Of a DNA stretch of 64,000 bases, positions 1 through 64,000 are shown piece by piece. Under the pieces are notes generated by a model. It worked only from the letters and a program-made list of their open reading frames with translations, was not told the DNA's origin and searched no databases. Source of the stretch: Treponema sp. (GTDB taxonomy: Bacteria; Spirochaetota; Spirochaetia; Treponematales; Breznakiellaceae); assembly GCA_031279975.1 (NCBI GenBank), contig JAITHL010000131.1, forward strand, positions 1,505-65,504, given 5' to 3'. Numbering within the stretch: the first letter of the stretch is position 1; each line of letters begins with the position of its first letter. Both the position numbers and the translations under genes were made by a program.

Positions 1-983
1 GTTCCCTTTCCCCCGGCGGGACCCTTTGCGCCGAAGCCCCGGCGGGCCGGCCCTTCATCTGCCCCTTGCTGGATATGTATGAAACCGCCCTTTCCGGGGT
101 CCTGCGCTGGCGGCCTGATTGGCCGGCGGACCTGCCGCCCGACGCCTTTCAACTCCCGGAAACTACGGTGTCCGCCATTGCGCTGCGCTTTCCCCCGGGC
201 GGGGAATTGATACTCCGGCGGAACAGCCAAGGCATATTGACCGAATTTCCCCTGTTGCTGGGAGACTCGTTCTATGGCGTTGCCATACGTCTAAGCCCTG
301 GGGGGGCCGTCCAGGGCTTTAGGGTTGCAGCCGAAGAACCCTGGCATATAACATTGTTCAGCCCCGCCGCGGCCCCCGGCCTCCCCCAGTCGGCCTGGGT
401 AAGCGATGGGGCCGCCGTCCATGTCGCGCGGTTTTTCTATGCCAGTTCCCAGGCATGGGAAGTCTGGCATGACGAGCGGGGGGCTGTGCTGGGAACCTAT
501 ACCTATTGCCGTAGCGGTTCGGACGGCAAAGCCCGGCTTGCGGCCCTGCAAGACGGGGATGGAACGCCCCGGGAAGCCTATTACTATGACGCCTGGGGCA
601 ATGTGTCCGCCGTCAGCTCCAGCCGGGGCGAGTTTTCCGCCCTCTATGTCCAGCAGGGGCGGCCCCGGTACTGGACCCGGCAATTACCGGCCCCGCTTGC
701 CGGGGCGGGGGAACAGCCGGAGGTCCTGGAAACGGCGCCCCGGCTGGAGCGGTATGCCCTGCAATGGGATGAGGGGGCCTTTTTAAGGCGGATGACCGGC
801 CCCGGCGGCGCTGAGGGGGGCGAGGGCCGGGACTATACCTACCGCCTGGATATGCGGGAGAACTGGATGGAACGGCGGGAGCGTTCTGGGAAGGGAAGCG
901 CCCCTTCCGGGGGGCGTATTACGCGCTTGATTGGGTATCAGGATGAAACGAGAGACGCCATGGCGCTTGGCGGGGGGCGGTAA
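1..983 (+). CDS. YD/RHS-repeat-like protein, C-terminal portion (frame open to window start)
   Basis: ORF 66..983. The same frame has no stop back to nt 3, so the gene probably starts upstream of the window. YD-type motifs: GTYTYCRSGSDG, REAYYYDAWGNVSAV, RDYTYRLD. Confidence 0.4.
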   Translation, partial: SLSPGGTLCAEAPAGRPFICPLLDMYETALSGVLRWRPDWPADLPPDAFQLPETTVSAIALRFPPGGELILRRNSQGILTEFPLLLGDSFYGVAIRLSPGGAVQGFRVAAEEPWHITLFSPAAAPGLPQSAWVSDGAAVHVARFFYASSQAWEVWHDERGAVLGTYTYCRSGSDGKARLAALQDGDGTPREAYYYDAWGNVSAVSSSRGEFSALYVQQGRPRYWTRQLPAPLAGAGEQPEVLETAPRLERYALQWDEGAFLRRMTGPGGAEGGEGRDYTYRLDMRENWMERRERSGKGSAPSGGRITRLIGYQDETRDAMALGGGR

Positions 984-985
984 GT

Positions 986-1261
986 ATGGGCGGCGCAGCC
1001 GATTGGCGGAACGTTACCTATGAGGAAACGCTGGAGGAAGAACTCCGCGCTATTAGCAGGCGGCGGGAAGCGGACCGCTCGTGTACGGTGGCGGACCTTG
1101 AGGGGGTCTTGGCCAACCTCTATCAGGTGGAAGGCGCCGATTGGGGAGGCCGGGGGGAAGTCCAGGAGGCGGCGCTTTCCGCCACGATAGCGGCCTATGA
1201 GCTGGCCATAGCCCAATGGAAGGCGGAGCCCTCCCCGCATGGCCAGCAAGAAAAGGGGTGA
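986..1261 (+). CDS. hypothetical acidic 91-aa protein coupled to the YD-repeat ORF
   Basis: ATG at 986 lies 2 nt after TAA 981-983. No recognisable motif. Confidence 0.3.
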   Translation: MGGAADWRNVTYEETLEEELRAISRRREADRSCTVADLEGVLANLYQVEGADWGGRGEVQEAALSATIAAYELAIAQWKAEPSPHGQQEKG

Positions 1262-1429
1262 GCTTGTTACCTTGGGGGGCATCCGTTGTTTTATGAACAG
1301 CCATGTTAATCAATGCCGGGTTTCCCAGCGGTGATCCCCAGTATGTCCCGGATGATTGCATTGGATTGATCTGGGCCCTCAAAACCCCGCGTTTGCGGGG
1401 TCTTACCATCCTCATTCCCTTTTTAGCGC

Positions 1430-1462
1430 GCCCCGGGGTTACTCCTTTCCCCGGGGCTTTTT
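1430..1462 (+). terminator. rho-independent terminator-like hairpin
   Basis: Perfect 9-bp stem GCCCCGGGG(1430-1438)/CCCCGGGGC(1449-1457), 10-nt loop, then TTTTT 1458-1462. Confidence 0.5.
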
Positions 1463-1513
1463 ATAGTATATATTCAAATACAGGGGGAAATAAAAAACCT
1501 TGAGGAGTTTGCT

Positions 1514-1792
1514 ATGGAATGGCGCGCAAGCCATATATTGGTAAAAGAACGGTCTTTGGCGGAAGACCTGCTTAAACGGATTAAACAGGGAGTTTCTTTT
1601 GAAGCCCTGGCGAGGGAGTTTTCAACCTGCCCCTCCAAATCCTCCGGGGGCGATCTGGGCTGGTTTGGGCCGGGGAAAATGGTTCCGGCCTTTGAATCGG
1701 CGATAAAAGGCCTTTCCGCCGGTTCTCTGGGCGGCGTGGTCCAAACCCAGTTTGGATACCATATCATTAAGTGCACCGGAAAACGGGATTAA
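1514..1792 (+). CDS. ppiC: parvulin-type peptidyl-prolyl cis-trans isomerase
   Basis: 92 aa. ASHILV...SGGDLGWFGPGKMVPAFE...TQFGYHIIK is the PpiC/parvulin signature. GAGGAG Shine-Dalgarno lies upstream. Confidence 0.85.
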   Translation: MEWRASHILVKERSLAEDLLKRIKQGVSFEALAREFSTCPSKSSGGDLGWFGPGKMVPAFESAIKGLSAGSLGGVVQTQFGYHIIKCTGKRD

Positions 1793-1820
1793 CAAGCGTT
1801 AAGTAAAAAACCGCCCGCAA

Positions 1821-1880
1821 CCGGGGGGGCCGGGGGGCCGCAGGCCCCCCGGCGGGGGCGTTGCGGGGGCGGAGCCCCCG
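1821..1880. repeat. degenerate partial copy of the GC-rich core of the 159-bp repeat
   Basis: GGGGGGCCGGGGGGCC..GGCCCCCCGGCGGGGG..GCGGGGGCGGAGCCCCCG aligns by eye (roughly three quarters identical) with 44818-44876. Confidence 0.35.
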
Positions 1881-1956
1881 CAGAGGGGGCAGCCCCCGGC
1901 CGTGCGCGGGCGCGGGGGAGCCATACCCCGCAAGAGTGTAAGCGGCAGAGGTAGTA

Positions 1957-3210
1957 ATGCCGGGAAAGCAGCTTGATTATAAGTCAATAATTGGCCTTGA
2001 TTCAGAACTCAACCGAATTCAAGATGTGGATTTACTGTTGGAACGTATTCTTTTGGAAGCCCGCAAGGTGGTCCATGCGGACGCCGGCTCTATCTATGTG
2101 AAGGAAACCATCAAAGTAAAGGGGGAAGCCCTGGACCGGCTGGCCATCCGCTATGCCCAAAACGATACCCTACAGGCGCGGCTTCCATCGGGGAATAAAC
2201 TGCCCTTTTCCACGTTTTCGGTTCCCATTAATGAAAAAGGCCAGTCCGGGTATTGCGCCTTAACAAAGAAATTGCTGAATGTGCCGGATGTATACAATAT
2301 TCCGCCGGATGTTCCCTATTCCTATAGCGACGCCTACGATAAAATGTCAGGGTATAAGACCGTTTCCGCCCTGACCTTCCCCCTCGTTACCGCGGACGAC
2401 CAGCTTTTAGGGGTCATCCAAATGCTCAACGCCAAGGATGAAAAGGGCCATACGGTTCCCTTTACCCAGGAGGATGAGTTTGTTATTACCCATTTTGCCA
2501 CGAACGCCACGATAGCCCTCCAGCGGGCCTATATAAACCGGGCCATGATACTACGGATGATAAAAATGGCGGAGCTTCGGGACCCCAAGGAAACCGGAAC
2601 CCATGTAAACCGGGTCGCGGGTTACGCGGTGGAAATATATGACCGTTGGGCCTTCCGCCATGGGATTCCAGAGAAGGAACGGGACCGTTTCAAGGATGAT
2701 TTTAAGATAGCCTCCATGCTCCATGATGTGGGCAAGGTGGCTATCTCGGATATCATCCTGAAGAAGCCATCCCGGTTTACCCCGGAAGAATTTCTGATTA
2801 TGCAGCACCATACCCTCTACGGGGCCGGCCTGTTTGACGACCTCCAGTCTTCCCTTGAACGGCTGGCCCGGGACATTGCCCTGACCCACCATGAAAACTG
2901 GGACGGCACGGGGTATCCGGGCTGGGTGGATCAGGTTACCCAGAGGCCGTTGAAAACCGCTATGGACGGAAAGGCCCTGGGGAGAAAGGGGGAAGAGATT
3001 CCCCTGGTTGGCCGGATCGTCGCCATAGCGGATGTATACGACGCCCTCTGTTCCAAACGGGTGTATAAAGAGCCCTGGACCGAGGATCAGGTATTGGAGG
3101 AATTACAGCATCTGGCGGGCGTTAAATTCGATCCTGAATTAATGGAGATTTTTTTTGAAATATATCCGAGCCTTAAGGAAATTCAAAAACGCTACCCGGA
3201 AACCTCCTGA
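1957..3210 (+). CDS. GAF-domain / HD-GYP-domain signalling protein (putative c-di-GMP phosphodiesterase)
   Basis: C-terminal HDVGK ... HHENWDGTGYPG (HD-GYP). The N-terminal ~190 aa is GAF-like (ADAGSIYV...LTFPLV...LGVIQMLNAK). Confidence 0.85.
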   Translation: MPGKQLDYKSIIGLDSELNRIQDVDLLLERILLEARKVVHADAGSIYVKETIKVKGEALDRLAIRYAQNDTLQARLPSGNKLPFSTFSVPINEKGQSGYCALTKKLLNVPDVYNIPPDVPYSYSDAYDKMSGYKTVSALTFPLVTADDQLLGVIQMLNAKDEKGHTVPFTQEDEFVITHFATNATIALQRAYINRAMILRMIKMAELRDPKETGTHVNRVAGYAVEIYDRWAFRHGIPEKERDRFKDDFKIASMLHDVGKVAISDIILKKPSRFTPEEFLIMQHHTLYGAGLFDDLQSSLERLARDIALTHHENWDGTGYPGWVDQVTQRPLKTAMDGKALGRKGEEIPLVGRIVAIADVYDALCSKRVYKEPWTEDQVLEELQHLAGVKFDPELMEIFFEIYPSLKEIQKRYPETS

Positions 3211-3267
3211 TGCGGCGCTGATTAAATCTCATCGCGGACCATAGTCCGGAATCCTGGCTGCTTACCC

Positions 3268-3426
3268 AGGGCCAGCGCATATAAACTTTTGGGCGCATTT
3301 TTGTTCCGCAAAAACCGCGCTTTCCGCTTCAATCGCTTGCACGGGACGGGGGCGCCGCCCCCGGAACCCCCGCTGGGAGGCCGAAAGCCCCCCCAGACCC
3401 CCCATAAAAAATTTATATGCGCTGGT
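3268..3426 (+). repeat. 159-bp MITE-like element: 14-bp perfect terminal inverted repeats, flanked by a 15-bp direct repeat
   Basis: TIR CCAGCGCATATAAA (3272-3285) / TTTATATGCGCTGG (3412-3425). Flanking direct repeat CCTGGCTGCTTACCC at 3253-3267 and 3427-3441. A second inverted copy lies at 44814-44953. Confidence 0.6.
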
Positions 3427-3451
3427 CCTGGCTGCTTACCCCTATTTGCGC

Positions 3452-3545
3452 AATGAAATGAACAAATAGAGGGGCGGCGTTGCGTAATGGGGCATTAAAG
3501 GGGTCCACGGATCAATACGGATGGTAAGAGCATATAATCAGTGGT
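3452..3545 (+). repeat. intergenic repeat module (AATGAAATGA-N-AAATAG ... GGGCGGCG..TTGCG ... TAATCAGTGGT), copy 1
   Basis: Shares three collinear blocks with 31434-31504. The first block has stop codons in all three forward frames. Confidence 0.5.
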
Positions 3546-3605
3546 AATCCGCGGGCCTTGTTAAAAATTCCAGACCAATCAGCGCTTCCCTAGGGCCGCC
3601 GTTGC

Positions 3606-4055
3606 TTATTGGTCCAGCCGGGTAAGGAGCCGGTCAAGGCTGTCCGCAAAGGATTTGAGTTCCCGTTTTCCATAGACAGCGTTTCGTTGTAAGGCAAGGC
3701 CGTTTTCCGCGAGGCCCACCGTAAAATTCCGGAGGGACAGCCGTTCCCGTATATTTTCCAGGGTATAGAGCCGCCCCCTATCATCAAGCACATGCACGGA
3801 GGCCGCCACCAGTCGGGAGGCCAGGGGTATATCACGGGTGATCGCCATATCCCCAGGCACGGCTAAGGCCATGATGCGATCATCCGCCGAGCCCTCCCCC
3901 GGCGGGCAGAGTTCCATGGCTATGCCCCGGCCGCTAATGTCCGGGATGGGCCTATTGGCCGCAAAGACGGCCCGCAACCCCCTGCGGATGGCCGCGCGGA
4001 TGATGAGGCCCCGGGCGGGTTTTGGGCAGGAGTCGGCGTCCACCAGGATTTTCAT
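3606..4055 (-). CDS. yaiI: UPF0178 / YaiI-YqxD family protein
   Basis: MKILVDADSCP...ITRDIPLA...IRERLSLRNF matches the conserved YaiI pattern (VDADACP, ITADIPLA, RERL.MR.F). ATGA overlap with the manA stop. Confidence 0.75.
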   Translation of the reverse strand: MKILVDADSCPKPARGLIIRAAIRRGLRAVFAANRPIPDISGRGIAMELCPPGEGSADDRIMALAVPGDMAITRDIPLASRLVAASVHVLDDRGRLYTLENIRERLSLRNFTVGLAENGLALQRNAVYGKRELKSFADSLDRLLTRLDQ

Positions 4056-5284
4056 GGGGCCGTTAAGCCGGTTTCGGCTATATAGAGCGTATAGCTGCCG
4101 CTACAGCGGACTTCTTCCGCCTTTTCTCCCGGGGCGATAAAGGCGCTTTCCCCCTTTACCAGGGCCAGCCGTTCCGTTCCCTGGGAAAGTATTACGCGCC
4201 CCTGGATGAGCAGGACTATCGCCGGCCCCGTAAGATGGAGCGGGGCGGTTCCTCCCTGGTTTTCCAGGACCCCAAGGGAAAATTCCCGGCATACCGAAGG
4301 GAAACGGGCAAAGGAGCCGCCCTCCGGCGTTTCCGCTTTGAGTATTTTGGGAAGGAAGGGGGTAAAATTCACAATTTTGAGCAGCTCCTGGATATCCACC
4401 TGTTTGGCGGTAAGCCCCCCCCGCAATACGTTGTCGGAATTTGCCATCACTTCCACCCCAAATCCTTCTAAATAGGCGTGGAGTACCCCGGGGGGAAGAA
4501 ACAGGGCTTCCCCTGGAGCAAGGTTGAGCAGATGCAGGTAGAAGGGAGCGATGGCCGCGGGGTCCTTGGGGTAGAGTCCGGCCAGATAGGCGGCGGTCCG
4601 CCACTCGGCGGCGAATGCGGGATGGCGCTTTGCAAGTTCCGGCCCGTGTTGGCGGGTATAGGCGCAGAGGAGGCTCCGGGTTTCTTCAGGGAATTCCTCC
4701 AGGGCGGCAAAGAAGTCCCGCAGGGTGGGGGCCGCCGTGAGTCCTGATAAAGCGACGGCCAAGGGCTTGGGTAATCCCTCCGTTCCGGGCCGGCTAAAAC
4801 GGTCCAGAATCTCCCGTACTGCCGCAAGGCTCCGGAAACCGCACAGCGCCCGGAAGGGCGCTAAGGCGCAGAGCAGTTCCGGTTTGTGATTCGGGTCCCG
4901 GTAATTCCGGTTCGCCGACCCAGGGGGTATGCCGGCCTGGTTTTCCCGTTCCCAGCCAAGCCGGGCTTGGCGTAAATCGGGGTGGGCCTGTATGGAAAGC
5001 GGTTGAGCCGGGGCGATACATTTTAAGAGAAAGGGCAGCGTTTCAAAGGCCTCCGCCCCATGAGGCCCAAGATAAAAACGGGGATTTTGCTGAATCAGAT
5101 GCCCTAAAAAAGGCAAGGCCCCGTCAAGCTCCGCTTGAGAAGGGCCTTCGGGATGCGTCCCCATCCACAGTTCGGCCCAGGGTTCCCCGGCGGGATTCGC
5201 CGCTCCTACGAGCCGGGGTATCCACGCCGGAGAACCCCAGGCATATTTTTTTATGGTGGTATGTAATTTTAAAAGGCGGTTCAT
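4052..5284 (-). CDS. manA: mannose-6-phosphate isomerase, class I
   Basis: KYAWGS...ELWMGTHP...LSIQAHPD...HAYLEG are type I PMI motifs. Confidence 0.85.
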   Translation of the reverse strand: MNRLLKLHTTIKKYAWGSPAWIPRLVGAANPAGEPWAELWMGTHPEGPSQAELDGALPFLGHLIQQNPRFYLGPHGAEAFETLPFLLKCIAPAQPLSIQAHPDLRQARLGWERENQAGIPPGSANRNYRDPNHKPELLCALAPFRALCGFRSLAAVREILDRFSRPGTEGLPKPLAVALSGLTAAPTLRDFFAALEEFPEETRSLLCAYTRQHGPELAKRHPAFAAEWRTAAYLAGLYPKDPAAIAPFYLHLLNLAPGEALFLPPGVLHAYLEGFGVEVMANSDNVLRGGLTAKQVDIQELLKIVNFTPFLPKILKAETPEGGSFARFPSVCREFSLGVLENQGGTAPLHLTGPAIVLLIQGRVILSQGTERLALVKGESAFIAPGEKAEEVRCSGSYTLYIAETGLTAP

Positions 5285-5307
5285 TGGTTTCCCCTATGGC
5301 CGGCCCG

Positions 5308-5616
5308 TTATTTCCGCCTGTCCAGGGCTTCATCAATCCGGGTTATCAGGTCCAAGGTAAGCCGTTCCGCCTCCTTTGATTCGGGGGTTTCCCGGTGCAT
5401 GGTCATTTTTTGAATTTCATCACAGAGCAAAAAACCCGTAACCATCGCTACTTTGAGGGGGTCCGTAAGGCCGGTATTTTTCCGGGTATTTTCGATATTG
5501 ATCCGGTACCGGTTTAAGATGCTTTCCAGATAGGTGGAATCTTCATCGGCGATTAAGTAAAAAGAAGTCCCCAACAAATCAATGCGAAGGTTGCTTTTGG
5601 GCACGTCATTCCTCAA
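5308..5616 (-). CDS. zapA: cell division protein ZapA-like
   Basis: 102 aa. IDLLGTSFYLIADEDSTYLESI...DPLKVAMVTGFLLCDE fits the ZapA pattern. Overlaps the upstream coiled-coil gene by 4 nt. Confidence 0.6.
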   Translation of the reverse strand: MRNDVPKSNLRIDLLGTSFYLIADEDSTYLESILNRYRINIENTRKNTGLTDPLKVAMVTGFLLCDEIQKMTMHRETPESKEAERLTLDLITRIDEALDRRK

Positions 5617-6143
5617 AAAATGTCCAATTCCTTGGTATCAGCAGTGCCGGCGGCGTCTTGTCCGCCGTTGCCGGCGGGATAGGGGGGAACCGGGTTTTCC
5701 GCCCCATAGGGCGCCCCTTCTTCCGGCGCGGTTTCGCCTGTTTCCGCTGGCGCGCCGGATGCCTCCCCGCCGGTTCCCGCCGGTTCCTGGGGCTGGGGCT
5801 GGGGCTGGGGCTGGGGCTGGGGCGCCTCCGGGCCGCGCTCCGCTTGCGCGGCAGTCCGCGGCTCCGGGGCCAGGGCTTCCTCTTGAACCGCCGGTGAAGG
5901 CGGGCTGTTTTCTATGGTAACTTCAAACTGATTAAGCCTATCCAAGGCGGAAACAATGCCTTCCTCAATGCGGCCCTGTTCTTCCTGAAAGCTATGCAGA
6001 AGCGTCTCAAGCTCGTCATTCCGCTTTTGAATAACCTCCATTTTTTCTTTTAGCTGGATATTTTCTTCGGTTATCTGATCAACAATAGCGATTGCCTTGG
6101 CAATCTTTGTTTCAAGCAGCCGTATCTGTTCAAGGGTTACCAT
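5613..6143 (-). CDS. ZapB-like coiled-coil protein with a low-complexity (PQ)6 / Pro-Ala-Gly-rich tail
   Basis: The N-terminus LEQIRLLETKIAKAIAIVDQITEENIQLKEKMEV resembles the ZapB LE.K...AI...E..LKEK pattern. The C-terminal half is low complexity. The start lies 2 nt after the rplT stop. Confidence 0.5.
   Translation of the reverse strand: MVTLEQIRLLETKIAKAIAIVDQITEENIQLKEKMEVIQKRNDELETLLHSFQEEQGRIEEGIVSALDRLNQFEVTIENSPPSPAVQEEALAPEPRTAAQAERGPEAPQPQPQPQPQPQEPAGTGGEASGAPAETGETAPEEGAPYGAENPVPPYPAGNGGQDAAGTADTKELDIF
5787..5822. repeat. hexanucleotide tandem repeat (CTGGGG)x6
   Basis: Six perfect units, encoding PQPQPQPQPQPQ on the minus strand. Preceded by a 2x GCCGGTTCC direct repeat (5769-5786). 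Confidence 0.9.
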
Positions 6144-6145
6144 AG

Positions 6146-6505
6146 TTAGACTCCTAACGCTGTTTTTGCTTGGGCTACCACCGCCTTAAAGGCGCCGGTA
6201 TCTTCAATCGCTAAATTAGCCAGGGATTTCCGGTTAATGGCAAGCCCCGCCAGGGCGAGGCCCGCGGTCAACCGGGAATAGTTTATTCCCTCAGCCCGGC
6301 ACGCCGCGTTAATCCGGACTATCCAAAGACGCCGGAAATCCGCTTTCCTATCCCTTCTATCCCGGTAGGCATAGAACAGGCCCTTGGTTACCGCGTCCTT
6401 GGCGGCCTTATAGTTAGAATGGCGGCGGCCCCAGTACCCCTTTGCCTGTTTGAGTATCTTTTTGCGATGGTTCTTTCGTCTTAACCCATCAACTGCTCTC
6501 GGCAT
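6146..6505 (-). CDS. rplT: 50S ribosomal protein L20
   Basis: MPRAVDGLRRKNHRKKILKQAKGYWGRR...RDRRDRKADFRRLWIVRINAA. Confidence 0.97.
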   Translation of the reverse strand: MPRAVDGLRRKNHRKKILKQAKGYWGRRHSNYKAAKDAVTKGLFYAYRDRRDRKADFRRLWIVRINAACRAEGINYSRLTAGLALAGLAINRKSLANLAIEDTGAFKAVVAQAKTALGV

Positions 6506-6541
6506 ATAAACTCCTTGTTTTCCGCGCTTGCTGCCGCCGGT

Positions 6542-6742
6542 TTATCCGTAGGGTAGCAGCCGCTTTTTAATCTCCCGGACATTATCCGGCGATAAGATTC
6601 CGGCATGGCGGAGCTTCCGCTTCCGCTTACTGGACTTTTTGGTGAGAATATGGCGGAGGTTCTGCTTTTTGTACTTTACCTTCCCCGTTCCAGTAAAAGA
6701 ATACCGTTTGGCGGCGCTCTTTTTCGTTTTCATTTTCGGCAT
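6542..6742 (-). CDS. rpmI: 50S ribosomal protein L35
   Basis: [34 protein letters not shown] prefer ATG 6742 to the ORF-track TTG at 6748. Confidence 0.93.
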
Positions 6743-6752
6743 AACCAACCCC

Positions 6753-7268
6753 CTACTTCTTAGACTTGGGGCTTAAAACCATGGACATAAAACGGCCCTC
6801 CATTGAAGGCGCTTTTTCCATAATATATTCCCCTTCAATACGCTTTAATACATCCTTGAGGACATCTAAACCAAGTTCGGTGTGGGCAAGCTCCCGCCCG
6901 CGGAAACGGACCGTTACCTTTACCTTATTGCCTTCGCCAAGGAAATCCCGGACATGCTTTGATTTGAAATCCAGATCATGGTCGTCAATTTTAGGCTGCA
7001 TCCGGATTTCTTTTAATTTAAGCAATTTTTGTTTCTTTTTTGAATCCCGGACCTTTTTTTCATTTTCAAACCGGTATTTCCCGTAGTCCATTATCTTGAC
7101 TACCGGCGGAACCGCCTGAGGCGCGACTTCCACAAGGTCCAGTCCTTGTTCCCGGGCTATTGCGAGCGCTTCCGGGGTTGGCATTACCAGCTGTTCGCCC
7201 TCGTCCCGGATTAACCGTACTTCCCGCACCCGAATTTGTTCGTTTATCCGTAAATCCTTATCCGCCAA
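6753..7268 (-). CDS. infC: translation initiation factor IF-3
   Basis: [13 protein letters not shown]...[19 protein letters not shown]. The probable start is TTG 7268, 4 nt after AAGGAGG (7273-7279). This gives (M)ADKDLRINE, which aligns with the N-termini of other IF-3 proteins. The ORF-track start 7316 is probably too long. Confidence 0.92.
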
Positions 7269-7341
7269 CTGACCTCCTTGTTGGGTCTCCCTCTTGGAAA
7301 CCAAAGTTTCCCCCAAGGCGCGGGGCTGAAACTTCGGTATA

Positions 7342-7370
7342 ACTATACCAAAAACAGGATAATCTGTCCA
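7342..7370 (-). promoter_or_regulatory. candidate sigma70 promoter of the infC operon (TGGACA-N17-TATAGT with TG extension)
   Basis: Minus-strand reading: TGGACAgattatcctgtttttggTATAGT. A 10-bp leader hairpin follows (7292-7329). Confidence 0.35.
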
Positions 7371-7419
7371 GTAGAGGAAAAATCTTGTGTCAAGCCCCCG
7401 CCTTATGCTAGGGTAGGGT

Positions 7420-8055
7420 ATGCTGTTTTTTTGTTTCCTTTGGATTCCCCTCTTTGCGTTCTTTTGGCTTGCGTTTATTCCCGGAAAGCGCCGGGGCGTT
7501 TGGAGGGTCTGGGCGCTCTTAGGCGGGAGCGCCGCCGCCCTTATGCGGTATTATAACGGCCCCCTGGTGGGCGCCGAAGGCTTGGGGGCCGCCCGGTGGG
7601 TAAGCGCCCTGGTAGATTGGGTGGGTCTCCCGCCGGGGCTGCCCTTGCTGGTATTCGCCCTGTGTTCGGCCTTCCATATCCTCTCCGGCGCTGAGGATAT
7701 AACCCTGTTTGCGCTGTTATGGCTTATCCCAGAGGGTTTTTTATTCGCCGTAAACCGGCATATTCTGAACGAGCCCTCCCAGCTTATAGCGGCCCCCCTT
7801 TTGTGGACCGCCATTGCCGTGGGGGTTCCTTCCTTTACGCGGCGCATCCCTTCCTATCCCCCGTGGGCGGGGATAGGGGCGGTTGCGGGCAGCTTCCTGT
7901 ATTGCTTTTTAGCGGTTACGGCTTATTGGGCTTTTTTTATCCAGTATACCCTCTTAGGGTACGGCCTCTTAGGGCTTACCATGGCCGTCTTCCTTGCCGC
8001 GCTTTTGCGGACCCGGAAAATACGCCGCCGCCAAAGCCTGGGTTGGGCGGCATAA
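7420..8055 (+). CDS. hypothetical polytopic membrane protein
   Basis: 211 aa with about 6 hydrophobic helices ([48 protein letters not shown] ...). No known motif. Confidence 0.5.
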
Positions 8056-8089
8056 GGCCGCGCCGCGGTCTTGAGGGCAAGGCTGATTA

Positions 8090-8121
8090 GCGGCCCTAAT
8101 CAAAAGGGGCCGCGGATTTTT
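8090..8121 (+). terminator. terminator-like hairpin after the membrane-protein gene
   Basis: 7-bp stem GCGGCCC(8090-8096)/GGGCCGC(8107-8113), then GGA TTTTT (8117-8121). Overlaps a CTGATTAG/CTAATCA motif. Confidence 0.45.
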
Positions 8122-8198
8122 ACCGGTTGCCGGGGCGTATAATCCGTGGATTGTATGAAAAAGCCCGCAAAGACGCGCCCTTCCCAGCGGCTTGCGGC

Positions 8199-9197
8199 TT
8201 ATGCGCGTCCGGCGGAGCCCAGGACGTGTATGTTTTTATGGGCGTACATTTTTTTCAGTTCATCCCGGGCGGGGCCCAGGTACTTCCGGGGATCAAATTC
8301 ACCAGGGTTTTCCGCAAAGACCTTGCGGATGAGGGCGGTCATGGCAAGCCGTCCGTCGGAATCGATATTGATCTTGCAGACCGCGCTCTTGGCGGCCCTG
8401 CGGAGCTGTTCCTCCGGGATGCCCACCGAATCCTTGAGTTTGCCGCCGTACTGTTCAATGAGTTTGACGTATTCAACCGGCACGGAGGAAGAACCGTGGA
8501 GCACAATAGGAAAGTTTGGAATGCGTTTTTCAATCTCTTCCAGAATATCAAACCGCAGCGGCGGGGGAATGAGTATGCCCTTCGCGTCCCGCGTACACTG
8601 TTCGGGCTTAAATTTAGTCCGGCCGTGGCTGGTTCCAATGGATATGGCCAGGGAATCGACGCCGGTTTTTTTGACAAAGTCCTCTACCTCCGCGGGCTGG
8701 GTGTAGTTGCTCCGCTCGGCGGCCACATCATCCTCAACGCCGGCCAGCACCCCCAGCTCTCCCTCCACGGAGACATAATCCTTGCGGGAATGGGCAAATT
8801 CGCAGACCTTTTTGGTTAAAGCCGCGTTTTCATCGTAGGGAAAATGGGAGCCGTCAATCATAACAGAGGAAAATCCCGTTTCAATGCAGTCTTTACAGAG
8901 TTCAAAACTATCCCCGTGATCCAGATGGAGTACAATGGGGATATCATAGCCCAGTTCATGGGCATACTCCACCGCGCCCCGGGCCATGTTCTTTAACAAA
9001 TTCTGATTGGCGTATTTCCGGGCCCCTGAAGAAACCTGGAGTATTACCGGGGACTTGGTCTCCACGCAAGCCTGGATAATAGCCTGCAATTGTTCCAGAT
9101 TATTAAAATTATAGGCCGGCAGGGCATAGCCGCCGCTCACCGCTTTTTTAAACAACCCTACCGTATTTACCAAACCTAATTCGGTATAACTAACCAT
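8199..9197 (-). CDS. fba: fructose-bisphosphate aldolase, class II
   Basis: GGYALPAYNFNNLEQLQAI...VILQVSSGARKY...LHLDHG...SIGTSHG...LHGSSSVP. ATG 9197 is preceded by AAGGAG (9204-9209) at 6-nt spacing. The ORF-track start 9224 is probably too long. Confidence 0.92.
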   Translation of the reverse strand: MVSYTELGLVNTVGLFKKAVSGGYALPAYNFNNLEQLQAIIQACVETKSPVILQVSSGARKYANQNLLKNMARGAVEYAHELGYDIPIVLHLDHGDSFELCKDCIETGFSSVMIDGSHFPYDENAALTKKVCEFAHSRKDYVSVEGELGVLAGVEDDVAAERSNYTQPAEVEDFVKKTGVDSLAISIGTSHGRTKFKPEQCTRDAKGILIPPPLRFDILEEIEKRIPNFPIVLHGSSSVPVEYVKLIEQYGGKLKDSVGIPEEQLRRAAKSAVCKINIDSDGRLAMTALIRKVFAENPGEFDPRKYLGPARDELKKMYAHKNIHVLGSAGRA

Positions 9198-9326
9198 ACA
9201 GCACTCCTTCAGTACATTTGTCATCTATAGTAGTGGATGAACCGGCCTTGGTCAAGAACAGAACCCCGGGGCGGTACGCGCCGGTCCTGGGGAGCTTGAC
9301 ATTTTGGCCGAACCGTTTCCTAATCA

Positions 9327-9402
9327 CTAGGGAACCGCTGATTAAATAGACTTCGGACCTTCGGTCCAGATTCTCAATTGAATTATTCAGCGCTTCCCTA
9401 GG
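9327..9402. repeat. 76-bp REP-like palindromic element
   Basis: Left arm CTAGGGAACCGCTGATT (9327-9343), central hairpin GGACC-TTC-GGTCC (9355-9367), right arm ATTCAGCGCTTCCCTAGG (9385-9402). The right arm is the imperfect inverted copy of the left arm. Confidence 0.6.
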
Positions 9403-9415
9403 AAGGCGGCGGGAC

Positions 9416-10342
9416 ATGGGGCGGGCTCGTTTTTTCAAATGGATCATTTTTTCTTCTATTATATTCACCGTTTTTCTTGCCGGGGCATTGGTCTTTTACC
9501 GCCGCCCGCCGGTTTTAATGGTATCGGACGCCTTGTTTGATCAGCTCTATGGGATGCCCCGGATACGGAAAGCCCGGCTGCTCAATTCCCTCCGCTTGTT
9601 CCGCAGGGTTAAGACCGTTCAGGTTTCAGATACCGCTGGAGCGGATGTGATCCTCTTTGCGGTGGAAGAAGCGTCCGGCGCGCCCTATTGCGCGGCCTTC
9701 CCCTACCGGTATATTGAGGCGGCGGCCCAGTACAGCCGGAAATTTCCTGAAACGCCGGTCCTCCTCCTCGCCGGCAGGGAGCGGCCTTCGCCGGAGGGCG
9801 CGGCGCTCCGGTACTTTGGAACCGAATCCAAGACGGATTTTTACCGGGCCGGCAGGTGCGCCGCCCTTTTTGCGGAAGGGGCGGAGGGGCGGATGGAAGG
9901 GGAGATCGTTTGTTTTCAGGATGAACCGGTTCCGGGGGATGATTGGGATGCCTTTACCCAGGGTCTCCGGGATCAGGGGTACGCCCAAACCCCGGTTTAT
10001 ATGAACAGCCAATCCGATTACCTGCCTTCGGAGCAAACCGCCTGCGCGGTCATTACCTCAGGTTCGCCGAAATTTTTGGAAGGAGCCTCGGATATTCCGG
10101 TCATCCTTTTTTCCTGGGCGGACCCGGACAGCGCCCCCAGGAGGATAAAACTGATCTTCGATGATTCCCCCTGGGCGCAGCTCTTCCCGGCGCTCCAGCG
10201 GGGCTTATCCGCGGGCGCCGCGGCGGACGCCCCTTCCCAGGTTCTGGTACTGGCGGAACGGATACCCCAAAAGGACCGGGTGAAAAAAATAAAAGACGCG
10301 GCCCTGGCAAAACCGCTTGATTTGCGGGGGGCCTTAAAATAA
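9416..10342 (+). CDS. hypothetical N-terminally membrane-anchored protein
   Basis: 308 aa with an N-terminal TM segment (WIIFSSIIFTVFLAGALVF). No recognisable motif. Confidence 0.45.
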   Translation: MGRARFFKWIIFSSIIFTVFLAGALVFYRRPPVLMVSDALFDQLYGMPRIRKARLLNSLRLFRRVKTVQVSDTAGADVILFAVEEASGAPYCAAFPYRYIEAAAQYSRKFPETPVLLLAGRERPSPEGAALRYFGTESKTDFYRAGRCAALFAEGAEGRMEGEIVCFQDEPVPGDDWDAFTQGLRDQGYAQTPVYMNSQSDYLPSEQTACAVITSGSPKFLEGASDIPVILFSWADPDSAPRRIKLIFDDSPWAQLFPALQRGLSAGAAADAPSQVLVLAERIPQKDRVKKIKDAALAKPLDLRGALK

Positions 10343-10372
10343 AAATATTTGTATGAAAAGCCTTCAATGGGT

Positions 10373-10401
10373 TTGACAAAGGTTCGATAAAGAAATATAA
10401 T
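10373..10401 (+). promoter_or_regulatory. consensus sigma70 promoter TTGACA-N17-TATAAT upstream of flaA
   Basis: TTGACA 10373-10378, exactly 17 nt, TATAAT 10396-10401. AAGGAG Shine-Dalgarno lies before ATG 10445. Confidence 0.6.
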
Positions 10402-10444
10402 CTGAATTGACCTATTTCCTAAGGTAGAGAAAAAGGAGTAAAGG

Positions 10445-11179
10445 ATGAAACATGGTAGTTTCAAAGCAGTTTGTTTAATTTTCATGGCATCTGTCGCGGT
10501 AGCTTCGGTCTTTAGCGATGAGAACACCGTCAGTCTTGAATCCGTTATTTTAGAGGCTTTTAACGGCGACTCTGAGTATGAATGGAGAGTAGCTGCCAGC
10601 AAATTTGCCACCAAAAATGACGAGGAAACATTCCCAAAATTGTCGTATGTTTCCGCATGGCCGGTAGCTCTTTTCGGCTACAGCCCCAGTGAGGAACAGC
10701 AGAGTCTGGGCATTTGGGGCCGGTTTGATCGCCGGGGGTATAACTGGGTAGACATATACCCGGTAGCTTCGGGAGGGGAAGATGATGCGGCGCCCGCTGA
10801 AATTCCAATTCCCGGAAGAGTGAAATTCCTGGATCTATGGGTATGGGGTTCAAATTTAAACTATTATGTTGAAGCCTATGTCCGTGATTATCAGGGCGTT
10901 CCTCATATTATTAATTTGGGGAATATCGCGTATACCGGCTGGAAGAACCTGCGGGCGGCTGTTCCTGCCAGAATACCCCAGGCGAAAAGAGTGCTTCCCC
11001 ATTTGGCCTCTTTGAAATTTGTTAAATTCCGCATTTGGACCCAGCCGAATGAGCCGGTGGGAGATTTCTATGTGTATATAGACCAGTTTAAGGTTCTCAG
11101 CGATACCTTTGAGTCTCTATACGATGGGAATGATCTGGCAAACCCGGAAAAAGTTCAAGAACTTTGGAATAATCAATAA
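10445..11179 (+). CDS. flaA: flagellar filament outer-layer (sheath) protein FlaA-like, short paralogue 1
   Basis: Signal peptide, then SVILEAFNGDSEYEWRVAASKF...GWKNLRAAVP...FVKFRIWT...FYVYIDQFKV. This resembles the spirochaete FlaA family. The paralogue is adjacent. Confidence 0.65.
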   Translation: MKHGSFKAVCLIFMASVAVASVFSDENTVSLESVILEAFNGDSEYEWRVAASKFATKNDEETFPKLSYVSAWPVALFGYSPSEEQQSLGIWGRFDRRGYNWVDIYPVASGGEDDAAPAEIPIPGRVKFLDLWVWGSNLNYYVEAYVRDYQGVPHIINLGNIAYTGWKNLRAAVPARIPQAKRVLPHLASLKFVKFRIWTQPNEPVGDFYVYIDQFKVLSDTFESLYDGNDLANPEKVQELWNNQ

Positions 11180-11193
11180 GGAGAGGACCATAC

Positions 11194-11910
11194 ATGAAAC
11201 GATATAGTATTTTGGTTTTGTTCATTGTAAGCGCCGGATGCATCTTTGCGCAGGATGTCGGGGATCCGAATGCGGAACAGATTGGGATTGACGCGGCTCA
11301 ACAGCAGTTAAAGGAAGTCTCCATAGATAAATTCGAACATGACGGGTTCTGGCGGTCTACCATATCCAGCGACGCGGGATATACGGTCGCCCGGTTGTTT
11401 GAAGGGGGTCCGGCTGGCAAGGTTCCCCTTGAAGACGAAGCGGATTTGAATATCCCGGACAACTACGTTTTGGGTACCCGGGTTGACTTCCTCCACCGGG
11501 GACATGTCAGCTTCAATCTGTTGCCCCTGCGGCCTATTCCGATTGAGGGTATTACCAAGACCATATCGGTTTGGGCGGTGGGCCGTAATTTTAACCATTC
11601 TATAAACGTCCTCATTGAGGATTTCTTTGGCCGGAAATTTGAGCTCTATATGGGGAAGTTGAATTTTCAGGGCTGGAAGCGCCTAACAGTGGCGGTGCCT
11701 CCGCAAGCCGAAGACGGCAAGAATGGGATAGTCCAGCGGAATTATTATTATAACAACCAGATGGGTATCAAGATACTTGGTTTCCGGATCGATTGTGACC
11801 CCTCCGAAGCCATAGGGAGTTACTATGTCTATCTTGATGATCTTCGCGCGGTTACGGATCTGTTCGCGGAAAACAGCCGGGACCCGGATGATATGGTAGA
11901 TTCATGGTAG
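11194..11910 (+). CDS. flaA: flagellar filament outer-layer protein FlaA-like, short paralogue 2
   Basis: Signal peptide. VSIDKFEHDGFWRS...GWKRLTVAVPP...ILGFRIDCDP...YYVYLDDLRAV is collinear with the upstream paralogue. AAGGAG Shine-Dalgarno. Confidence 0.65.
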   Translation: MKRYSILVLFIVSAGCIFAQDVGDPNAEQIGIDAAQQQLKEVSIDKFEHDGFWRSTISSDAGYTVARLFEGGPAGKVPLEDEADLNIPDNYVLGTRVDFLHRGHVSFNLLPLRPIPIEGITKTISVWAVGRNFNHSINVLIEDFFGRKFELYMGKLNFQGWKRLTVAVPPQAEDGKNGIVQRNYYYNNQMGIKILGFRIDCDPSEAIGSYYVYLDDLRAVTDLFAENSRDPDDMVDSW

Positions 11911-11934
11911 AACATACCCGCCCGTAAGTTTTAG

Positions 11935-11983
11935 GGGCGCCGCTAAAAGCCTGGTGGTTTTTAGCGGCGCCCGTTGTTTTTTT
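11935..11983 (+). terminator. strong rho-independent terminator after the flaA pair
   Basis: Perfect 14-bp stem GGGCGCCGCTAAAA(11935-11948)/TTTTAGCGGCGCCC(11959-11972), then GTTG TTTTTTT (11977-11983). The right arm overlaps the last codons of the convergent ORF. Confidence 0.75.
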
Positions 11984-12635
11984 GATACACCCAGGCGTTT
12001 TTGGCTTTGCCGATCCGTGTAACCGCCTTGAGTATGGTGAGTACATAGAGGGTTTTTCGGGCTATGGACGCCGGGATACCGGCCTTGCCGCTTAAATCTT
12101 TAACCGTAAATTCCTCATCCCTTTGAAAGGGAACAAAGCGGTCATAGGCGTCAATGCCCTTGAGCGGAATGGATTGATGGTATTGTTCCACCAATTTATC
12201 CCCTATACTAACCCCTTTCCGCCGCCATGACCCTTTGCCATCCTGAATCCGGCGCTCTAGCATATCCACCAGGGCCAGCTCAATGGTTAGGCTGGGGATG
12301 AGCGGGAACTGGGGCGTATATATCAGGGAATTAAAAAGGTCCCAGGCCGTGCCTTTCCGGGGGCTTTGCCGCTGCCATACCACCCCTCCCTGGGGGCTGT
12401 AGAGTTTAATTTTCTTCCGTATAATAATGGGGTGGATAATCCTTACCGCAAACCGCTCGGCCAAGGCGGGTATTTTTTTCTTGAGGCAGCCGAAATTGCC
12501 GGTTTGAACCTCAATGATCTCCCCCGACCCGGTAATCCCGTCGCAAACATACCCGTCAACATGCTGTTCGGTCTGTTCCATCCCCCCGGAATAGTGGAAT
12601 TTTAAGGCCCTGTGCAGGCTGCTTTCCCGTTCCAT
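11961..12635 (-). CDS. hypothetical protein: PD-(D/E)xK / CoiA-like nuclease-fold N-terminus plus winged-helix-like C-terminus
   Basis: ESSLHRALKFHY...VDGYVCDGI...GEIIEVQTGNF...KKKI resembles the H..LK ... D ... E-x-Q/K motif of CoiA-type nucleases. The C-terminus FTVKDLSGKAGIPASIARKTLYVLTILKAVTRIG is wHTH-like. The call is from motifs only. Confidence 0.4.
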   Translation of the reverse strand: MERESSLHRALKFHYSGGMEQTEQHVDGYVCDGITGSGEIIEVQTGNFGCLKKKIPALAERFAVRIIHPIIIRKKIKLYSPQGGVVWQRQSPRKGTAWDLFNSLIYTPQFPLIPSLTIELALVDMLERRIQDGKGSWRRKGVSIGDKLVEQYHQSIPLKGIDAYDRFVPFQRDEEFTVKDLSGKAGIPASIARKTLYVLTILKAVTRIGKAKNAWVYQKNNGRR

Positions 12636-12637
12636 GC

Positions 12638-12901
12638 CTAGGCTGTTCCCCGCGCGGGCGGGCCGGTATAGGGGAGCAGTTCTTCGGCGCCCATGAGCTC
12701 TAAATAATGATAGGCGGCGCTCCCCCCCTTGGACTCAGCTACCCGTATCCGGGAGACCCTGAAGGCGATCATGCGATGGGTTGGTAAGGGGGGGATCAGT
12801 TCCCGCCCGTTGATATCCACCAGCATATTGACCGCAAGCCGTCCCGCTATGGCCTGCACATCCCCTTCGGGAAACACGATATAGTACTCTTGGGTGAACA
12901 T
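12638..12901 (-). CDS. hypothetical 87-aa protein coupled to the nuclease-like gene
   Basis: The stop lies 2 nt before the start of the downstream ORF. No motif recognised. Confidence 0.4.
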   Translation of the reverse strand: MFTQEYYIVFPEGDVQAIAGRLAVNMLVDINGRELIPPLPTHRMIAFRVSRIRVAESKGGSAAYHYLELMGAEELLPYTGPPARGTA

Positions 12902-13274
12902 GGCATAAGCATAGTCCTCCGCAAAGGCTTATACAAGAACCAGGGCCCGCGCGCCCTATATTTCTGTTTAGTTCTATATCCCTGTGTAGTATGGGGAAAA
13001 AAATCTTGTTGTTTTTCCGGCCTTTCTTAATTTCTTCACATTGACTTAGGAATGAACTTAGGCAAAAATACATTGATTGGGAAGCATCGGGGAATTATAG
13101 GAAAAATGCTGGTAACAAGCAGGGCGCCGCTCAGGTCCGCGGTTTTTGCCCATGAACCCTTATATACTCAAGGCCGGGCTGGTACGGCCTCCCCCTGGGG
13201 GGGAGGGTTGCCTTCCGCGCCGCCCTTCGGGAAACCGCCGGCCCCGCGGCTGCTTGGCCGCAATCGGGAAGAAG

Positions 13275-14225
13275 ATGGAAGCCCTGCATACTCCGGTATT
13301 GCTGGACGCGGTCATGCAGTACCTCGCGCCGTATAACGGGGAGGGGCTTATGGTAGACGCTACCCTAGGGGAAGGCGGCCATGCCTATGCCTTTTTAAAC
13401 CGCTTCCCCGGCCTCCGTTTGATCGGTATTGACGCGGACCGGGATATCCAGGCGCGGGCCCGGGAACGGTTGAGGGAATTTGAGGATAGGGCGCAATGGC
13501 GCGTGGGATGGTCTCAGGATTTTTTTAGCGCCTATCCCCAGGACGCGGAACGCCCGGACAGGATACTGATCGATTTGGGGATCAGCCTATACCACTATGA
13601 GCAATCGGGCCGGGGATTCAGTTTTAGAAAGGATGAATATCTGGATATGCGTATCGATACCTGCCGGGGAACCAGCGTTGCGGAACTGCTGGCCCGGATT
13701 TCCGAGCGGGAGCTGGCGGATATGCTCTACCAGAACGGGGAGGAGCGGTACTCCCGGCGTATTGCCCGGGGCATTGTCAGGGCCCGATCCCGGGGGGCTA
13801 TAGGGAGTTCCGCCGGCCTTGCGGCGGTTGTGGAACTATCGGTTCCCCCGAAATACCGGCATGGGCCGACGCATCCCGCTACCCGGACTTTTCAAGCCCT
13901 GCGGATTGCCGTTAATGGGGAATTAATCCAGCTCCGGGCGTTGCTGGAAAACGCCCTTGGGGTTTTGAAAGCCGGGGGGCGCATGGGGGTTATATCATTT
14001 CACTCCCTGGAAGACCGGATTGTCAAAAATTTCTTTCGAGAACAGTGCCGGGGCTTTTCCGCGCTTTCCGGGGAACCGATAGGGAAGGACGGGCCTGTTC
14101 CGGTTATGCGGCTGGTAAACCGGAAGCCGGTAACGCCCTCCGCGGCTGAGGCGCGGAACAACCCGCCTTCCCGGAGCGCCAAACTTCGGGTGGCTGAAAA
14201 AGTATTGGATGGGGGATACGGATGA
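13275..14225 (+). CDS. rsmH: 16S rRNA (cytosine1402-N4)-methyltransferase RsmH (MraW)
   Basis: HTPVLLDAVMQYL...DATLGEGGHA...DLGISLYHYE...ERYSRRIARGIV...FHSLEDRIVKNFF. ATG 13275 is preferred; the ORF-track N-terminal extension is low complexity. Confidence 0.9.
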   Translation: MEALHTPVLLDAVMQYLAPYNGEGLMVDATLGEGGHAYAFLNRFPGLRLIGIDADRDIQARARERLREFEDRAQWRVGWSQDFFSAYPQDAERPDRILIDLGISLYHYEQSGRGFSFRKDEYLDMRIDTCRGTSVAELLARISERELADMLYQNGEERYSRRIARGIVRARSRGAIGSSAGLAAVVELSVPPKYRHGPTHPATRTFQALRIAVNGELIQLRALLENALGVLKAGGRMGVISFHSLEDRIVKNFFREQCRGFSALSGEPIGKDGPVPVMRLVNRKPVTPSAAEARNNPPSRSAKLRVAEKVLDGGYG

Positions 14226-14512
14226 AAACGGCAATGCTCTTGTATTTTTTTTCCTTAACCATACCCGTATTTTTGGGTATTGCGGCCTGGCAGTCCAACC
14301 GGTTTTCAGAACTGGAATGGGAAATTGCCCAATTGGAACGTTCCCAGGAAGAATGGGTGGAAAGCAATAAACGGCTTATCGCGGGCATTGCCGTTCTCTC
14401 ATCCTCTGAGCGGATAGCATACATTGCGAAACATGATTTAGGGCTGATCAAGAAACGCCCCGAGGAGGTTTTGCAGATACGGATTGAGGGGGGGCGGAAA
14501 AACGATGGCTAA
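14222..14512 (+). CDS. ftsL: FtsL-like small bitopic cell-division protein
   Basis: 96 aa: one TM helix then a coiled coil (ELEWEIAQLERSQEEW). ATGA overlap with rsmH. The dcw position matches ftsL. Confidence 0.55.
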   Translation: MKTAMLLYFFSLTIPVFLGIAAWQSNRFSELEWEIAQLERSQEEWVESNKRLIAGIAVLSSSERIAYIAKHDLGLIKKRPEEVLQIRIEGGRKNDG

Positions 14513-15962
14513 CGCGCCCGGGGCGCCGCTTATGACCTTTCATGCCTTGGCCCAAGCCGTCAAGGGGGAGTGTATCTCCCGGTCCGGGCCGGCGGACGGG
14601 GGCTTTGACTCGGTCGCGCTTGATTCCCGCTCCCTCCGACCGGGCGCCCTCTTTGTCGCCCTTCCGGGCAGTACGCAAGACGGCCACCGGTATGTGGAAG
14701 CCGCCTTTAAGTCCGGCGCCGCGGGGGCCATGGTCGCCCGGTCCCAACTGGAAGATCCCGGATTAGGGCTGCGTAAGCAGCCGGGGGTCTTGGTGGCGGT
14801 GGAAGATACCCTGCGGGGGCTACAGGACGCGGCCCGATGCTATTTGGATCGCTTTCCCCATCTGCTACGCATCGGCATTACCGGATCATCGGGAAAGACG
14901 ACGACCAAGGAGATAGCCGCCGCCATGATAGGCCAGGAAAAACAGGTGGTGATGAATCCGGGGAATCTCAATTCAGAGACCGGTTTGCCCCTAGCGGTAT
15001 TCGCGGTCCGGGATTGCCATGAGGTAGGGATATTTGAAATGGGGATGAACCGGAAAGGGGAGATTGAGGAGCTTGCCCGGGTTTTAAAACCCCAAATCGC
15101 CCTTATAACAAACATTGGGACCGCCCATATCGGAAAGATCGGAAGCCGGTTGGCTATACTTTATGAAAAAAGGAGGATATTTTCTCAATTTACCGGAATC
15201 GAAACGGCTTTGCTGCCCCGGGACAACGCGGACGGGGAGCTTTTAGCCCAGGGTATTCGGGGAAACATAGGTTTTTACGGCCCTGACAGCCTTGAGGAAT
15301 TAGGAGCCATTGCGGAGAAAGGATTGGATGGTACCGATATAATCTGGGGAGGGATTTCGGTATCCTTCGGCCTTCCGGGACGGCATAATGTAAAGAACGC
15401 CTTAGCGGCGGCGGCAATCGCCAAGGCCGTTCCGGTGGGGCCGGATGCAATCCGCGCCGGCCTGGGGGCGGTTAAACCGCTTTTTGGCCGGGGGGAGATA
15501 ATCCGGGGAGCGCTTCAAGGAAGGCGCTGGTATGCCAAGGACGGCGCCCCCGCTTCCCCGCAGCCGGTTACGGTAATTCGGGATTGCTATAACGCGAATC
15601 CCGAATCTATGGAAGAAGCCCTTGCGTTCTGCGACGCCCTTGAGTGGCCCGGACGGCGCGTGTATGTTATTGGGGCGATGGGGGAACTGGGGCCGGCTTC
15701 CCCCGGGGCCCATAAAAAACTTGGCGCCGCCTTAGCCGCGTCCCGGGCGGACCGGGTCTTCCTCTACGGACCGGAGGCCAAAAGCGCTGCGGGGCAGGGC
15801 CGAAAGGTTCCCTTCGTTTATACCGATACTATGAGTGATCTCTCCGCGGAGCTGGGGGCCTATATCCGTCCGGGGGATCTGGTGTTGCTGAAGGGGTCCC
15901 GGGGATGCGCCTTGGAACGGGCCCTGGAAGGGATCTTCCTTGAGTATAAGGCCCGCGAATGA
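14505..15962 (+). CDS. murF: UDP-N-acetylmuramoyl-tripeptide--D-alanyl-D-alanine ligase
   Basis: DSRSLRPGALFVAL.G...DGH.Y...GITGSSGKTTTKE...NLNSETGLPL...DCYNANPESM. Confidence 0.9.
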   Translation: MANAPGAPLMTFHALAQAVKGECISRSGPADGGFDSVALDSRSLRPGALFVALPGSTQDGHRYVEAAFKSGAAGAMVARSQLEDPGLGLRKQPGVLVAVEDTLRGLQDAARCYLDRFPHLLRIGITGSSGKTTTKEIAAAMIGQEKQVVMNPGNLNSETGLPLAVFAVRDCHEVGIFEMGMNRKGEIEELARVLKPQIALITNIGTAHIGKIGSRLAILYEKRRIFSQFTGIETALLPRDNADGELLAQGIRGNIGFYGPDSLEELGAIAEKGLDGTDIIWGGISVSFGLPGRHNVKNALAAAAIAKAVPVGPDAIRAGLGAVKPLFGRGEIIRGALQGRRWYAKDGAPASPQPVTVIRDCYNANPESMEEALAFCDALEWPGRRVYVIGAMGELGPASPGAHKKLGAALAASRADRVFLYGPEAKSAAGQGRKVPFVYTDTMSDLSAELGAYIRPGDLVLLKGSRGCALERALEGIFLEYKARE

Positions 15963-16020
15963 TGCGGGCGCCTCATAAAGGTAAAAATAACAGACGGCGG
16001 CGGTGGAAGGAGTTAGGTAG

Positions 16021-17100
16021 GTGTTTTTAGAATTTATATATCCCCTGGTGAAATATTTCCCCCCCCTCAATGTATTCCGCTACCTCACCTTCCGGGGGGC
16101 CTATGCGGCCTTAACCGCCTTGCTCTTCTGTTTTTTATTCGGCCCCCGGATCATTGAGGCCCTCCGGCGGCTTAAGGTGGGGCAGTCAATCCGCGGCGAC
16201 GGCCCGGAGACCCATTTGAAGAAAGGCGGCACCCCGACTATGGGCGGGGTATTTATCATTATATCGGTTTTAATCGCCGTAGTATTATGGCAGGACTGGA
16301 AAAACGGCAAGGTTTGGCTTACCCTGGGGGCCTTTTTAAGTTTTGGCGCCGTCGGGTTTATCGATGACTATCTCAAGGTACGGCGGCGTAACGCCGCGGG
16401 CCTGCCGGCGTGGGCTAAATTGGCGGGCCAGGGCGCGGTTGCCCTGGCCATAACCCTCATCCTCTATGTTTCCGGGGATGAGGGGGTTACCCTGCTCTAT
16501 ATCCCTTTTCTGAAGAATCCCGTGGTAGATATGGGGCCCCTGTGGATACCCTTTGCCGTGTTGCTTCTGGTGGGGGAATCCAACGCGGTGAATCTTTCCG
16601 ACGGCCTTGACGGGCTTGCGGGGGGCTTGCTGATCCTGGTATTTATTACCCTGTCCATCATAACCTACCTTTCCGGCAGGGCGGATTATTCCTACTATCT
16701 TGACATTCCCTATATTACCGGCGGGGGGGAGCTGACCATATTCTGCCTCGCGGTCATGGGGGCCTGCGTGGGATTCCTCTGGTTTAATACCCATCCAGCG
16801 GAGGTGTTTATGGGGGATGTGGGGAGCTTATCCCTGGGCGGGGTTATCGCTACCATTTCCCTTATCATTAAAAAGGAAATCCTTACCCTTATCATTGGGG
16901 GGGTCTTTGTGTTAGAAGCCGGTTCGGTTATTATTCAGGTGCTGAGTTTTAAAATTTGGAAAAAACGGATTTTTAACATGGCGCCCTTCCACCATCATTT
17001 TGAGCTTTCCGGCTGGGCTGAGACCAAGGTGGTTATTCGTTTCTGGATACTCGGCGGTTTTTTTGCTATCATAGCCTTATCCACATTAAAGATACAATAG
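16021..17100 (+). CDS. mraY: phospho-N-acetylmuramoyl-pentapeptide transferase
   Basis: GTG start after AAGGAG. HLKKGGTPTMGG...NAVNLSDGLDGLA...FMGDVGSLSLGG...PFHHHFE. Confidence 0.95.
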   Translation: MFLEFIYPLVKYFPPLNVFRYLTFRGAYAALTALLFCFLFGPRIIEALRRLKVGQSIRGDGPETHLKKGGTPTMGGVFIIISVLIAVVLWQDWKNGKVWLTLGAFLSFGAVGFIDDYLKVRRRNAAGLPAWAKLAGQGAVALAITLILYVSGDEGVTLLYIPFLKNPVVDMGPLWIPFAVLLLVGESNAVNLSDGLDGLAGGLLILVFITLSIITYLSGRADYSYYLDIPYITGGGELTIFCLAVMGACVGFLWFNTHPAEVFMGDVGSLSLGGVIATISLIIKKEILTLIIGGVFVLEAGSVIIQVLSFKIWKKRIFNMAPFHHHFELSGWAETKVVIRFWILGGFFAIIALSTLKIQ

Positions 17101-17107
17101 GAGGAGG

Positions 17108-18265
17108 TTGGCGGAGTACATCATGGCGGATCGCGTTGCCCGTGAACCGGCGGGGGGGAAAGGGTATTCCGATCCGGTTCTTATTGCCAGTATACTCCTC
17201 CTGACCGGCATCGGGCTGGTAACCCTCTACTCGTCTTCCTACGCCTATGCCAACCGTGAATTTGGGAACGGGCTGTACTTTATCTCCCGGCAGCTTATGT
17301 TAGGGATGATCGGCCTGGCCCTCTTTGTCCTGGCCTCCCTGTTCCCCTTGAAATTATTGAGGAAGTGGATGCAACCCATTGTGGTTATTACCTTGCTGCT
17401 CTGTATTTTAACCCTGTTCCCGGGAATCGGGGTAACTAAAAACGGCGCGTCCCGGTGGATCAGGTTCGGCGCGTCCACCTATCAGCCTTCGGAGCTGGTA
17501 AAATTGGTCTTGCCCCTCTACCTTGCCCATATTTTTGATAAGAAATTCGATCAAATTCATTCTCTTTCCTCGGGGCTGGCGCCTCCGGCGCTTATTACCA
17601 CCCTGTTCTTTGTGGTCATCTATTTTCAGAACAATATCTCCACCGCCTTATTTATCATATTCAACGCGCTTTTTATGTTTTTCCTGGCCGGGGTGCGGAT
17701 ACGGTTCTTTATCGGCGCGGCGGTTATTCTCTTTCCCCTTTCAAGTTTTCTGGTCTTGACCAAGGAACACCGGCTGCGGCGGCTGATCAGTTTTATCTGG
17801 CCCGATTGGGAACCCCTGGGCGCGGGGTTTCAGGTTCGTTCATCCCTTTTAACCATTTCATCCGGGGGCATACTGGGGAAGGGGATAGGCCAGGGAACCA
17901 GAAAAAACGCCAGCGTGCCGGAAATCCAGTCCGACTTTATTTTCTCTTCCTACGCGGAAGAGTTCGGATTTATCGGGGTCCTCTTGTTCTATCTGGTAAT
18001 AGCCGGTTTCGCCGTCCGGGGCTACCAGGCGGCCCTACAGACGGACGACCGGTTTCAGCGGCTTTTGGCCTGCGGCTTGGTAACGATTATCATTTCCCAG
18101 ACCCTCATCAATATCGCGGTGGTATCCGGCGCCCTTCCGGCCACGGGAATACCCCTGCCCTTTTTTTCCGCCGGCGGCTCATCCCTGGCGACCACCTTAA
18201 CCATAGCGGGATTCATTGTAAATATTTCCCGGCATGCCAGGGAACCGGGGGCGGGCCGTGTCTAA
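17108..18265 (+). CDS. ftsW: SEDS-family peptidoglycan glycosyltransferase FtsW
   Basis: About 10 TM helices. YQPSELVKL...PEIQSDFIFSSYAEEFGFIG...LPATGIPLPFFSAGGSS. The start is uncertain (TTG 17108 or ATG 17123). Confidence 0.88.
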   Translation: MAEYIMADRVAREPAGGKGYSDPVLIASILLLTGIGLVTLYSSSYAYANREFGNGLYFISRQLMLGMIGLALFVLASLFPLKLLRKWMQPIVVITLLLCILTLFPGIGVTKNGASRWIRFGASTYQPSELVKLVLPLYLAHIFDKKFDQIHSLSSGLAPPALITTLFFVVIYFQNNISTALFIIFNALFMFFLAGVRIRFFIGAAVILFPLSSFLVLTKEHRLRRLISFIWPDWEPLGAGFQVRSSLLTISSGGILGKGIGQGTRKNASVPEIQSDFIFSSYAEEFGFIGVLLFYLVIAGFAVRGYQAALQTDDRFQRLLACGLVTIIISQTLINIAVVSGALPATGIPLPFFSAGGSSLATTLTIAGFIVNISRHAREPGAGRV

Positions 18266-19079
18266 CTACAGTATTGCGGAGGAATGCCGGGAAGCCCGCT
18301 CTTCCCCCAGGATGGATAAATGGTTTAAGCGCCTTATTTTTGTCGTAACCGGTATTCTTGGGGCGGAACTCGTCTGGATATTTGGGATCACCCCCCTCCT
18401 GCCCCTCGCGACGGTGGAGGTCAGCGGCATAAGCGGCATAGACCGTTCGGAGATATTAAGCCGGGCGGGGATAAGCCTCCACTCATCCTATATGACCGTA
18501 AATCCCGAAGCGGCGGAAACGGCCTTGGAAGAACTCTATCAGGTGGAATCCGCCCAGGTGATCAAGTATTACCCCGATACGGTGAGAATCATCCTGGAAC
18601 CGCGGCGGCTGGCGGCCCTTTCGTTGTGCATGGTGGAGGGCAAGCTCCTGCCGGTGTTTTTCGATAAACACGGGGTGGCGGTGAAGATCGGGAGGGATGT
18701 CCGGGAACTTCCCCAAACGCCGGCGCTGCCGCTTGTTTCCGGGCTTCCCCTTGAACAGGTACGCCTGGGAACGCGGCTTTCCCCGGTGTTCGCGCCCTTC
18801 CTCGCCCAATTGGAGGCGATCAATACCGCCGCGCCGGAGCTTTTGGCGCCTATTTCCGAAATCCGTATCAACCGGAAGACCTATGACGGGTTTGATCTGA
18901 TCCTGTATCCGGTGAATAATGCCATTAAATTCAGGCTGGAATCCAATTTGAATGAGGATATGCTTCGATATATGATACTGATGATCGATGTATTCAAGAC
19001 AACGGGCGTTGATGCCGACGTGGTGGATTTACGGACCGGCACCGCGTCTTATGTGATAAAGGGGGCCTCCTCTGGCTAA
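18258..19079 (+). CDS. ftsQ: FtsQ-like (POTRA-containing) cell-division protein
   Basis: TM segment (LIFVVTGILGAELVWIFGI), then a POTRA-like VEVSGISGIDRSEILSRAGI. dcw position. The start is uncertain (GTG 18258 or ATG 18312). Confidence 0.6.
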   Translation: MSNYSIAEECREARSSPRMDKWFKRLIFVVTGILGAELVWIFGITPLLPLATVEVSGISGIDRSEILSRAGISLHSSYMTVNPEAAETALEELYQVESAQVIKYYPDTVRIILEPRRLAALSLCMVEGKLLPVFFDKHGVAVKIGRDVRELPQTPALPLVSGLPLEQVRLGTRLSPVFAPFLAQLEAINTAAPELLAPISEIRINRKTYDGFDLILYPVNNAIKFRLESNLNEDMLRYMILMIDVFKTTGVDADVVDLRTGTASYVIKGASSG

Positions 19080-20340
19080 TGACGGTTTAGTTGTCGGCCT
19101 CGATATTGGAACGACCAAGGTTTGCGCTATCATCGGCGAACGCGCTGAGAGCGGCAAGGTGGAGATAACCGGCGTGGGAACCAGTCCCTGCGCGGGATTG
19201 CGGAAAGGAGTGGTGGTAAATATTGAGGCGACCCTGCGCTCGGTGGTGGCGGCGGTTGAAGCGGCTGAACGGATGAGCGGCCAAAACGTCCAGTCCTGTT
19301 GGACCGGCATCGGGGGCAGCCACATCGACGGGCTCAATTCCCGCGGGGTGGTGGCGGTGAGCGGAAAAAACCGGGAGACCCGGGAGATTAGCGGCGATGA
19401 TGTGCGGCGGGTCTTGGAGGCGGCCCGGGCGGTGGTTATTCCCATGGACCGGCAGGTTCTGGAGGTAATTCCCCAGTCCTTTATCGTGGACAACCAAAAG
19501 GGCATCCGGGACCCTTTGGATATGATCGGGGTGCGGCTCGAGGCGGAGGTCCATATTATCACCTGTTCGGTAACGAGCGCTGGGAATCTTATCAAATGCG
19601 TTAACCGGGCCGGCTTTAGGGTCAATGATCTGATCCTCCAATCACTGGCGGCGGGCCGGGCGACCCTTACGGAGGAGGAGAAGGAACTTGGGGTCGCCCT
19701 GATTGATTTGGGGGGGGGCACCACGGAGGTGATGGTCTATTCCCAGGGGACCCCCTATTCAACCACGACGATTGCCGTGGGGGGCGTCCAAGTTACCAGC
19801 GATATATCTATGGTAAAAAATATCGCCTTTGGAACCTCCGAGGATATCAAACTCCGGGCCGGCTGCTGTTGGGAGAGCCTTTTGGAAGACGAGGATGATG
19901 ATATTCTTGCCCAAGGGGTTGGAGGCCGGGCCATTGCCATACCCCGGTATCAGCTTTTGGAGATAATCCGCCCCCGGATGGAGGAGATTTTTTGCATGGT
20001 CAAGGAACGGCTGGACCGGCTTTCCCTGTTCCGGCCCCTGGGGGGCGGCATAGTGCTGACCGGCGGCGGCGCCCAGCTTTTGGGTGCCGCCGAATTAGCC
20101 TCCGCGGTGTTTCAACTGCCCGTCCGGATAGGAGTCCCCTTTGCCATGGGGGGCTTGGTTGATGAATACCGCAGCCCGGTTTATGCCACCGCGGTGGGAT
20201 TGATTTTGGAAGGAACCGGCCGGGATCAGCCGCAGGTTGAGCGGCCCGGCATAATCGAGGCGCCGGAACGGAATCAAACGCCCTTTTTCAAACAGATTAT
20301 CGCCAAAGTAACCGACTATTGGAAAAAGGAGCTGTTTTAA
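19072..20340 (+). CDS. ftsA: cell division protein FtsA (probable non-canonical CTG start)
   Basis: The ORF track starts at GTG 19159. The conserved N-terminus GLVVGLDIGTTKVCAIIGE is encoded in frame at 19084-19140, after the stop at 19057-19059. The only start-like codon there is CTG 19072, 6 nt after AAGGGGG. Confidence 0.85.
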   Translation: MANDGLVVGLDIGTTKVCAIIGERAESGKVEITGVGTSPCAGLRKGVVVNIEATLRSVVAAVEAAERMSGQNVQSCWTGIGGSHIDGLNSRGVVAVSGKNRETREISGDDVRRVLEAARAVVIPMDRQVLEVIPQSFIVDNQKGIRDPLDMIGVRLEAEVHIITCSVTSAGNLIKCVNRAGFRVNDLILQSLAAGRATLTEEEKELGVALIDLGGGTTEVMVYSQGTPYSTTTIAVGGVQVTSDISMVKNIAFGTSEDIKLRAGCCWESLLEDEDDDILAQGVGGRAIAIPRYQLLEIIRPRMEEIFCMVKERLDRLSLFRPLGGGIVLTGGGAQLLGAAELASAVFQLPVRIGVPFAMGGLVDEYRSPVYATAVGLILEGTGRDQPQVERPGIIEAPERNQTPFFKQIIAKVTDYWKKELF

Positions 20341-20391
20341 GCCGGGAGCCTGGGCCGTTGCCCGGCGAAGCGGGCGGCTATGGGGCGGGCC

Positions 20392-20418
20392 GCGCTGATT
20401 AGCCAAACTAATCAGCGC
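20392..20418. repeat. perfect 11-bp palindrome GCGCTGATTAG-CCAAA-CTAATCAGCGC in the ftsA-ftsZ spacer
   Basis: Read directly. It shares the GCGCTGATTA motif with the REP-like family. Confidence 0.8.
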
Positions 20419-20472
20419 CGCGTTAGGGAATTACAGGCGGAACGCCTGAAAAATATAAGGGAGGGGACTCAA

Positions 20473-21702
20473 TTGCATATTGAAATCCTAGATGGACAGT
20501 CGGACCCAAGCCCGACTGCCATTAAAGTAATCGGCGCGGGAGGCGGGGGCTGTAACGCGGTTAACCGGATGATAGACTGCGGCTTGCAGCGGGTGCAGTT
20601 TATTGCCGCCAATACGGATGTGCAGGCATTAAACCAATGCAAAGCGGGGGTAAAATTACCCATCGGCTCCAAGCTGACCAAGGGGCTCGGCGCGGGGGGG
20701 AGGCCGGAGGTCGGCGAAAAGGCCGCCATGGAAGATCGGGAGATGATCGCCAATGCCCTGAAGGGGGCGGATATGGTGTTTGTTACCGCCGGCATGGGCG
20801 GCGGGACCGGAACCGGCGCCGCTCCGGTGATCGCCCAGGTCGCCCGGGAGTGCAACGCCCTGACCGTAGGCGTGGTAACCAAACCCTTTACCTTTGAGGG
20901 GCGGTATAAAATGCGCCTGGCCGAGGAGGGAATCTCGAAACTCCGGGAGGCGGTGGACACCCTGATCGTGATTCCCAATGAGCATCTCATGCATATTGTG
21001 GAGCGGAAGACCCCCATGAAGGAGGCGTTTACCATGGCGGACGACGTGCTCCGCCAGGGGGTCCAGGGGATTTCCGATCTGATCACCGTGCGGGGGATCA
21101 TCAACATCGATTTCGCGGATGTGGAAACCACCATGCGGGGCCAGGGCGACGCCCTTATGGGCATCGGCCTGGGCAGCGGCGACGGACGGGCTGAGGAAGC
21201 GGCTTCCAAGGCGGTGGACAACCCGCTTTTGGAAGACAATACGATTGACGGGGCGCAGCATATACTGGTTAATGTGGCCGGCGGGGAAGACATAGCCTTG
21301 ACCGAGTATCAGGAGGTGGTGAACTATATTACCAAGAGCGCGGACCCGGACGCGATGATCATCATCGGCAGTTCCATCGATCCCAATCTGGGCGATAGGA
21401 TACAAGTTACCGTCATAGCTACCGGTTTTTTGAACGATGCTATTGCGATGAACGCGAAACCTGATGCCGTCAATCCGTCTAAGCCGTCGAAAACCGAATT
21501 TATCCGGTATGAGGACTGGAAGCATTTCACCGAGCGGCCCAAGGAGTCAACGGATTGTTTAAGCCACCGGAATTACCGGGAGGACGATCTGGACGTTCCG
21601 GCGGTTTACCGGAATCAGAAACATTCCGGGGAGGCCGGCCAGGAGGGAAATAAGAAATTTGCCGGGAACCATCGAGCGAAGTTCGACGCAAAGGACGCTT
21701 GA
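20473..21702 (+). CDS. ftsZ: cell division GTPase FtsZ
   Basis: [17 protein letters not shown]...GLGAGG.PEVG...[21 protein letters not shown] 20473 follows AAGGGAGGGG. The ORF-track start 20380 lies inside the palindrome. Confidence 0.95.
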
Positions 21703-22619
21703 GGCCGGTGGATGAGCGGGATTTAGCGGATCGCTACCATTCCTATCTCGCCGCGGTGGAACGGCAGGCGCGGTTAACGGCGGAAACCTATACCTATGAG
21801 ATCCGCCGTTTCCTTGCCTGGCTTGCGGGGGAGGGTATCTTAGCCGCCCGGGCGGATGCCCAGGCGCTTTGCCGCTATCTGGATTTCCGCCGCGAGGGGG
21901 ACGGCGTTCACGCGCCTTCCCTCGCCAAGGCGGTTGCCATACTCCGTTCCTTCTATAGATTCCTTGTTGCGGAGGGGCTGCGGCGGGATAATCCCGCGGC
22001 TGTATTGGAAGCGCCTAAGCGGAAACCCCGGTTGCCTTCCGTCTATTCCCGGGAACAGGTGGAAGCCCTGCTCGAGGCGGCGGACCTTAGCGCGCCACGG
22101 GGTATCCGGGACCGGGCGCTTTTTGAGCTTATCTATTCTTCGGGGCTCCGGGTTTCTGAAGCCGTGGGCCTCAATGTGGGGGATATTTTTTTTAACGAGC
22201 AGGCCGCCCGGGTGCTGGGCAAGGGAAATAAGGAACGGCTGGTGGTTTTTGGGGCCGAAGCCGAAGGCTGGCTGCGGCGGTATCTGGAACAGGCCCGTCC
22301 GGCCTTACTGGGCCGCCGGAAGAGCGGCGCTTTGTTTATCGGGAGAACCGGGAAACGGCTTTCCCGCAAGGGCGTCTGGAAGAACTATGCGGGCCTTGCC
22401 GCCCAGGCCGGCATGGACTCCCGCCTGCACAGCCTGCGCCATAGTTTTGCCACGGAATTGCTTGCCGGGGGGGCGGACCTTCGCTCGGTACAGGAGCTTC
22501 TGGGTCACGCGGACCTGGCTACAACCCAGATATATACCCATGTGGATAACCGTATGCTTAGGGAACAGCATAAGCGGTATATACCAAATCTTAAGGATTA
22601 CCGCTCCGCAACCGAGTAA
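21699..22619 (+). CDS. Xer-type tyrosine recombinase
   Basis: [16 protein letters not shown]...[40 protein letters not shown] (R..H-R-H..Y catalytic pattern). Confidence 0.85.
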
Positions 22620-22640
22620 CAAAATAAGGTATACTATAGT

Positions 22641-23390
22641 ATGAAGCAAAAAAAAGAGGTTCTTACCGGCCTTTTAGTAATAATCGCCCTGATCCTTGGG
22701 GGGATAGGGTTATTCACGCTGCAAAAGTTTTGGAACCGCAATTCCTTAGCCGCCCGGATCGCGGCCTTAGGGGGCCGGGGCGGTCCGCCGCCCAGCATCG
22801 CGGGGCTCCGGGAGGCCATAGCGCTCTATGAGGATCAGATCGAGGCGCATGTGAAGGACGCCGCGCAAACCGGCGTGTACTGGAAGATACTGGCAACCCG
22901 GCTTCAGGATAGGAGGCTGCATAGAGAGGCCCTGGACGCCCTGGAAAGCGCTATCTACTACAATCCAGAGGATCCGGCCCTCCAGTATATGACCGGCATT
23001 TCAGCCGCGATGGTGGCGAAGAGTTATCTTGACATCGCCGGATCGGATCCCGGAGGAGCCGCGCGGTATTATACCCTCGCTGAACATGCCTATCTCAATG
23101 CCATTGCCCTGGATGAAACCTATGCCCGGCCCCGGTACGGCCTGGGGGTCTTATATGTGTTTGAGCTGAACCGCCCGGATCAGGCCGTCCCCCATCTGCT
23201 GCGTTTTTTAGAACTTACCCATGACGATGTGGACGGCATGATAGTCCTGGCCGGCGCTTATTATATGACCGGACAGTATGTTTTAGCCCTGGAACTCTAT
23301 GATCGTATCATAACCCTTACTAAGGACGCCGCTAAAAAAAGGGACGCTGAAGAGAATAGACGGGCGATTATGGATAAATACTATGGATGA
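22641..23390 (+). CDS. membrane-anchored TPR-repeat protein
   Basis: N-terminal TM helix, then TPR-like helices (ALDALESAIYYNPEDPALQY, AEHAYLNAIALDETYARPRY, LALELYDRII). Confidence 0.65.
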   Translation: MKQKKEVLTGLLVIIALILGGIGLFTLQKFWNRNSLAARIAALGGRGGPPPSIAGLREAIALYEDQIEAHVKDAAQTGVYWKILATRLQDRRLHREALDALESAIYYNPEDPALQYMTGISAAMVAKSYLDIAGSDPGGAARYYTLAEHAYLNAIALDETYARPRYGLGVLYVFELNRPDQAVPHLLRFLELTHDDVDGMIVLAGAYYMTGQYVLALELYDRIITLTKDAAKKRDAEENRRAIMDKYYG

Positions 23391-24399
23391 AGGCCGGGGC
23401 TTGCTGGATCTGGTAATCGGGCGGATTCCCCGTATCTCCGCCGCCGAAAAGATACGGCTCTGTTCCCTTCTGGAACGGGAAGCGGACGCGGCCCGGCTTT
23501 CCCCCCAGGATGTCAAAGCCTTGCTGGGCAGAAAGACCTATACCGCGTCCTGGACCATGGACGGACTGCGCAAAGACGCGGAACGGGATCACGCCCTTGC
23601 CCGGCTGCGGGGGATTGGGTATGTGTCCTACGGGGACCGGGCCTATCCCCCCCTGCTCCGGGAGTTCTATGACCCGCCGCCGGTATTGTTTTACCAGGGG
23701 GGCCTGCCGGACCCGGAACAGCCCTTGGCCGCGGTGGTAGGCACCCGTAAGCCCACCGGCGCGGCGGCCGCGGCGGCCTACGATATAGGGCGCTCCTTAG
23801 GAGCCGGGGGAGTCCCGGTAGTTTCGGGGCTGGCCCTGGGGATAGACGCCATGGCCCACCGGGGCGCCATTGAAGGGGGCGGCGCAACCATCGCGGTGCT
23901 GGGCTCTGGGCTGGACGCCGTGTATCCCGCCGCGAACCGCGCCCTGGCCCGGAAAATTCTTGAGCGTGGCGGTATGCTCTGTAGTGAATACCCTCCGGGA
24001 ACCCCGCCGAGGAAATGGCAGTTCCCCGCCCGGAACCGGATTATCGCGGGGCTTGCCCGGGGCACCTTGATCGTGGAAGCCCCCGCCGGTTCGGGGGCCT
24101 TGATTACCGCCCAGTTCGCCCTGGACCAGGGGCGGGATCTGTGGGTTTCCGCCGTAGGGGTTCATTCGATCCAAGGGGAGGGGACCGCCAAACTTGCCCA
24201 AGAAGGGGGGCGGCTTATTTCCCGGGGGGAAGAGATTCTCGCCGAATGGGGTTTGGGCGCCGCGGCGGCCTTGGGTTCCCCGGCCGCGGGGGAAAGCGGC
24301 GCGGCGGAACTGGAGAGCCCAGAAGGGGCTTCTCCAGGAGCAGTCTTGGCCCGCTCCCTAGCCCAAGCGCTGAAGATACGGTTGAGAGGACAGGTATGA
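23383..24399 (+). CDS. dprA: DNA processing protein DprA (Smf)
   Basis: YP.LL....DPPPVLFY.G......AVVGTRKPT.......SGLALGIDAMAHRGA...G.TIAVLGSGLD..YP..N..L...............P.....FP.RNRIIAGL. Confidence 0.85.
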   Translation: MDEGRGLLDLVIGRIPRISAAEKIRLCSLLEREADAARLSPQDVKALLGRKTYTASWTMDGLRKDAERDHALARLRGIGYVSYGDRAYPPLLREFYDPPPVLFYQGGLPDPEQPLAAVVGTRKPTGAAAAAAYDIGRSLGAGGVPVVSGLALGIDAMAHRGAIEGGGATIAVLGSGLDAVYPAANRALARKILERGGMLCSEYPPGTPPRKWQFPARNRIIAGLARGTLIVEAPAGSGALITAQFALDQGRDLWVSAVGVHSIQGEGTAKLAQEGGRLISRGEEILAEWGLGAAAALGSPAAGESGAAELESPEGASPGAVLARSLAQALKIRLRGQV

Positions 24400-26654
24400 C
24401 GGCAGAGACGGGAAAGAAAGGCGTTAACGGCAAAAACGAGGGGAAAAAAGCCGCGGCGAAGAAAGACGCCAAGGATACGGTAGAAGGCGCCCCCTTGAAA
24501 AGGGGGGAGAAAAAAGGAAAAAAAAAGGGAGAAACGGACAAATCCAAGGATCGGAAGATACTGATCATTGTTGAATCCCCAGCTAAGGCCAAGACCATTG
24601 AAAAGTACCTTGGTTCCGCCTACACGGTTAAGGCATCCATGGGGCATCTCATTGATCTTCCCAAATCCCGTATGGCTATTGATGTTGCCAACGACTTTGA
24701 GCCCGAATACATCACCGTCCGGGGCCGGGCCAAACTGCTCAAGGAACTCCAGGGGGACGCTAAAAAAGCGGACGCCGTGTTGCTGGCCAGCGATAATGAC
24801 CGGGAAGGGGAGGCCATCGCGTGGCACCTGCGGAACGCCCTCAGCGCGAAGGCCGGTGAGGTTTCCATCCAGCGGATCAGCTTTAACGAGATTACCCCGG
24901 TGGCTATTAAGGACGCGGTGGCCAAACCCGGCGCTATTGATGAGGCAAAGGTAAACGCCCAAAAGGCCCGCCGGGTTTTGGACCGCCTGGTGGGGTACAA
25001 CCTTTCCCCCCTGCTTTGGAAAAAGGTGAAGAACGGCCTGTCCGCGGGCCGGGTGCAGTCGGTGGCCCTGCGGATGATCTGTGAACGGGAACAGGAGGTG
25101 GATGCCTTTATCCCCGAGGAGTATTGGACCCTGGACGCGGATTTCAAGGTAGGTAGGTCCCTGTTTACCGCCCAGCTGGTATCCTGGGAGGGCAATAAGC
25201 CGGAATTGAAAAACGAGGAGGCGGTAAACCGGATCAAAGATAAAGTCGCCGGGGCGGAATGTATTGTGGCGGATATCCGGGAGGTTGAAAAAACCGTAAA
25301 GCCAAAACCGCCCTTTACCACCTCCCAGCTCCAGCAAACCGCGGCCAATCGTTTGGGTTTTACCAGTAAAAAAACCATGCAGATAGCCCAGCAGCTCTAT
25401 GAGGGGGTGAACATCGGCAGCTCCCGGGCCGGGCTTATCACCTATATGCGTACCGATTCGGTGCGGACCTCCCAGGTCGCGCTGGAGGAGGCGCGGCATT
25501 GGATCGCCGGGCAGTTTCCCCAGGAGTTGCCGGAAAAGGCGGTGGAATACGCGGTGGGAAAGAAGGCCCAGGACGCCCATGAGGCCATACGGCCTACCTA
25601 TGTAGCCTATACGCCCGATTCCCTCAAGGAGTTTTTGAGTAAGGATCAGCTCAAACTCTATGGGATTATTTGGGAGCGGTTTGTTTCCAGCCAAATGAAG
25701 CCGGCTAAAACCAGGACGGTGAGCGCGGATATCCAGGCCGGGGAGGGGGTCTTCCGGGTCGCCGGGACCAAGATCATCGAAAAGGGCTTTTACCGGGCGA
25801 TGAAATACCTTGCCTCCCGGGAAGAAAAGGGCAATCCCTATCCTGAATTGCGGGTGGGAGACCGGGTGAACATGGAATCCTTCCACCCGGAACAGCACTT
25901 TACCCAGGGGCCGCCCCGGTATACCGACGCTTCTATCGTAAAGACCCTGGAGGAAAAGGGAATCGGCCGCCCTTCCACCTACGCGCCGATTATTTCGGTG
26001 CTCCTGGACCGGTACTATGTAACCCGGTCGAATAAACAGCTTGTTCCCACAGTGCTGGGCAAGATGATCTGCGCTATGCTGGTGGAGTATTTCCCCCATG
26101 TGGTGGACGCCGCCTTTACCGCTTCCATGGAAACCAAGCTGGATGAGGTGGAGGAGCGGCATATCCGCTGGCCGGATATGATCCGCGAGTTTTACGATCC
26201 CTTCAAGGATCAGGTTGAAGAGATCGGCAAAACCCTGGAATCCTTCAAGGGTTCCTTGGATGAGCAGACCGATATGATCTGCGAGAAATGCGGCAAGCCG
26301 ATGGTGAAAAAGCTGGGCCGCTATGGTTTTTTTCTGGCCTGCTCCGGGTTTCCCGAGTGCCGTACCACCCGGTCTATTCCCTTGGCCGCGTGCCCGCGCT
26401 GCGGGGGCGATATAGTGGCCCGGAAAACCAAGGGCCGGGGCAAGGAGTTCTATGGCTGTACGAACTACCCCGCCTGTGATTTTATCACCCATTTTAAACC
26501 CGTCAGTTTGAGCTGCCCCCTATGCGGGCAATTTTTAGTGGAACGGTACGATAAAAAGCGCGGCTCCCACAATGCCTGTATTAATCCAGATTGCGCGTAT
26601 TTACATGCCGATGAGGAGGAAGCTCCGGCGGGGGATGCCCATGGGGGAGCGTAA
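24396..26654 (+). CDS. topA: DNA topoisomerase I with a Lys-rich N-terminal extension and C-terminal Cys4 zinc ribbons
   Basis: ATG 24396 (ATGA overlap with the dprA stop; GAGAGGA Shine-Dalgarno). LIIVESPAKAKTIEKYLG, GHLIDLP, DNDREGEAI, GLITYMRTDS. Three CxxC...CxxC ribbons. The ORF-track start 24015 overlaps dprA. Confidence 0.95.
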   Translation: MTAETGKKGVNGKNEGKKAAAKKDAKDTVEGAPLKRGEKKGKKKGETDKSKDRKILIIVESPAKAKTIEKYLGSAYTVKASMGHLIDLPKSRMAIDVANDFEPEYITVRGRAKLLKELQGDAKKADAVLLASDNDREGEAIAWHLRNALSAKAGEVSIQRISFNEITPVAIKDAVAKPGAIDEAKVNAQKARRVLDRLVGYNLSPLLWKKVKNGLSAGRVQSVALRMICEREQEVDAFIPEEYWTLDADFKVGRSLFTAQLVSWEGNKPELKNEEAVNRIKDKVAGAECIVADIREVEKTVKPKPPFTTSQLQQTAANRLGFTSKKTMQIAQQLYEGVNIGSSRAGLITYMRTDSVRTSQVALEEARHWIAGQFPQELPEKAVEYAVGKKAQDAHEAIRPTYVAYTPDSLKEFLSKDQLKLYGIIWERFVSSQMKPAKTRTVSADIQAGEGVFRVAGTKIIEKGFYRAMKYLASREEKGNPYPELRVGDRVNMESFHPEQHFTQGPPRYTDASIVKTLEEKGIGRPSTYAPIISVLLDRYYVTRSNKQLVPTVLGKMICAMLVEYFPHVVDAAFTASMETKLDEVEERHIRWPDMIREFYDPFKDQVEEIGKTLESFKGSLDEQTDMICEKCGKPMVKKLGRYGFFLACSGFPECRTTRSIPLAACPRCGGDIVARKTKGRGKEFYGCTNYPACDFITHFKPVSLSCPLCGQFLVERYDKKRGSHNACINPDCAYLHADEEEAPAGDAHGGA

Positions 26655-27642
26655 ACAGTCTGGAAGCCTTGGGGCTTCCCGGCCCCCCGCAATCGAAGCA
26701 TACCTGCGCTATATCCAATCGGTCCGGGGGCTCGCGGAGCATACCCTGCGGGCGTATTGCCGGGACTTCGATCTGTTTGCCGCCTATTGTGAAAATCATG
26801 ATTGGCAAGTCCTGGACCTGGGGGCCGTTGAGGCCCGGGGCTTTATCAGGGAATTAAGCGCCCAGGGTTTGGCCGCGGTGAGCGTGAACCGGATACTGTC
26901 GGCGCTCCGGGGGTTTTACCGTTGGCTGATCCGCATGGGCATACGGGCGGATAATCCGCTGGAACAGTTGAAGAATCTCAAGGCGCCCAAGACCTTGCCG
27001 GTTTTTTTATGGGAAGAAGAGATGGCGGAATTCGCGGCCCAGCCGGAGCTTTCGGATATCCTCTGGCCCCCCCGTGACCGGGCGTTGATTTTGGGCATGT
27101 ATTCCGCGGGGCTGCGGATCGGCGAGGGCGTTTCCCTGCGGGTCCAGTCCTTGGAAGGGGATTTGCGGGGGGCCCGGGTCGTGGGAAAGGGGGGAAGGGA
27201 ACGGCGGGTCTTTTTTTCCAGTGAAGCCCGGGAAGCCCTCGGCCAGTGGCTGCCCGTGAGAAGCCTCAGCCTGGGGAAGGGGGCTGCTTCAGGGGAGGGC
27301 CAGGACCGGCTGTTTATTAACCGGCGGGGCGGCGGCCTTTCGGCTTCCGGTGTCCGGTGGATCATCAGCCGTTACCGGGAGCAATCGGGTTCGTCAAAGA
27401 ACATACACCCCCATGCCTTACGGCATAGTTTTGCCACCCACTTGGTAAATGGGGGCTGCGATATCCGGGTCGTCCAGGAACTTCTGGGGCACGCGAGTTT
27501 ATCCACCACCCAGCGGTATACCCATGTGGATATTGAGGGGCTCAAGCGGGTATACGCCCAGGCCCATCCCCATGGGGCGCGGCGCGGCGCGGCGCGGGAA
27601 CCGCGTGATAAAAAAGGAAAGACAGGTGAAGAACAAGAATAA
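26635..27642 (+). CDS. xerC: Xer-type tyrosine recombinase (CodV/XerC position)
   Basis: LRAYCRDF...[10 protein letters not shown]...[41 protein letters not shown]. Lies immediately upstream of hslVU. The start is ATG 26635 or 26641. Confidence 0.85.
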
Positions 27643-28180
27643 GGCCGGCATATTCCGGTCTACCACCATAATCGCGGTTCGGAAGGACGGCAAGGTTGCC
27701 ATGGCGGGGGACGGGCAGGTAACCTTTGGGGAAACGATCATGAAAAACAACGCCCGCAAGGTCCGGCGGCTTATGGACGGCAAGGTCCTCTGCGGCTTTG
27801 CCGGGGCCACCGCGGACGCCTTTACCCTGTTTGATCGTTTTGAGGGAAAACTGAAGGAGTATTCCGGGGACCTTACCCGGGCCGCGGTGGAGCTTGCCAC
27901 CGATTGGCGTACCGACCGGTCCCTGCGGCGTCTGGAAGCTGTGCTGTTGGCGGCGGACCGCGTCAAGACCCTGCTTATTTCAGGAACCGGGGATGTGGTG
28001 GAACCGGCGGAGCCTGTGCTGGCCATCGGCTCCGGCGGAAACTATGCCTATGCCGCGGCCTTGGCGTACCTGGACAGCAGCGCCTTTGCCGCCCGGGAAA
28101 TAGCCGAGCGGAGCCTGCGTATCGCGGGAAGCATCTGTATCTATACAAACGGACAAATTACCCTGGAGGAACTTAACTGA
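27626..28180 (+). CDS. hslV: ATP-dependent protease subunit HslV
   Basis: GTG 27626. (propeptide)[23 protein letters not shown]...[12 protein letters not shown]...GSGGNYA. Confidence 0.92.
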
Positions 28181-29736
28181 TGAGTGAAAAAAAACCCGGC
28201 GAGAAAAAATCAAAGGAAGCCCAGATGGAGCAGCTTACTCCCCGGGAAATAGTCGCCGAATTGGATAAGTATATCGTGGGGCAAAAGAAGGCGAAGCGGG
28301 CGGTGGCGGTTGCCCTGCGGAACCGGATACGCCGGCTGAAGCTGGAGCCGGAGATGCGGGAGGATATCGCCCCTAAGAATATCCTGATGATAGGCCCCAC
28401 CGGGGTAGGGAAAACGGAGATCGCCCGCCGGCTGGCCCGGCTGGCCGGTTCGCCTTTTATCAAGGTGGAGGCCACCAAGTACACCGAAGTAGGCTATGTG
28501 GGCCGGGACGTGGAGTCCATGATCCGGGACCTCATGGCCGCGGGGGTTCAGATCGTTAAGCAGGAAATGCAGGAATCGGTGAACGCGGAGGCGAAGACGC
28601 GGGCCGAGGAGTCCCTGTTGGACCTGCTGCTTCCGGGAACCGGAAAAAAAAACAAGGAATCCCGGCAGGGCGCCGGAGGGCCGGTGGTGCGGCCCATGGG
28701 CGCCTTTTCCATAAACCCCAACGCTAACAACGGCCACGGCCCCTCCCTCATGGGAACCGCTATTCAAGTGGGGATACCCCTCCGGCGGAACCAGGAGCCC
28801 GGGGAGCCGGAAAACGGCGAATCATTTGAGGAAAGCGCCGAACAGCGCGCGGAAAAGCAGACGACCCGGGAGAAATTTAGAAGCCTCCTGCGGGACGGCA
28901 TGTTGGAAGACCGTATGGTGGAAATCATGGTAAACCAGAGCCCCCAGATTCCCGCCTTTGAGATGATGGGGGGGAACATGGAGGAATTGGAATCCAGCCT
29001 TTCGGGGATAGCGGGGATTTTTGGGGGGAATAAAAAGAAGAAACTGGTTTCCATAAGCCGCGCCCGGGAGATACTCATCGCCGAGGAGTCGGACAAACTC
29101 ATCGACCGGGACCGGGTAAGCGAGGAAGCCCGGCACCGGGTGGAGCAGATGGGGATAGTTTTTATTGATGAGATTGACAAAATAGCCATAAAGGGCGACC
29201 GGGGCGGGGGTCCCGATGTTTCCCGCGAGGGGGTGCAGCGGGATATACTCCCCATAGTCGAGGGGGCGACCGTATCCACCAAGTGGGGGCCGGTCAACAC
29301 GGATCACATCCTCTTTATTGCCGCCGGGGCCTTTAATGTCAGTAAACCGTCGGATCTGATCCCGGAACTACAGGGCCGCTTCCCCCTGCGGGTGGAATTG
29401 GAATCCCTGGGCAAGGATGAATTCCTGCGGATACTTACGGAACCGAAAAACGCCTTGACCAAACAGTACGTCGAGCTGCTGGCCACCGAGGAGGTGGCTA
29501 TTGAGTTCACCCCGGAAGCGGTGGAACGGATAGCCGTGTTGGCCGCGGAGGTTAATTCCCGGCTGGAGAACATCGGCGCCCGGAGGCTGCATACCATTAT
29601 GGAAGCCCTCTTGGAGGGGCTTTCCTTTGAAGCGCCGGATATTGCCCCCGCGTCGGTTTCCATCACGGAATCCTATGTGAATGAACGGCTGGCGGACTTG
29701 GTTACCGATCAAGACCTGGGCCGCTACATCCTCTAA
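28180..29736 (+). CDS. hslU: ATP-dependent protease ATPase subunit HslU
   Basis: TPREIVAELDKYIVGQ..AKRAVAVALRNR...GPTGVGKTEIARRLA...FIDEIDKI...RGLSFEAPD. The I-domain is unusually long. TGATG overlap with hslV. Confidence 0.95.
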   Translation: MSEKKPGEKKSKEAQMEQLTPREIVAELDKYIVGQKKAKRAVAVALRNRIRRLKLEPEMREDIAPKNILMIGPTGVGKTEIARRLARLAGSPFIKVEATKYTEVGYVGRDVESMIRDLMAAGVQIVKQEMQESVNAEAKTRAEESLLDLLLPGTGKKNKESRQGAGGPVVRPMGAFSINPNANNGHGPSLMGTAIQVGIPLRRNQEPGEPENGESFEESAEQRAEKQTTREKFRSLLRDGMLEDRMVEIMVNQSPQIPAFEMMGGNMEELESSLSGIAGIFGGNKKKKLVSISRAREILIAEESDKLIDRDRVSEEARHRVEQMGIVFIDEIDKIAIKGDRGGGPDVSREGVQRDILPIVEGATVSTKWGPVNTDHILFIAAGAFNVSKPSDLIPELQGRFPLRVELESLGKDEFLRILTEPKNALTKQYVELLATEEVAIEFTPEAVERIAVLAAEVNSRLENIGARRLHTIMEALLEGLSFEAPDIAPASVSITESYVNERLADLVTDQDLGRYIL

Positions 29737-29967
29737 CACGGGGGCGGCAAAGGGCTGTCAACAACTGAAGGGGGCGGGGGCGTTACGGCGCTATCCAGCT
29801 TCGCCGGATAGCTTGGGATTTTTGCCGGAGGCAAAAATCCTGGGCGGATAGAGTTTGCGCTCCGCGCAAAAACTCTCAAGCTAAAACCGCCCTGCGGCCT
29901 TAGCAGCCCCTGTAGAGTTTCCTTTAAGAAACCCGATGGAATTCCGAAAATTAAATGGGGTGATAGA

Positions 29968-30384
29968 ATGATAGCAAACAATTTTGAAAAGACGGTTGAT
30001 CTCCTGCATCGCGCCTTGGACGCGAATTTTATCCGGCGGGATGTGATAGCCAATAACCTGGCCAACGCGGAGGTCCCCAATTTTAAGCGTTCTGAGTTGA
30101 GTTTTGAAAGCGAGCTGAAGAAGGCCCTGGCAAGCGAAAAGCGGCGGCCCGTCTTGGATTTAACCCTGACGAATCCGAAGCATATCCCCAACTGGCGTGA
30201 GCGGGATTACCGGGAAGTACAGCCCCGGCGGGTTTTGGATTACCTCACCGCCGCGAAGAGTAACGGGAACAATGTGGACCCCGAAGAGGAAATGACGCTG
30301 GCCCTGCAAAATCAGATGACCTATACCCTTTTGGCGGCGGCGGAGTCCTTTGAGTTCAGTCAAATCAATTTGGTATTAAGGTAG
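29968..30384 (+). CDS. flgB: flagellar basal-body rod protein FlgB
   Basis: IANNLANAEVPNFKR...NGNNVDPEEEM..L..N. Confidence 0.9.
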   Translation: MIANNFEKTVDLLHRALDANFIRRDVIANNLANAEVPNFKRSELSFESELKKALASEKRRPVLDLTLTNPKHIPNWRERDYREVQPRRVLDYLTAAKSNGNNVDPEEEMTLALQNQMTYTLLAAAESFEFSQINLVLR

Positions 30385-30390
30385 GATGGG

Positions 30391-30852
30391 ATGGGATTAT
30401 TTAACGCGATTACCATAGCCTCCACCGGCATGAGCGCCGAGCGGCTCCGGTCCGACGTTATAGCGAATAATATCGCCAATGCGTCAACCACCCGCACCGC
30501 CGAGGGCGGGCCCTTTCGCCGGAGCCGGGTGGTCCTGCGGCCCCGGGCCAAGGAACCCGCCTGGCGTTCTCCCTTTCTTCCGGATATGCTGGACGGCGGG
30601 ACCGGCAAGGGGGTGCGGGTCGCGGAGGTGCAAAAGGATTACGCTTCGGAATTGCGGCTGGTGTATGATCCGACCCACCCGGACGCGATACAGAGCGGTC
30701 CCCGGGCGGGGTATGTGGAAATGCCCAATGTGGACATTGTTACTGAAATGGTCGATATGATTGCCGCGTCCCGGGCCTATGAGGCCAACGCTTCAATTAT
30801 CGAGGGGTCTAAGGCCATGTTCCTGAAGGCCCTTGATATTGGCAACCGCTAA
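30391..30852 (+). CDS. flgC: flagellar basal-body rod protein FlgC
   Basis: ASTGMSAERLRSDVIANNIANASTTRT..GGPFRR...YDPTHPDA...GYVEMPNVDIVTEMVDMIAASRAYEAN. Confidence 0.92.
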   Translation: MGLFNAITIASTGMSAERLRSDVIANNIANASTTRTAEGGPFRRSRVVLRPRAKEPAWRSPFLPDMLDGGTGKGVRVAEVQKDYASELRLVYDPTHPDAIQSGPRAGYVEMPNVDIVTEMVDMIAASRAYEANASIIEGSKAMFLKALDIGNR

Positions 30853-30969
30853 CCGGTGGATTGGCGGATCGGGCGTGATTTTCCCTAAAGCCGTTGGAAG
30901 AGCGCTTCCGCGGCCGCCCTTGCAAAACCCATGGTTTGGAAGGGTCTTATACCAAGAGGATTGGCGGCG

Positions 30970-31344
30970 ATGTTGCTATACAAACCGGAATTGGTAAGCG
31001 GGGATAAGGTCCCCCTGGCGCTTACCCATCCAAAACACCTGGACGCGGCAAGGGGGGGGGGTGCCCAGGGCCGCGTAATTACCGGAATGGGGCGTCAGAT
31101 CGGGGCCGGCGCGGTCCTCCCGGATGAAACCTTCGCGGATGTCATGTTGCAAGCCCTGGATCAGGTGAGCGCGGCCCAGCAGTTTTCCAGCGATCTGGCC
31201 CAGACCGCCATAACCGATCCGGCGGCGGTGGACCCCCATGACCTAACCATTGCCCAGGCAAAGGCGAGGATGTCCTTGGATATTACGAGAACGATTTTGA
31301 ACCGGGTTGTGCAAGGATGGCGGGATCTCATAAACACCCGCTAG
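30970..31344 (+). CDS. fliE: flagellar hook-basal body complex protein FliE
   Basis: FADVMLQALDQVSAAQQFS...DPHDLTIAQAKARMSLDITRTILNRVVQGWRDLIN. The start is uncertain; ATG 30970 follows AGAGGA and the ORF-track start is 30931. Confidence 0.75.
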   Translation: MLLYKPELVSGDKVPLALTHPKHLDAARGGGAQGRVITGMGRQIGAGAVLPDETFADVMLQALDQVSAAQQFSSDLAQTAITDPAAVDPHDLTIAQAKARMSLDITRTILNRVVQGWRDLINTR

Positions 31345-31418
31345 GGAAGCGGTGATTGCGGACCTTCGGTCCGAATGTAATCAAGGATGCGGACCTTGGT
31401 CCGCAACCACCGCTTCTT
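31341..31418. repeat. REP-like palindromic element in the fliE-fliF spacer
   Basis: CTAGGGAAGCGGTGATT (31341-31357), CGGACCTTCGGTCCG (31359-31373), GCGGACCTTGGTCCGC (31389-31404), inverted arm CAACCACCGCTTCTTAAC (31401-31418). Confidence 0.6.
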
Positions 31419-31433
31419 AACTGTTTTTTGTGG

Positions 31434-31533
31434 AATGAAATGAGTAAATAGCTAGGGCGGCGCTGGTTGCGGGCCGGAGGTCCGGCGTCAAGTTAATCAG
31501 TGGTTTACTGGGGAAGCGCGGACCGTGGGTCCG
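31434..31533 (+). repeat. intergenic repeat module copy 2 plus further CGGACC-type hairpins
   Basis: AATGAAATGAGTAAATAG (31434-31451), GGGCGGCGCTGGTTGCG (31455-31471), GCCGGAGGTCCGGC (31473-31486), TAATCAGTGGT (31494-31504), GGGAAGCG-CGGACCGTGGGTCCG (31511-31533). Confidence 0.55.
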
Positions 31534-31599
31534 GCATCCGGGTAATCATCATTGCCCTGATTTTGGGACGGACGGCGCCTATGGTTGAGGGAGGGGAGT

Positions 31600-33306
31600 A
31601 TGCCTGATTTCATCAAAAAAGTTATGGGACAAATTAAATCGCTTTGGGGTAAGTGGTCTATTATCCAGAAGGCTATTTTTATCGGAATTGGGGCGGCGGT
31701 TATCGGCGGCATTATCGCCCTGGTATCCGTCTCCGCTTCCCCCGCCGGGGTTCCGGTTATCGACGCCCCCATCAAGGATGAAGCGGCGCGGGATCGGATT
31801 ATCCTCCGGATCAATGAAGAGGGGGTACGGACCACCCTCAGCCCCTCAGGGGTAATACAAGTGCCTGATGAAAAGACCGCCCGCCGGATGCGGGGCATCC
31901 TCATCCGGGAAGACCTGATTCCCTCGGGGACCGATCCGTGGGCAATTTTTGACCGGGAACGGTGGACCCTTACCGACTGGGAGCGGGGCGTGAATTTCCA
32001 GCGGGCCATAACCCAGATGGTAACCGATCATATCAAGGCCCTGGATGATGTGGACGACGCGAATGTTACCATTGTCCAGCCTGAGCCGAGCCTGTTCGCG
32101 GCGGATCAAAACCCCGTAACCGCCAGCGTGATCATCACCCCGAAACCTGGGAGCGACATTACTCAGAACCGCAAAAAGGTGGAGGGGATTCAGAAGCTGC
32201 TGAAATACGCTATCCAGGGCCTGCGGGATGAATATATTGTTATCACCGATCCAAGCGGCATGGTATTGAATGATTTTGAGGGCATGAGCGCCATGGATCA
32301 TCTAAACCGCGTTGAGCGGGAATCCAAGATAGTCCAAACCCTGGAGGCGAGATACCGGGCGGTTATCCTCAAATCCCTCCAGGACACCTTTAGCCCTGAC
32401 CGGGTCCGGGACCTTAATTTGAAGATAACTATGGATATGTCCCCCAAAACGATCAATACGAAGGAATATTACCCCATTACCATGCAGCCCCAGACCCCGG
32501 GCCTCCCCTATAGCGACGCCGTGCGGGTCCCGTCCATACCCCGGTCCACCGCCACCTCCAAGACTTTCTGGGAGGGAACCGGGATCATTCCCGAAGGGCC
32601 CGCGGGGGTAGAGGGGCAGACCCCCCCGAACTATAAGGATATGTCCAATATATTCGGCAAGGTTACCCAGGAGACCCTGACCCAGAACGACGAGATCAAT
32701 GAGCGGCTCATTCAGGAGGAGCGGAGCCCGCAGATTGACCGGGTCAGCGTGGCGGTTAATATCGACGGGGTATGGAAGCTGAAATACGATGAAAAGAATA
32801 AGCTGGTAGTCCAGCCTGACGGGCTCATAGAGCGGGAATACACGCCGGTGCAGCCGGAACTCCTCAAGGCGGCCCAGGAATTGATACAGGACGCCATCGG
32901 GTATAACGCCGCCCGGGGGGATTCGGTAACCGTTAGGAATATCCCCTTTGACCGGACCCAGCAGTTTAAGGATGAGGATGCCAGTTATTTCCGGCAGAAG
33001 CAGTTCCAAGTTATGGCGGTGATACTCCTGGTCGGGCTGGCCCTGCTCCTTATCGGCTTTGTGGCCTTCCGCATGATTTCCCGGGAGCTGGAGCGCCGGA
33101 AGCGGCTGCGGGAAGAAGAGATTTCCCGGCAGCAGCAGGAGCTGCGGGCAAGCGCCCTTTTGGACGCGGAAAACGAAGGGGTGGAAGTATCGATGTCGGT
33201 GGAGGAAAAGAAGCGTATGGAACTACAGGAGAACGCTATTAATATGGCCAAGGAACATCCCGGCGATGTGGCCCAGCTTATCAGAACATGGCTCTTGGAG
33301 GAGTAG
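31600..33306 (+). CDS. fliF: flagellar M-ring protein FliF
   Basis: ATG 31600 after GAGGGAGGGGAG. N-terminal TM helix, periplasmic ring-building region, C-terminal TM helix (VMAVILLVGLALLLIGFVAF) and a charged FliG-binding tail. Confidence 0.92.
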   Translation: MPDFIKKVMGQIKSLWGKWSIIQKAIFIGIGAAVIGGIIALVSVSASPAGVPVIDAPIKDEAARDRIILRINEEGVRTTLSPSGVIQVPDEKTARRMRGILIREDLIPSGTDPWAIFDRERWTLTDWERGVNFQRAITQMVTDHIKALDDVDDANVTIVQPEPSLFAADQNPVTASVIITPKPGSDITQNRKKVEGIQKLLKYAIQGLRDEYIVITDPSGMVLNDFEGMSAMDHLNRVERESKIVQTLEARYRAVILKSLQDTFSPDRVRDLNLKITMDMSPKTINTKEYYPITMQPQTPGLPYSDAVRVPSIPRSTATSKTFWEGTGIIPEGPAGVEGQTPPNYKDMSNIFGKVTQETLTQNDEINERLIQEERSPQIDRVSVAVNIDGVWKLKYDEKNKLVVQPDGLIEREYTPVQPELLKAAQELIQDAIGYNAARGDSVTVRNIPFDRTQQFKDEDASYFRQKQFQVMAVILLVGLALLLIGFVAFRMISRELERRKRLREEEISRQQQELRASALLDAENEGVEVSMSVEEKKRMELQENAINMAKEHPGDVAQLIRTWLLEE

Positions 33307-33309
33307 GGT

Positions 33310-34371
33310 ATGGCTCAAGCGGGATCGAATGCCGCCCCGGCCAGCGGGGGGGGCTCGAAGAAAAAGAGCGGCAAAGAATTTACCGGGCGGCAGAAAGCGG
33401 CGGTGTTTCTGGTAAGTATAGGCTCGGAGATTTCAGCGGAGATATTTAAATACCTGCGGGAAGATGAGATCGAAACCCTGACCTTCGAGATCGCCCGGCT
33501 GGAAACCATAGAGCCGGAACAGAAGGATACGGTGCTGGCGGAATTCCAGGAACTGATGATGGCCAATCAATTTATCTCCATCGGGGGTATTGATTATGCC
33601 CGGGAGCTCCTGGAAAAATCCCTGGGGAACCAGAAGGCCATAGATATTATCAACCGCCTCACCTCAAGCCTCCAGGTCCGGCCTTTTGACTTTATCCGCC
33701 GCACCGATCCGGCCCACCTGTTGAACTTTATTCAGCAGGAACACCCCCAAACCATAGCCCTGATCTTGGCCTATCTGGAGCCCAATAAGGCATCGGTGAT
33801 CCTGCAGAATTTGCCCCATGAGGTCCAAAGCGATGTGGCCCGGCGTATCGCCACCATGGACCGCACCAGCCCCGAGGTGCTCCGGGAGGTGGAACGGGTG
33901 CTGGAGAAGAAGCTCTCCACCCTGTCCAGTGAAGACTATACCACCGCCGGGGGGGTGGAAAGCATTGTTGAGATACTCAACCTGGTTGACCGGGCCTCGG
34001 AGAAACAGATCATAGAAGCCTTGGAAGACGAGGACCCGGACCTGGCCGAGGAAATCACGAAGCGGATGTTTGTGGTCGAAGATATTGTTATGCTGGACGA
34101 CAAGGCCATCCAGAAGGTTATGCGGGAAGTCGATTCCCAGGAATTGGCTAAGGCCCTGAAATCGGTGGATACGGAAGTACAGGATAAGATATTCCGCAAC
34201 ATGTCCAAACGCGCCGCGGGCATGTTGAAAGAAGATATGGAATATATGGGGCCGGTACGGTTAAAGGACGTGGAAGAAGCGCAGCAAAAGATCGTTTCCA
34301 TCATCCGGCATCTGGAAGATACGGGAGAAATCGTGGTTTCCCGGTCCGGAGAGGACGAACTGGTGGTATAA
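33310..34371 (+). CDS. fliG: flagellar motor switch protein FliG
   Basis: GRQKAAVFLVSIG.E.SAEIFK.L...EIE.LT.EIA......IL..EHPQTIALILAYL......MFVFEDI..LDD.AIQ.V.......MS.RAA.ML.EDME. Confidence 0.95.
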   Translation: MAQAGSNAAPASGGGSKKKSGKEFTGRQKAAVFLVSIGSEISAEIFKYLREDEIETLTFEIARLETIEPEQKDTVLAEFQELMMANQFISIGGIDYARELLEKSLGNQKAIDIINRLTSSLQVRPFDFIRRTDPAHLLNFIQQEHPQTIALILAYLEPNKASVILQNLPHEVQSDVARRIATMDRTSPEVLREVERVLEKKLSTLSSEDYTTAGGVESIVEILNLVDRASEKQIIEALEDEDPDLAEEITKRMFVVEDIVMLDDKAIQKVMREVDSQELAKALKSVDTEVQDKIFRNMSKRAAGMLKEDMEYMGPVRLKDVEEAQQKIVSIIRHLEDTGEIVVSRSGEDELVV

Positions 34372-34383
34372 AGGAAGTAGCAC

Positions 34384-35340
34384 ATGGCAAAGGCGGTATT
34401 CAGGCCCGGCGAGATTACGCTGCTTGATAAAACAGTTATCCTCGATCCCCCTAATTCATTTTGCGAATTGGAACGTTTGGCCCCCTGCGCCGAAACCGCC
34501 CATGAAATAGAGGCGGTGGAGGAATATACCGGCCCCACAGCGGAGGACCTGCGCCGGGAAGCGGAGGCGTTTAAAATCCAGTGGGAGGCCGAACGGGAAA
34601 CCATGGTTCAAGACGCCAAAGCGGAAGCGGCGGGCATCATCAAAGAGGCGGAAGCGGCGGCCTTCCAGGAAGTAAAACGGAAGGCCGATCAAGCCCAAAC
34701 CCTGAAGCGGGAAGCGGAGGACGAGGCGGAACGGATCATCGCCGAGGCAAAGCAGCGGGCCGCAAAGCTGGAAGCGGACGCCCGGGAGTCCTTTGAGCGG
34801 GAGCGCCAGGAGGCCCTTGAGCAGGGGATGGCGGCGGGCCGTGAACAGGGCTTTCAAGCGGGCTCCGCGGAGGTAGAGCGGCTGGTGGAACGGGTCCAGG
34901 TTATACTGGAGCGGGCGCAAAACAAACGGGCGGAGATATTGGAGGAAACGGAACAGCAGATCATCGATCTGATCCTCCTTATTGCCCGGAAGGTCGTTAA
35001 AGCCATCTCTGAAAACCAGCGGGGGGTGGTTATTGCTAACGCGGCCCAGGCCCTGCGGAAGGTGAGGGACCGGGGCGCCGGGAGCGTTAGTATCCGGGTG
35101 AACGCGGCTGACCTGCGGCTGACCACGGAACATACCAAGGATTTTATTAAGCTGATGGAAGGGGGGAAGACTATTCAGATAGTCGAGGACTCAACGGTGG
35201 ATCAGGGGGGCTGTATCATAGAAACCGATTTCGGCGAAATCGACGCCCGTATCTCCAGCCAGCTGGCGGAATTGGAGAGCAAGATATTGGAGCTCTCCCC
35301 CATCAAAGGCCGGGCCAAGGGTGGCGCTGAAGGTGCCTGA
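34384..35340 (+). CDS. fliH: flagellar assembly protein FliH
   Basis: Glu/Ala-rich coiled coil, then the conserved C-terminal block (IDLILLIARKVV...VSIRVNAADL...GGCIIETDFGEIDARISSQL). fliG-fliI position. Confidence 0.75.
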   Translation: MAKAVFRPGEITLLDKTVILDPPNSFCELERLAPCAETAHEIEAVEEYTGPTAEDLRREAEAFKIQWEAERETMVQDAKAEAAGIIKEAEAAAFQEVKRKADQAQTLKREAEDEAERIIAEAKQRAAKLEADARESFERERQEALEQGMAAGREQGFQAGSAEVERLVERVQVILERAQNKRAEILEETEQQIIDLILLIARKVVKAISENQRGVVIANAAQALRKVRDRGAGSVSIRVNAADLRLTTEHTKDFIKLMEGGKTIQIVEDSTVDQGGCIIETDFGEIDARISSQLAELESKILELSPIKGRAKGGAEGA

Positions 35341-35341
35341 T

Positions 35342-36850
35342 ATGCCGGTGGAGCCGCCGGTCCGGGAGGCGTTTATTGAAAAATATCTCGCCCTTGCGGA
35401 ACAGATCGATCCGATTAAGTGCGTCGGCCATATTTGCAAGGTACAGGGATTGTTGCTTGAAAGCCGGGGACCCCAGGCGATCATTGGCGAAGTATGCAGA
35501 ATTGAAACCCTCAGCAAAAGCCCTGGCGGGTCGCGGGCTGTCTACGCCGAGGTGGTGGGGCTCCGGGATGAAACCGCCCAGCTCATGGCCTACGGCGAAA
35601 CCAGGGGCATACAGGTTGGGGACCGGGTTATTGCCTCAGGGAATACCCTGGAGGTGGCGGTCTCCCCCGCGTTGCTGGGGCGGGTTTTGAATTCCATGGG
35701 CCGCCCGGTGGACGGCCGGGGGGAAGTCGAATCCGCCCTGCGTTATCCGGTTATGGCGGGCGCTCCGGATCCCCTCAAACGGAAACGGATAACGGCGCGG
35801 ATTACCACCGGCGTACGGGCCTTGGACGGGCTTTTAACCGCGGGCCGGGGGCAGCGCATCGGTATTTTTTCCGGGTCCGGGGTGGGAAAATCAACGCTCC
35901 TCGGCATGATTGCCCGGAATACCAACGCGGATGTGAATGTTATCGCCCTTATCGGGGAGCGGGGCCGGGAGGTAAAAGATTTTATCGAAAACGACCTGGG
36001 TCCCGAAGGGCTTGCCCGGTCGGTGGTAATCGTGTCTCCTTCCAATTCGCCGCCCTTGGCGCGGTTGCGGGGGGCCTATACGGCTACCGCCGTGGCGGAA
36101 TATTTCCGGGACCAGGGCAAGGATGTGATGCTCCTTTTTGACTCGATTACCCGCTTTGCCCGGGCCCAGCGGGAGATCGGGCTGGCCGCGGGAGAGCCCC
36201 CCGCGACCCGGGGCTATACGCCCAGCGTCTTCGACTCCATGCCTAAGCTCCTGGAACGGAGCGGCGCTTCGGATAAGGGAACCATTACCGGGTTTTATAC
36301 CATACTGGTAGACGGGGATGATATGGACGAGCCGGTATCCGATACGGTTCGGGGCATACTGGACGGCCATATCGTGCTTTCCCGCCGGTATGCCCAGGCC
36401 AATCACTATCCCGCCATTGATGTGCTGGGCAGTATTTCCCGGCTTATGCCCCTGGTCGCCGGACCGGTAACTAAAAAAGTAGCGGGGTATATCCGGCGGC
36501 TTATGGCGGTCTATGCGGAAGCGGAGGACCTGATCAATGTGGGAGCCTATCACGCGGGGTCTAATCCCGCCATTGACGACGCCATCGCCAAGCGGGAGGC
36601 CATTGAAGCCTTTCTTATTCAGAGCGTGGATGAACGGTCAACTTTGAAGGAGACCCTGCTTGCCATGGCCGCCATTGCGGAGATGGAGATACCGGCGGAG
36701 GAAATGGAGGGGTTCCCGGAGGCAAGGCGCGGGGAAAACCGGGGAAGCCGCAAGGGAGACGTGGAAATTGCCGGACCGGTTTCCGCCGCCAGTCCGGGCG
36801 CTCCGGGGCAGTCCCGTTTATCGGCCCTGTTGGATACGCGGCGGCGGTGA
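35342..36850 (+). CDS. fliI: flagellum-specific ATPase FliI
   Basis: GQRIGIFSGSGVGKSTLLGMIA (Walker A), VMLLFDSITRFA (Walker B), HYPAIDVLGSISR. About 60 aa of extra C-terminal tail. Confidence 0.95.
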   Translation: MPVEPPVREAFIEKYLALAEQIDPIKCVGHICKVQGLLLESRGPQAIIGEVCRIETLSKSPGGSRAVYAEVVGLRDETAQLMAYGETRGIQVGDRVIASGNTLEVAVSPALLGRVLNSMGRPVDGRGEVESALRYPVMAGAPDPLKRKRITARITTGVRALDGLLTAGRGQRIGIFSGSGVGKSTLLGMIARNTNADVNVIALIGERGREVKDFIENDLGPEGLARSVVIVSPSNSPPLARLRGAYTATAVAEYFRDQGKDVMLLFDSITRFARAQREIGLAAGEPPATRGYTPSVFDSMPKLLERSGASDKGTITGFYTILVDGDDMDEPVSDTVRGILDGHIVLSRRYAQANHYPAIDVLGSISRLMPLVAGPVTKKVAGYIRRLMAVYAEAEDLINVGAYHAGSNPAIDDAIAKREAIEAFLIQSVDERSTLKETLLAMAAIAEMEIPAEEMEGFPEARRGENRGSRKGDVEIAGPVSAASPGAPGQSRLSALLDTRRR

Positions 36851-37287
36851 AGCGCTTTACCTTTGATCTGGAAAAGGTCCTTGAATTGCGGGCCCACCGG
36901 GAACGGGAAGCGGAACTCGCGCTGGGCAAGGCGGTTGGCGCGCTCAGCCGCATAGAGCGGCAGATACAAACGATAGCGGAACAGCGGGTCTCGGCGGCGG
37001 CGGAGCGGTTTGCGCCGGGGAATACTACTGCCCTTATTAAGCAGTATGATTGTTATATGCTCCGCCTGGACACCGCCAAGAACGCCTTGCTGGAAGACGC
37101 CGCCAAAGCCGCGCTTCAGGTGGAGGAGGCCCGGAAGGTCTATACCGGCGCCTCCCGTGAACGGAAGGTTATTGAAAAAGTTAAGGAAAACCGGGAGCGG
37201 GAGTACCGCAAGCAATTTCTGGCTGAAGAGGGGAAGGCCCTGGACGATCTTGCCGGCGGCGCGGGTGTCCGGCGCTCTATCGGGTAA
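36847..37287 (+). CDS. fliJ: flagellar export chaperone FliJ
   Basis: 146-aa coiled coil, FTFDLEKVLELRAHREREAELALGKA. GTGA overlap with fliI. Confidence 0.7.
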   Translation: MKRFTFDLEKVLELRAHREREAELALGKAVGALSRIERQIQTIAEQRVSAAAERFAPGNTTALIKQYDCYMLRLDTAKNALLEDAAKAALQVEEARKVYTGASRERKVIEKVKENREREYRKQFLAEEGKALDDLAGGAGVRRSIG

Positions 37288-37366
37288 CGCGCCGGTCATC
37301 CGGCAATCCCCGGAAAAGTAACAGCCGGAGCGATCCGCATGGCTAAATAGTGTCTGTCTATAATAG

Positions 37367-37495
37367 AGCTGTTCTGAAACTGAAGTTTCAGAACAGCTTC
37401 CGCTTAAAACGCGGTTTCACCGGACTTTAGTCCGCAGGCTTTAACCTGAGAAACCGCAGGACGTGTTCCGAAACCAACCGGGTTTTGGAACACGT
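37367..37495 (+). repeat. cluster of three strong stem-loops downstream of fliJ (candidate structured RNA / REP array)
   Basis: H1: perfect 14-bp stem AGCTGTTCTGAAAC/GTTTCAGAACAGCT (37367-37398). H2: 8-bp outer stem GCGGTTTC/GAAACCGC (37411-37457) enclosing CGGAC-TTTA-GTCCG and CAGG-CTTTAA-CCTG. H3: 15-bp stem ACGTGTTCCGAAACC/GGTTTTGGAACACGT (37461-37495), with one G-T pair that is a wobble only in the plus-strand RNA. Confidence 0.6.
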
Positions 37496-37618
37496 CTAAT
37501 GTGGACACACTTTATGGACAGGCCTAAATACGCGGGCGTACAAAAAGAGCGTCAGTTTTTTTTCATCCAATCGCTTAGTCAAGGGTTTTGCGAACCGGCG
37601 GCGCGGGCCGCTTCCTGC

Positions 37619-39550
37619 CTATGCGCTAAACACCGCGATACCGTGGGTTCTGAGGGCGTCGAAAAACTTTTTCTGGTTTTTTGCGGGAACCAGCAGGTAG
37701 CCCCCTTCGGCCCGGCGGACAAGCGGGCGGAAAGCGCCGTCCTGTAACAGCTCTTCCAGGACCTCCCGGTCCCCGGTGAGGCGGTATACCAGCACGTCCT
37801 CTTCCCGGCGGTCGAAAATACCCGCCCGTTGCAGGCTTTTATCAAACAGGGAAAGCCAATGGGGAGCGGGGTCTGGATCGATGAGGGCCTTAAACCGGTC
37901 TATCCGTTCCTGAATGTGGCTCTTATCAAGGCAGCCGGCGATAAAGCTGTCCGGGCTGACGCGCCAGCGGTCCTCCCCCAGTTTTTTGCCGATCCGGTCA
38001 AGATAGACGCTCCGTTCCAGGGAATCCCCCCGCATGGTTACCAGCAGGAGTTCCTTGTCCGCCACAGCCTGATAGTCCTCCCTGGGGCGCTCCGGCGCTT
38101 GTTTCGCAAGCCCCAGGCACCATTTGCCGAATTCGGTAACCTGGAAGGCCCGCAGGGAATCGTAGGGCGTTAGGGGATAGCGTTTCCCCTTGTAGGCCCG
38201 CGCCAAGGGCGGCGGTTCCTGGGCGATCCGCAACACCCCCAGGGCGGCGAAAAGGTAGCAGTAGGCCTTTACCAGGGGCTGTAAAAAAAGATAATACCCT
38301 AAAAAACCCAGGGGGTTAAAATCCTCATAACTGGAATGTTCAAAAACCATCCCCTCCGCCTCAAGGGAATCGGCCTTATACCGCAGGTATTTTTCTATGC
38401 CATAAGGGCCGTCCATAATAAACGTAAAGTCCGCCATGGAAGCGTACAAAAACCGGGCAAGCCGTCCGGCGTCGTATACCCGCCCGTCTTTGGCCGCCGC
38501 CAGCAGCAGGTGATGAAACAAGCGCCGGGACGGGGGGATCATAGCGCCGTAGTTAAGATAGGGGTCCGATGGTTTGGTGAACTGATCCGAGAGCAGGTTG
38601 TATTCCAGGGAATGCCGGTCCAGGCCGGCGGCGTTCTTAGCCGGGGATTTTTCGTTGAAAAAAAGGGCGGTCAGGGCCTTGATCCGTTCCTGGCCGTTTT
38701 CGGGCCGCTCATCCAGGGCCGTGTTGTGCATCAATAGCAGAAACCGGGCGAGCATATCCGCGCTGTCTGGAACCAGGTCCGCGTCTTTCAGTTCGTCCTT
38801 GGCGCCGGAGGCGGCTTCCCGCCGGGGAACCGCGAAGGGCTTGAAGGCCGAGGCGGCGCGCAGGAATTCCAGCTCCTTTTTGTTAAAGCCCCGCAGGTAG
38901 CGCAGCGCGGCCTTGGTTTTTTGCCGCCCCAGTTCCTCCAGGGCGTCGTACAGGAGGGGCAGGCTTAGGGGCGCGCCGTTGCTGTTGTCCCAAAAGGCCG
39001 TATCCCCGTCCCCGCTCTGGGGCGCGCCGTCAACCGCGCAGGCGGCGAGATTCGCGGAGGCCGGCGGCTCAAACCATGGCAACAGCGCGAGGCGCAGGGC
39101 TGAAGGCATACCCAGAATGGGATGGCCGCATTCGGTATAGACATGGAGAAAGGCCAGGCCCGATTCTTTGGCGAGTACCCATTCGGCCTCCCAAAAGCGT
39201 CCTTTTTGCCGCTGGACCGGGGAAGGGATATTGCATTCCTGTTCCACCCGCGGGACGGGGATAAAGTGTTCAAAGGTGAATTGGTAGAGAAGGCGCTGGG
39301 TTGCGGGGGGCAGCGTTTCCAGCCAGTTGAGGAATGCCTGGTCGTCCGCAAAGGCAAGGGCCGCCGCGGTATGCTGGATGAGATCATACCGGGAAAGGGC
39401 CTTGGGCTTTTCGCCCCGGGCCAGGGAATACAGCCCCTTCAGCAGGTCTAGCGGGTATTCATCCAGCAATTCAGCCAGTTCCTTCTTCCGCTGTTTCCGG
39501 TCCGCCAGGCAGGGGGGCGTCCGGACCGGCGGGGCCGAGTCGCGGCCCAT
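37619..39550 (-). CDS. hypothetical 643-aa protein translationally coupled to the SNF2 helicase
   Basis: ATG 39550 overlaps the TGA of the SNF2 gene (cTGATGg). The ORF-track extension to 40003 lies inside the SNF2 coding region. No catalytic motif recognised. Confidence 0.6.
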   Translation of the reverse strand: MGRDSAPPVRTPPCLADRKQRKKELAELLDEYPLDLLKGLYSLARGEKPKALSRYDLIQHTAAALAFADDQAFLNWLETLPPATQRLLYQFTFEHFIPVPRVEQECNIPSPVQRQKGRFWEAEWVLAKESGLAFLHVYTECGHPILGMPSALRLALLPWFEPPASANLAACAVDGAPQSGDGDTAFWDNSNGAPLSLPLLYDALEELGRQKTKAALRYLRGFNKKELEFLRAASAFKPFAVPRREAASGAKDELKDADLVPDSADMLARFLLLMHNTALDERPENGQERIKALTALFFNEKSPAKNAAGLDRHSLEYNLLSDQFTKPSDPYLNYGAMIPPSRRLFHHLLLAAAKDGRVYDAGRLARFLYASMADFTFIMDGPYGIEKYLRYKADSLEAEGMVFEHSSYEDFNPLGFLGYYLFLQPLVKAYCYLFAALGVLRIAQEPPPLARAYKGKRYPLTPYDSLRAFQVTEFGKWCLGLAKQAPERPREDYQAVADKELLLVTMRGDSLERSVYLDRIGKKLGEDRWRVSPDSFIAGCLDKSHIQERIDRFKALIDPDPAPHWLSLFDKSLQRAGIFDRREEDVLVYRLTGDREVLEELLQDGAFRPLVRRAEGGYLLVPAKNQKKFFDALRTHGIAVFSA

Positions 39551-42387
39551 CAGGGGCCTCCCACCAGGTAGGCCACGTCTTCCGGCGACAGGGATTTGAG
39601 GGCCCCGGCATCGTCGGCAAGCAGCGCGCCCGCCAGATCGGATTTTCGTTTTTGCAATTCCACTATACGCTCTTCTATAGTATCCCGGGCAATAAGGCGG
39701 AAGCAGAAAACCGGATTCACCTGGCCGATACGGTGGCTCCGGTCCACCGCCTGGGCCTCGGCCGCGCTGTTCCACCAGGGGTCCAGGATAAAGATATAAT
39801 CCGCGGCGGTTAGGTTCAGCCCGGAGCCGCCGGTTTTGAGGGTCATGATAAAGGCCTTTACCGCCCGGTCGCTTTGAAAACGCCGCACCAGGGACTGGCG
39901 GTCCGCGGTCGCGCCGGTCATGGTGATGTTCCCTATGCCCCGCTCCGCCAGGTCCCGGCTTACCATATCCACTCCGGCGAGGAAGTTGGTAAAGACTAAA
40001 CACTTGTGGCCGTTCCCGGTAATTTCGGCAATGCGGTCCAGCAGGTACAGCCGCTTTGCCGAAGGGCCGGGATATTCACCCTCCGCTTCGGGAATGCTGG
40101 CAAGCCGGCGGAGTTCCATGAGGGCCTTGAACATGACCAGCGAAGACTTCGCCGCTTCCCCCTTGGCGATGATCCCGTCGATGAGGAGCTTATACTCCTG
40201 CCGCCGCCGGTGGTACAGGCTGAGATGGCCTTCCTCCAGATCGATAAAGGCGATTTCCTCGGTCTTCTCAGGCAGTTCCTTGAGTACGTCCTTTTTCAGC
40301 CGCCTGAGCATGAAGGGATAGATGCGGGCCCGCAGGTCCCGCAGGGCCTCGGCGTCGGTATCGTCCTGAATGGGCTTTTGGTAGCGCCGGACGAAATTCT
40401 GCTCCGTCCCGAAAAACCCCGGATTGAGGAAGCGGAAGAGGCTGTAGAGTTCCCCCAGATTATTCTCCACCGGGGTGCCGCTCATGGCGATCCGCCGCTG
40501 GGACCGCAGGGCAAGGACCGCGGCGGCGGTTTGGGAACTCAAGTTTTTGATATTCTGGGACTCATCCAGGATAACATAGTGGAATTCCATGTCCTTGAAG
40601 GCTTCGATGTCCCGGCGCAGCGTGGCGTAGGTGCTCAGGATGATGGTGAAGGCCGCGCTGGTAATTTCCCCGGCGTCCCGTTCCTGGCCGTAATGCACCA
40701 GGTAGGGAAGCTCCGGGGCGAAACGGTCAAGCTCCGCGGCCCAGTTGTGCACCAGGGACTTGGGGCAGAGGATAAGACAGGGGCCGTTTTCCCCCCGCCG
40801 CCGCAGGCCCCGGAGCAGGGCGATTACCTGTATGGTTTTGCCCAGCCCCATCTCGTCCGCCAGGCAGGCGCCCATGCGGTATTCCCCCAGATAGTCAAGC
40901 CAGCGCACCCCGTATTCCTGGTAGGGCCGCAGTTCCCCGCCCTCAAGGGGCCAGGCCCCCCGGCGCTGGGCAATGGTATTATACCCGGTAAAGAAGGGCC
41001 GGGCGTCCTCCCAGACGGCCCCCTCAACCTGGATCGCCTCATCCTGTAAAAGGAGGGGAATATCAAACCATGAGAGTTCTACCTCAGCCTCGCCTTTGAT
41101 TTTGGATACCAGCCGGTCGAGCCGGTCCATGGTCCGTTTGTCCGGGAAGGAACGGGTCCCGTCGCTCAGGGTGATAAAGGAAGCCCTGCGGTACTCGGCC
41201 ATGAATTGGGCAAAGGAAAAGGTCTGCCCCCCGATTTCCACCGCCGCGCTGCCCCCCAGATAATCAATCCCCCTTCCCATGCTGTTCTTCCGGTTGAGGG
41301 AAAGCGTTATTTTAGGCTTGGCAAAGTTCAGTTTATACCCCGCCAGCACCCCGGTTTCCAGCAGCACGAAGCGCCGGGAAAGCTCGATGATGGATTCGCC
41401 GATAAAGGCCCCCGCGAAGTCCGGGGCCAGGATAAACCGGCCGTTTTCCTCATAAAATTCCCCCGTATCCGCGCTTTTCCGGCCCCGCCCGCGGCCACCG
41501 CGCCCGCGGAGCAGAAACTGCCGGAACTCCTCTTCCGGGGATTCGGGAAAGACAACCTCCGCGATTCCCAGGCTTTTTTCCGTTTCGTCTATTTCGGCGA
41601 CCGTAACAATGTCTTCGTTTTCTAGAAAGAGGGGCGGAAAGCCCCGCAGAAAACTGATAGGCCGCAGGTGCAGATAGCCGTAGGCATCGATTTCCATGAA
41701 GAGTATCCCCGGCAGGGCCGCCGCGGGCCTTGCGGTCTTGACCTGCCAGCCTTCATAGGAGAGTTCCAGGTTGGAAAATCCCGAAAAGATAAGGGATATA
41801 TAGCCCGCCAGGTTTGCCCGGGGAAACCGGGCGTAAACCAAGGCGGTCTCAGCCCAGCGGAGCCCCAGGTCGTCTACCGGATACAGGGTATCCCCCGCGA
41901 CCACCAGGCCCGGAGCGGCCGCGTAAAAGGCCGGGGGAAGGCCGGTCTGCCCGCCCGCGCCGTCCGCCTGTTTTGCCGCCGGCCCTGTTTCGGCCAGGGC
42001 CGTTAGGGTTCCCGCGTCATCCACCAGCGCCAGGGACGCCTCAACTTCGTTTTTGTTTATATCCCGCAAGCGCAGGGCGCAGCAATAGTTCCCCTCGGCC
42101 AGCCGGCAGAGCCCTCCGCCGGGCATCCGGAGCAGCCCCGCGGCAAGGGCCCCCTTGAGGAGTTTCTCCGGGGGGTTAAAGAGGACGCGCCTATCGGTTT
42201 CCGCATCAGGGTCTTCAAAATCAAGGAGGGACAGGGTTAATTCCCGCCGTTTTGCCAAAAATTCCCGCAGCAATTCCCGCCGCGCTCCGGTATAGCGCCT
42301 AAAATCCGGGAGATGCCGGGACCCTTGCAGGCGCAGTACGGTCCGCATATCCTTCCTATCCAGCGCGAAATAAAAATCCTCCGCCAT
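39550..42387 (-). CDS. SNF2-family helicase/ATPase with a large uncharacterised N-terminal domain
   Basis: LRPYQEYGVRWL, LADEMGLGKTIQ (motif I), ILDESQNIKN (motif II), LVFTNF..., LNLTAADYIFILDPWWNSAAEAQAVDRSHRIGQ (motifs V-VI). The start is ATG 42387 (ORF track: GTG 42396). Confidence 0.88.
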   Translation of the reverse strand: MAEDFYFALDRKDMRTVLRLQGSRHLPDFRRYTGARRELLREFLAKRRELTLSLLDFEDPDAETDRRVLFNPPEKLLKGALAAGLLRMPGGGLCRLAEGNYCCALRLRDINKNEVEASLALVDDAGTLTALAETGPAAKQADGAGGQTGLPPAFYAAAPGLVVAGDTLYPVDDLGLRWAETALVYARFPRANLAGYISLIFSGFSNLELSYEGWQVKTARPAAALPGILFMEIDAYGYLHLRPISFLRGFPPLFLENEDIVTVAEIDETEKSLGIAEVVFPESPEEEFRQFLLRGRGGRGRGRKSADTGEFYEENGRFILAPDFAGAFIGESIIELSRRFVLLETGVLAGYKLNFAKPKITLSLNRKNSMGRGIDYLGGSAAVEIGGQTFSFAQFMAEYRRASFITLSDGTRSFPDKRTMDRLDRLVSKIKGEAEVELSWFDIPLLLQDEAIQVEGAVWEDARPFFTGYNTIAQRRGAWPLEGGELRPYQEYGVRWLDYLGEYRMGACLADEMGLGKTIQVIALLRGLRRRGENGPCLILCPKSLVHNWAAELDRFAPELPYLVHYGQERDAGEITSAAFTIILSTYATLRRDIEAFKDMEFHYVILDESQNIKNLSSQTAAAVLALRSQRRIAMSGTPVENNLGELYSLFRFLNPGFFGTEQNFVRRYQKPIQDDTDAEALRDLRARIYPFMLRRLKKDVLKELPEKTEEIAFIDLEEGHLSLYHRRRQEYKLLIDGIIAKGEAAKSSLVMFKALMELRRLASIPEAEGEYPGPSAKRLYLLDRIAEITGNGHKCLVFTNFLAGVDMVSRDLAERGIGNITMTGATADRQSLVRRFQSDRAVKAFIMTLKTGGSGLNLTAADYIFILDPWWNSAAEAQAVDRSHRIGQVNPVFCFRLIARDTIEERIVELQKRKSDLAGALLADDAGALKSLSPEDVAYLVGGP

Positions 42388-42468
42388 GAAAACCACTATA
42401 ACGAGGTCTTAGGCGGTTCCGCAAGGCCGGACTTGCCCCAAGGGGCGGTTTTTCAGTACATTCAAACG

Positions 42469-43227
42469 ATGCGTTTTTCTTCCCTTCCGCGCCTTTTACC
42501 AGTTCTGGTTTTACTGCTCCTGGGGGGCTGCGGGACCATAAACCGGAGCCGGGACGCCATGGGCATACCCCGGATGGCGGTGGCGTTCAGTTTTGATGAC
42601 GGCCCCAACGGCGAGGGCGATACCACGGCGCGGCTCCTGGATGTGCTGCGGAAATACCAGGTCCGCGCCCTGTTTGCCCTTTTGGGGGAAAACGCCGGGC
42701 GGTACCCGGAACTGGTCCGGCGGATACGCGATGAGGGGCATGTGATCATCAACCACGGCTATGCCGATACCTGGGCGGTCTTTATGGGACCCCAGGCGTT
42801 CAAGGCGAACCTCCTGCGGGGGGAGGCGGCAATCAGCGCCGCCCTGGGGGAAGGGCTGAACCCGAAACTATACCGGCCCCAGGGCGGCTATTACCGGCCC
42901 GGGCAGCGGAATATCTGGCGGGCCGAAGGGTATACCCTGGTTCCCAGCAGCGCCCGGGTCTATGACGCGGTGAGTCCAGGGGGCGCGAAGGACAAGGTGG
43001 TTAGGGGGATACTCAAGAAAATACAGGACGGCGGTGGCGGGATGATACTGCTCCACGACGCCCGGGATTCCCACAACCGCATGGACCGGGAACTGGCCGC
43101 GGACCCGGAGGGAAGTTTTAACCGGGCCTGGATTCCCGAAGCGGTTGAGGAACTACTAAGGGAACTGATCCAGCGGGGATACCAGGTAAGCGGCCTTGAT
43201 CCCCTGGATTTCCGGCCCCGGCGGTAA
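42469..43227 (+). CDS. NodB-type polysaccharide deacetylase lipoprotein
   Basis: ATG 42469 gives MRFSSLPRLLPVLVLLLLGGC (lipobox LLGGC). FSFDDGPN, ...INHGYAD, ...LLHDA. Confidence 0.8.
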   Translation: MRFSSLPRLLPVLVLLLLGGCGTINRSRDAMGIPRMAVAFSFDDGPNGEGDTTARLLDVLRKYQVRALFALLGENAGRYPELVRRIRDEGHVIINHGYADTWAVFMGPQAFKANLLRGEAAISAALGEGLNPKLYRPQGGYYRPGQRNIWRAEGYTLVPSSARVYDAVSPGGAKDKVVRGILKKIQDGGGGMILLHDARDSHNRMDRELAADPEGSFNRAWIPEAVEELLRELIQRGYQVSGLDPLDFRPRR

Positions 43228-43232
43228 GGCCG

Positions 43233-43892
43233 GTGAGCCTTTCCCCGGGGAAAATGTTTTTGCTGGGCCTGTCCCTGTCGAACCGGCGGCGGCCCTACGC
43301 GGCGCAGCACCGGGAAGGCAGGCGCATCCTCGATCTCTTGGACCGGGAAAACCAGGGAAGCGGGGGCGGGGATTTGCGGATTGAGGCATCGGGGAGGCCT
43401 GTTTTCGCGGACCGCCACGCGGATTTCAGCATATCCCATTCACGGGGGGCGGCGGCGGTTTCTTGCCTCGCCGTTCCCGGCTGGCCGGGCCTCCGCACGG
43501 GCTGCGATATTCAATACGCCTCGCTTTCCCGGCCCTGGGAGCCGCTGGCGGCCCGGTTCTTTGATCCCGCTGAACAGGGGTATATCGCCGCCGCCCCGGA
43601 CAGCCGGGGAAGGGCCGCGCGGTTTTACCATATCTGGGTCTTAAAAGAGGCATTCCTCAAACTGCGGGGCCTTTCTGTAACGGATGTGGCGGCGGCAACG
43701 GTCTTTTCGGCGGGTACGCCGGGGCTCCGGTTCTTCCTCTACGAACTCCGCCTGGGGGATTGGTCCCCTTACGCCCTCGCGGCGGCCGCGGAGTTCCCTC
43801 CTGCTTGCGCGGACCTGGGGGAGCCGGAATTCCGCTGGTTTTCCCAAGAGCGGGCGGGCCTTGCCCCGGTTGTTTTGCCGCGATTTCCGTGA
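43233..43892 (+). CDS. Sfp-type 4'-phosphopantetheinyl transferase
   Basis: FSISHSRGAAAV ... FYHIWVLKEAFLKLRG (W/KEA motif). The start is GTG 43233 or ATG 43254. Confidence 0.75.
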   Translation: MSLSPGKMFLLGLSLSNRRRPYAAQHREGRRILDLLDRENQGSGGGDLRIEASGRPVFADRHADFSISHSRGAAAVSCLAVPGWPGLRTGCDIQYASLSRPWEPLAARFFDPAEQGYIAAAPDSRGRAARFYHIWVLKEAFLKLRGLSVTDVAAATVFSAGTPGLRFFLYELRLGDWSPYALAAAAEFPPACADLGEPEFRWFSQERAGLAPVVLPRFP

Positions 43893-43925
43893 AGGCGGCG
43901 CTCCAGGGCGGGAAAAGCGCGAATA

Positions 43926-44723
43926 TTACCGGATTTCCCGGCCCAGGGGCCGGAACAACGCCTCTTTTATCTTTTCGTTCATTTGTTTGGCCGCCCCTTG
44001 GCAGGGCAGGCCCGCATAAGTTTCCGGGCTGATCTCTTCCAGCATACAGAGCTCATAGCGGTAGGTTTCGGTATGGTTGTAGGCGGTCCACGGGTCTTTC
44101 TTGCCCAAGCCCCACTTGTCGTTGCCGCCGATCCGCACTGGAACCACCGGCCTGCCCGTCAGCAGGGAGAGCCGGGCCGCGCCTTTTTGCACCCTGATGG
44201 GGCCGGAGCGGGGGGTTCTGGTCCCCTCAGGGAAAATCACCAGGCAGTTTCCCTGGGCCAGGGAGCCGGCGCACCGGGCGGACAGCTCCTCAAAATTAAG
44301 GGAATTGGGGATGTATAACTGTTTAATAACGCCCTGGACCAGGTTGCGCAACAGGGCGGCGTTTACAATGCAGTCCGCGTTGGGGATCAGGGAGACGAGC
44401 ATCACAATGTCCAGCAGGGAGGGGTGGTTCGCCACAAGAATCTTGCCCCGCAGCCGGCCAAAGGCTTCCCGGTCCGCTGTTTCCAGCCGCGCCACTCCCA
44501 GCAGGTCCATGAATCCCACAAGAAAGCGGAATCCCGCGGTAATGGTCCGCCGGCCCCGGCGTTTGAAGTCCTCCGCGGTCCGTGAAAAGAGCCGCTGGAC
44601 CGGAAACACAAGGAAGATTAGGCCCAGGGTTCCCGCTCCAAAAACCAAGAAACTCAGCCATTTCGCCGCGACCCGCCAGCAATAACGGGGATAACTGCGT
44701 ATGGGCGGCATATACTCCGGCAT
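43926..44723 (-). CDS. lysophospholipid / 1-acyl-sn-glycerol-3-phosphate acyltransferase family (LPLAT)
   Basis: N-terminal TM helix. VANHPSLLD (HX4D) and IFPEGTRT motifs. Confidence 0.85.
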   Translation of the reverse strand: MPEYMPPIRSYPRYCWRVAAKWLSFLVFGAGTLGLIFLVFPVQRLFSRTAEDFKRRGRRTITAGFRFLVGFMDLLGVARLETADREAFGRLRGKILVANHPSLLDIVMLVSLIPNADCIVNAALLRNLVQGVIKQLYIPNSLNFEELSARCAGSLAQGNCLVIFPEGTRTPRSGPIRVQKGAARLSLLTGRPVVPVRIGGNDKWGLGKKDPWTAYNHTETYRYELCMLEEISPETYAGLPCQGAAKQMNEKIKEALFRPLGREIR

Positions 44724-44813
44724 AAGGATTCCCTCTGTAAAATACCATGGGGCTATTTCGCGCCCCTGTCAATGCTACTGTCAACAATTTAAGAAAACAG
44801 GCGGGGTCTCTGC

Positions 44814-44953
44814 TTATGGGGGGTCTGGGGGGCCTTTCGGCCTCCCAGCGGGGGTTCTGGGGGCGGCGCCCCCGTCCCGCGCAGGCGATTGAAGCGGAAA
44901 GCGCGGTTTTTGCGGAGCAAAAACGCGCCCAAAAGTTTATACGCGCTGGCCCT
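44814..44953 (-). repeat. second copy (inverted, one end truncated) of the 159-bp MITE-like element
   Basis: The reverse complement aligns with 3268-3408 with 7 mismatches by eye, mostly transitions. It lies in the divergent promoter region between the LPLAT and the first ACP gene. Confidence 0.7.
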
Positions 44954-45006
44954 GCTTCCCCGGGCCCTGGGCATTGACCTTGCGGCTCTTTCTAGAGTAA
45001 ATTCTA

Positions 45007-45291
45007 ATGATGGTTGATCTGAAGGGTTTGAAATCGGAGATTAAGGAACTCATTGTTGCTAGTTTGGAGCTTGAAGACCTCATGCCGGAACAGATTAGCG
45101 ATGCCGGGCCGCTGTTTGGAGCCGGTCTGGGGCTGGATTCGATAGACGCGCTGGAACTCGGCCTTGCCTTGAAAAAACGTTTTGGGGTTACCTTTTCATC
45201 GGACAACGAGGAAAACAAAAGGCATTTCGGGTCGGTGGACGCGCTGGCGGCCTATATCGCGGAGAAAACCAGAGAGGAGCGCGGGGGATGA
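45007..45291 (+). CDS. acyl carrier protein 1
   Basis: 94 aa. GLGLDSIDALEL phosphopantetheine-attachment motif. Confidence 0.85.
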   Translation: MMVDLKGLKSEIKELIVASLELEDLMPEQISDAGPLFGAGLGLDSIDALELGLALKKRFGVTFSSDNEENKRHFGSVDALAAYIAEKTREERGG

Positions 45292-45533
45292 CCAAGGAAG
45301 AGCTGTTTGCCAAAATACAAGAAACGCTGGTGGAGAAATTTGAGATTGAAGCGGAGCGGGTGAGGCCGGAAGCCCTGCTATATGAGGAGCTTGAGCTGGA
45401 TTCAATCGACGCGGTGGACCTTATTGTGGAAATGAAGCCCTACATCCCCGGTAAAATCGAGCCTGATCTTTTCAAACAGACAAAGACCGTGCAAGACGTG
45501 GTTGAGGCGTTGTTTCCCCTGCTGGAGTCGTGA
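45288..45533 (+). CDS. acyl carrier protein 2
   Basis: 81 aa. ELELDSIDAVDLI. ATGA overlap with ACP1. Confidence 0.85.
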   Translation: MTKEELFAKIQETLVEKFEIEAERVRPEALLYEELELDSIDAVDLIVEMKPYIPGKIEPDLFKQTKTVQDVVEALFPLLES

Positions 45534-47377
45534 AAAAAAAACTCCGCTTTGCCCTGAGCTTCCTGGCCGCCCCGGCGGCGGCCTTGCTCTGCTTCAGGTT
45601 TAAGGGGCTGGCCCCGGCAAAGTGGTACCCGGTCGCCGTGAGCGGCGGGATGTTCTTCCTGTTCGCGGGGAGCTTCCTGCGGCCCCCGGTGATTATTTTC
45701 CGCTTCGCCCTGAGAATGGACCGGACCATTCGGGGATCAGGGAGGGAAAAGCCAGTAGAACGGTACTGCCGGAAGGTAACGCTCCTCTGGTGCGCCTTTT
45801 TCCTGGTGAACGGCGGCATAGCCGCGGCAACGGTCTTCCAGTCAAACGGGGCATGGCTGCTCTATAACGGGTGTATTTCATACATCCTGATGGGAATTTT
45901 ATTTTTAGGAGAATTTATGGTACGCCAAACAGTTGATAAGAATCTGCGCCGGGAAAACGGGCCGCCGGGAGTTCCCGGGGAGCTTCCCATTTCCCGGTTT
46001 ACCCCCGCTTCGCGTCCAGCGGATGCCATACTCTGCTACGACGGCGCGTATGCCGATGGAAAGTACCAGACGTGGCGGGACTTTCTCCGGGATACCGCCC
46101 TGCTTCGGGCCGCCATAGCCCCGTCGCCCCAGACCCGGTGGATACTCTATGCCGACGACTACTGGCATTTCCTCACCGCCTTTGTGGCCCTCCTTCAATG
46201 CCGGAAACAGCCCCTCCTTCCGCCCAGTACGGCGGCGGCCCTTATCGCCGGGATTGCCGGGGAGGGCGGCGCGGCGGCGCTCAGCGACCAGGATATCCCC
46301 GGCGCGGTATCCATCCCCCAGACCCTCGCCGCTTCCGGCGAAGCGCCGTCGGCGGAGCATATCCCCATCAACCCGGTGGAGTCGGTCTTTATGATCTACA
46401 CATCGGGGTCCACGGGAAAACCCAAGGGTATTCCCCACCGGCTGGTGGAATTTGAAGTAGACATTGGCTTTCCCCCTGAGTGGGTGGCGGCTTGGCGGGC
46501 CCGCAAAAACGCGGTTACCGTGAACCAGCACCATATCTACGGTCTCGTGTTTTCCATTATCCTGCCCTTTACCCTGGGCGTACCCTTCCGCCGGAAACGC
46601 CTTGAGCGGCCTGAGGAATTGCCGGCCCTCGCCGATACGCCCTACATGATCTTCACCAGCCCGGCCTTCCTCAAACGGGCGGTGGAAAGCGGCCTGGATG
46701 CCAAGCTGCGGGACCCGTGGATTGTGGCCTCCGGCGGGTTCCTGCCCCAGGAGATCGCGGAAAAGACCAGCCGTGTCTTGGGGGCCTGGCCCATTGACAT
46801 CTACGGCAGTACCGAAGGATCCGGTATCGCCTGGCGGCAGTCCAAAGACGGCCCCCAGTGGCGGCCCTTCAGCAGCATCAAGGTTTCCACCAATGAGGCG
46901 GGCTGTTTGGTTATCCACCTGCCCTTCCCCAATGTCCCCCCCATACCCACCGGGGATTTGGCCGAGGTTTTGAGCGACGGCCGGTTTATACTTAAAGGGC
47001 GGGCGGACTCCATTGTTAAAATAGAGGAGAAGCGGGTTTCCCTTACGGAAGTGGAAGCGCGGATTATGGAATCCGGCCTGGCCCAGGACGCCGCGGTAAT
47101 TCCCCTGGAAGACCGGCGGCAGTACCTTGCCGCCGCAATCGTCCTCTCCAGCGAGGGCAAGGAGCGGTTTGCCGGGAAAGAAAAACATGAAATCAACCAG
47201 TTCTGGACCGGGTATCTCCAGGGATACTTTGAGGGGGCGGTAACGCCGAAGAAATGGCGGTATGTGGAGCGCCTGCCGGAGGACGCCCAGGGCAAGAAAC
47301 AGCGGGCCGAAATCGAGGCCCTGTTCGCCCCCGGCGCCCTGGATGACGCGCCAGGGGCGGGGGGCGGCGGTGTTTGA
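45530..47377 (+). CDS. membrane domain fused to an AMP-dependent synthetase/ligase (adenylating enzyme)
   Basis: The first ~150 aa contain about 4 TM helices. Then come YTSGSTGKPKGIPH, IYGSTEGSG and GDL...KGRADSIVKIEEKRVSLTEVE (adenylation core motifs). Confidence 0.85.
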   Translation: MKKKLRFALSFLAAPAAALLCFRFKGLAPAKWYPVAVSGGMFFLFAGSFLRPPVIIFRFALRMDRTIRGSGREKPVERYCRKVTLLWCAFFLVNGGIAAATVFQSNGAWLLYNGCISYILMGILFLGEFMVRQTVDKNLRRENGPPGVPGELPISRFTPASRPADAILCYDGAYADGKYQTWRDFLRDTALLRAAIAPSPQTRWILYADDYWHFLTAFVALLQCRKQPLLPPSTAAALIAGIAGEGGAAALSDQDIPGAVSIPQTLAASGEAPSAEHIPINPVESVFMIYTSGSTGKPKGIPHRLVEFEVDIGFPPEWVAAWRARKNAVTVNQHHIYGLVFSIILPFTLGVPFRRKRLERPEELPALADTPYMIFTSPAFLKRAVESGLDAKLRDPWIVASGGFLPQEIAEKTSRVLGAWPIDIYGSTEGSGIAWRQSKDGPQWRPFSSIKVSTNEAGCLVIHLPFPNVPPIPTGDLAEVLSDGRFILKGRADSIVKIEEKRVSLTEVEARIMESGLAQDAAVIPLEDRRQYLAAAIVLSSEGKERFAGKEKHEINQFWTGYLQGYFEGAVTPKKWRYVERLPEDAQGKKQRAEIEALFAPGALDDAPGAGGGGV

Positions 47378-47717
47378 GGAGAAACTCCTCCAGCGCTCCG
47401 GCTCCAGCGCGGTGGTGGAATTCCGCGTTCCCCCGGAAAGCCCCTATTTTGACGGCCATTTTCCAGAGTGTAAGATACTCAGCGCGGCGGCCCAGGTCGC
47501 TATTATCCTGCGCCTTGCCGGATGCTATCTTACCGGCGGCCGTGCCGCGTCGGGGATAAAAAAACTCAAATTTACCAAAATAATACAACCCGGTGTTCCT
47601 ATCCGGCTTGAACTTGCCTGGGACCAAAATGCCGGGACCCTTTCCTTCAAAATGCTGGCTACGGAAGGGGGATGCCGCTATGCTTCCGGCTCTATGACTA
47701 TGGGGGGAAGGGGGTAA
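47370..47717 (+). CDS. hot-dog fold (FabA/FabZ-like) dehydratase 1
   Basis: PESPYFDGHFPECKILSAAAQV. GTG 47370 overlaps the ligase stop. Confidence 0.7.
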   Translation: MFEEKLLQRSGSSAVVEFRVPPESPYFDGHFPECKILSAAAQVAIILRLAGCYLTGGRAASGIKKLKFTKIIQPGVPIRLELAWDQNAGTLSFKMLATEGGCRYASGSMTMGGRG

Positions 47718-48487
47718 TGTATGGGGCGCCTTTCACAAGGCCCTGCGTTATTATCCCCGTGTACAACCACGGCGAAACCCTAGACCCGGTTATTACCGCC
47801 ATTCGGGAGGGGATCGATATCCCCATTATTCTCATTGATGACGGCAGCGATGCTGAAACAAAGCGCTGTTTGCAAAACGCGGTTTCGGCCCGCCAGGGCC
47901 TTACCCTGATCGGCCTGACGAAAAACAGCGGCAAGGGCGCGGCGGTGATGCGGGGCATTGACGCGGCCCGGGAATTGGGATTTACCCACGCCCTACAGAT
48001 TGACGCCGACGGCCAGCACGACGCGGGGCGGATACCCTTTTTCCTTGCCGAGGCGGCGGCCCACCCGGAAGCGGTCATCTGCGGCCTCCCCCGGTTTGAC
48101 CGGTCGGCCCCCGCAAGCCGGCTCTGGGGCCGTAAGATCAGCAACGGCTGGGCGAAGATCGTTACCCTTTCCAAGGCCCTGCCGGATGTGCTTTGCGGCT
48201 TCCGGGTCTACCCGGTGGAGCCCTTCTGGGCTTTGGCCCATTTCCGCCCTATCAACCGGCGCATGGGTTTTGACACGGAAATCCTGGTCCGGCTCTACTG
48301 GCAGAACATTCCAGTCCGGTTCTATCCCCTTAGGGTGATCTACCCTGAAAACGGGAGGTCCCATTTTCGCCTGGTCCGGGACAACCTCCACATTGCCTGG
48401 ACCTTTACCCGGCTCTTCTTAGGGATGATCCCCCGGTTGCCGGCCCTCCTGAACCGGCGGCGCGTCCGGGGGGGGGGAGCGGCGTGA
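47717..48487 (+). CDS. family 2 glycosyltransferase
   Basis: CVIIPVYNHGETL...ILIDDGSDAET...LQIDADGQHD. TAATG overlap with the dehydratase. Confidence 0.85.
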   Translation: MYGAPFTRPCVIIPVYNHGETLDPVITAIREGIDIPIILIDDGSDAETKRCLQNAVSARQGLTLIGLTKNSGKGAAVMRGIDAARELGFTHALQIDADGQHDAGRIPFFLAEAAAHPEAVICGLPRFDRSAPASRLWGRKISNGWAKIVTLSKALPDVLCGFRVYPVEPFWALAHFRPINRRMGFDTEILVRLYWQNIPVRFYPLRVIYPENGRSHFRLVRDNLHIAWTFTRLFLGMIPRLPALLNRRRVRGGGAA

Positions 48488-49449
48488 AACCGGACCGCCG
48501 CCATTGGGCCAGCCAGCCGGAGCTCGCCCGGTCCTACTGGCAATTCAAGGCGCTCATCGCCATGGTACGGCTCCTGCCCCTGGGCGTCCTCATCTGCTGC
48601 GCCTTTCCCATTAGTTTTTTCTATTATTTTTTGGCCAAGCGGGCCCGGCGGGAATCCCGGCGCTTTCTTGACGCGGTGAACGCCCAGTTACCGGAGGGGA
48701 AGCGCCGTTCCGTATACCGGCACTTTGCCTCCTTTGCGATATGCCTGGTGGAAAAAGCGGCGGCCTGGGGGGGGCGGATAAACGGCGGGATGATCCGGTA
48801 TCAGGATGACGCTATTGGGTCCCTGGTGGAGGACATCAATGGCCAGAAGGGGGCCTTCCTCCTCTGTTCCCACCTGGGGAACGCGGAGATGCTCCGGGCG
48901 CTGGCGGATTTCGGCCGTACCCGTGCGGGCCGCGCTTTTCCAGTGGTTTCGATTGTTGATTACTCCATGGCCGAACAGTTTGGCCGGATGCTCCGGGAGA
49001 TCAACCCTGGCTCCATGGACCATCTTATCAGCGCCCGGAACATCGGCGTTGAAACCATGGGGCGGCTTGAGGAATGTCTGGACCGCGGGGGCCTGGTGGT
49101 GAGCGCCGGGGACCGGACCGCCCCCGATGGGGGCCGGAACCGCCGTTTTCTCATTGAATTTCTCGGACGCCCCGCGCCCTTTCCCGTGGGGTCCTTCTAT
49201 CTTGCCTCGCTTTTAAAGCGGAATGTGTACTTTGTTTTTGCCCTCAGAAGGAAGACCTTTTCCCTGGCCTGCGAATATGATTTCCATGTCATTAAGAGCG
49301 GCGTTGATTTTAACTGCCCCCGGCGGGAACGGGAAGCGCGGATGGAGCGCCTTGCCCGTTCTTACGCGGAAACCCTGGAACAACTATGCAAAGTATACCC
49401 CTATCAGTGGTACAATTATTATGATTTTTGGGAGGCCCCGGATGGGTAA
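48484..49449 (+). CDS. LpxL/HtrB-like lipid A biosynthesis-type acyltransferase
   Basis: N-terminal TM helix. LLCSHLGNAEML (HX4E), VVSAGDRT. GTGA overlap. Confidence 0.7.
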   Translation: MKPDRRHWASQPELARSYWQFKALIAMVRLLPLGVLICCAFPISFFYYFLAKRARRESRRFLDAVNAQLPEGKRRSVYRHFASFAICLVEKAAAWGGRINGGMIRYQDDAIGSLVEDINGQKGAFLLCSHLGNAEMLRALADFGRTRAGRAFPVVSIVDYSMAEQFGRMLREINPGSMDHLISARNIGVETMGRLEECLDRGGLVVSAGDRTAPDGGRNRRFLIEFLGRPAPFPVGSFYLASLLKRNVYFVFALRRKTFSLACEYDFHVIKSGVDFNCPRREREARMERLARSYAETLEQLCKVYPYQWYNYYDFWEAPDG

Positions 49450-49888
49450 AACTGAAGCGTGTAAAATCATAGTGGAAACCGAGTTTAAGGTGGAGTTTTA
49501 CGATGTGGACCTGATGGGCATTGTCTACCACGGCAACTATCTCAAGTACTTTGAGGTGGCCCGCTGGGCGCTGCTTGAAAAAATACGGTACACCTACGAT
49601 GATATGGCGGCCTCAGGGTGTAGTTTTCCCGTTACCTCGGTTGCCTTGAAGTACCTGAAGCCCCTGCGCTTTAATGACCGGGTGCGGGCCCGGGCCATCC
49701 TGGAGGAATACGAAAACTGCCTCAAGATACGTTACGAGCTGTACAACGCCAGGACCGGGGAGATGACCACCAAGGGACAGACTACCCAGATGGTCTTTAA
49801 CGTCTTAAAAAATGAGTCTTCCTTTGTATGCCCCCGGTCCTTAATCGAAAAGGCCGAGTCCCTGCTCGCTTCTGAGGCCGGGCGGTGA
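49442..49888 (+). CDS. 4HBT/YbgC-like acyl thioesterase
   Basis: VEFYDVDLMGIVYHGNYLKYFEVARWALLE. ATG 49442 after GGGAGG. Confidence 0.8.
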   Translation: MGKTEACKIIVETEFKVEFYDVDLMGIVYHGNYLKYFEVARWALLEKIRYTYDDMAASGCSFPVTSVALKYLKPLRFNDRVRARAILEEYENCLKIRYELYNARTGEMTTKGQTTQMVFNVLKNESSFVCPRSLIEKAESLLASEAGR

Positions 49889-50547
49889 GCGCGCCTTGCG
49901 GACGCCGCTTCGCCTGGGCGCTTATGCTTTCCCTGGCCGCTTCCCCCGCGGTCTTTGGGGAAGCGGTGTTTTCCAGCCCCCTGACAGAGGCTGCGAAACC
50001 GCGTTTCCTTTCCCTCTGCGCCGATCTGTCCGCCCGTCCGGTGATCCGCGGGAGCTTTGAGCTGAGGCGGGCGGTTAAAAAGCTGGACCGGGTTATGGTT
50101 TCTTCCGGGAACTTTATCATCAGCGCGGAACACGGCATTATCTGGGACACGAAAAAACCCTTTCCCTCCACGATGACAATGGGCCGGGACTTTATCAGGC
50201 AAACCACGCCTGATGGAAGCGGGTCCGCGCTGTCCGCCCAGGGAAACGAGACCTTCCTGCGTTTTTCCGAGGTCATGCGGGCGCTCTTTACGGGGAATCC
50301 GGCCAAACTGTTGAGCGGCTTCCAGGCGTACTTTACCGAATCCCCGTGGCATTGGGAACTGGGCCTCATCCCGCGGGACGCCGTAATCCAGGGCTTTATC
50401 GAGCGGATCGCCATGAACGGCGAGGGGGGCCTTATCCGGGGCATAACCGTCTTCCAGAGGAACGGGGATGCGGCCTCCTATGCCTTTTCCGGCCAGCGGT
50501 TCGAGGGCCTCAGCCCCCAGGAGCGGGAGCTTTTCAATGGGGACTGA
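49885..50547 (+). CDS. LolA-like outer-membrane lipoprotein-carrier family protein (secreted)
   Basis: Signal peptide (FAWALMLSLAASPAVFG/E). F.L.R.....DRVMVSSGNFIIS...GIIWDT. Its position matches the LolA-like gene of APE-type clusters. Confidence 0.55.
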   Translation: MSAPCGRRFAWALMLSLAASPAVFGEAVFSSPLTEAAKPRFLSLCADLSARPVIRGSFELRRAVKKLDRVMVSSGNFIISAEHGIIWDTKKPFPSTMTMGRDFIRQTTPDGSGSALSAQGNETFLRFSEVMRALFTGNPAKLLSGFQAYFTESPWHWELGLIPRDAVIQGFIERIAMNGEGGLIRGITVFQRNGDAASYAFSGQRFEGLSPQERELFNGD

Positions 50548-50585
50548 ATTGGCGGGAGGCCCCTCCCTATCCCCTGGGTGCGCCT

Positions 50586-52931
50586 ATGGGTAAGGGGCTG
50601 CCGCTCTGGCTGGGTTTTCATGGGGCCCTGGCCCTGCTCTTGGGGGCTTCCCTGCTGTTCGCCTCGCCTCTGGGGTTCAACACGGACCTCCTGGACATCC
50701 TGCCCCCGGCCAGGGGCGGGGAATTACTGGCGCAGGCTGCGGACAAGGTATTGACCGAACGGAGCGCCCGGCAGATCACCGTGCTGGCGGCCCATCAGGA
50801 CTTTGCGGCGGCCCGCCGGGCCGGGTCCCGGCTCTATGCGGCCCTGGCGGGTTCGCCTTTTTTTGAAAGCCTCTCCTTCGAGACGGACGCCGATGCGTCT
50901 TCCGCGCTTGCCGCCTTCTTCCACGCCTACCGGTATGCGCTTTTGGACGAGGAAACCGCGCTGCTCCTAGAGTCCGCCCAGGCCGGCGCGGTCGCCCGGG
51001 ACGCCCTGGCAAATGCCTACGGCATGTTCACCCTGAGTTCCCTTGATACGCTGGAAACAGACCCCTTTCTCCTGGGGGAGCGGAACATGCGAAGCCTCCT
51101 CGCCTCGCCGCTTTTTACCATGGGGGCGCTCTCCCCCCGGGACGGGGTGCTCTGCGCTGAACGGGACGGGCGCTGGTTCGTCATGCTCCGGGGCGCGGTA
51201 AGCGCGGCGGGGTCCGCGTTTTCCCACCGGGAAAACGCCGTTACCCTGATTTACGCCGCGGCCAAAGACGCCGCGGCGGGGGAGGGCGGCGGGGCCTTCT
51301 ATTTTTCCGGGGCACCCTTCCATACCTTTGAAAGCGCCTCGGCCACCCGGAAAGAGGTAGCCCGTATCTCCGCCCTTTCGCTGCTCCTGGTGGCGGCCCT
51401 CTTTGTTTTGGTTTTCCGTTCCCTCCTGCCCGCGGCCCTGTCTCTGGCGGCGGCCCTCCTCTCCATCGGGACTGCCCTGGCTGGCTCGCTGCTCTTTTTC
51501 CGGGAACTGCACCTCATCACCCTGGTTTTTGGGACCGCCCTTATCGGAACCAGCCTGGATTACTCAATCCACTATTGCGTCCTCCGGTACCGGGGCGGCC
51601 TTGAGGGCCCTGCGGTCCGGGAACGGATTGGCCGGGGGATCGCCCTGGGTTTTGCCTCTACTGAAATCTGTTTTCTCCTCCTCCTCTTCGCGCCCTTTGC
51701 CATACTAAAACAGTTCGCCCTGTTTTCCCTGTTCGGGATGGCCTCCTCCTATCTTACCGTGACGCGCCTCTACCCCCTGTTGCCGCTTCGGGTCAAGAAC
51801 GCCGTTTTTGCTCCCCGGCGTATCCGGCGCGGCGCGCGGGCCGGTATCTTGGCCGGACGGATCATCCTCGCGGTCCTGGCGCTTATAGCCGGGGGCTTTG
51901 CGTTCCTCAACCGGGAGAAGCTCGCCGTTCATAACGACATCCGCGGCCTCTATACGGCGCCGCCCTTTTTGGCGGAACAGGAACAGATCGTTTCCCAGAC
52001 CCTGGATTACGGGGCATCCCCCCAGTATTTCCTCGTGGCGGGGGCCTCGGAACAGGAAACCCTGGAACAAGAGGAGGCCCTCCGCGCCTTGTTGGACCGG
52101 GAGATCGCGGAAAAACAGCTCCGCTCCTTCGTGGCGGTTTCGAGCGTTATCCCCCCGTTGCGGCGGCAGGAGCGGAACCGCGCGGCCGCGGCGAAGTTGC
52201 TCCCCCTCGCGGCGGGGCAGTTTGCGGCCCTGGGCTTCCCGCCTGACGCGGCGGAGGCGTTTATCGCGGATTTTGAGCGGGAAGCGGGGCGGCGCCTCCG
52301 GCCCTCAAGCGAAATGCCCCGGTATTTCAAGGACCTCCTTGAAAATCTCTGGATAGGCGAACTGGGGGGCCGTTACTATTCCTGCGTACTCCTCATCCGT
52401 CCTGAAGGGGATGGCGGAAGGTTCCGGCAAATCGCCGCCGGCCTTGAGGGGGTGTACTTTGTGAACAAGGCCGGCGGCGTCGGCGAAAACCTGGATGCCC
52501 TCACCGGCCTCCTGTTGAAGCTCTACGGCGCCGCCTATCTGGCCGTCCTTGTTTTGGCTAAATGCTTTTATCCCTGGCGGGATGTCCTCAGGATCGGCAT
52601 ACTTCCGCTACTGCTGGCGCTGGCCTGCGCCTCGGCCTTGATCCTCGCGGATATTCCGGCGGGCTTTTTCCCGGTCTGCGCCTTTCTCCTGGTTTTCGGG
52701 CTGGGGCTTGATTACAGCTTCTACTGTTTGGAAAATAAAAGGCGTGGAAACCACGGGGCGGGAACCCTGGCTGTGGCGCTTTCTTTTTTGACCACCCTCC
52801 TTTCCTTTGGGGCCCTGGCTTTCAGCGGTTTTACGCCGGTGCGTGTTTTCGGCTTGGTGATAGGCGCGGGCCTCTCCACAGCCTTTGTTTCAGCGCTTCT
52901 TTTAGGGGGCGGCGCGCATGACCCGCGGTAG
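50586..52931 (+). CDS. MMPL/RND-superfamily lipid exporter
   Basis: 781 aa with two blocks of about 6 TM helices separated by soluble domains. ATG 50586; the ORF-track extension overlaps the LolA-like gene. Confidence 0.75.
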   Translation: MGKGLPLWLGFHGALALLLGASLLFASPLGFNTDLLDILPPARGGELLAQAADKVLTERSARQITVLAAHQDFAAARRAGSRLYAALAGSPFFESLSFETDADASSALAAFFHAYRYALLDEETALLLESAQAGAVARDALANAYGMFTLSSLDTLETDPFLLGERNMRSLLASPLFTMGALSPRDGVLCAERDGRWFVMLRGAVSAAGSAFSHRENAVTLIYAAAKDAAAGEGGGAFYFSGAPFHTFESASATRKEVARISALSLLLVAALFVLVFRSLLPAALSLAAALLSIGTALAGSLLFFRELHLITLVFGTALIGTSLDYSIHYCVLRYRGGLEGPAVRERIGRGIALGFASTEICFLLLLFAPFAILKQFALFSLFGMASSYLTVTRLYPLLPLRVKNAVFAPRRIRRGARAGILAGRIILAVLALIAGGFAFLNREKLAVHNDIRGLYTAPPFLAEQEQIVSQTLDYGASPQYFLVAGASEQETLEQEEALRALLDREIAEKQLRSFVAVSSVIPPLRRQERNRAAAAKLLPLAAGQFAALGFPPDAAEAFIADFEREAGRRLRPSSEMPRYFKDLLENLWIGELGGRYYSCVLLIRPEGDGGRFRQIAAGLEGVYFVNKAGGVGENLDALTGLLLKLYGAAYLAVLVLAKCFYPWRDVLRIGILPLLLALACASALILADIPAGFFPVCAFLLVFGLGLDYSFYCLENKRRGNHGAGTLAVALSFLTTLLSFGALAFSGFTPVRVFGLVIGAGLSTAFVSALLLGGGAHDPR

Positions 52932-52932
52932 G

Positions 52933-53511
52933 ATGAACAAAAACCTCCTTCTCCCGATCCTCTGCGTTGCGGCCCTATGCGGTTCCTGCGGGAGCCTTGG
53001 GGTGAAACGGCAAAGCGCCACGGCCCCGGTCTATTGGTATGGCAGCGCTCCATACCGGCTTCTTCCCCCGGACCGTATTGAAAAGCCGATAGACATGGCG
53101 CAGCAGATCGCCGGTGTCTACGGGGAAACCGCGTTTCTGGCGGACGCCCTGGTGGTCGCCACGGAACAGGGCCTTACGGTGGTCCTGTACGACGCTTGGG
53201 GGACAGAGCTGGCGGCCCTTTCCTTTGACGGCAAAACCGCCGTCTTTGAATCCGCCTTCTTCCCCGCGCTCAAGGGGGAGTATATGATTGCCGATTTTCA
53301 ACTGGTCTTCTATGCCGTGAAGGACCTTGAGAAGGCGCTGGGAGCGGCGGGGCTGGGCCTTGAGGTAGGCCGGGGGGATGGCGCCGTGGAAAAGCGGACG
53401 GTAAAATGGAATAATGAAATCATTATTGAAATAACCAAGACCCCCGGTGCGATATACTATGTGAACCATCCACGGAATTACCGTTATACCCTGCGAGGTG
53501 CTTTTGAATGA
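52933..53511 (+). CDS. small lipoprotein (DUF3261-like position)
   Basis: MNKNLLLPILCVAALCGSCGS lipobox. Lies directly after the MMPL gene, as in APE-type clusters. Confidence 0.55.
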   Translation: MNKNLLLPILCVAALCGSCGSLGVKRQSATAPVYWYGSAPYRLLPPDRIEKPIDMAQQIAGVYGETAFLADALVVATEQGLTVVLYDAWGTELAALSFDGKTAVFESAFFPALKGEYMIADFQLVFYAVKDLEKALGAAGLGLEVGRGDGAVEKRTVKWNNEIIIEITKTPGAIYYVNHPRNYRYTLRGAFE

Positions 53512-53990
53512 TAGAGCGGACAGAACTGTTAGACCTGGTACCCCATAAGGGGAAGATGTTGCTCCTTTCCCGGATTACCAGCTATGATCTGGAAAAGTGG
53601 ACCATACACGCGGAGTTTGACAGCGATGCGTCCTGTCTATTCTACGATCCCCTGCTGGGCGGCGTTCCCGCCTGGGTAGGTTTTGAATGCATAGCCCAGG
53701 CGGTTTCCGCCCTGTCAGGATTGGCGGCCCGTCACGCCGGGAGGCGGCCCAACATCGGTATTATCCTGAGCGTCGCCAACCTGGAGGTAATCCGCCCGGT
53801 TATTCCCCCGCGGGCCTTTATAAACGCTACGGAGTGCGCCCGGCTTGAGGCGGTACGGGTCTTTAACGGCGCCGTGTACGCGGAAGACCAGGCGGGCCGC
53901 GGCCTTGCCGCCCGGGCCAGGCTGACGGTTATGGAGGTTGAGCGGTTTCAAGACCTCTTGCCCAAGGGAGGAGTTCATGGGACAAATTGA
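53508..53990 (+). CDS. hot-dog fold dehydratase 2
   Basis: LVPHKGKMLLLSRI...VPAWVGFECIAQAVSAL. ATGA overlap. Confidence 0.65.
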   Translation: MIERTELLDLVPHKGKMLLLSRITSYDLEKWTIHAEFDSDASCLFYDPLLGGVPAWVGFECIAQAVSALSGLAARHAGRRPNIGIILSVANLEVIRPVIPPRAFINATECARLEAVRVFNGAVYAEDQAGRGLAARARLTVMEVERFQDLLPKGGVHGTN

Positions 53991-54717
53991 TCAGGCGGGG
54001 AAAAAAGTGTTGGTTACCGGGGCAAGCCGGGGCATCGGCAGGGCCATAGCCCTGGCCGTCTCACGGGCGGGGTATAGTTTAGCGGCCTGTTACCGCCAGA
54101 GCGAGGAAGCGGCCCTGGCTTTGCGGGAGGAGGTTCTTTCCGCTGGCGGGGAAATTGAGCTGCTGCGTTTTGATATCGCGGACCGGGAATCATGCCGGGA
54201 AAACCTGGAACGCTGGGTCAAGGAAGGGGGCGCTCCCTGGGGGATCGTGTGTAACGCCGGCGTTCACGCGGATAACGCCTTCCCTGCCTTGCGCGATGAT
54301 GACTGGGACCGGGTGGTACACACCAATCTTGACGGCCTGTTCAACGTGCTGCGCCCCCTGTTCATGCCCCTGGCCCGGAAAAAGCGGGGCAGGATTATCG
54401 CCCTCGCCTCGGCGTCCGGCATTACCGGCAACCGGGGGCAGGTGAACTACAGCGCCGCCAAGGCGGGGATTATCGGGGCCGCTAAAGCGCTGGCGGTGGA
54501 ACTGGCGAGCCGTTCCATCACGGTAAACTGTATTGCCCCAGGGGTTATTGAAACGGACATGGTAAAGGACGCGCCCTTGGACGCGCTGCTCCCCCAGATA
54601 CCCCTGGGCAGGCTAGGACGGGCTGAAGAGGTCGCCGCCTTGGCGGTGTTTCTCCTCTCTGAAGATGCCGCGTACATCACCCGGCAGGTTATTTCGATAA
54701 ACGGCGGATTGGTATAG
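53977..54717 (+). CDS. fabG: 3-oxoacyl-ACP reductase (SDR, FabG-like)
   Basis: VLVTGASRGIGRAIA, NAG, SASGITGNRGQVNYSAAKAG (S-Y-K triad). ATG 53977 after GGGAGGAG. Confidence 0.88.
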   Translation: MGQIDQAGKKVLVTGASRGIGRAIALAVSRAGYSLAACYRQSEEAALALREEVLSAGGEIELLRFDIADRESCRENLERWVKEGGAPWGIVCNAGVHADNAFPALRDDDWDRVVHTNLDGLFNVLRPLFMPLARKKRGRIIALASASGITGNRGQVNYSAAKAGIIGAAKALAVELASRSITVNCIAPGVIETDMVKDAPLDALLPQIPLGRLGRAEEVAALAVFLLSEDAAYITRQVISINGGLV

Positions 54718-54727
54718 GGGGCGGCCA

Positions 54728-55960
54728 GTGCGAAGACGAGTCGTAGTTTCAGGCGGCGGGGTGGTAAGCGCCCTGGGGAACGAATGGCCCGCAATCCTCT
54801 CGGCCCTGCGGAGGGGGCGCAACTGCGTCCGCCGTATGGACGAGTGGGATATATACCCTGGGATGAATACCCGCCTTGCGGCGCCGGTGGATTACCAGTT
54901 TCCTCCCTATCCCCGTAAGAAAACCCGCGGCATGGGCCGGATATCCCTGCTGGCCCTGTCATCCGCCGAAGGGGCGGTTAAGATGGCGGGCCTTGCGGAG
55001 GACGGACGGGCCTCCCCCCTGCTCACGAGCGGCCGTACTGGCATCGCCTATGGCTCCTGTATGGGGAGCGTTGACGCGCTGATGGATTACTATGCCATGC
55101 TGGTTCTCAACGACGTAAGGAAGATAAGCGCCACCACCTATGTGCGCTCCATGCCCCAGACCTGCGCCGCGAATCTGGAAGTGTTTTACGGCCTTACCGG
55201 CAGGCTTATCACCGCCAACGTCGCCTGCGCCTCCGGCAGCATGGCCGTTGGCCTGGCCTACGAGACTATCAAAAGCGGCAAACAGGATATTATGCTGGCC
55301 GGGGGCGCCGATGAGCTGTCGCCGGTGGACGCGGCGGTTTTTGATGTGCTCTTTGCCGCCAGTACCAAGAACGACGCGCCCGGTCTGACCCCCGCGGCGT
55401 ATGACAAGAACCGGGACGGCCTGGTGGTGGGGGAAGGAGCGGGGACGCTCATTTTGGAGGAGTATGAACACGCCCTGCGGCGGGGCGCGCCGGTCTACGC
55501 TGAAATCGCGGGCTTCGGGACCAACACTGACGGGGTCCATATCACCCAGCCGAACCGCGCAACCATGTCCCGGGCTATTGCCCTGGCCTTGGAAGACGCG
55601 GGCCTCAGCCCCGATGCCATCGGCTATGTGAATACCCACGGTACTGGCACCGGCGCGGGGGATGCCGCCGAAAGTTGGGCCACCTATGATATTTTCCAGC
55701 GGCCTGTTCCGGTAAGCACCATCAAGAACTACACCGGCCACACCCTGGGGGCTTGCGGGGCGCTTGAGGCGTGGATTTCGATTAACCTGATGCGGGAAGG
55801 CTGGTTCGCCCCGAACATCAACCTGCGGGAACTCGACGGCGGCTGCGCCCCCCTGGACTACATCACCGGAGCGGGCCGGGAACTGGAAACCGCCTATGTG
55901 ATGTCCAACAATTTTGCCTTCGGCGGCGTCAACACGAGCCTGATTTTAAAACGCCTGTGA
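54728..55960 (+). CDS. beta-ketoacyl-ACP synthase (FabF/FabB-type, Cys-His-His)
   Basis: ANVACASGSMAV (Cys), NTHGTGTGAGD (His), YTGHTLGACG (His), NNFAFGGVN. Confidence 0.9.
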   Translation: MRRRVVVSGGGVVSALGNEWPAILSALRRGRNCVRRMDEWDIYPGMNTRLAAPVDYQFPPYPRKKTRGMGRISLLALSSAEGAVKMAGLAEDGRASPLLTSGRTGIAYGSCMGSVDALMDYYAMLVLNDVRKISATTYVRSMPQTCAANLEVFYGLTGRLITANVACASGSMAVGLAYETIKSGKQDIMLAGGADELSPVDAAVFDVLFAASTKNDAPGLTPAAYDKNRDGLVVGEGAGTLILEEYEHALRRGAPVYAEIAGFGTNTDGVHITQPNRATMSRAIALALEDAGLSPDAIGYVNTHGTGTGAGDAAESWATYDIFQRPVPVSTIKNYTGHTLGACGALEAWISINLMREGWFAPNINLRELDGGCAPLDYITGAGRELETAYVMSNNFAFGGVNTSLILKRL

Positions 55961-58900
55961 TTAGAAACTGACCTGGAGGGAGGTCCCGATGGCGCCGGTG
56001 AAGGAATACACCGGGGAATCGTAGTACTGGGCGCAGCTTAGTTTGGCAAAGACGGACCAATTGAAGCGTCCCAGTATCCTGATAATAGATTCATGCCCCA
56101 GGGTAAAGGCCGTTCTCAAGACATCCTGGGAAGATTCGATGGTTGCTTCGAGGGTTTCTTTGCGCAGACGCTCAAACGCCGTATTCGCCAAATGCGACAA
56201 GGCTGGCCAGGCGCTCATGTCCCGCGCCTTATCGCTTAACCAGATATAGAGTATGCCGAGCAGGGATTGGGGCGCCGGGGCGGTCCAGGCAATTTCCAGG
56301 CTTTCCACCCGGGAATCGGCGGTAAGGGTAAGGGTGTTCGTGAGGGTAAACTCCGCGCCGGTAAAGCCGTAAATGCTCAGGAGCAGTTCATCCTGAAACC
56401 GCCATGTAAGGGCATCGTTTCTGGGAAGGGCAAGGGAGCCTTCAAGCCGGTGGGTGAATTCATCCTGATAAAAGCTGAAGACCGGCATATATCCGAAGGC
56501 CCCCCAGAGGTTAACCGAGTTGAAGGTTAAGGCCGAAGCGATGGTAAAGACATCCAGACGGGTATCCAGCTTTCGTTCCAGATTGCGGGAAAGTTTTGTT
56601 TCGATGTGCCGGGGAATCCAGAGGGTCTTGAGGCCGAAGGCGTCAGGAAGTCTGAGGGAAACCTGAAAGGCGTCGGTAAAGCGCCCGTATTCGGTGATAT
56701 CCGCCGCTGCTGCTTCGGAAAGGGCGTTCTCCATAGTATCCTCCAGGGCGGGGGCGAAAAGGGAATAGAAGGGTAGGGAAACCCAGAGATTTCGGGAATC
56801 CCAGAGGCTTTCATAGTACCGGCTTCCGTCTTCCAGGGCGTCGGCGCTGGGGTAAAAAACGCTCCGTTTAAAGCTCCGTTCTCCCCGGAGGAGGCCCTGG
56901 TATTCGCCGAAGGCAAAGGGGAAGTCCAGGCGGCCTAGGGTTTCGGACCGGGCGGTATTAGCGGGCGCTGAAAACCCCGCCGCGCCGTCAGCGGAAAACT
57001 CAATGCCCACGGGCTTTAAGGCCAGGGGGACCTTCAAAATCCCTTGGAATTGGCGGTTCTGGGCGTCCCGTCCGGAATCGGGGAGGAGGGGTTTCCAACT
57101 GTTAAGCCAGGCTTCGGCATACCGGTCAAGCCCCGCCGGCCCTTCCCCCGGCTTGGACAAGAGGGCGTTCCCCTCTATCGACGCGCCGAGAACCCTGTCC
57201 GGACCGGGCTCCACGAGCGCGGAAGCCTGCCAGTATCGCTCGAATTTGGTATCCGTATACCGGGCCGTTCCGGTAAGGCGGGACCGTATCGGCCCGGCGA
57301 GGTTCAGATCAAGACGGTGGGTAAGGGCCTTATCATCCGGGGAAAGGGCGAAGAGTTCGTGGAACCGGAAGGGGCCCCAGGAACGGGAAAGTTCGTGGCC
57401 CCCGTTCCAGAAGAGCGCATTCGGGGCGGCGGAGAGGGAGTAATTCCCCTGTAGCCGGGCCCCGAGGAGGGTCAGTTCCCCATAGGACCGGGTAACGGTT
57501 CCATAGGAGGGTTTCCCGGCGGGATTGGTAAAGGGATCGCCCTGAACTACTCCTTCCAGGGCGGCGCGGAGGGTAATATCCCCAAGTATGGGCCGGTTCT
57601 GGAAGGCGATGAGCGCCCCGGGATGGGCCCATGCAACGGCGGCGCCGGCATTTAAACCGTAGACCGGGCTAGACGTTTCCAGGATGATCTCATCCAGGGA
57701 AAAGGACCCCGCCGGCAGGGCGGCGCCGTGGTTTTCAATAAAAAACGCCGCATACGCGGCCTGTTCCCCCTCCGCGCCTGGAACGCCGGAGTATGCGCCG
57801 GTTCTTTCCAGGACATCGGCTCGATAGCGCGCGGCGCTTTGGGGAATCCCATTGCCGTCCGCTGAAATTCCGGTTTCGCCGCCGTTGTAACGGATTTCGA
57901 TTTTCGACCATTCGCCGGCCTTAAATTGGGCCAGGGGAATACGGGCTTCCAAGGCGAGGTCTTGATCCGGCGCGTTGAGCGCGTCGGGGCCGCGTCCGAT
58001 AAGCACCCGGAGGGCGGCGTTTTGAAAATTTGCCGGTTCCGCCGCGCTGAGGGGGGGCTGGGGGGCTTTGAAGAAAAAACTCAGGACCTGGTACTTCGAG
58101 AGGGGGATTGCGCCGGTTCGCCCGTCCGCGCCGGGGGCCTCGCCGTTGTCCAGGTTGTTCCAGGCAACCTCAAGCGTCCGTTGGATCGCGCCGCCGGGAT
58201 GCAGTTTGTTCAGCATATCCCCATAGCGGCCCCCCAGCGCGGCGTCGATTTTTTCCACCGCGGATACGGATTTTAATCCCCCCTGATCCGGCGCGGCTTT
58301 GATAGTTGTATCCGTAACCACTATGGGCCTGAAACCCGCTCCGGTAACAACGGGCGCCGCGAGCAGGAACCGTCCGTTCACGTCATCGGCCTCCTCACGC
58401 AGGATCACTACGCGCAGATACCGGGCGCCCTGGAGCCGGCGGCGGTCCTCATCGGTTAGGATGATCCGTCCGATTTTCCGCGCATCCCCGGCATCCTCAT
58501 AATGGGCGGGATAGATTTCCCGGGCCGCAATCAAAGAGGGGTTTTCGCGGTCTGCGGTATCCGGATCGCCCAGGGCTCCCAACTGGATGAGTACCCGGAC
58601 CCGGGGGCTTCCGCTTCCGGGAACCAGCGGATCAAAACCGTAGAACCGGAACGGGACGGCTATTTCCTGGGCCTGTTCGAGGAGGCTCCCCTCTATCCCC
58701 AGGGGGACCTGAAAGCCGGTCCAGGTTTTGCCGTTCCCCAGGGCGAATTCCGCGGCCAATAAGACATCCTGGGATACCGCGGCATCTGTAACCGGGTAGG
58801 GTCCGGTTTGTCCGGGAACCACCGGCCCGTTGGATTCTATGCCGCCGATAGAAGCGCCCAGGATATCCCGTTTTTGATAGTCCCGGTAGATTAAATCCGC

Positions 58901-60835
58901 CCGGTTATCTTGGGTAAGGCCGGAAAAGGAAACCCCCGGTCCAAGATAATCCGCCGGAGGGACGGCGATAAAGGACGCGGAAACCGGCAGGCTGAGGGTG
59001 AATTCAGCGCCCTCCATACCCGCGACCCGGTACAGCCCGGCGGTATCGGGCTGCTCATAGTTGAGCCCCAGGCTTACCTGGGCCTTCAGGGTATCGAATT
59101 CCAGGGCCGCCTTACTCCCCATGCCCACTATGCCCGGACTAGTTTTTCCATACTCGGAATAGGAACCGGCATTGAGGTTCCACCGTATCCCCAGGGCCGC
59201 CTCGCCGCTGAAAGGCCCCTCGCCGCCGTATACCGCGCCGATACCGGCGGCCAAGCTGCCGAATTGCCGTTCCTCATGTTTTTTTAAATACCGTATCCGA
59301 ATAACCTCATTGAGCATGGCGGGGTTTTGCAGTTCTACCATGCCGCTGGCGGAGTTGAAGGAAACCTGGGGGTCTAAAAGGCCGCCCCGGTAAACCTGGA
59401 CCGATCCGGGGATCACATCGGTTCCGAGGGAATAGCCGCCGGTCCCCTCGTAATTAGTAAAACGTATGGCCATATCCTCGGTAAATCCCTTGTTTCCCGG
59501 CGCGTACAGTGCGGGATAGTCCCTCCCCAAGGGCCAGCGGCCGCGGGGGTCCCGAATATCCGGGGCAAGGCCAGCTTTGATAAGCTCGAAGACGCCGCGC
59601 TTGATTTCCACGGGGGTAAGCGGCGGCGCCGTTGGAGCGCTGGTAATGGCTTCCACCTCCTGGAGTTCATAGTCCCTGATGGGATCGCCTGAGGATACCC
59701 GGACCAAGGCTGCCTCGGCGGCGTTGCTGGTCGGGGCTTGATAGCGGCTTTGCCGTTCAAAGGGGGAAAAACTTCCCTGTTCATAGATAACCAGGGCGGT
59801 AATCCCGCCGCCCCCGTTGGCGAGCGTTACCATTCCGGGGGTATTATGCGCTTGACCCAAGAGGGATGGATCATCCTGGCCCGGCTGGGGATATTCAATG
59901 AGCCGCAGGTCTCCGAAAAATGCCTGGGCGTCCCCCAGAAACCCGGCGCCTCCATAGGTTCCCAGGGCTATCCCCGGATAGGCGACCGCGACCCTTCCGG
60001 CGGGGGGGGCGCTCAGTTCTAGTATGCCGTACCGGGCGCTGGCGGCGTATTCTCCAGGACCCGCAAGCCGCCAGCGTCTGCCGTCGCTTCCCGGAATGGC
60101 CCCCTTGGGGTCCTCCAGGTATACCTCAGGAACCGCGGGGAGCATGTCCTGGGGCAGCACAAAGGAAAGCCCCCGCAAGGGGCTTACTACGGAAAGGTAA
60201 CTGTAGGTCCGTTCCCGGTTTCCTACAAAAACCCGTTCTTCCCGGGCCGCCGCGTCATAGCGGATGAGGCTGTGGAACGTTAGGGGCCCGGAGCCGAACC
60301 GTCCGTAGGCGCCGAAGGTATAGGGGGAATCCCCGCCTAGGTCCAGATAGGGAAACGCGGGATAATCGAGCCCCGTGTTGCCTATGCCGATATAGCGGAC
60401 CGCCTCTCCCGGTCCGCCCTGGTATCCTGCCCGGTATGTATTGAGATGGTAGTCATCCAGAACATTTGCCTCCACAAACCACCGCCGCCTAAGCCAAAGG
60501 GAGAGGCTCAGGTCGGCCTCCTGGGTAAACAGGATGGGGGACTCGGCGGACGTTAGGGTTAATCCGAGGGGCGTAAGGGCAATTCCCGCGTTTCCGCTTA
60601 AGGTTGCCTTCCAAGAACCCGCCAGGAACAGGGAAACATCCGTATCCCCCAGGGAAAGGGAGAGCAATTCGGACCGGGCTTCTCCGGTAATGTTCCGGCG
60701 CAGGGCTTCGGTATCTAAACGCAGTTCAGGAGCGATGGAGAGTTCTTCTTCCCGCGCAAAGAGCGGCGGGCCGGTTACTAAAAAAAGCAGGAAGCTTATC
60801 AGAAAAACCGGATAGGTACTGCGCGGCGCATACAT
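55961..60835 (-). CDS. giant (1,624-aa) predicted outer-membrane protein of unknown function
   Basis: ATG 60835 gives a signal-peptide-like MYAPRSTYPVFLISFLLFLVTGPPLFA/REEE. The C-terminus ...FTGAIGTSLQVSF ends in Phe with alternating hydrophobic residues (OMP beta-signal). No other motif recognised. The ORF-track start is TTG 60892. Confidence 0.55.
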   Translation of the reverse strand: MYAPRSTYPVFLISFLLFLVTGPPLFAREEELSIAPELRLDTEALRRNITGEARSELLSLSLGDTDVSLFLAGSWKATLSGNAGIALTPLGLTLTSAESPILFTQEADLSLSLWLRRRWFVEANVLDDYHLNTYRAGYQGGPGEAVRYIGIGNTGLDYPAFPYLDLGGDSPYTFGAYGRFGSGPLTFHSLIRYDAAAREERVFVGNRERTYSYLSVVSPLRGLSFVLPQDMLPAVPEVYLEDPKGAIPGSDGRRWRLAGPGEYAASARYGILELSAPPAGRVAVAYPGIALGTYGGAGFLGDAQAFFGDLRLIEYPQPGQDDPSLLGQAHNTPGMVTLANGGGGITALVIYEQGSFSPFERQSRYQAPTSNAAEAALVRVSSGDPIRDYELQEVEAITSAPTAPPLTPVEIKRGVFELIKAGLAPDIRDPRGRWPLGRDYPALYAPGNKGFTEDMAIRFTNYEGTGGYSLGTDVIPGSVQVYRGGLLDPQVSFNSASGMVELQNPAMLNEVIRIRYLKKHEERQFGSLAAGIGAVYGGEGPFSGEAALGIRWNLNAGSYSEYGKTSPGIVGMGSKAALEFDTLKAQVSLGLNYEQPDTAGLYRVAGMEGAEFTLSLPVSASFIAVPPADYLGPGVSFSGLTQDNRADLIYRDYQKRDILGASIGGIESNGPVVPGQTGPYPVTDAAVSQDVLLAAEFALGNGKTWTGFQVPLGIEGSLLEQAQEIAVPFRFYGFDPLVPGSGSPRVRVLIQLGALGDPDTADRENPSLIAAREIYPAHYEDAGDARKIGRIILTDEDRRRLQGARYLRVVILREEADDVNGRFLLAAPVVTGAGFRPIVVTDTTIKAAPDQGGLKSVSAVEKIDAALGGRYGDMLNKLHPGGAIQRTLEVAWNNLDNGEAPGADGRTGAIPLSKYQVLSFFFKAPQPPLSAAEPANFQNAALRVLIGRGPDALNAPDQDLALEARIPLAQFKAGEWSKIEIRYNGGETGISADGNGIPQSAARYRADVLERTGAYSGVPGAEGEQAAYAAFFIENHGAALPAGSFSLDEIILETSSPVYGLNAGAAVAWAHPGALIAFQNRPILGDITLRAALEGVVQGDPFTNPAGKPSYGTVTRSYGELTLLGARLQGNYSLSAAPNALFWNGGHELSRSWGPFRFHELFALSPDDKALTHRLDLNLAGPIRSRLTGTARYTDTKFERYWQASALVEPGPDRVLGASIEGNALLSKPGEGPAGLDRYAEAWLNSWKPLLPDSGRDAQNRQFQGILKVPLALKPVGIEFSADGAAGFSAPANTARSETLGRLDFPFAFGEYQGLLRGERSFKRSVFYPSADALEDGSRYYESLWDSRNLWVSLPFYSLFAPALEDTMENALSEAAAADITEYGRFTDAFQVSLRLPDAFGLKTLWIPRHIETKLSRNLERKLDTRLDVFTIASALTFNSVNLWGAFGYMPVFSFYQDEFTHRLEGSLALPRNDALTWRFQDELLLSIYGFTGAEFTLTNTLTLTADSRVESLEIAWTAPAPQSLLGILYIWLSDKARDMSAWPALSHLANTAFERLRKETLEATIESSQDVLRTAFTLGHESIIRILGRFNWSVFAKLSCAQYYDSPVYSFTGAIGTSLQVSF

Positions 60836-60878
60836 TAATAGAACAACTCGATAAGGCTCCCCAAAGAGCATTGGGTAT

Positions 60879-60921
60879 GAAGGCCCCTTCAACGGATCGC
60901 CGTTTCAATGAAGGGGCCTTC
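60879..60921. promoter_or_regulatory. perfect 12-bp stem-loop just upstream of the giant OMP start
   Basis: GAAGGCCCCTTC (60879-60890) / GAAGGGGCCTTC (60910-60921), 19-nt loop. Confidence 0.4.
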
Positions 60922-61020
60922 TTATATTGGATCATTTTGTATTTTTGTGAAATAGGCGGTATGAGGGGTTTAGGGGTATGCGCCTGGTTGACTCAGGCGG
61001 ACAAGCCGCGCCGGTATCGC

Positions 61021-61055
61021 AAAAATGGAGGTTCCGCTAATGGGGCGGAACCTCC
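61021..61055 (-). terminator. rho-independent terminator after the tRNA pair
   Basis: 11-bp perfect stem GGAGGTTCCGC(61027-61037)/GCGGAACCTCC(61045-61055). On the minus strand it is followed by a U-run (plus-strand AAAAA 61021-61025). Confidence 0.7.
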
Positions 61056-61065
61056 GTATCCGCTT

Positions 61066-61147
61066 TGGGGAGTGAAGGATTCGAACCTACGAAGGCTGAG
61101 CCAACAGATTTACAGTCTGCTCCCTTTGACCGCTCGGGAAACTCCCC
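61066..61147 (-). tRNA. tRNA-Tyr (GTA anticodon, long variable arm)
   Basis: Minus strand GGGGAGTTTCCCGAGCGGTCAAAGGGAGCAGACTGTAAATCTGTTGGCTCAGCCTTCGTAGGTTCGAATCCTTCACTCCCCA. The D-arm and anticodon arm are nearly identical to E. coli tRNA-Tyr. CCA is not encoded. Confidence 0.93.
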
Positions 61148-61168
61148 ATGATTTTATGCCATCCGGCC

Positions 61169-61241
61169 AGCCATCTTTCGGAATCGAACCGAAGACCTCG
61201 AGATTACAAGTCACGCGCTCTGCCGACTGAGCTAAGATGGC
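61169..61241 (-). tRNA. tRNA-Thr (TGT anticodon)
   Basis: Minus strand GCCATCTTAGCTCAGTCGGCAGAGCGCGTGACTTGTAATCTCGAGGTCTTCGGTTCGATTCCGAAAGATGGCT. The cloverleaf folds with one U-U mismatch in the anticodon stem. Confidence 0.9.
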
Positions 61242-61346
61242 GCATAATGGAACGCCTTTAGTATACTAAAAATAAAAAAATGCGTCAAGCGGTCTGCTCA
61301 AAACTTCCGCAAGCCCTGAGCCGGGCGGGGAGGGAACGGCGGCATC

Positions 61347-63389
61347 CTAAAAAAGTTCTCCCTGGGCCTGGGGGTCATCGGCTTGGAAATCCCCTGTCTT
61401 GAGCTTTTCCAGGATGGAGGGATCCGATAGCAGCTTCAGGAACGCATCCTCATGAATAACCGGGATTCCCAGGGATTGGGCTTTTTTATTTTTACTGGAA
61501 CTAGACGCGGGATCGTTGGTTACCAGGAAGGAAAGGGCCTTTCCTACTGAAGATTTAACCGATCCTCCCATCGCTTTAACCTGTTCCTCCGCATGGTTCC
61601 GCTTCATGGACGCAAGTTCCCCGGTAAAACAGAAGGAGCAGCCCAGCAACGGCTGAACCGCCCCGGACGGGGGAGGGGCGATGGCGATTATTCCCGATGC
61701 CAATACCGCGTCCATTGATTCGGCGGTTTCCCGCAGGCCCTCCGCAATGGCCCGGGCGGTTATGTCCCCCAGCCCGTATACTTCGGCTAAATCCTCCACC
61801 GGTGCGGCCCGGAGTTTTTCCAAGGTATTGAAGCCTGCGCGGACCACCTTTTCCATAATAGTTTCCCCCACGCCTTCAAAATCAAAGCCCGCGATAAAGG
61901 CGGCCAGGGGTAATTCCCGTTTTTTTTGGATATGCCGGGCCACCTTTGCGGCGGATAGCTCGCCCATACGCTCGAATTCCATCAGTTCCTCCGGCGTGAT
62001 GGTATAGAGGTCCTGAATATGCCTGACCCGTTCCTTATCAAAGAGCTGGCGGATGAGCTTTTCTCCCAGTTCCCGTATATCCAGCACGGCAACCCATTTT
62101 TCTATCCGGTGGAGGAGCCGTTTCGGGCAGTTTACATTGGGACAGAGGAGGCGGCTTCCCCCATCCTCCAAGGGGCTGCCGCAGCTGCCGCAGGTCTGGG
62201 GAAACTCGATATCCCTGATTTCAGCAGGCCCTTGCGCCCCTCCTGGCGGGACGGCCCCGGCGGGCGCAAGCCCCTCTATTTTCGGGATGATTTCTCCCCG
62301 TTTAACCACCAGAACTACAGAGCCGATCCGCAGCCCCATGTCCCGGATCATATCCGGGTTATTCAGGTTGGCCCGCTGTACCGTGGTCCCCGCAAGCCGT
62401 ACCGGGTCCACAACGCCGATGGGGGTATAGGTCGCGCCGGATTCGCTCCATTCCACCGCCCGCAGTACGCTGACCGCGGTTTCCAACTCGAATTTAAAGG
62501 CGATCTGCCGTTCCGGACGGGGCCGGCGCAGGTCTTCCATATCGGTAGTCCGGTGCTTAACAACCAGCCCGTCAATATCGAAGGGAAGGCCCTTCCGCAG
62601 TTCCGATACCCCGGCCCGGTAGGTAATGATTTCCTCTGGGTCCTGGATTTCCCGGTACACGGCAACCTCAAATCCCCGTTGGCCCAGCCAGGCAATTTTT
62701 TCGATTTCATCGGTGAAATACCCGTCGTCTCCGGCTGCCGCGGCGTCATAGGTGATGAGGCGGAGGTCTTCACAGCCAGCCCCGTCTTTCCGGCGCATAA
62801 TCCCATTGGCGGCGTTCCGGCAATTGGCCTTGTCCTGGTATTTTTCCTCCCAAACAGCGCGGGTCATCACCACTTCGCCCCGGACGCCCCCGGTAAAGGG
62901 AAGGTCCAGGCGGGGGATCACCCCAATCATGCGCCGGGCGTTCCGGGTTATTACGTCTCCCACGGTTCCATCCCCACGGGTAAGAGCCCGCTTCAGCGCC
63001 CCCTGTTCATACTGGAGCTCTAAACTAGCGCCGTCCAGTTTGTATTGCGCCACAAAACTTTGGGCGCCGGCGGCTTGCATCTTCCGGGCCCAGGCTCTGA
63101 ATTCCTCTGGATTGGCCGCCTTATCCTGGCTCCCCATGGGGATGAGGTGCCTGGCCTTGGGAAAGCCGTCAACCCCGCTGGCGCCTACCTGCTTGAGCAG
63201 GGGGTGTTCCCCGTCCAGGGCCTTGAGTTCATCCCAAAGGCGGTCGAATTCCTCATCGGAAATTTCCGCCTCGCCGTTATAATAGGAGTCCTGGTAACGC
63301 CGGATCAGCTGTTCCAACGCTTCCAGGCGTTCAGCCTTTGCCCCGGGGGGCGGTTTTTGATGGTTCTTTTTGGCAGGCGCCTTAGCCAT
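61347..63389 (-). CDS. ligA: NAD-dependent DNA ligase
   Basis: YYNGEAEISDEEFD, YKLDGASLEL (KxDG adenylation site), Cys4 zinc finger (CGSCGSPL...CPNVNCP), HhH repeats, C-terminal BRCT (FCFTGEL...). Confidence 0.95.
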   Translation of the reverse strand: MAKAPAKKNHQKPPPGAKAERLEALEQLIRRYQDSYYNGEAEISDEEFDRLWDELKALDGEHPLLKQVGASGVDGFPKARHLIPMGSQDKAANPEEFRAWARKMQAAGAQSFVAQYKLDGASLELQYEQGALKRALTRGDGTVGDVITRNARRMIGVIPRLDLPFTGGVRGEVVMTRAVWEEKYQDKANCRNAANGIMRRKDGAGCEDLRLITYDAAAAGDDGYFTDEIEKIAWLGQRGFEVAVYREIQDPEEIITYRAGVSELRKGLPFDIDGLVVKHRTTDMEDLRRPRPERQIAFKFELETAVSVLRAVEWSESGATYTPIGVVDPVRLAGTTVQRANLNNPDMIRDMGLRIGSVVLVVKRGEIIPKIEGLAPAGAVPPGGAQGPAEIRDIEFPQTCGSCGSPLEDGGSRLLCPNVNCPKRLLHRIEKWVAVLDIRELGEKLIRQLFDKERVRHIQDLYTITPEELMEFERMGELSAAKVARHIQKKRELPLAAFIAGFDFEGVGETIMEKVVRAGFNTLEKLRAAPVEDLAEVYGLGDITARAIAEGLRETAESMDAVLASGIIAIAPPPSGAVQPLLGCSFCFTGELASMKRNHAEEQVKAMGGSVKSSVGKALSFLVTNDPASSSSKNKKAQSLGIPVIHEDAFLKLLSDPSILEKLKTGDFQADDPQAQGELF

Positions 63390-63403
63390 AGTTCCTTCCT
63401 TCT

Positions 63404-64000
63404 TTACGGCGAAGCGGGAGTATGCCCCGCCGGGCTTGATCCGCCGCGAATAAAAAATAATTCCCGTATGGGACGCGCTTCCGCGATCCCCCTTTGCTCA
63501 AATTTGGTACGGGGCCGCCAGCTTTGAGTTTGGGCAAAGCCCGGATAGGCGTTCTGGAGCAGGGGAGTTTGGGCAAGCTCCCTGAGGGCTGATTGGGCGT
63601 AATCCTCCCAATCGGTTACGGTATACAGATACGCGCCTGGCCTGAGTTTTTGGGCCAGCAGGTCCGTAACCGGCCTGGCAAGAAGCCGCCGTTTGCGGTG
63701 CCGCTTTTTCGGCCAAGGATCAGGGAAGAAGATATGGAGCCCGTCCAGGGAAGCGTCAGGGATCATCCGCTCCAGGGCCTCCACCGCGTCATGTTCGATA
63801 ACGCGAATATTGGAGACCCGCCGCCTTTCGATTTCCCAGAGCAGCCGTCCGATTCCTGGACGGTGCACCTCTATGCCCAGATAATTGATCCCTGGATTTT
63901 CTTCCGCCATAAGAACGGTTGCCGACCCCATGCCGAAGCCGATTTCCGCGATGACCGGATGATCGTTCCCAAAGACCCGCGGCAATGCCAGGGCCGGCCC
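63404..64000 (-). CDS. trmB: tRNA (guanine-N7)-methyltransferase TrmB (5' end probably beyond the window)
   Basis: EIGFGMG...YLGIEVH...HIFFPDPWPKKRHRKRR. The frame stays open to the window edge; the ORF-track TTG 63985 may be internal. Confidence 0.85.
   Translation of the reverse strand, partial: GPALALPRVFGNDHPVIAEIGFGMGSATVLMAEENPGINYLGIEVHRPGIGRLLWEIERRRVSNIRVIEHDAVEALERMIPDASLDGLHIFFPDPWPKKRHRKRRLLARPVTDLLAQKLRPGAYLYTVTDWEDYAQSALRELAQTPLLQNAYPGFAQTQSWRPRTKFEQRGIAEARPIRELFFIRGGSSPAGHTPASP

Follow-up and report, generated by a model that had tools for sequence, protein, structure and literature searches.

An apparently reduced aryl polyene-type gene cluster with a single ketosynthase in Treponema

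Can an aryl polyene (APE)-type cluster with only one ketosynthase (KS) still build a membrane lipid, and what would that lipid be? The question is raised by positions 43233-55960 of a 64-kb stretch of Treponema DNA (the window, meaning the whole stretch that we analysed). A preliminary description had read this region as a reduced APE-like cluster in a spirochaete. The host assignment agreed with exact protein matches, from the lysophospholipid acyltransferase (LPLAT; MDR2500627.1) onward, to a Treponema sp. metagenome-assembled genome (MAG), and with tandem FlaA genes in the window.

Gene content and order

The region holds 13 co-directional ORFs (45007-55960) with a divergent LPLAT and an Sfp-type phosphopantetheinyl transferase (PPTase) upstream, each ORF lying where it had been described. 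Fourteen same-strand genes had been counted. The number is 13 because the supposed membrane protein and adenylase are fused in a single uninterrupted 615-aa ORF, and the GenBank numbering (MDR2500628-640) is consistent with this. All nine start/stop overlaps described earlier were read directly from the sequence: ATGA at 45288, GTGA at 45530, GTG at 47370 with TGA at 47375-47377, TAATG at 47717, GTGA at 48484, ATG at 49442 with TAA at 49447-49449, GTGA at 49885, ATGA at 53508, and ATG at 53977 with TGA at 53988-53990. A tenth, missing from that account, pairs ATG at 52918 with TAG at 52929-52931. The earlier domain assignments were recovered by Pfam and NCBIfam profile searches (ACPS PPTase, PF01553 LPLAT, two PP-binding ACPs, AMP-binding, ApeI-like, GT2, Lip_A_acyltrans, 4HBT, LolA_3/LolA2_flexi, MMPL, DUF3261, ApeP-like, FabG-type SDR, and KS), and the motifs quoted in support were present in the ORF translations.

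Twelve ORFs (the LPLAT and 11 same-strand ORFs) matched E. coli Ape proteins one-to-one and in the same order, with phmmer E-values from 6e-06 to 3e-140, which is far beyond chance. The locus is collinear with E. coli from ApeD to ApeR, with ApeN identified solely via Pfam DUF3261, and matched the APE-specific families ApeI-like, ApeP-like, DUF3261, LolA2_flexi, FabG2, NF006617, NF003757, and NF006587. A relationship to the APE, xanthomonadin, and flexirubin clusters had been proposed. It stands for the aryl polyenes on this gene-for-gene collinearity; with respect to the other two, the order follows the E. coli type. Flexirubin and xanthomonadin clusters share the LolA-like protein, MMPL exporter, FabG-type reductase (264.9 bits on the FlxB model, under its cutoff of 340), and ACP/KS logic, but their DarA/DarB, tyrosine ammonia-lyase, XanB2, and halogenase are all absent from the window.

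At the upstream edge, a NodB/PgdA-family polysaccharide deacetylase and probable lipoprotein (42313..43227, + strand; PF01522, E=4.5e-23), with a signal peptide and LLGGC lipobox starting at Met53 (about position 42469), is a possible accessory gene of uncertain cluster membership. A homologue (3e-88) shares an operon with ApeD in locus L086, and homologues adjoin APE genes in a sister genome (L173) and in T. primitia (L172). The Sfp-type 4'-phosphopantetheinyl transferase (43233..43892, +; 219 aa; Pfam ACPS, E=4.7e-11) has homologues within the spirochaete APE clusters L084, L118, L168, and L172. The ApeD-type LPLAT (43926..44723, -; PF01553; E. coli ApeD, 4.8e-32) carries the HX4D motif HPSLLD and is divergent from the operon; its 64% identical homologue in L171 is part of an ApeB-ApeC-ApeD operon.

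The remaining genes are on the + strand. An ApeE-type starter ACP with the glycine-rich motif GAGLGLDS (45007..45291; NF006617, 96.7 bits, cutoff 70; E. coli ApeE, 4.4e-26) and an ApeF-type ACP (45288..45533; NF003757, 101 bits, cutoff 65; E. coli ApeF, 3.8e-20) precede the fusion ORF (45530..47377; PF00501, PF13193), in which an ApeG-like membrane domain (about residues 1-150) is joined to an ApeH-type aryl/acyl-ACP synthetase. Both E. coli ApeG (6.3e-17) and ApeH (1.4e-56) match this ORF, which contains no stop codon and bears the AMP-binding motifs YTSGSTGKPKG and YGSTEGSG. The ApeI-type hot-dog dehydratase (47370..47717; YFDGHFP; E. coli ApeI, 1.9e-08) reached E=6e-06 on PF22818 (ApeI-like), at 26.9 bits slightly under the 28.5 cutoff, and its gene call is equal in length in the sister contig L162.

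The next two ORFs correspond to halves of ApeJ. The N-terminal half is a family-2 glycosyltransferase (GT2; 47717..48487; PF00535, E=7.6e-19; E. coli ApeJ residues 6-246, 2.1e-81), for which the nearest named NCBIfam model is NF058614 PpgS, a polyprenyl-phospho-GalNAc synthase (E=1.6e-11, far under cutoff). The C-terminal half is an LpxL-fold acyltransferase (48484..49449; E. coli ApeJ residues 247-553, 3.3e-45; PF03279, E=6.6e-05) that carries an HX4E motif (HLGNAE) and a single TM segment near its N-terminus; an 8-nt deletion joins it to the GT2 in the sister genome. Downstream are an ApeK-type 4HBT thioesterase (49442..49888; PF13279, PF03061; E. coli ApeK, 2.8e-34), the secreted LolA-like carrier ApeL (49885..50547; NF053544 LolA2_flexi, E=4e-09; E. 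coli ApeL, 2.1e-16), and the MMPL/RND-type exporter ApeM (50586..52931, from an inferred ATG start at 50586; PF03176; E. coli ApeM, 3.7e-45 over residues 18-760). A hydropathy scan of ApeM gave about 12 TM-like segments, in line with the 12 previously claimed.

The DUF3261 lipoprotein ApeN (52918..53511; PF11659, E=1.2e-13), which has a signal peptide with Cys residues and is thought to act like LolB, overlaps an ApeP-type dehydratase (53508..53990; E. coli ApeP, 6e-06). The latter reached E=1.4e-3 on PF22817, a family also precomputed for the 92%-identical protein P0001, and the ApeP-like score, like the ApeI-like one, falls under the curated cutoff. The cluster ends with the ApeQ/FabG2-type ketoreductase (53977..54717; TGASRGIG, YSAAK; E. 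coli ApeQ, 7.3e-84; TIGR01831, 326.6 bits, cutoff 338.85; NF004200, 336.9 bits, cutoff 273) and the only KS of the window, of the ApeR homodimeric type (54728..55960).

Missing genes and the pruned form in a second genome

The apeA-apeR clusters of E. coli CFT073 and Xenorhabdus doucetiae have gene families and the ApeD-ApeR order in common with the window, including a COG4648-like membrane protein as ApeG. Compared with them, the window lacks ApeO, ApeC, ApeB, and ApeA, has ApeG fused to ApeH, ApeJ split into two overlapping ORFs, and ApeD inverted, adds the PPTase and possibly the deacetylase, and belongs to a spirochaete. No match to or remnant of ApeA, ApeB (methyltransferase), ApeC (chain-length factor, CLF), or ApeO was found by phmmer in all 64 kb, and tblastn with Treponema queries likewise found nothing. 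Six-frame translation of the window gave no additional KS, KR, DH, or ACP. An aryl-starter or 4-hydroxybenzoate-forming enzyme was not found in the window either, and canonical E. coli clusters are likewise without one. The absence of extra KS/CLF genes, the methyltransferase, and a starter enzyme, first noted for the immediate flanks, thus extends across the window. The canonical gene order given at that stage was, in fact, the window's own and omitted ApeO, which normally lies between the lipoprotein and the second dehydratase.

In about 53 of about 60 related loci, ApeO is found between DUF3261 and ApeP. Among Treponema and other spirochaetes, counting the nearest Treponema loci with visible context, it lies directly upstream of ApeP in L002-L004, L007, L082-L084, L088-L091, L118, L168, and T. 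primitia L172. The ApeB-ApeC-ApeD unit occurs in L007, L084, L168, and L171. In the window, by contrast, the start codon (ATG) of ApeP and the stop codon of ApeN overlap where ApeO usually lies (junction TTTGAATGATAG). With nearly all relatives retaining ApeO and several the ApeB-ApeC-ApeD unit, the term "reduced" is justified from these comparisons. The product had also been proposed as an uncharacterised envelope lipid for a spirochaete. Clusters of the APE family are in themselves common among Treponema, and therefore only the pruned form is unusual. Full-length spirochaete clusters (T. primitia L172; Spirochaetes MAG loci L168/L169, L084, L007) are the closest sequence relatives (KS 60-71% and LPLAT 52-65% identical). 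Like the window, they have a split GT2/acyltransferase, a PPTase within the cluster, and domain fusions around ApeH. They keep ApeO and ApeB-ApeC-ApeD (only ApeC-ApeD was seen in T. primitia), whereas the window and its sister at 92% identity have neither.

At the DNA level, contigs L162 and L173 of the sister genome share 92-95% identity with the window, and they have the same pruned ApeN-ApeP and ApeD/ApeE junctions. For the 11 genes that could be compared, dN/dS was 0.17-0.45 (dS 0.14-0.24), with zero stop codons and with within-gene indels in multiples of 3. The remaining genes are thus under purifying selection, and the pruned cluster is maintained.

The single ketosynthase and the predicted product

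The KS scored 594.6 bits on the ApeR model NF006587 (cutoff 470), 194.5 on the ApeO model NF006618, and 332.5 on the FabF model (cutoff 493.75), and is of the ApeR type; E. coli ApeR and ApeO served to calibrate the two Ape models. It also matched PDB 7f27, a 3-oxoacyl-ACP synthase (3.9e-130), whose chain is presumably the A. baumannii ApeR of the published ApeR study (PMC8358021). The Cys/His/His triad reported previously was located at Cys167/His304/His338. It is conserved, as are Tyr138 and Phe205, the equivalents of the aryl-stacking Tyr135 and Phe202 (A. baumannii numbering). At A. baumannii position 118, Phe is replaced by Tyr in the window ApeR and its sister, and the window pocket may therefore differ.

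In vitro, ApeR alone, studied with the Acinetobacter and Xenorhabdus enzymes only, forms short polyenes with no more than about 3-4 double bonds, and ApeO-ApeC forms the full-length chain (PMC8358021). The chromophore in model organisms needs the ApeO-ApeC pair (PMC8253772). An E. coli apeR deletion keeps its pigment and accumulates late intermediates; the natural role of ApeR might consequently lie with the conjugated fatty acyl moiety instead (PMC8253772).

On balance we favor, with a modest degree of confidence, a streamlined APE/APEL pathway that arose from the full spirochaete version when the elongating KS-CLF pair ApeO-ApeC and the ring methyltransferase ApeB were lost, and that is still functional. 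Its product would probably be a shorter, so far unseen version of the aryl-polyene membrane lipid. Since ApeR alone gives short polyenes, this is likely a short, unmethylated, UV-absorbing aryl-oligoene glycolipid, and the short-chain product suggested in the preliminary description would fit the published ApeR biochemistry (PMC8358021). Its absorbance is expected near 325-355 nm, so that 320-360 nm is the relevant range, and scanning at 400-450 nm would probably show nothing.

We infer the substrate, chain length, and localisation, and each step that follows, from what has been demonstrated or suggested for the Xenorhabdus, E. coli, and Acinetobacter homologues. The structure of APEL and the functions of ApeD, ApeJ, ApeM, ApeL, ApeN, and ApeG have been described (bioRxiv 10.1101/2020.12.19.423268), as have ApeE as starter ACP and ApeF as malonyl carrier (PMC12624758). 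The PPTase would presumably convert ApeE and ApeF to their holo forms, and the H domain of the membrane-tethered ApeG-ApeH fusion would adenylate a 4-hydroxybenzoate-like aromatic acid and load it onto ApeE. ApeR, as sole condensing enzyme, would elongate this starter with malonyl units from ApeF, each round including reduction by ApeQ and dehydration by ApeI/ApeP; an enoyl reductase is absent from the cluster. Because the ApeR pocket is a dead end, with elongation stopping in vitro at about 3-4 double bonds, a short unmethylated aryl-oligoene would be expected and not the yellow hexaene. The GT2 and LpxL-fold acyltransferase (split ApeJ) may make a sugar-phosphate-glycerolipid anchor and attach the chain, with ApeD acylating the lysolipid and ApeK serving in editing or release. 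ApeM, ApeL, and ApeN would then carry the lipid to the outer membrane.

Alternative explanations and related minimal clusters

An alternative that we consider unlikely is that no aryl chain is made: the adenylase would be a fatty acyl-ACP synthetase, and ApeR, ApeQ, and ApeI/ApeP would place a short conjugated or 3-hydroxy fatty acyl on an exported glycolipid. APE lipids do have a second, non-aryl conjugated acyl chain (cFA), thought to be built on ApeF (10.1101/2020.12.19.423268), and the phenotype of the E. coli apeR deletion would fit a role of ApeR in that other chain (PMC8253772). The window has no aryl-starter gene, but this is equally true of canonical E. coli clusters. Retention under purifying selection of ApeH and of ApeE with its glycine-rich motif, and conservation of the aryl-stacking Tyr and Phe of ApeR, argue against this reading.

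Quite unlikely, in our estimate, is a complete canonical pathway with ApeO, ApeC, and ApeB at another genomic locus and an ordinary long aryl polyene as product. The window covers just 64 kb of a MAG, MAGs are incomplete, and the spirochaete ApeB-ApeC-ApeD unit is already transcribed separately and possible on either side. However, more than 50 related loci hold ApeO in the operon between ApeN and ApeP, and ApeC beside ApeD, and two genomes that differ by about 8% in DNA both show a clean closure at each of these sites. Ten NCBI CLF proteins from Treponema MAGs, drawn from 120 listed matches to a Treponema ApeC, all differ from MDR2500627-640 by more than 100,000 in accession number. This speaks only weakly against such a locus, as at least one other named match was left out.

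We regard a decaying, non-functional remnant as very improbable. The loss of the enzyme pair on which the chromophore of model organisms depends (PMC8253772) would fit decay, but each of the 16 ORFs is intact and, judged against the E. coli homologues, full length, translational coupling is kept at 10 junctions, and the two genomes sharing the loss show the dN/dS range given above, with neither stops nor frame-breaking indels within genes. Ordinary housekeeping FAS-II and lipid A (or LPS) genes unrelated to the APE family retain practically no probability: KS, KR, DH, and ACP folds are common to FAS-II and the acyltransferase weakly matches the LpxL Pfam family, but profile and synteny comparison refutes this through the ApeR-model score, the ApeD-ApeR content and order, a locus without FabH, FabD, FabI, or Acc, and related loci in which Treponema FabF-type KSs share just about 35-37% identity with that of the window and lie in other contexts.

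The favored pathway, a streamlined APE cluster, resembles alterochromide biosynthesis, in which FAS-like enzymes without a KS-CLF make a short aryl polyene (PMC8358021). By that report, the logic of a lone homodimeric FabB/F-like KS is the same, but alterochromides are NRPS-assembled lipopeptides without the ApeD/J/L/M/N lipid-anchoring and export set. Minimal ApeR-only Treponema clusters (L163, L165, L167) have, like the window, an ApeR-type KS, ApeP, and two ACPs, of which the truncated L165 shows one, and no ApeO. An ApeH-ApeI fusion and a thioesterase are present in L163 and L167 and absent from L165. The KS of L163 is 67.7% identical to that of the window and scored 615 bits on NF006587. 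Unlike the window, these clusters lack glycosyltransferase, acyltransferases, LolA-like protein, MMPL, and DUF3261, adjoin acetyl-CoA carboxylase carboxyltransferase and biotin ligase genes, and form a separate KS clade. The JGI sample and sequencing-run numbers of all three are adjacent to those of the window's own sequence.

Gene content of the cluster and its match to the aryl polyene family

The cluster (positions 43233-55960) begins with a PPTase (43233-43892) and a divergent lysophospholipid acyltransferase (LPLAT, ApeD; 43926-44723), followed by a run of same-strand genes (45007-55960). The ORF listing and translations bore out all of the gene coordinates in the preliminary description and the motifs that it quoted, such as those of the two ACPs (LGLDSIDALEL, LELDSIDAVDL) and the adenylase (YTSGSTGKPKG). 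Its domain assignments were upheld by Pfam and NCBIfam scans, namely an Sfp-size PPTase, a PF01553 LPLAT, two ACPs, AMP-binding, ApeI-like hot-dog, GT2, LpxL-fold acyltransferase, 4HBT thioesterase, LolA-like, MMPL, DUF3261, ApeP-like hot-dog, FabG-type SDR, and ketosynthase (KS). The gene count required correction: a supposed membrane protein and adenylase form one 615-aa ORF (45530-47377), stop-free between the two parts. There are therefore 13 same-strand ORFs and not 14, in agreement with the consecutive GenBank proteins MDR2500628 to MDR2500640. When the junctions were read from the sequence, the nine start/stop overlaps already named (45288, 45530, 47370, 47717, 48484, 49442, 49885, 53508, and 53977) were all present, and a tenth was found at 52918.

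Assignment to a spirochaete host also held. The LPLAT matches MDR2500627.1 ("MAG: Treponema sp.") at 100% identity, six more window proteins are exact matches to entries among MDR2500628-639, and ApeI is MDR2500631.1 except for a different start call. The best KS relatives are from Treponema or Spirochaetaceae (71-64% identical). Independent support comes from two tandem FlaA genes (10445-11179 and 11194-11910, + strand; PF04620), since FlaA forms the sheath, or outer layer, of periplasmic flagella in spirochaetes.

We used the 18 proteins of an annotated E. coli aryl polyene (APE) cluster as queries against the window, translated in all six frames. One ORF (two for ApeJ) was matched by each of ApeD, E, F, G, H, I, J, K, L, M, P, Q, and R; the gene order is conserved, and E-values lie between 6e-06 and 3e-140. 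ApeN was identified through Pfam DUF3261 (PF11659, E=1.2e-13). The APE-family content and order proposed from the sequence alone is confirmed one-to-one against E. coli ApeD-ApeR with two exceptions: ApeG and ApeH match one fused ORF, and the halves of ApeJ match a GT2 ORF and a neighboring acyltransferase ORF that overlaps it. The E. coli ApeA, ApeB, ApeC, and ApeO queries found no counterpart in the 64 kb.

The operational definition of an ape cluster (Grammbitter et al., 2020) takes apeO, apeR, apeE, apeF, apeC, apeI, apeP, apeQ, and apeM as its core. The lone KS passed the NF006587 cutoff of 470 with 594.6 bits and matched E. coli ApeR at 2.9e-140; on NF006618 it reached only 194.5 bits. 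Calibration with E. coli ApeR and ApeO identified these models as ApeR-type and ApeO-type, respectively. Both tandem ACPs were recognized, ApeE by NF006617 (96.7 bits, cutoff 70; E. coli ApeE, 4.4e-26) and ApeF by NF003757 (101 bits, cutoff 65; E. coli ApeF, 3.8e-20). The dehydratase pair gave reciprocal matches to E. coli ApeI (1.9e-08) and ApeP (6e-06) at syntenic positions; the Pfam matches (PF22818, E=6e-06; PF22817, E=1.4e-3) were both under the curated cutoffs, and database homologues carry PF22817. E. coli ApeQ and ApeM matched at 7.3e-84 and 3.7e-45, with ApeQ slightly under the TIGR01831 cutoff (326.6 bits, cutoff 338.85). The lipid-anchoring and export set, accessory in this definition, is represented by one syntenic homologue each for ApeD, H, J, K, and L and by ApeN through PF11659. 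Since apeO and apeC of the core are missing from the window, the cluster is, on its gene content, best described as a derivative of the APE family and not as a full member. Its pathway would resemble that of APE lipids in operation but differ in the chains that it can build.

Other systems do not fit the cluster. For flexirubin and xanthomonadin clusters, the window proteins scored 36.1 bits on LolA2_flexi (cutoff 125) and 264.9 on FlxB (cutoff 340), and no DarA/DarB, XanB2, ammonia-lyase, or halogenase was found in the window. For housekeeping type II FAS, the KS reached 332.5 bits on the FabF model (cutoff 493.75), and FabH, FabD, FabI/K, and Acc partner genes were absent from the window. 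The LpxL-fold acyltransferase scored 16.1 bits on the late lipid A acyltransferase model for LpxL/LpxM (TIGR02207, cutoff 297.8) and is a homologue of the C-terminal half of ApeJ (3.3e-45). The LPLAT has more than 1500 homologues, but a role as a mere housekeeping PlsC was rejected, its nearest relatives with context being located in ApeC-ApeD or ApeB-ApeC-ApeD units.

Absence of ApeO, ApeC, and ApeB from the window, and the form of related loci

Several searches agreed with the earlier statement that the flanks hold no additional KS or chain-length factor (CLF), methyltransferase, or aryl-starter gene. No second KS turned up in the 64 kb translated in six frames, and E. coli and Treponema ApeO queries matched the ApeR gene alone in the window. 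The start codon of ApeP overlaps the stop codon of ApeN. Queries with E. coli ApeC (PF13723) and three Treponema ApeC sequences (E<=10) gave chance-level matches only, as did tblastn of the window with Treponema queries for pseudogene remnants of ApeB, ApeC, and ApeO. No paralogues of the KS, KR, DH, or ACPs were found when the window's own sequences were compared by phmmer with every window ORF, and a survey of the remaining genes identified no FAS/PKS, ApeB-type methyltransferase, or aryl-starter gene in the window.

The main uncertainty is that ApeO and ApeC could be encoded elsewhere in the genome, outside the 64 kb. Counting weakly against this, none of ten named Treponema-MAG CLFs checked, out of the 120 matches listed for a Treponema ApeC, has an accession near the range of this MAG.

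To place the cluster among its relatives, Ape homologues were mapped on 160 fetched loci (L-numbers), about 60 of which show the DNA upstream of ApeP; the metagenome scan found no relatives with the MMPL as query and was then run with the KS. ApeO lies directly between DUF3261 and ApeP in about 53 of these roughly 60 loci. It is present in the nearest Treponema and Spirochaetes loci with visible context (L002-L004, L007, L082-L084, L088-L091, and L118), in the fully visible spirochaete clusters L168 and L169, and in cultured T. primitia (L172), whose full cluster has ApeC as well. ApeB-ApeC-ApeD units were found in L007, L084, L168, and L171, the last with an ApeD 64% identical to that of the window. 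With ApeO and ApeB-ApeC-ApeD present in these relatives, comparison of the loci indicates that the window cluster derives by pruning from a full APE cluster of spirochaetes. APE clusters in L084, L118, L168, and L172 also have a PPTase embedded in them, which makes this gene part of the spirochaete form. Exceptions that lack ApeO are few (L106, L093, L076, and the minimal Treponema clusters L163, L165, and L167). Deep nodes of the KS tree (numpy/NJ bootstrap) are without resolution, hence we make no statement on single versus multiple losses of ApeO.

The pruned form recurs in a sister genome, an independent ENA assembly (SAMN10574009 / WAID19) in which two contigs are 92-95% identical to the window DNA (L162, corresponding to 46645-58223, and L173, corresponding to 42804-46069). 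These contigs share both the ApeN-ApeP junction and the divergent ApeD/ApeE junction with the window. Eleven genes compared between the two genomes had dN/dS values of 0.17-0.45 (dS 0.14-0.24) and no stop codons, and their in-gene indels were multiples of three with one exception. The exception is an 8-nt deletion (window 48473 versus L162 1067-2791) that fuses the sister GT2 and acyltransferase into a 574-aa ApeJ-like protein, as in E. coli; the two overlapping ORFs are seen in the window and in most spirochaete or Fibrobacter relatives. The shared junctions, dN/dS values, and intact frames argue against both decay and assembly artefact, and an artefact at the ApeN/ApeP junction was rejected given the identical junction in an independent assembly.

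The ApeR ketosynthase and the predicted product

Under the definition used above, ape clusters give a yellow aryl polyene with 6-7 double bonds carried on a membrane lipid. The division of labor between the two ketosynthases is debated, with ApeR variously called an initiator, a "booster", or dispensable. ApeO-ApeC alone gives the full-length polyene, while ApeR alone, because its pocket is a dead end, gives short species with up to about 3-4 double bonds that absorb at 325-355 nm (PMC8358021). Deletion of apeR in E. coli leaves the pigment and the main APE lipid in place (PMC8253772). ApeH loads the aryl starter onto ApeE, and ApeF is the malonyl carrier (PMC12624758). In Xenorhabdus the pathway ends in a glycerol-phosphate-GalNAc lipid to which the aryl polyene, a C26:5 conjugated acyl chain, and a saturated acyl chain are attached; it is put together by ApeD and ApeJ, with ApeM, L, N, and G as proposed exporters (10.1101/2020.12.19.423268).

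The window KS retains Cys167/His304/His338, and the aryl-stacking residues of A. baumannii ApeR, Tyr135 and Phe202, are conserved in it as well. Its residue 121 (about 55088-55090), the equivalent of A. baumannii ApeR Phe118 in the pocket, is a Tyr found only in the window and its 92% identical sister; 12 of the 13 other aligned ApeR sequences have Phe, and T. ruminis has Met. PDB sequence searches with the ApeH domain and ApeP returned no APE-specific structures.

Given the reported behavior of ApeR (PMC8358021), the window pathway is predicted to give a chain shorter than 6-7 double bonds. The expected lipid, an unmethylated short aryl-oligoene anchored on a sugar-phospholipid, would go to the outer membrane. 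Less likely is a conjugated acyl chain of non-aryl type in place of the aryl-oligoene. A further-reaching reading is one that we hold to be possible but somewhat short of probable: this Treponema lineage would keep, under purifying selection, an APE-lipid pathway in which ApeR is the sole condensing enzyme and a self-sufficient iterative KS in vivo. The product, not seen before, would be a colorless sugar-phospholipid in the outer membrane of the spirochaete, absorbing in the UV and carrying a short aryl-oligoene or a short conjugated acyl chain.

If this reading is right, the cluster and the even smaller ApeR-only clusters of related Treponema would show how the most widespread bacterial BGC family is pruned step by step in nature. 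As a naturally occurring cluster with ApeR only, with intact lipid-anchoring and export machinery, conserved in two genomes and under selection, it would be a test case for ApeR acting by itself in vivo. The cluster also points to an uncharacterized outer-membrane lipid in Treponema, whose envelope lipids matter for host interaction, and absorbance screens at 400-450 nm would miss such a product. Treponema APE clusters have so far only been listed in antiSMASH-style surveys (PMC8863827), and the searchable literature describes no spirochaete APE product.

Minimal clusters and neighboring genes

The minimal ApeR-only clusters are on other Treponema MAG contigs (L163 1749-7003, L167 266-5447, and L165 1184-4324), and none of the three contains GT, acyltransferase, LolA-like, MMPL, or DUF3261 genes. 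L163 and L167 encode two ACPs, a 728-734-aa AMP-binding/ApeI (H-I) fusion, a 4HBT thioesterase, ApeP, and an ApeR-type KS. The truncated L165 has one ACP, ApeP, a KR, and a KS, with neither the H-I fusion nor the thioesterase; the KR is present only in some minimal clusters. Acetyl-CoA carboxylase carboxyltransferase and biotin ligase genes adjoin the L163 and L165 clusters.

A polysaccharide-deacetylase lipoprotein is encoded beside the APE genes in the window (42313-43227), L086 (3193-3999), L172 (12275-13063), and the sister contig L173 (2683-3117). It may be an accessory APE gene, with a putative role in deacetylating the amino-sugar head group. The L086 deacetylase gene overlaps ApeD in one operon. 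Downstream of ApeR, L086 carries a second module (1914-4772, - strand) of ApeD, deacetylase, ACP, and LpxL-like acyltransferase, an arrangement not seen in the window. A promoter and terminator scan of 42000-46000 gave one promoter-like site, which ends 4 nt before the ApeE ATG, against 1.1 expected by shuffling.

On the other side of the cluster, a 1643-aa ORF (55961-60892, - strand) has no Pfam or NCBIfam match. Its stop abuts the ApeR stop (55960/55961) without spacer or terminator, and a homologue occupies the same position in L001 and the sister contig L162. Genes for tRNA-Tyr(GTA) and tRNA-Thr(TGT) (61065-61241, - strand) lie between this ORF and ligA. A 794-aa ORF without a Pfam match (37619-40003, - strand) adjoins an SNF2-family helicase (39550-42396), whose long-ORF call it overlaps. 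The remainder of the window is core chromosome, including hslU, fliFGHI, ligA, trmB, the two tRNAs, and the dcw cell-division cluster (mraW, Mur ligase, mraY, ftsW, ftsQ, ftsA, ftsZ; 13146-21702), which is followed by two XerC/D-type tyrosine recombinases (21699-22619 and 26572-27642) flanking a TPR protein and topoisomerase I (topA).
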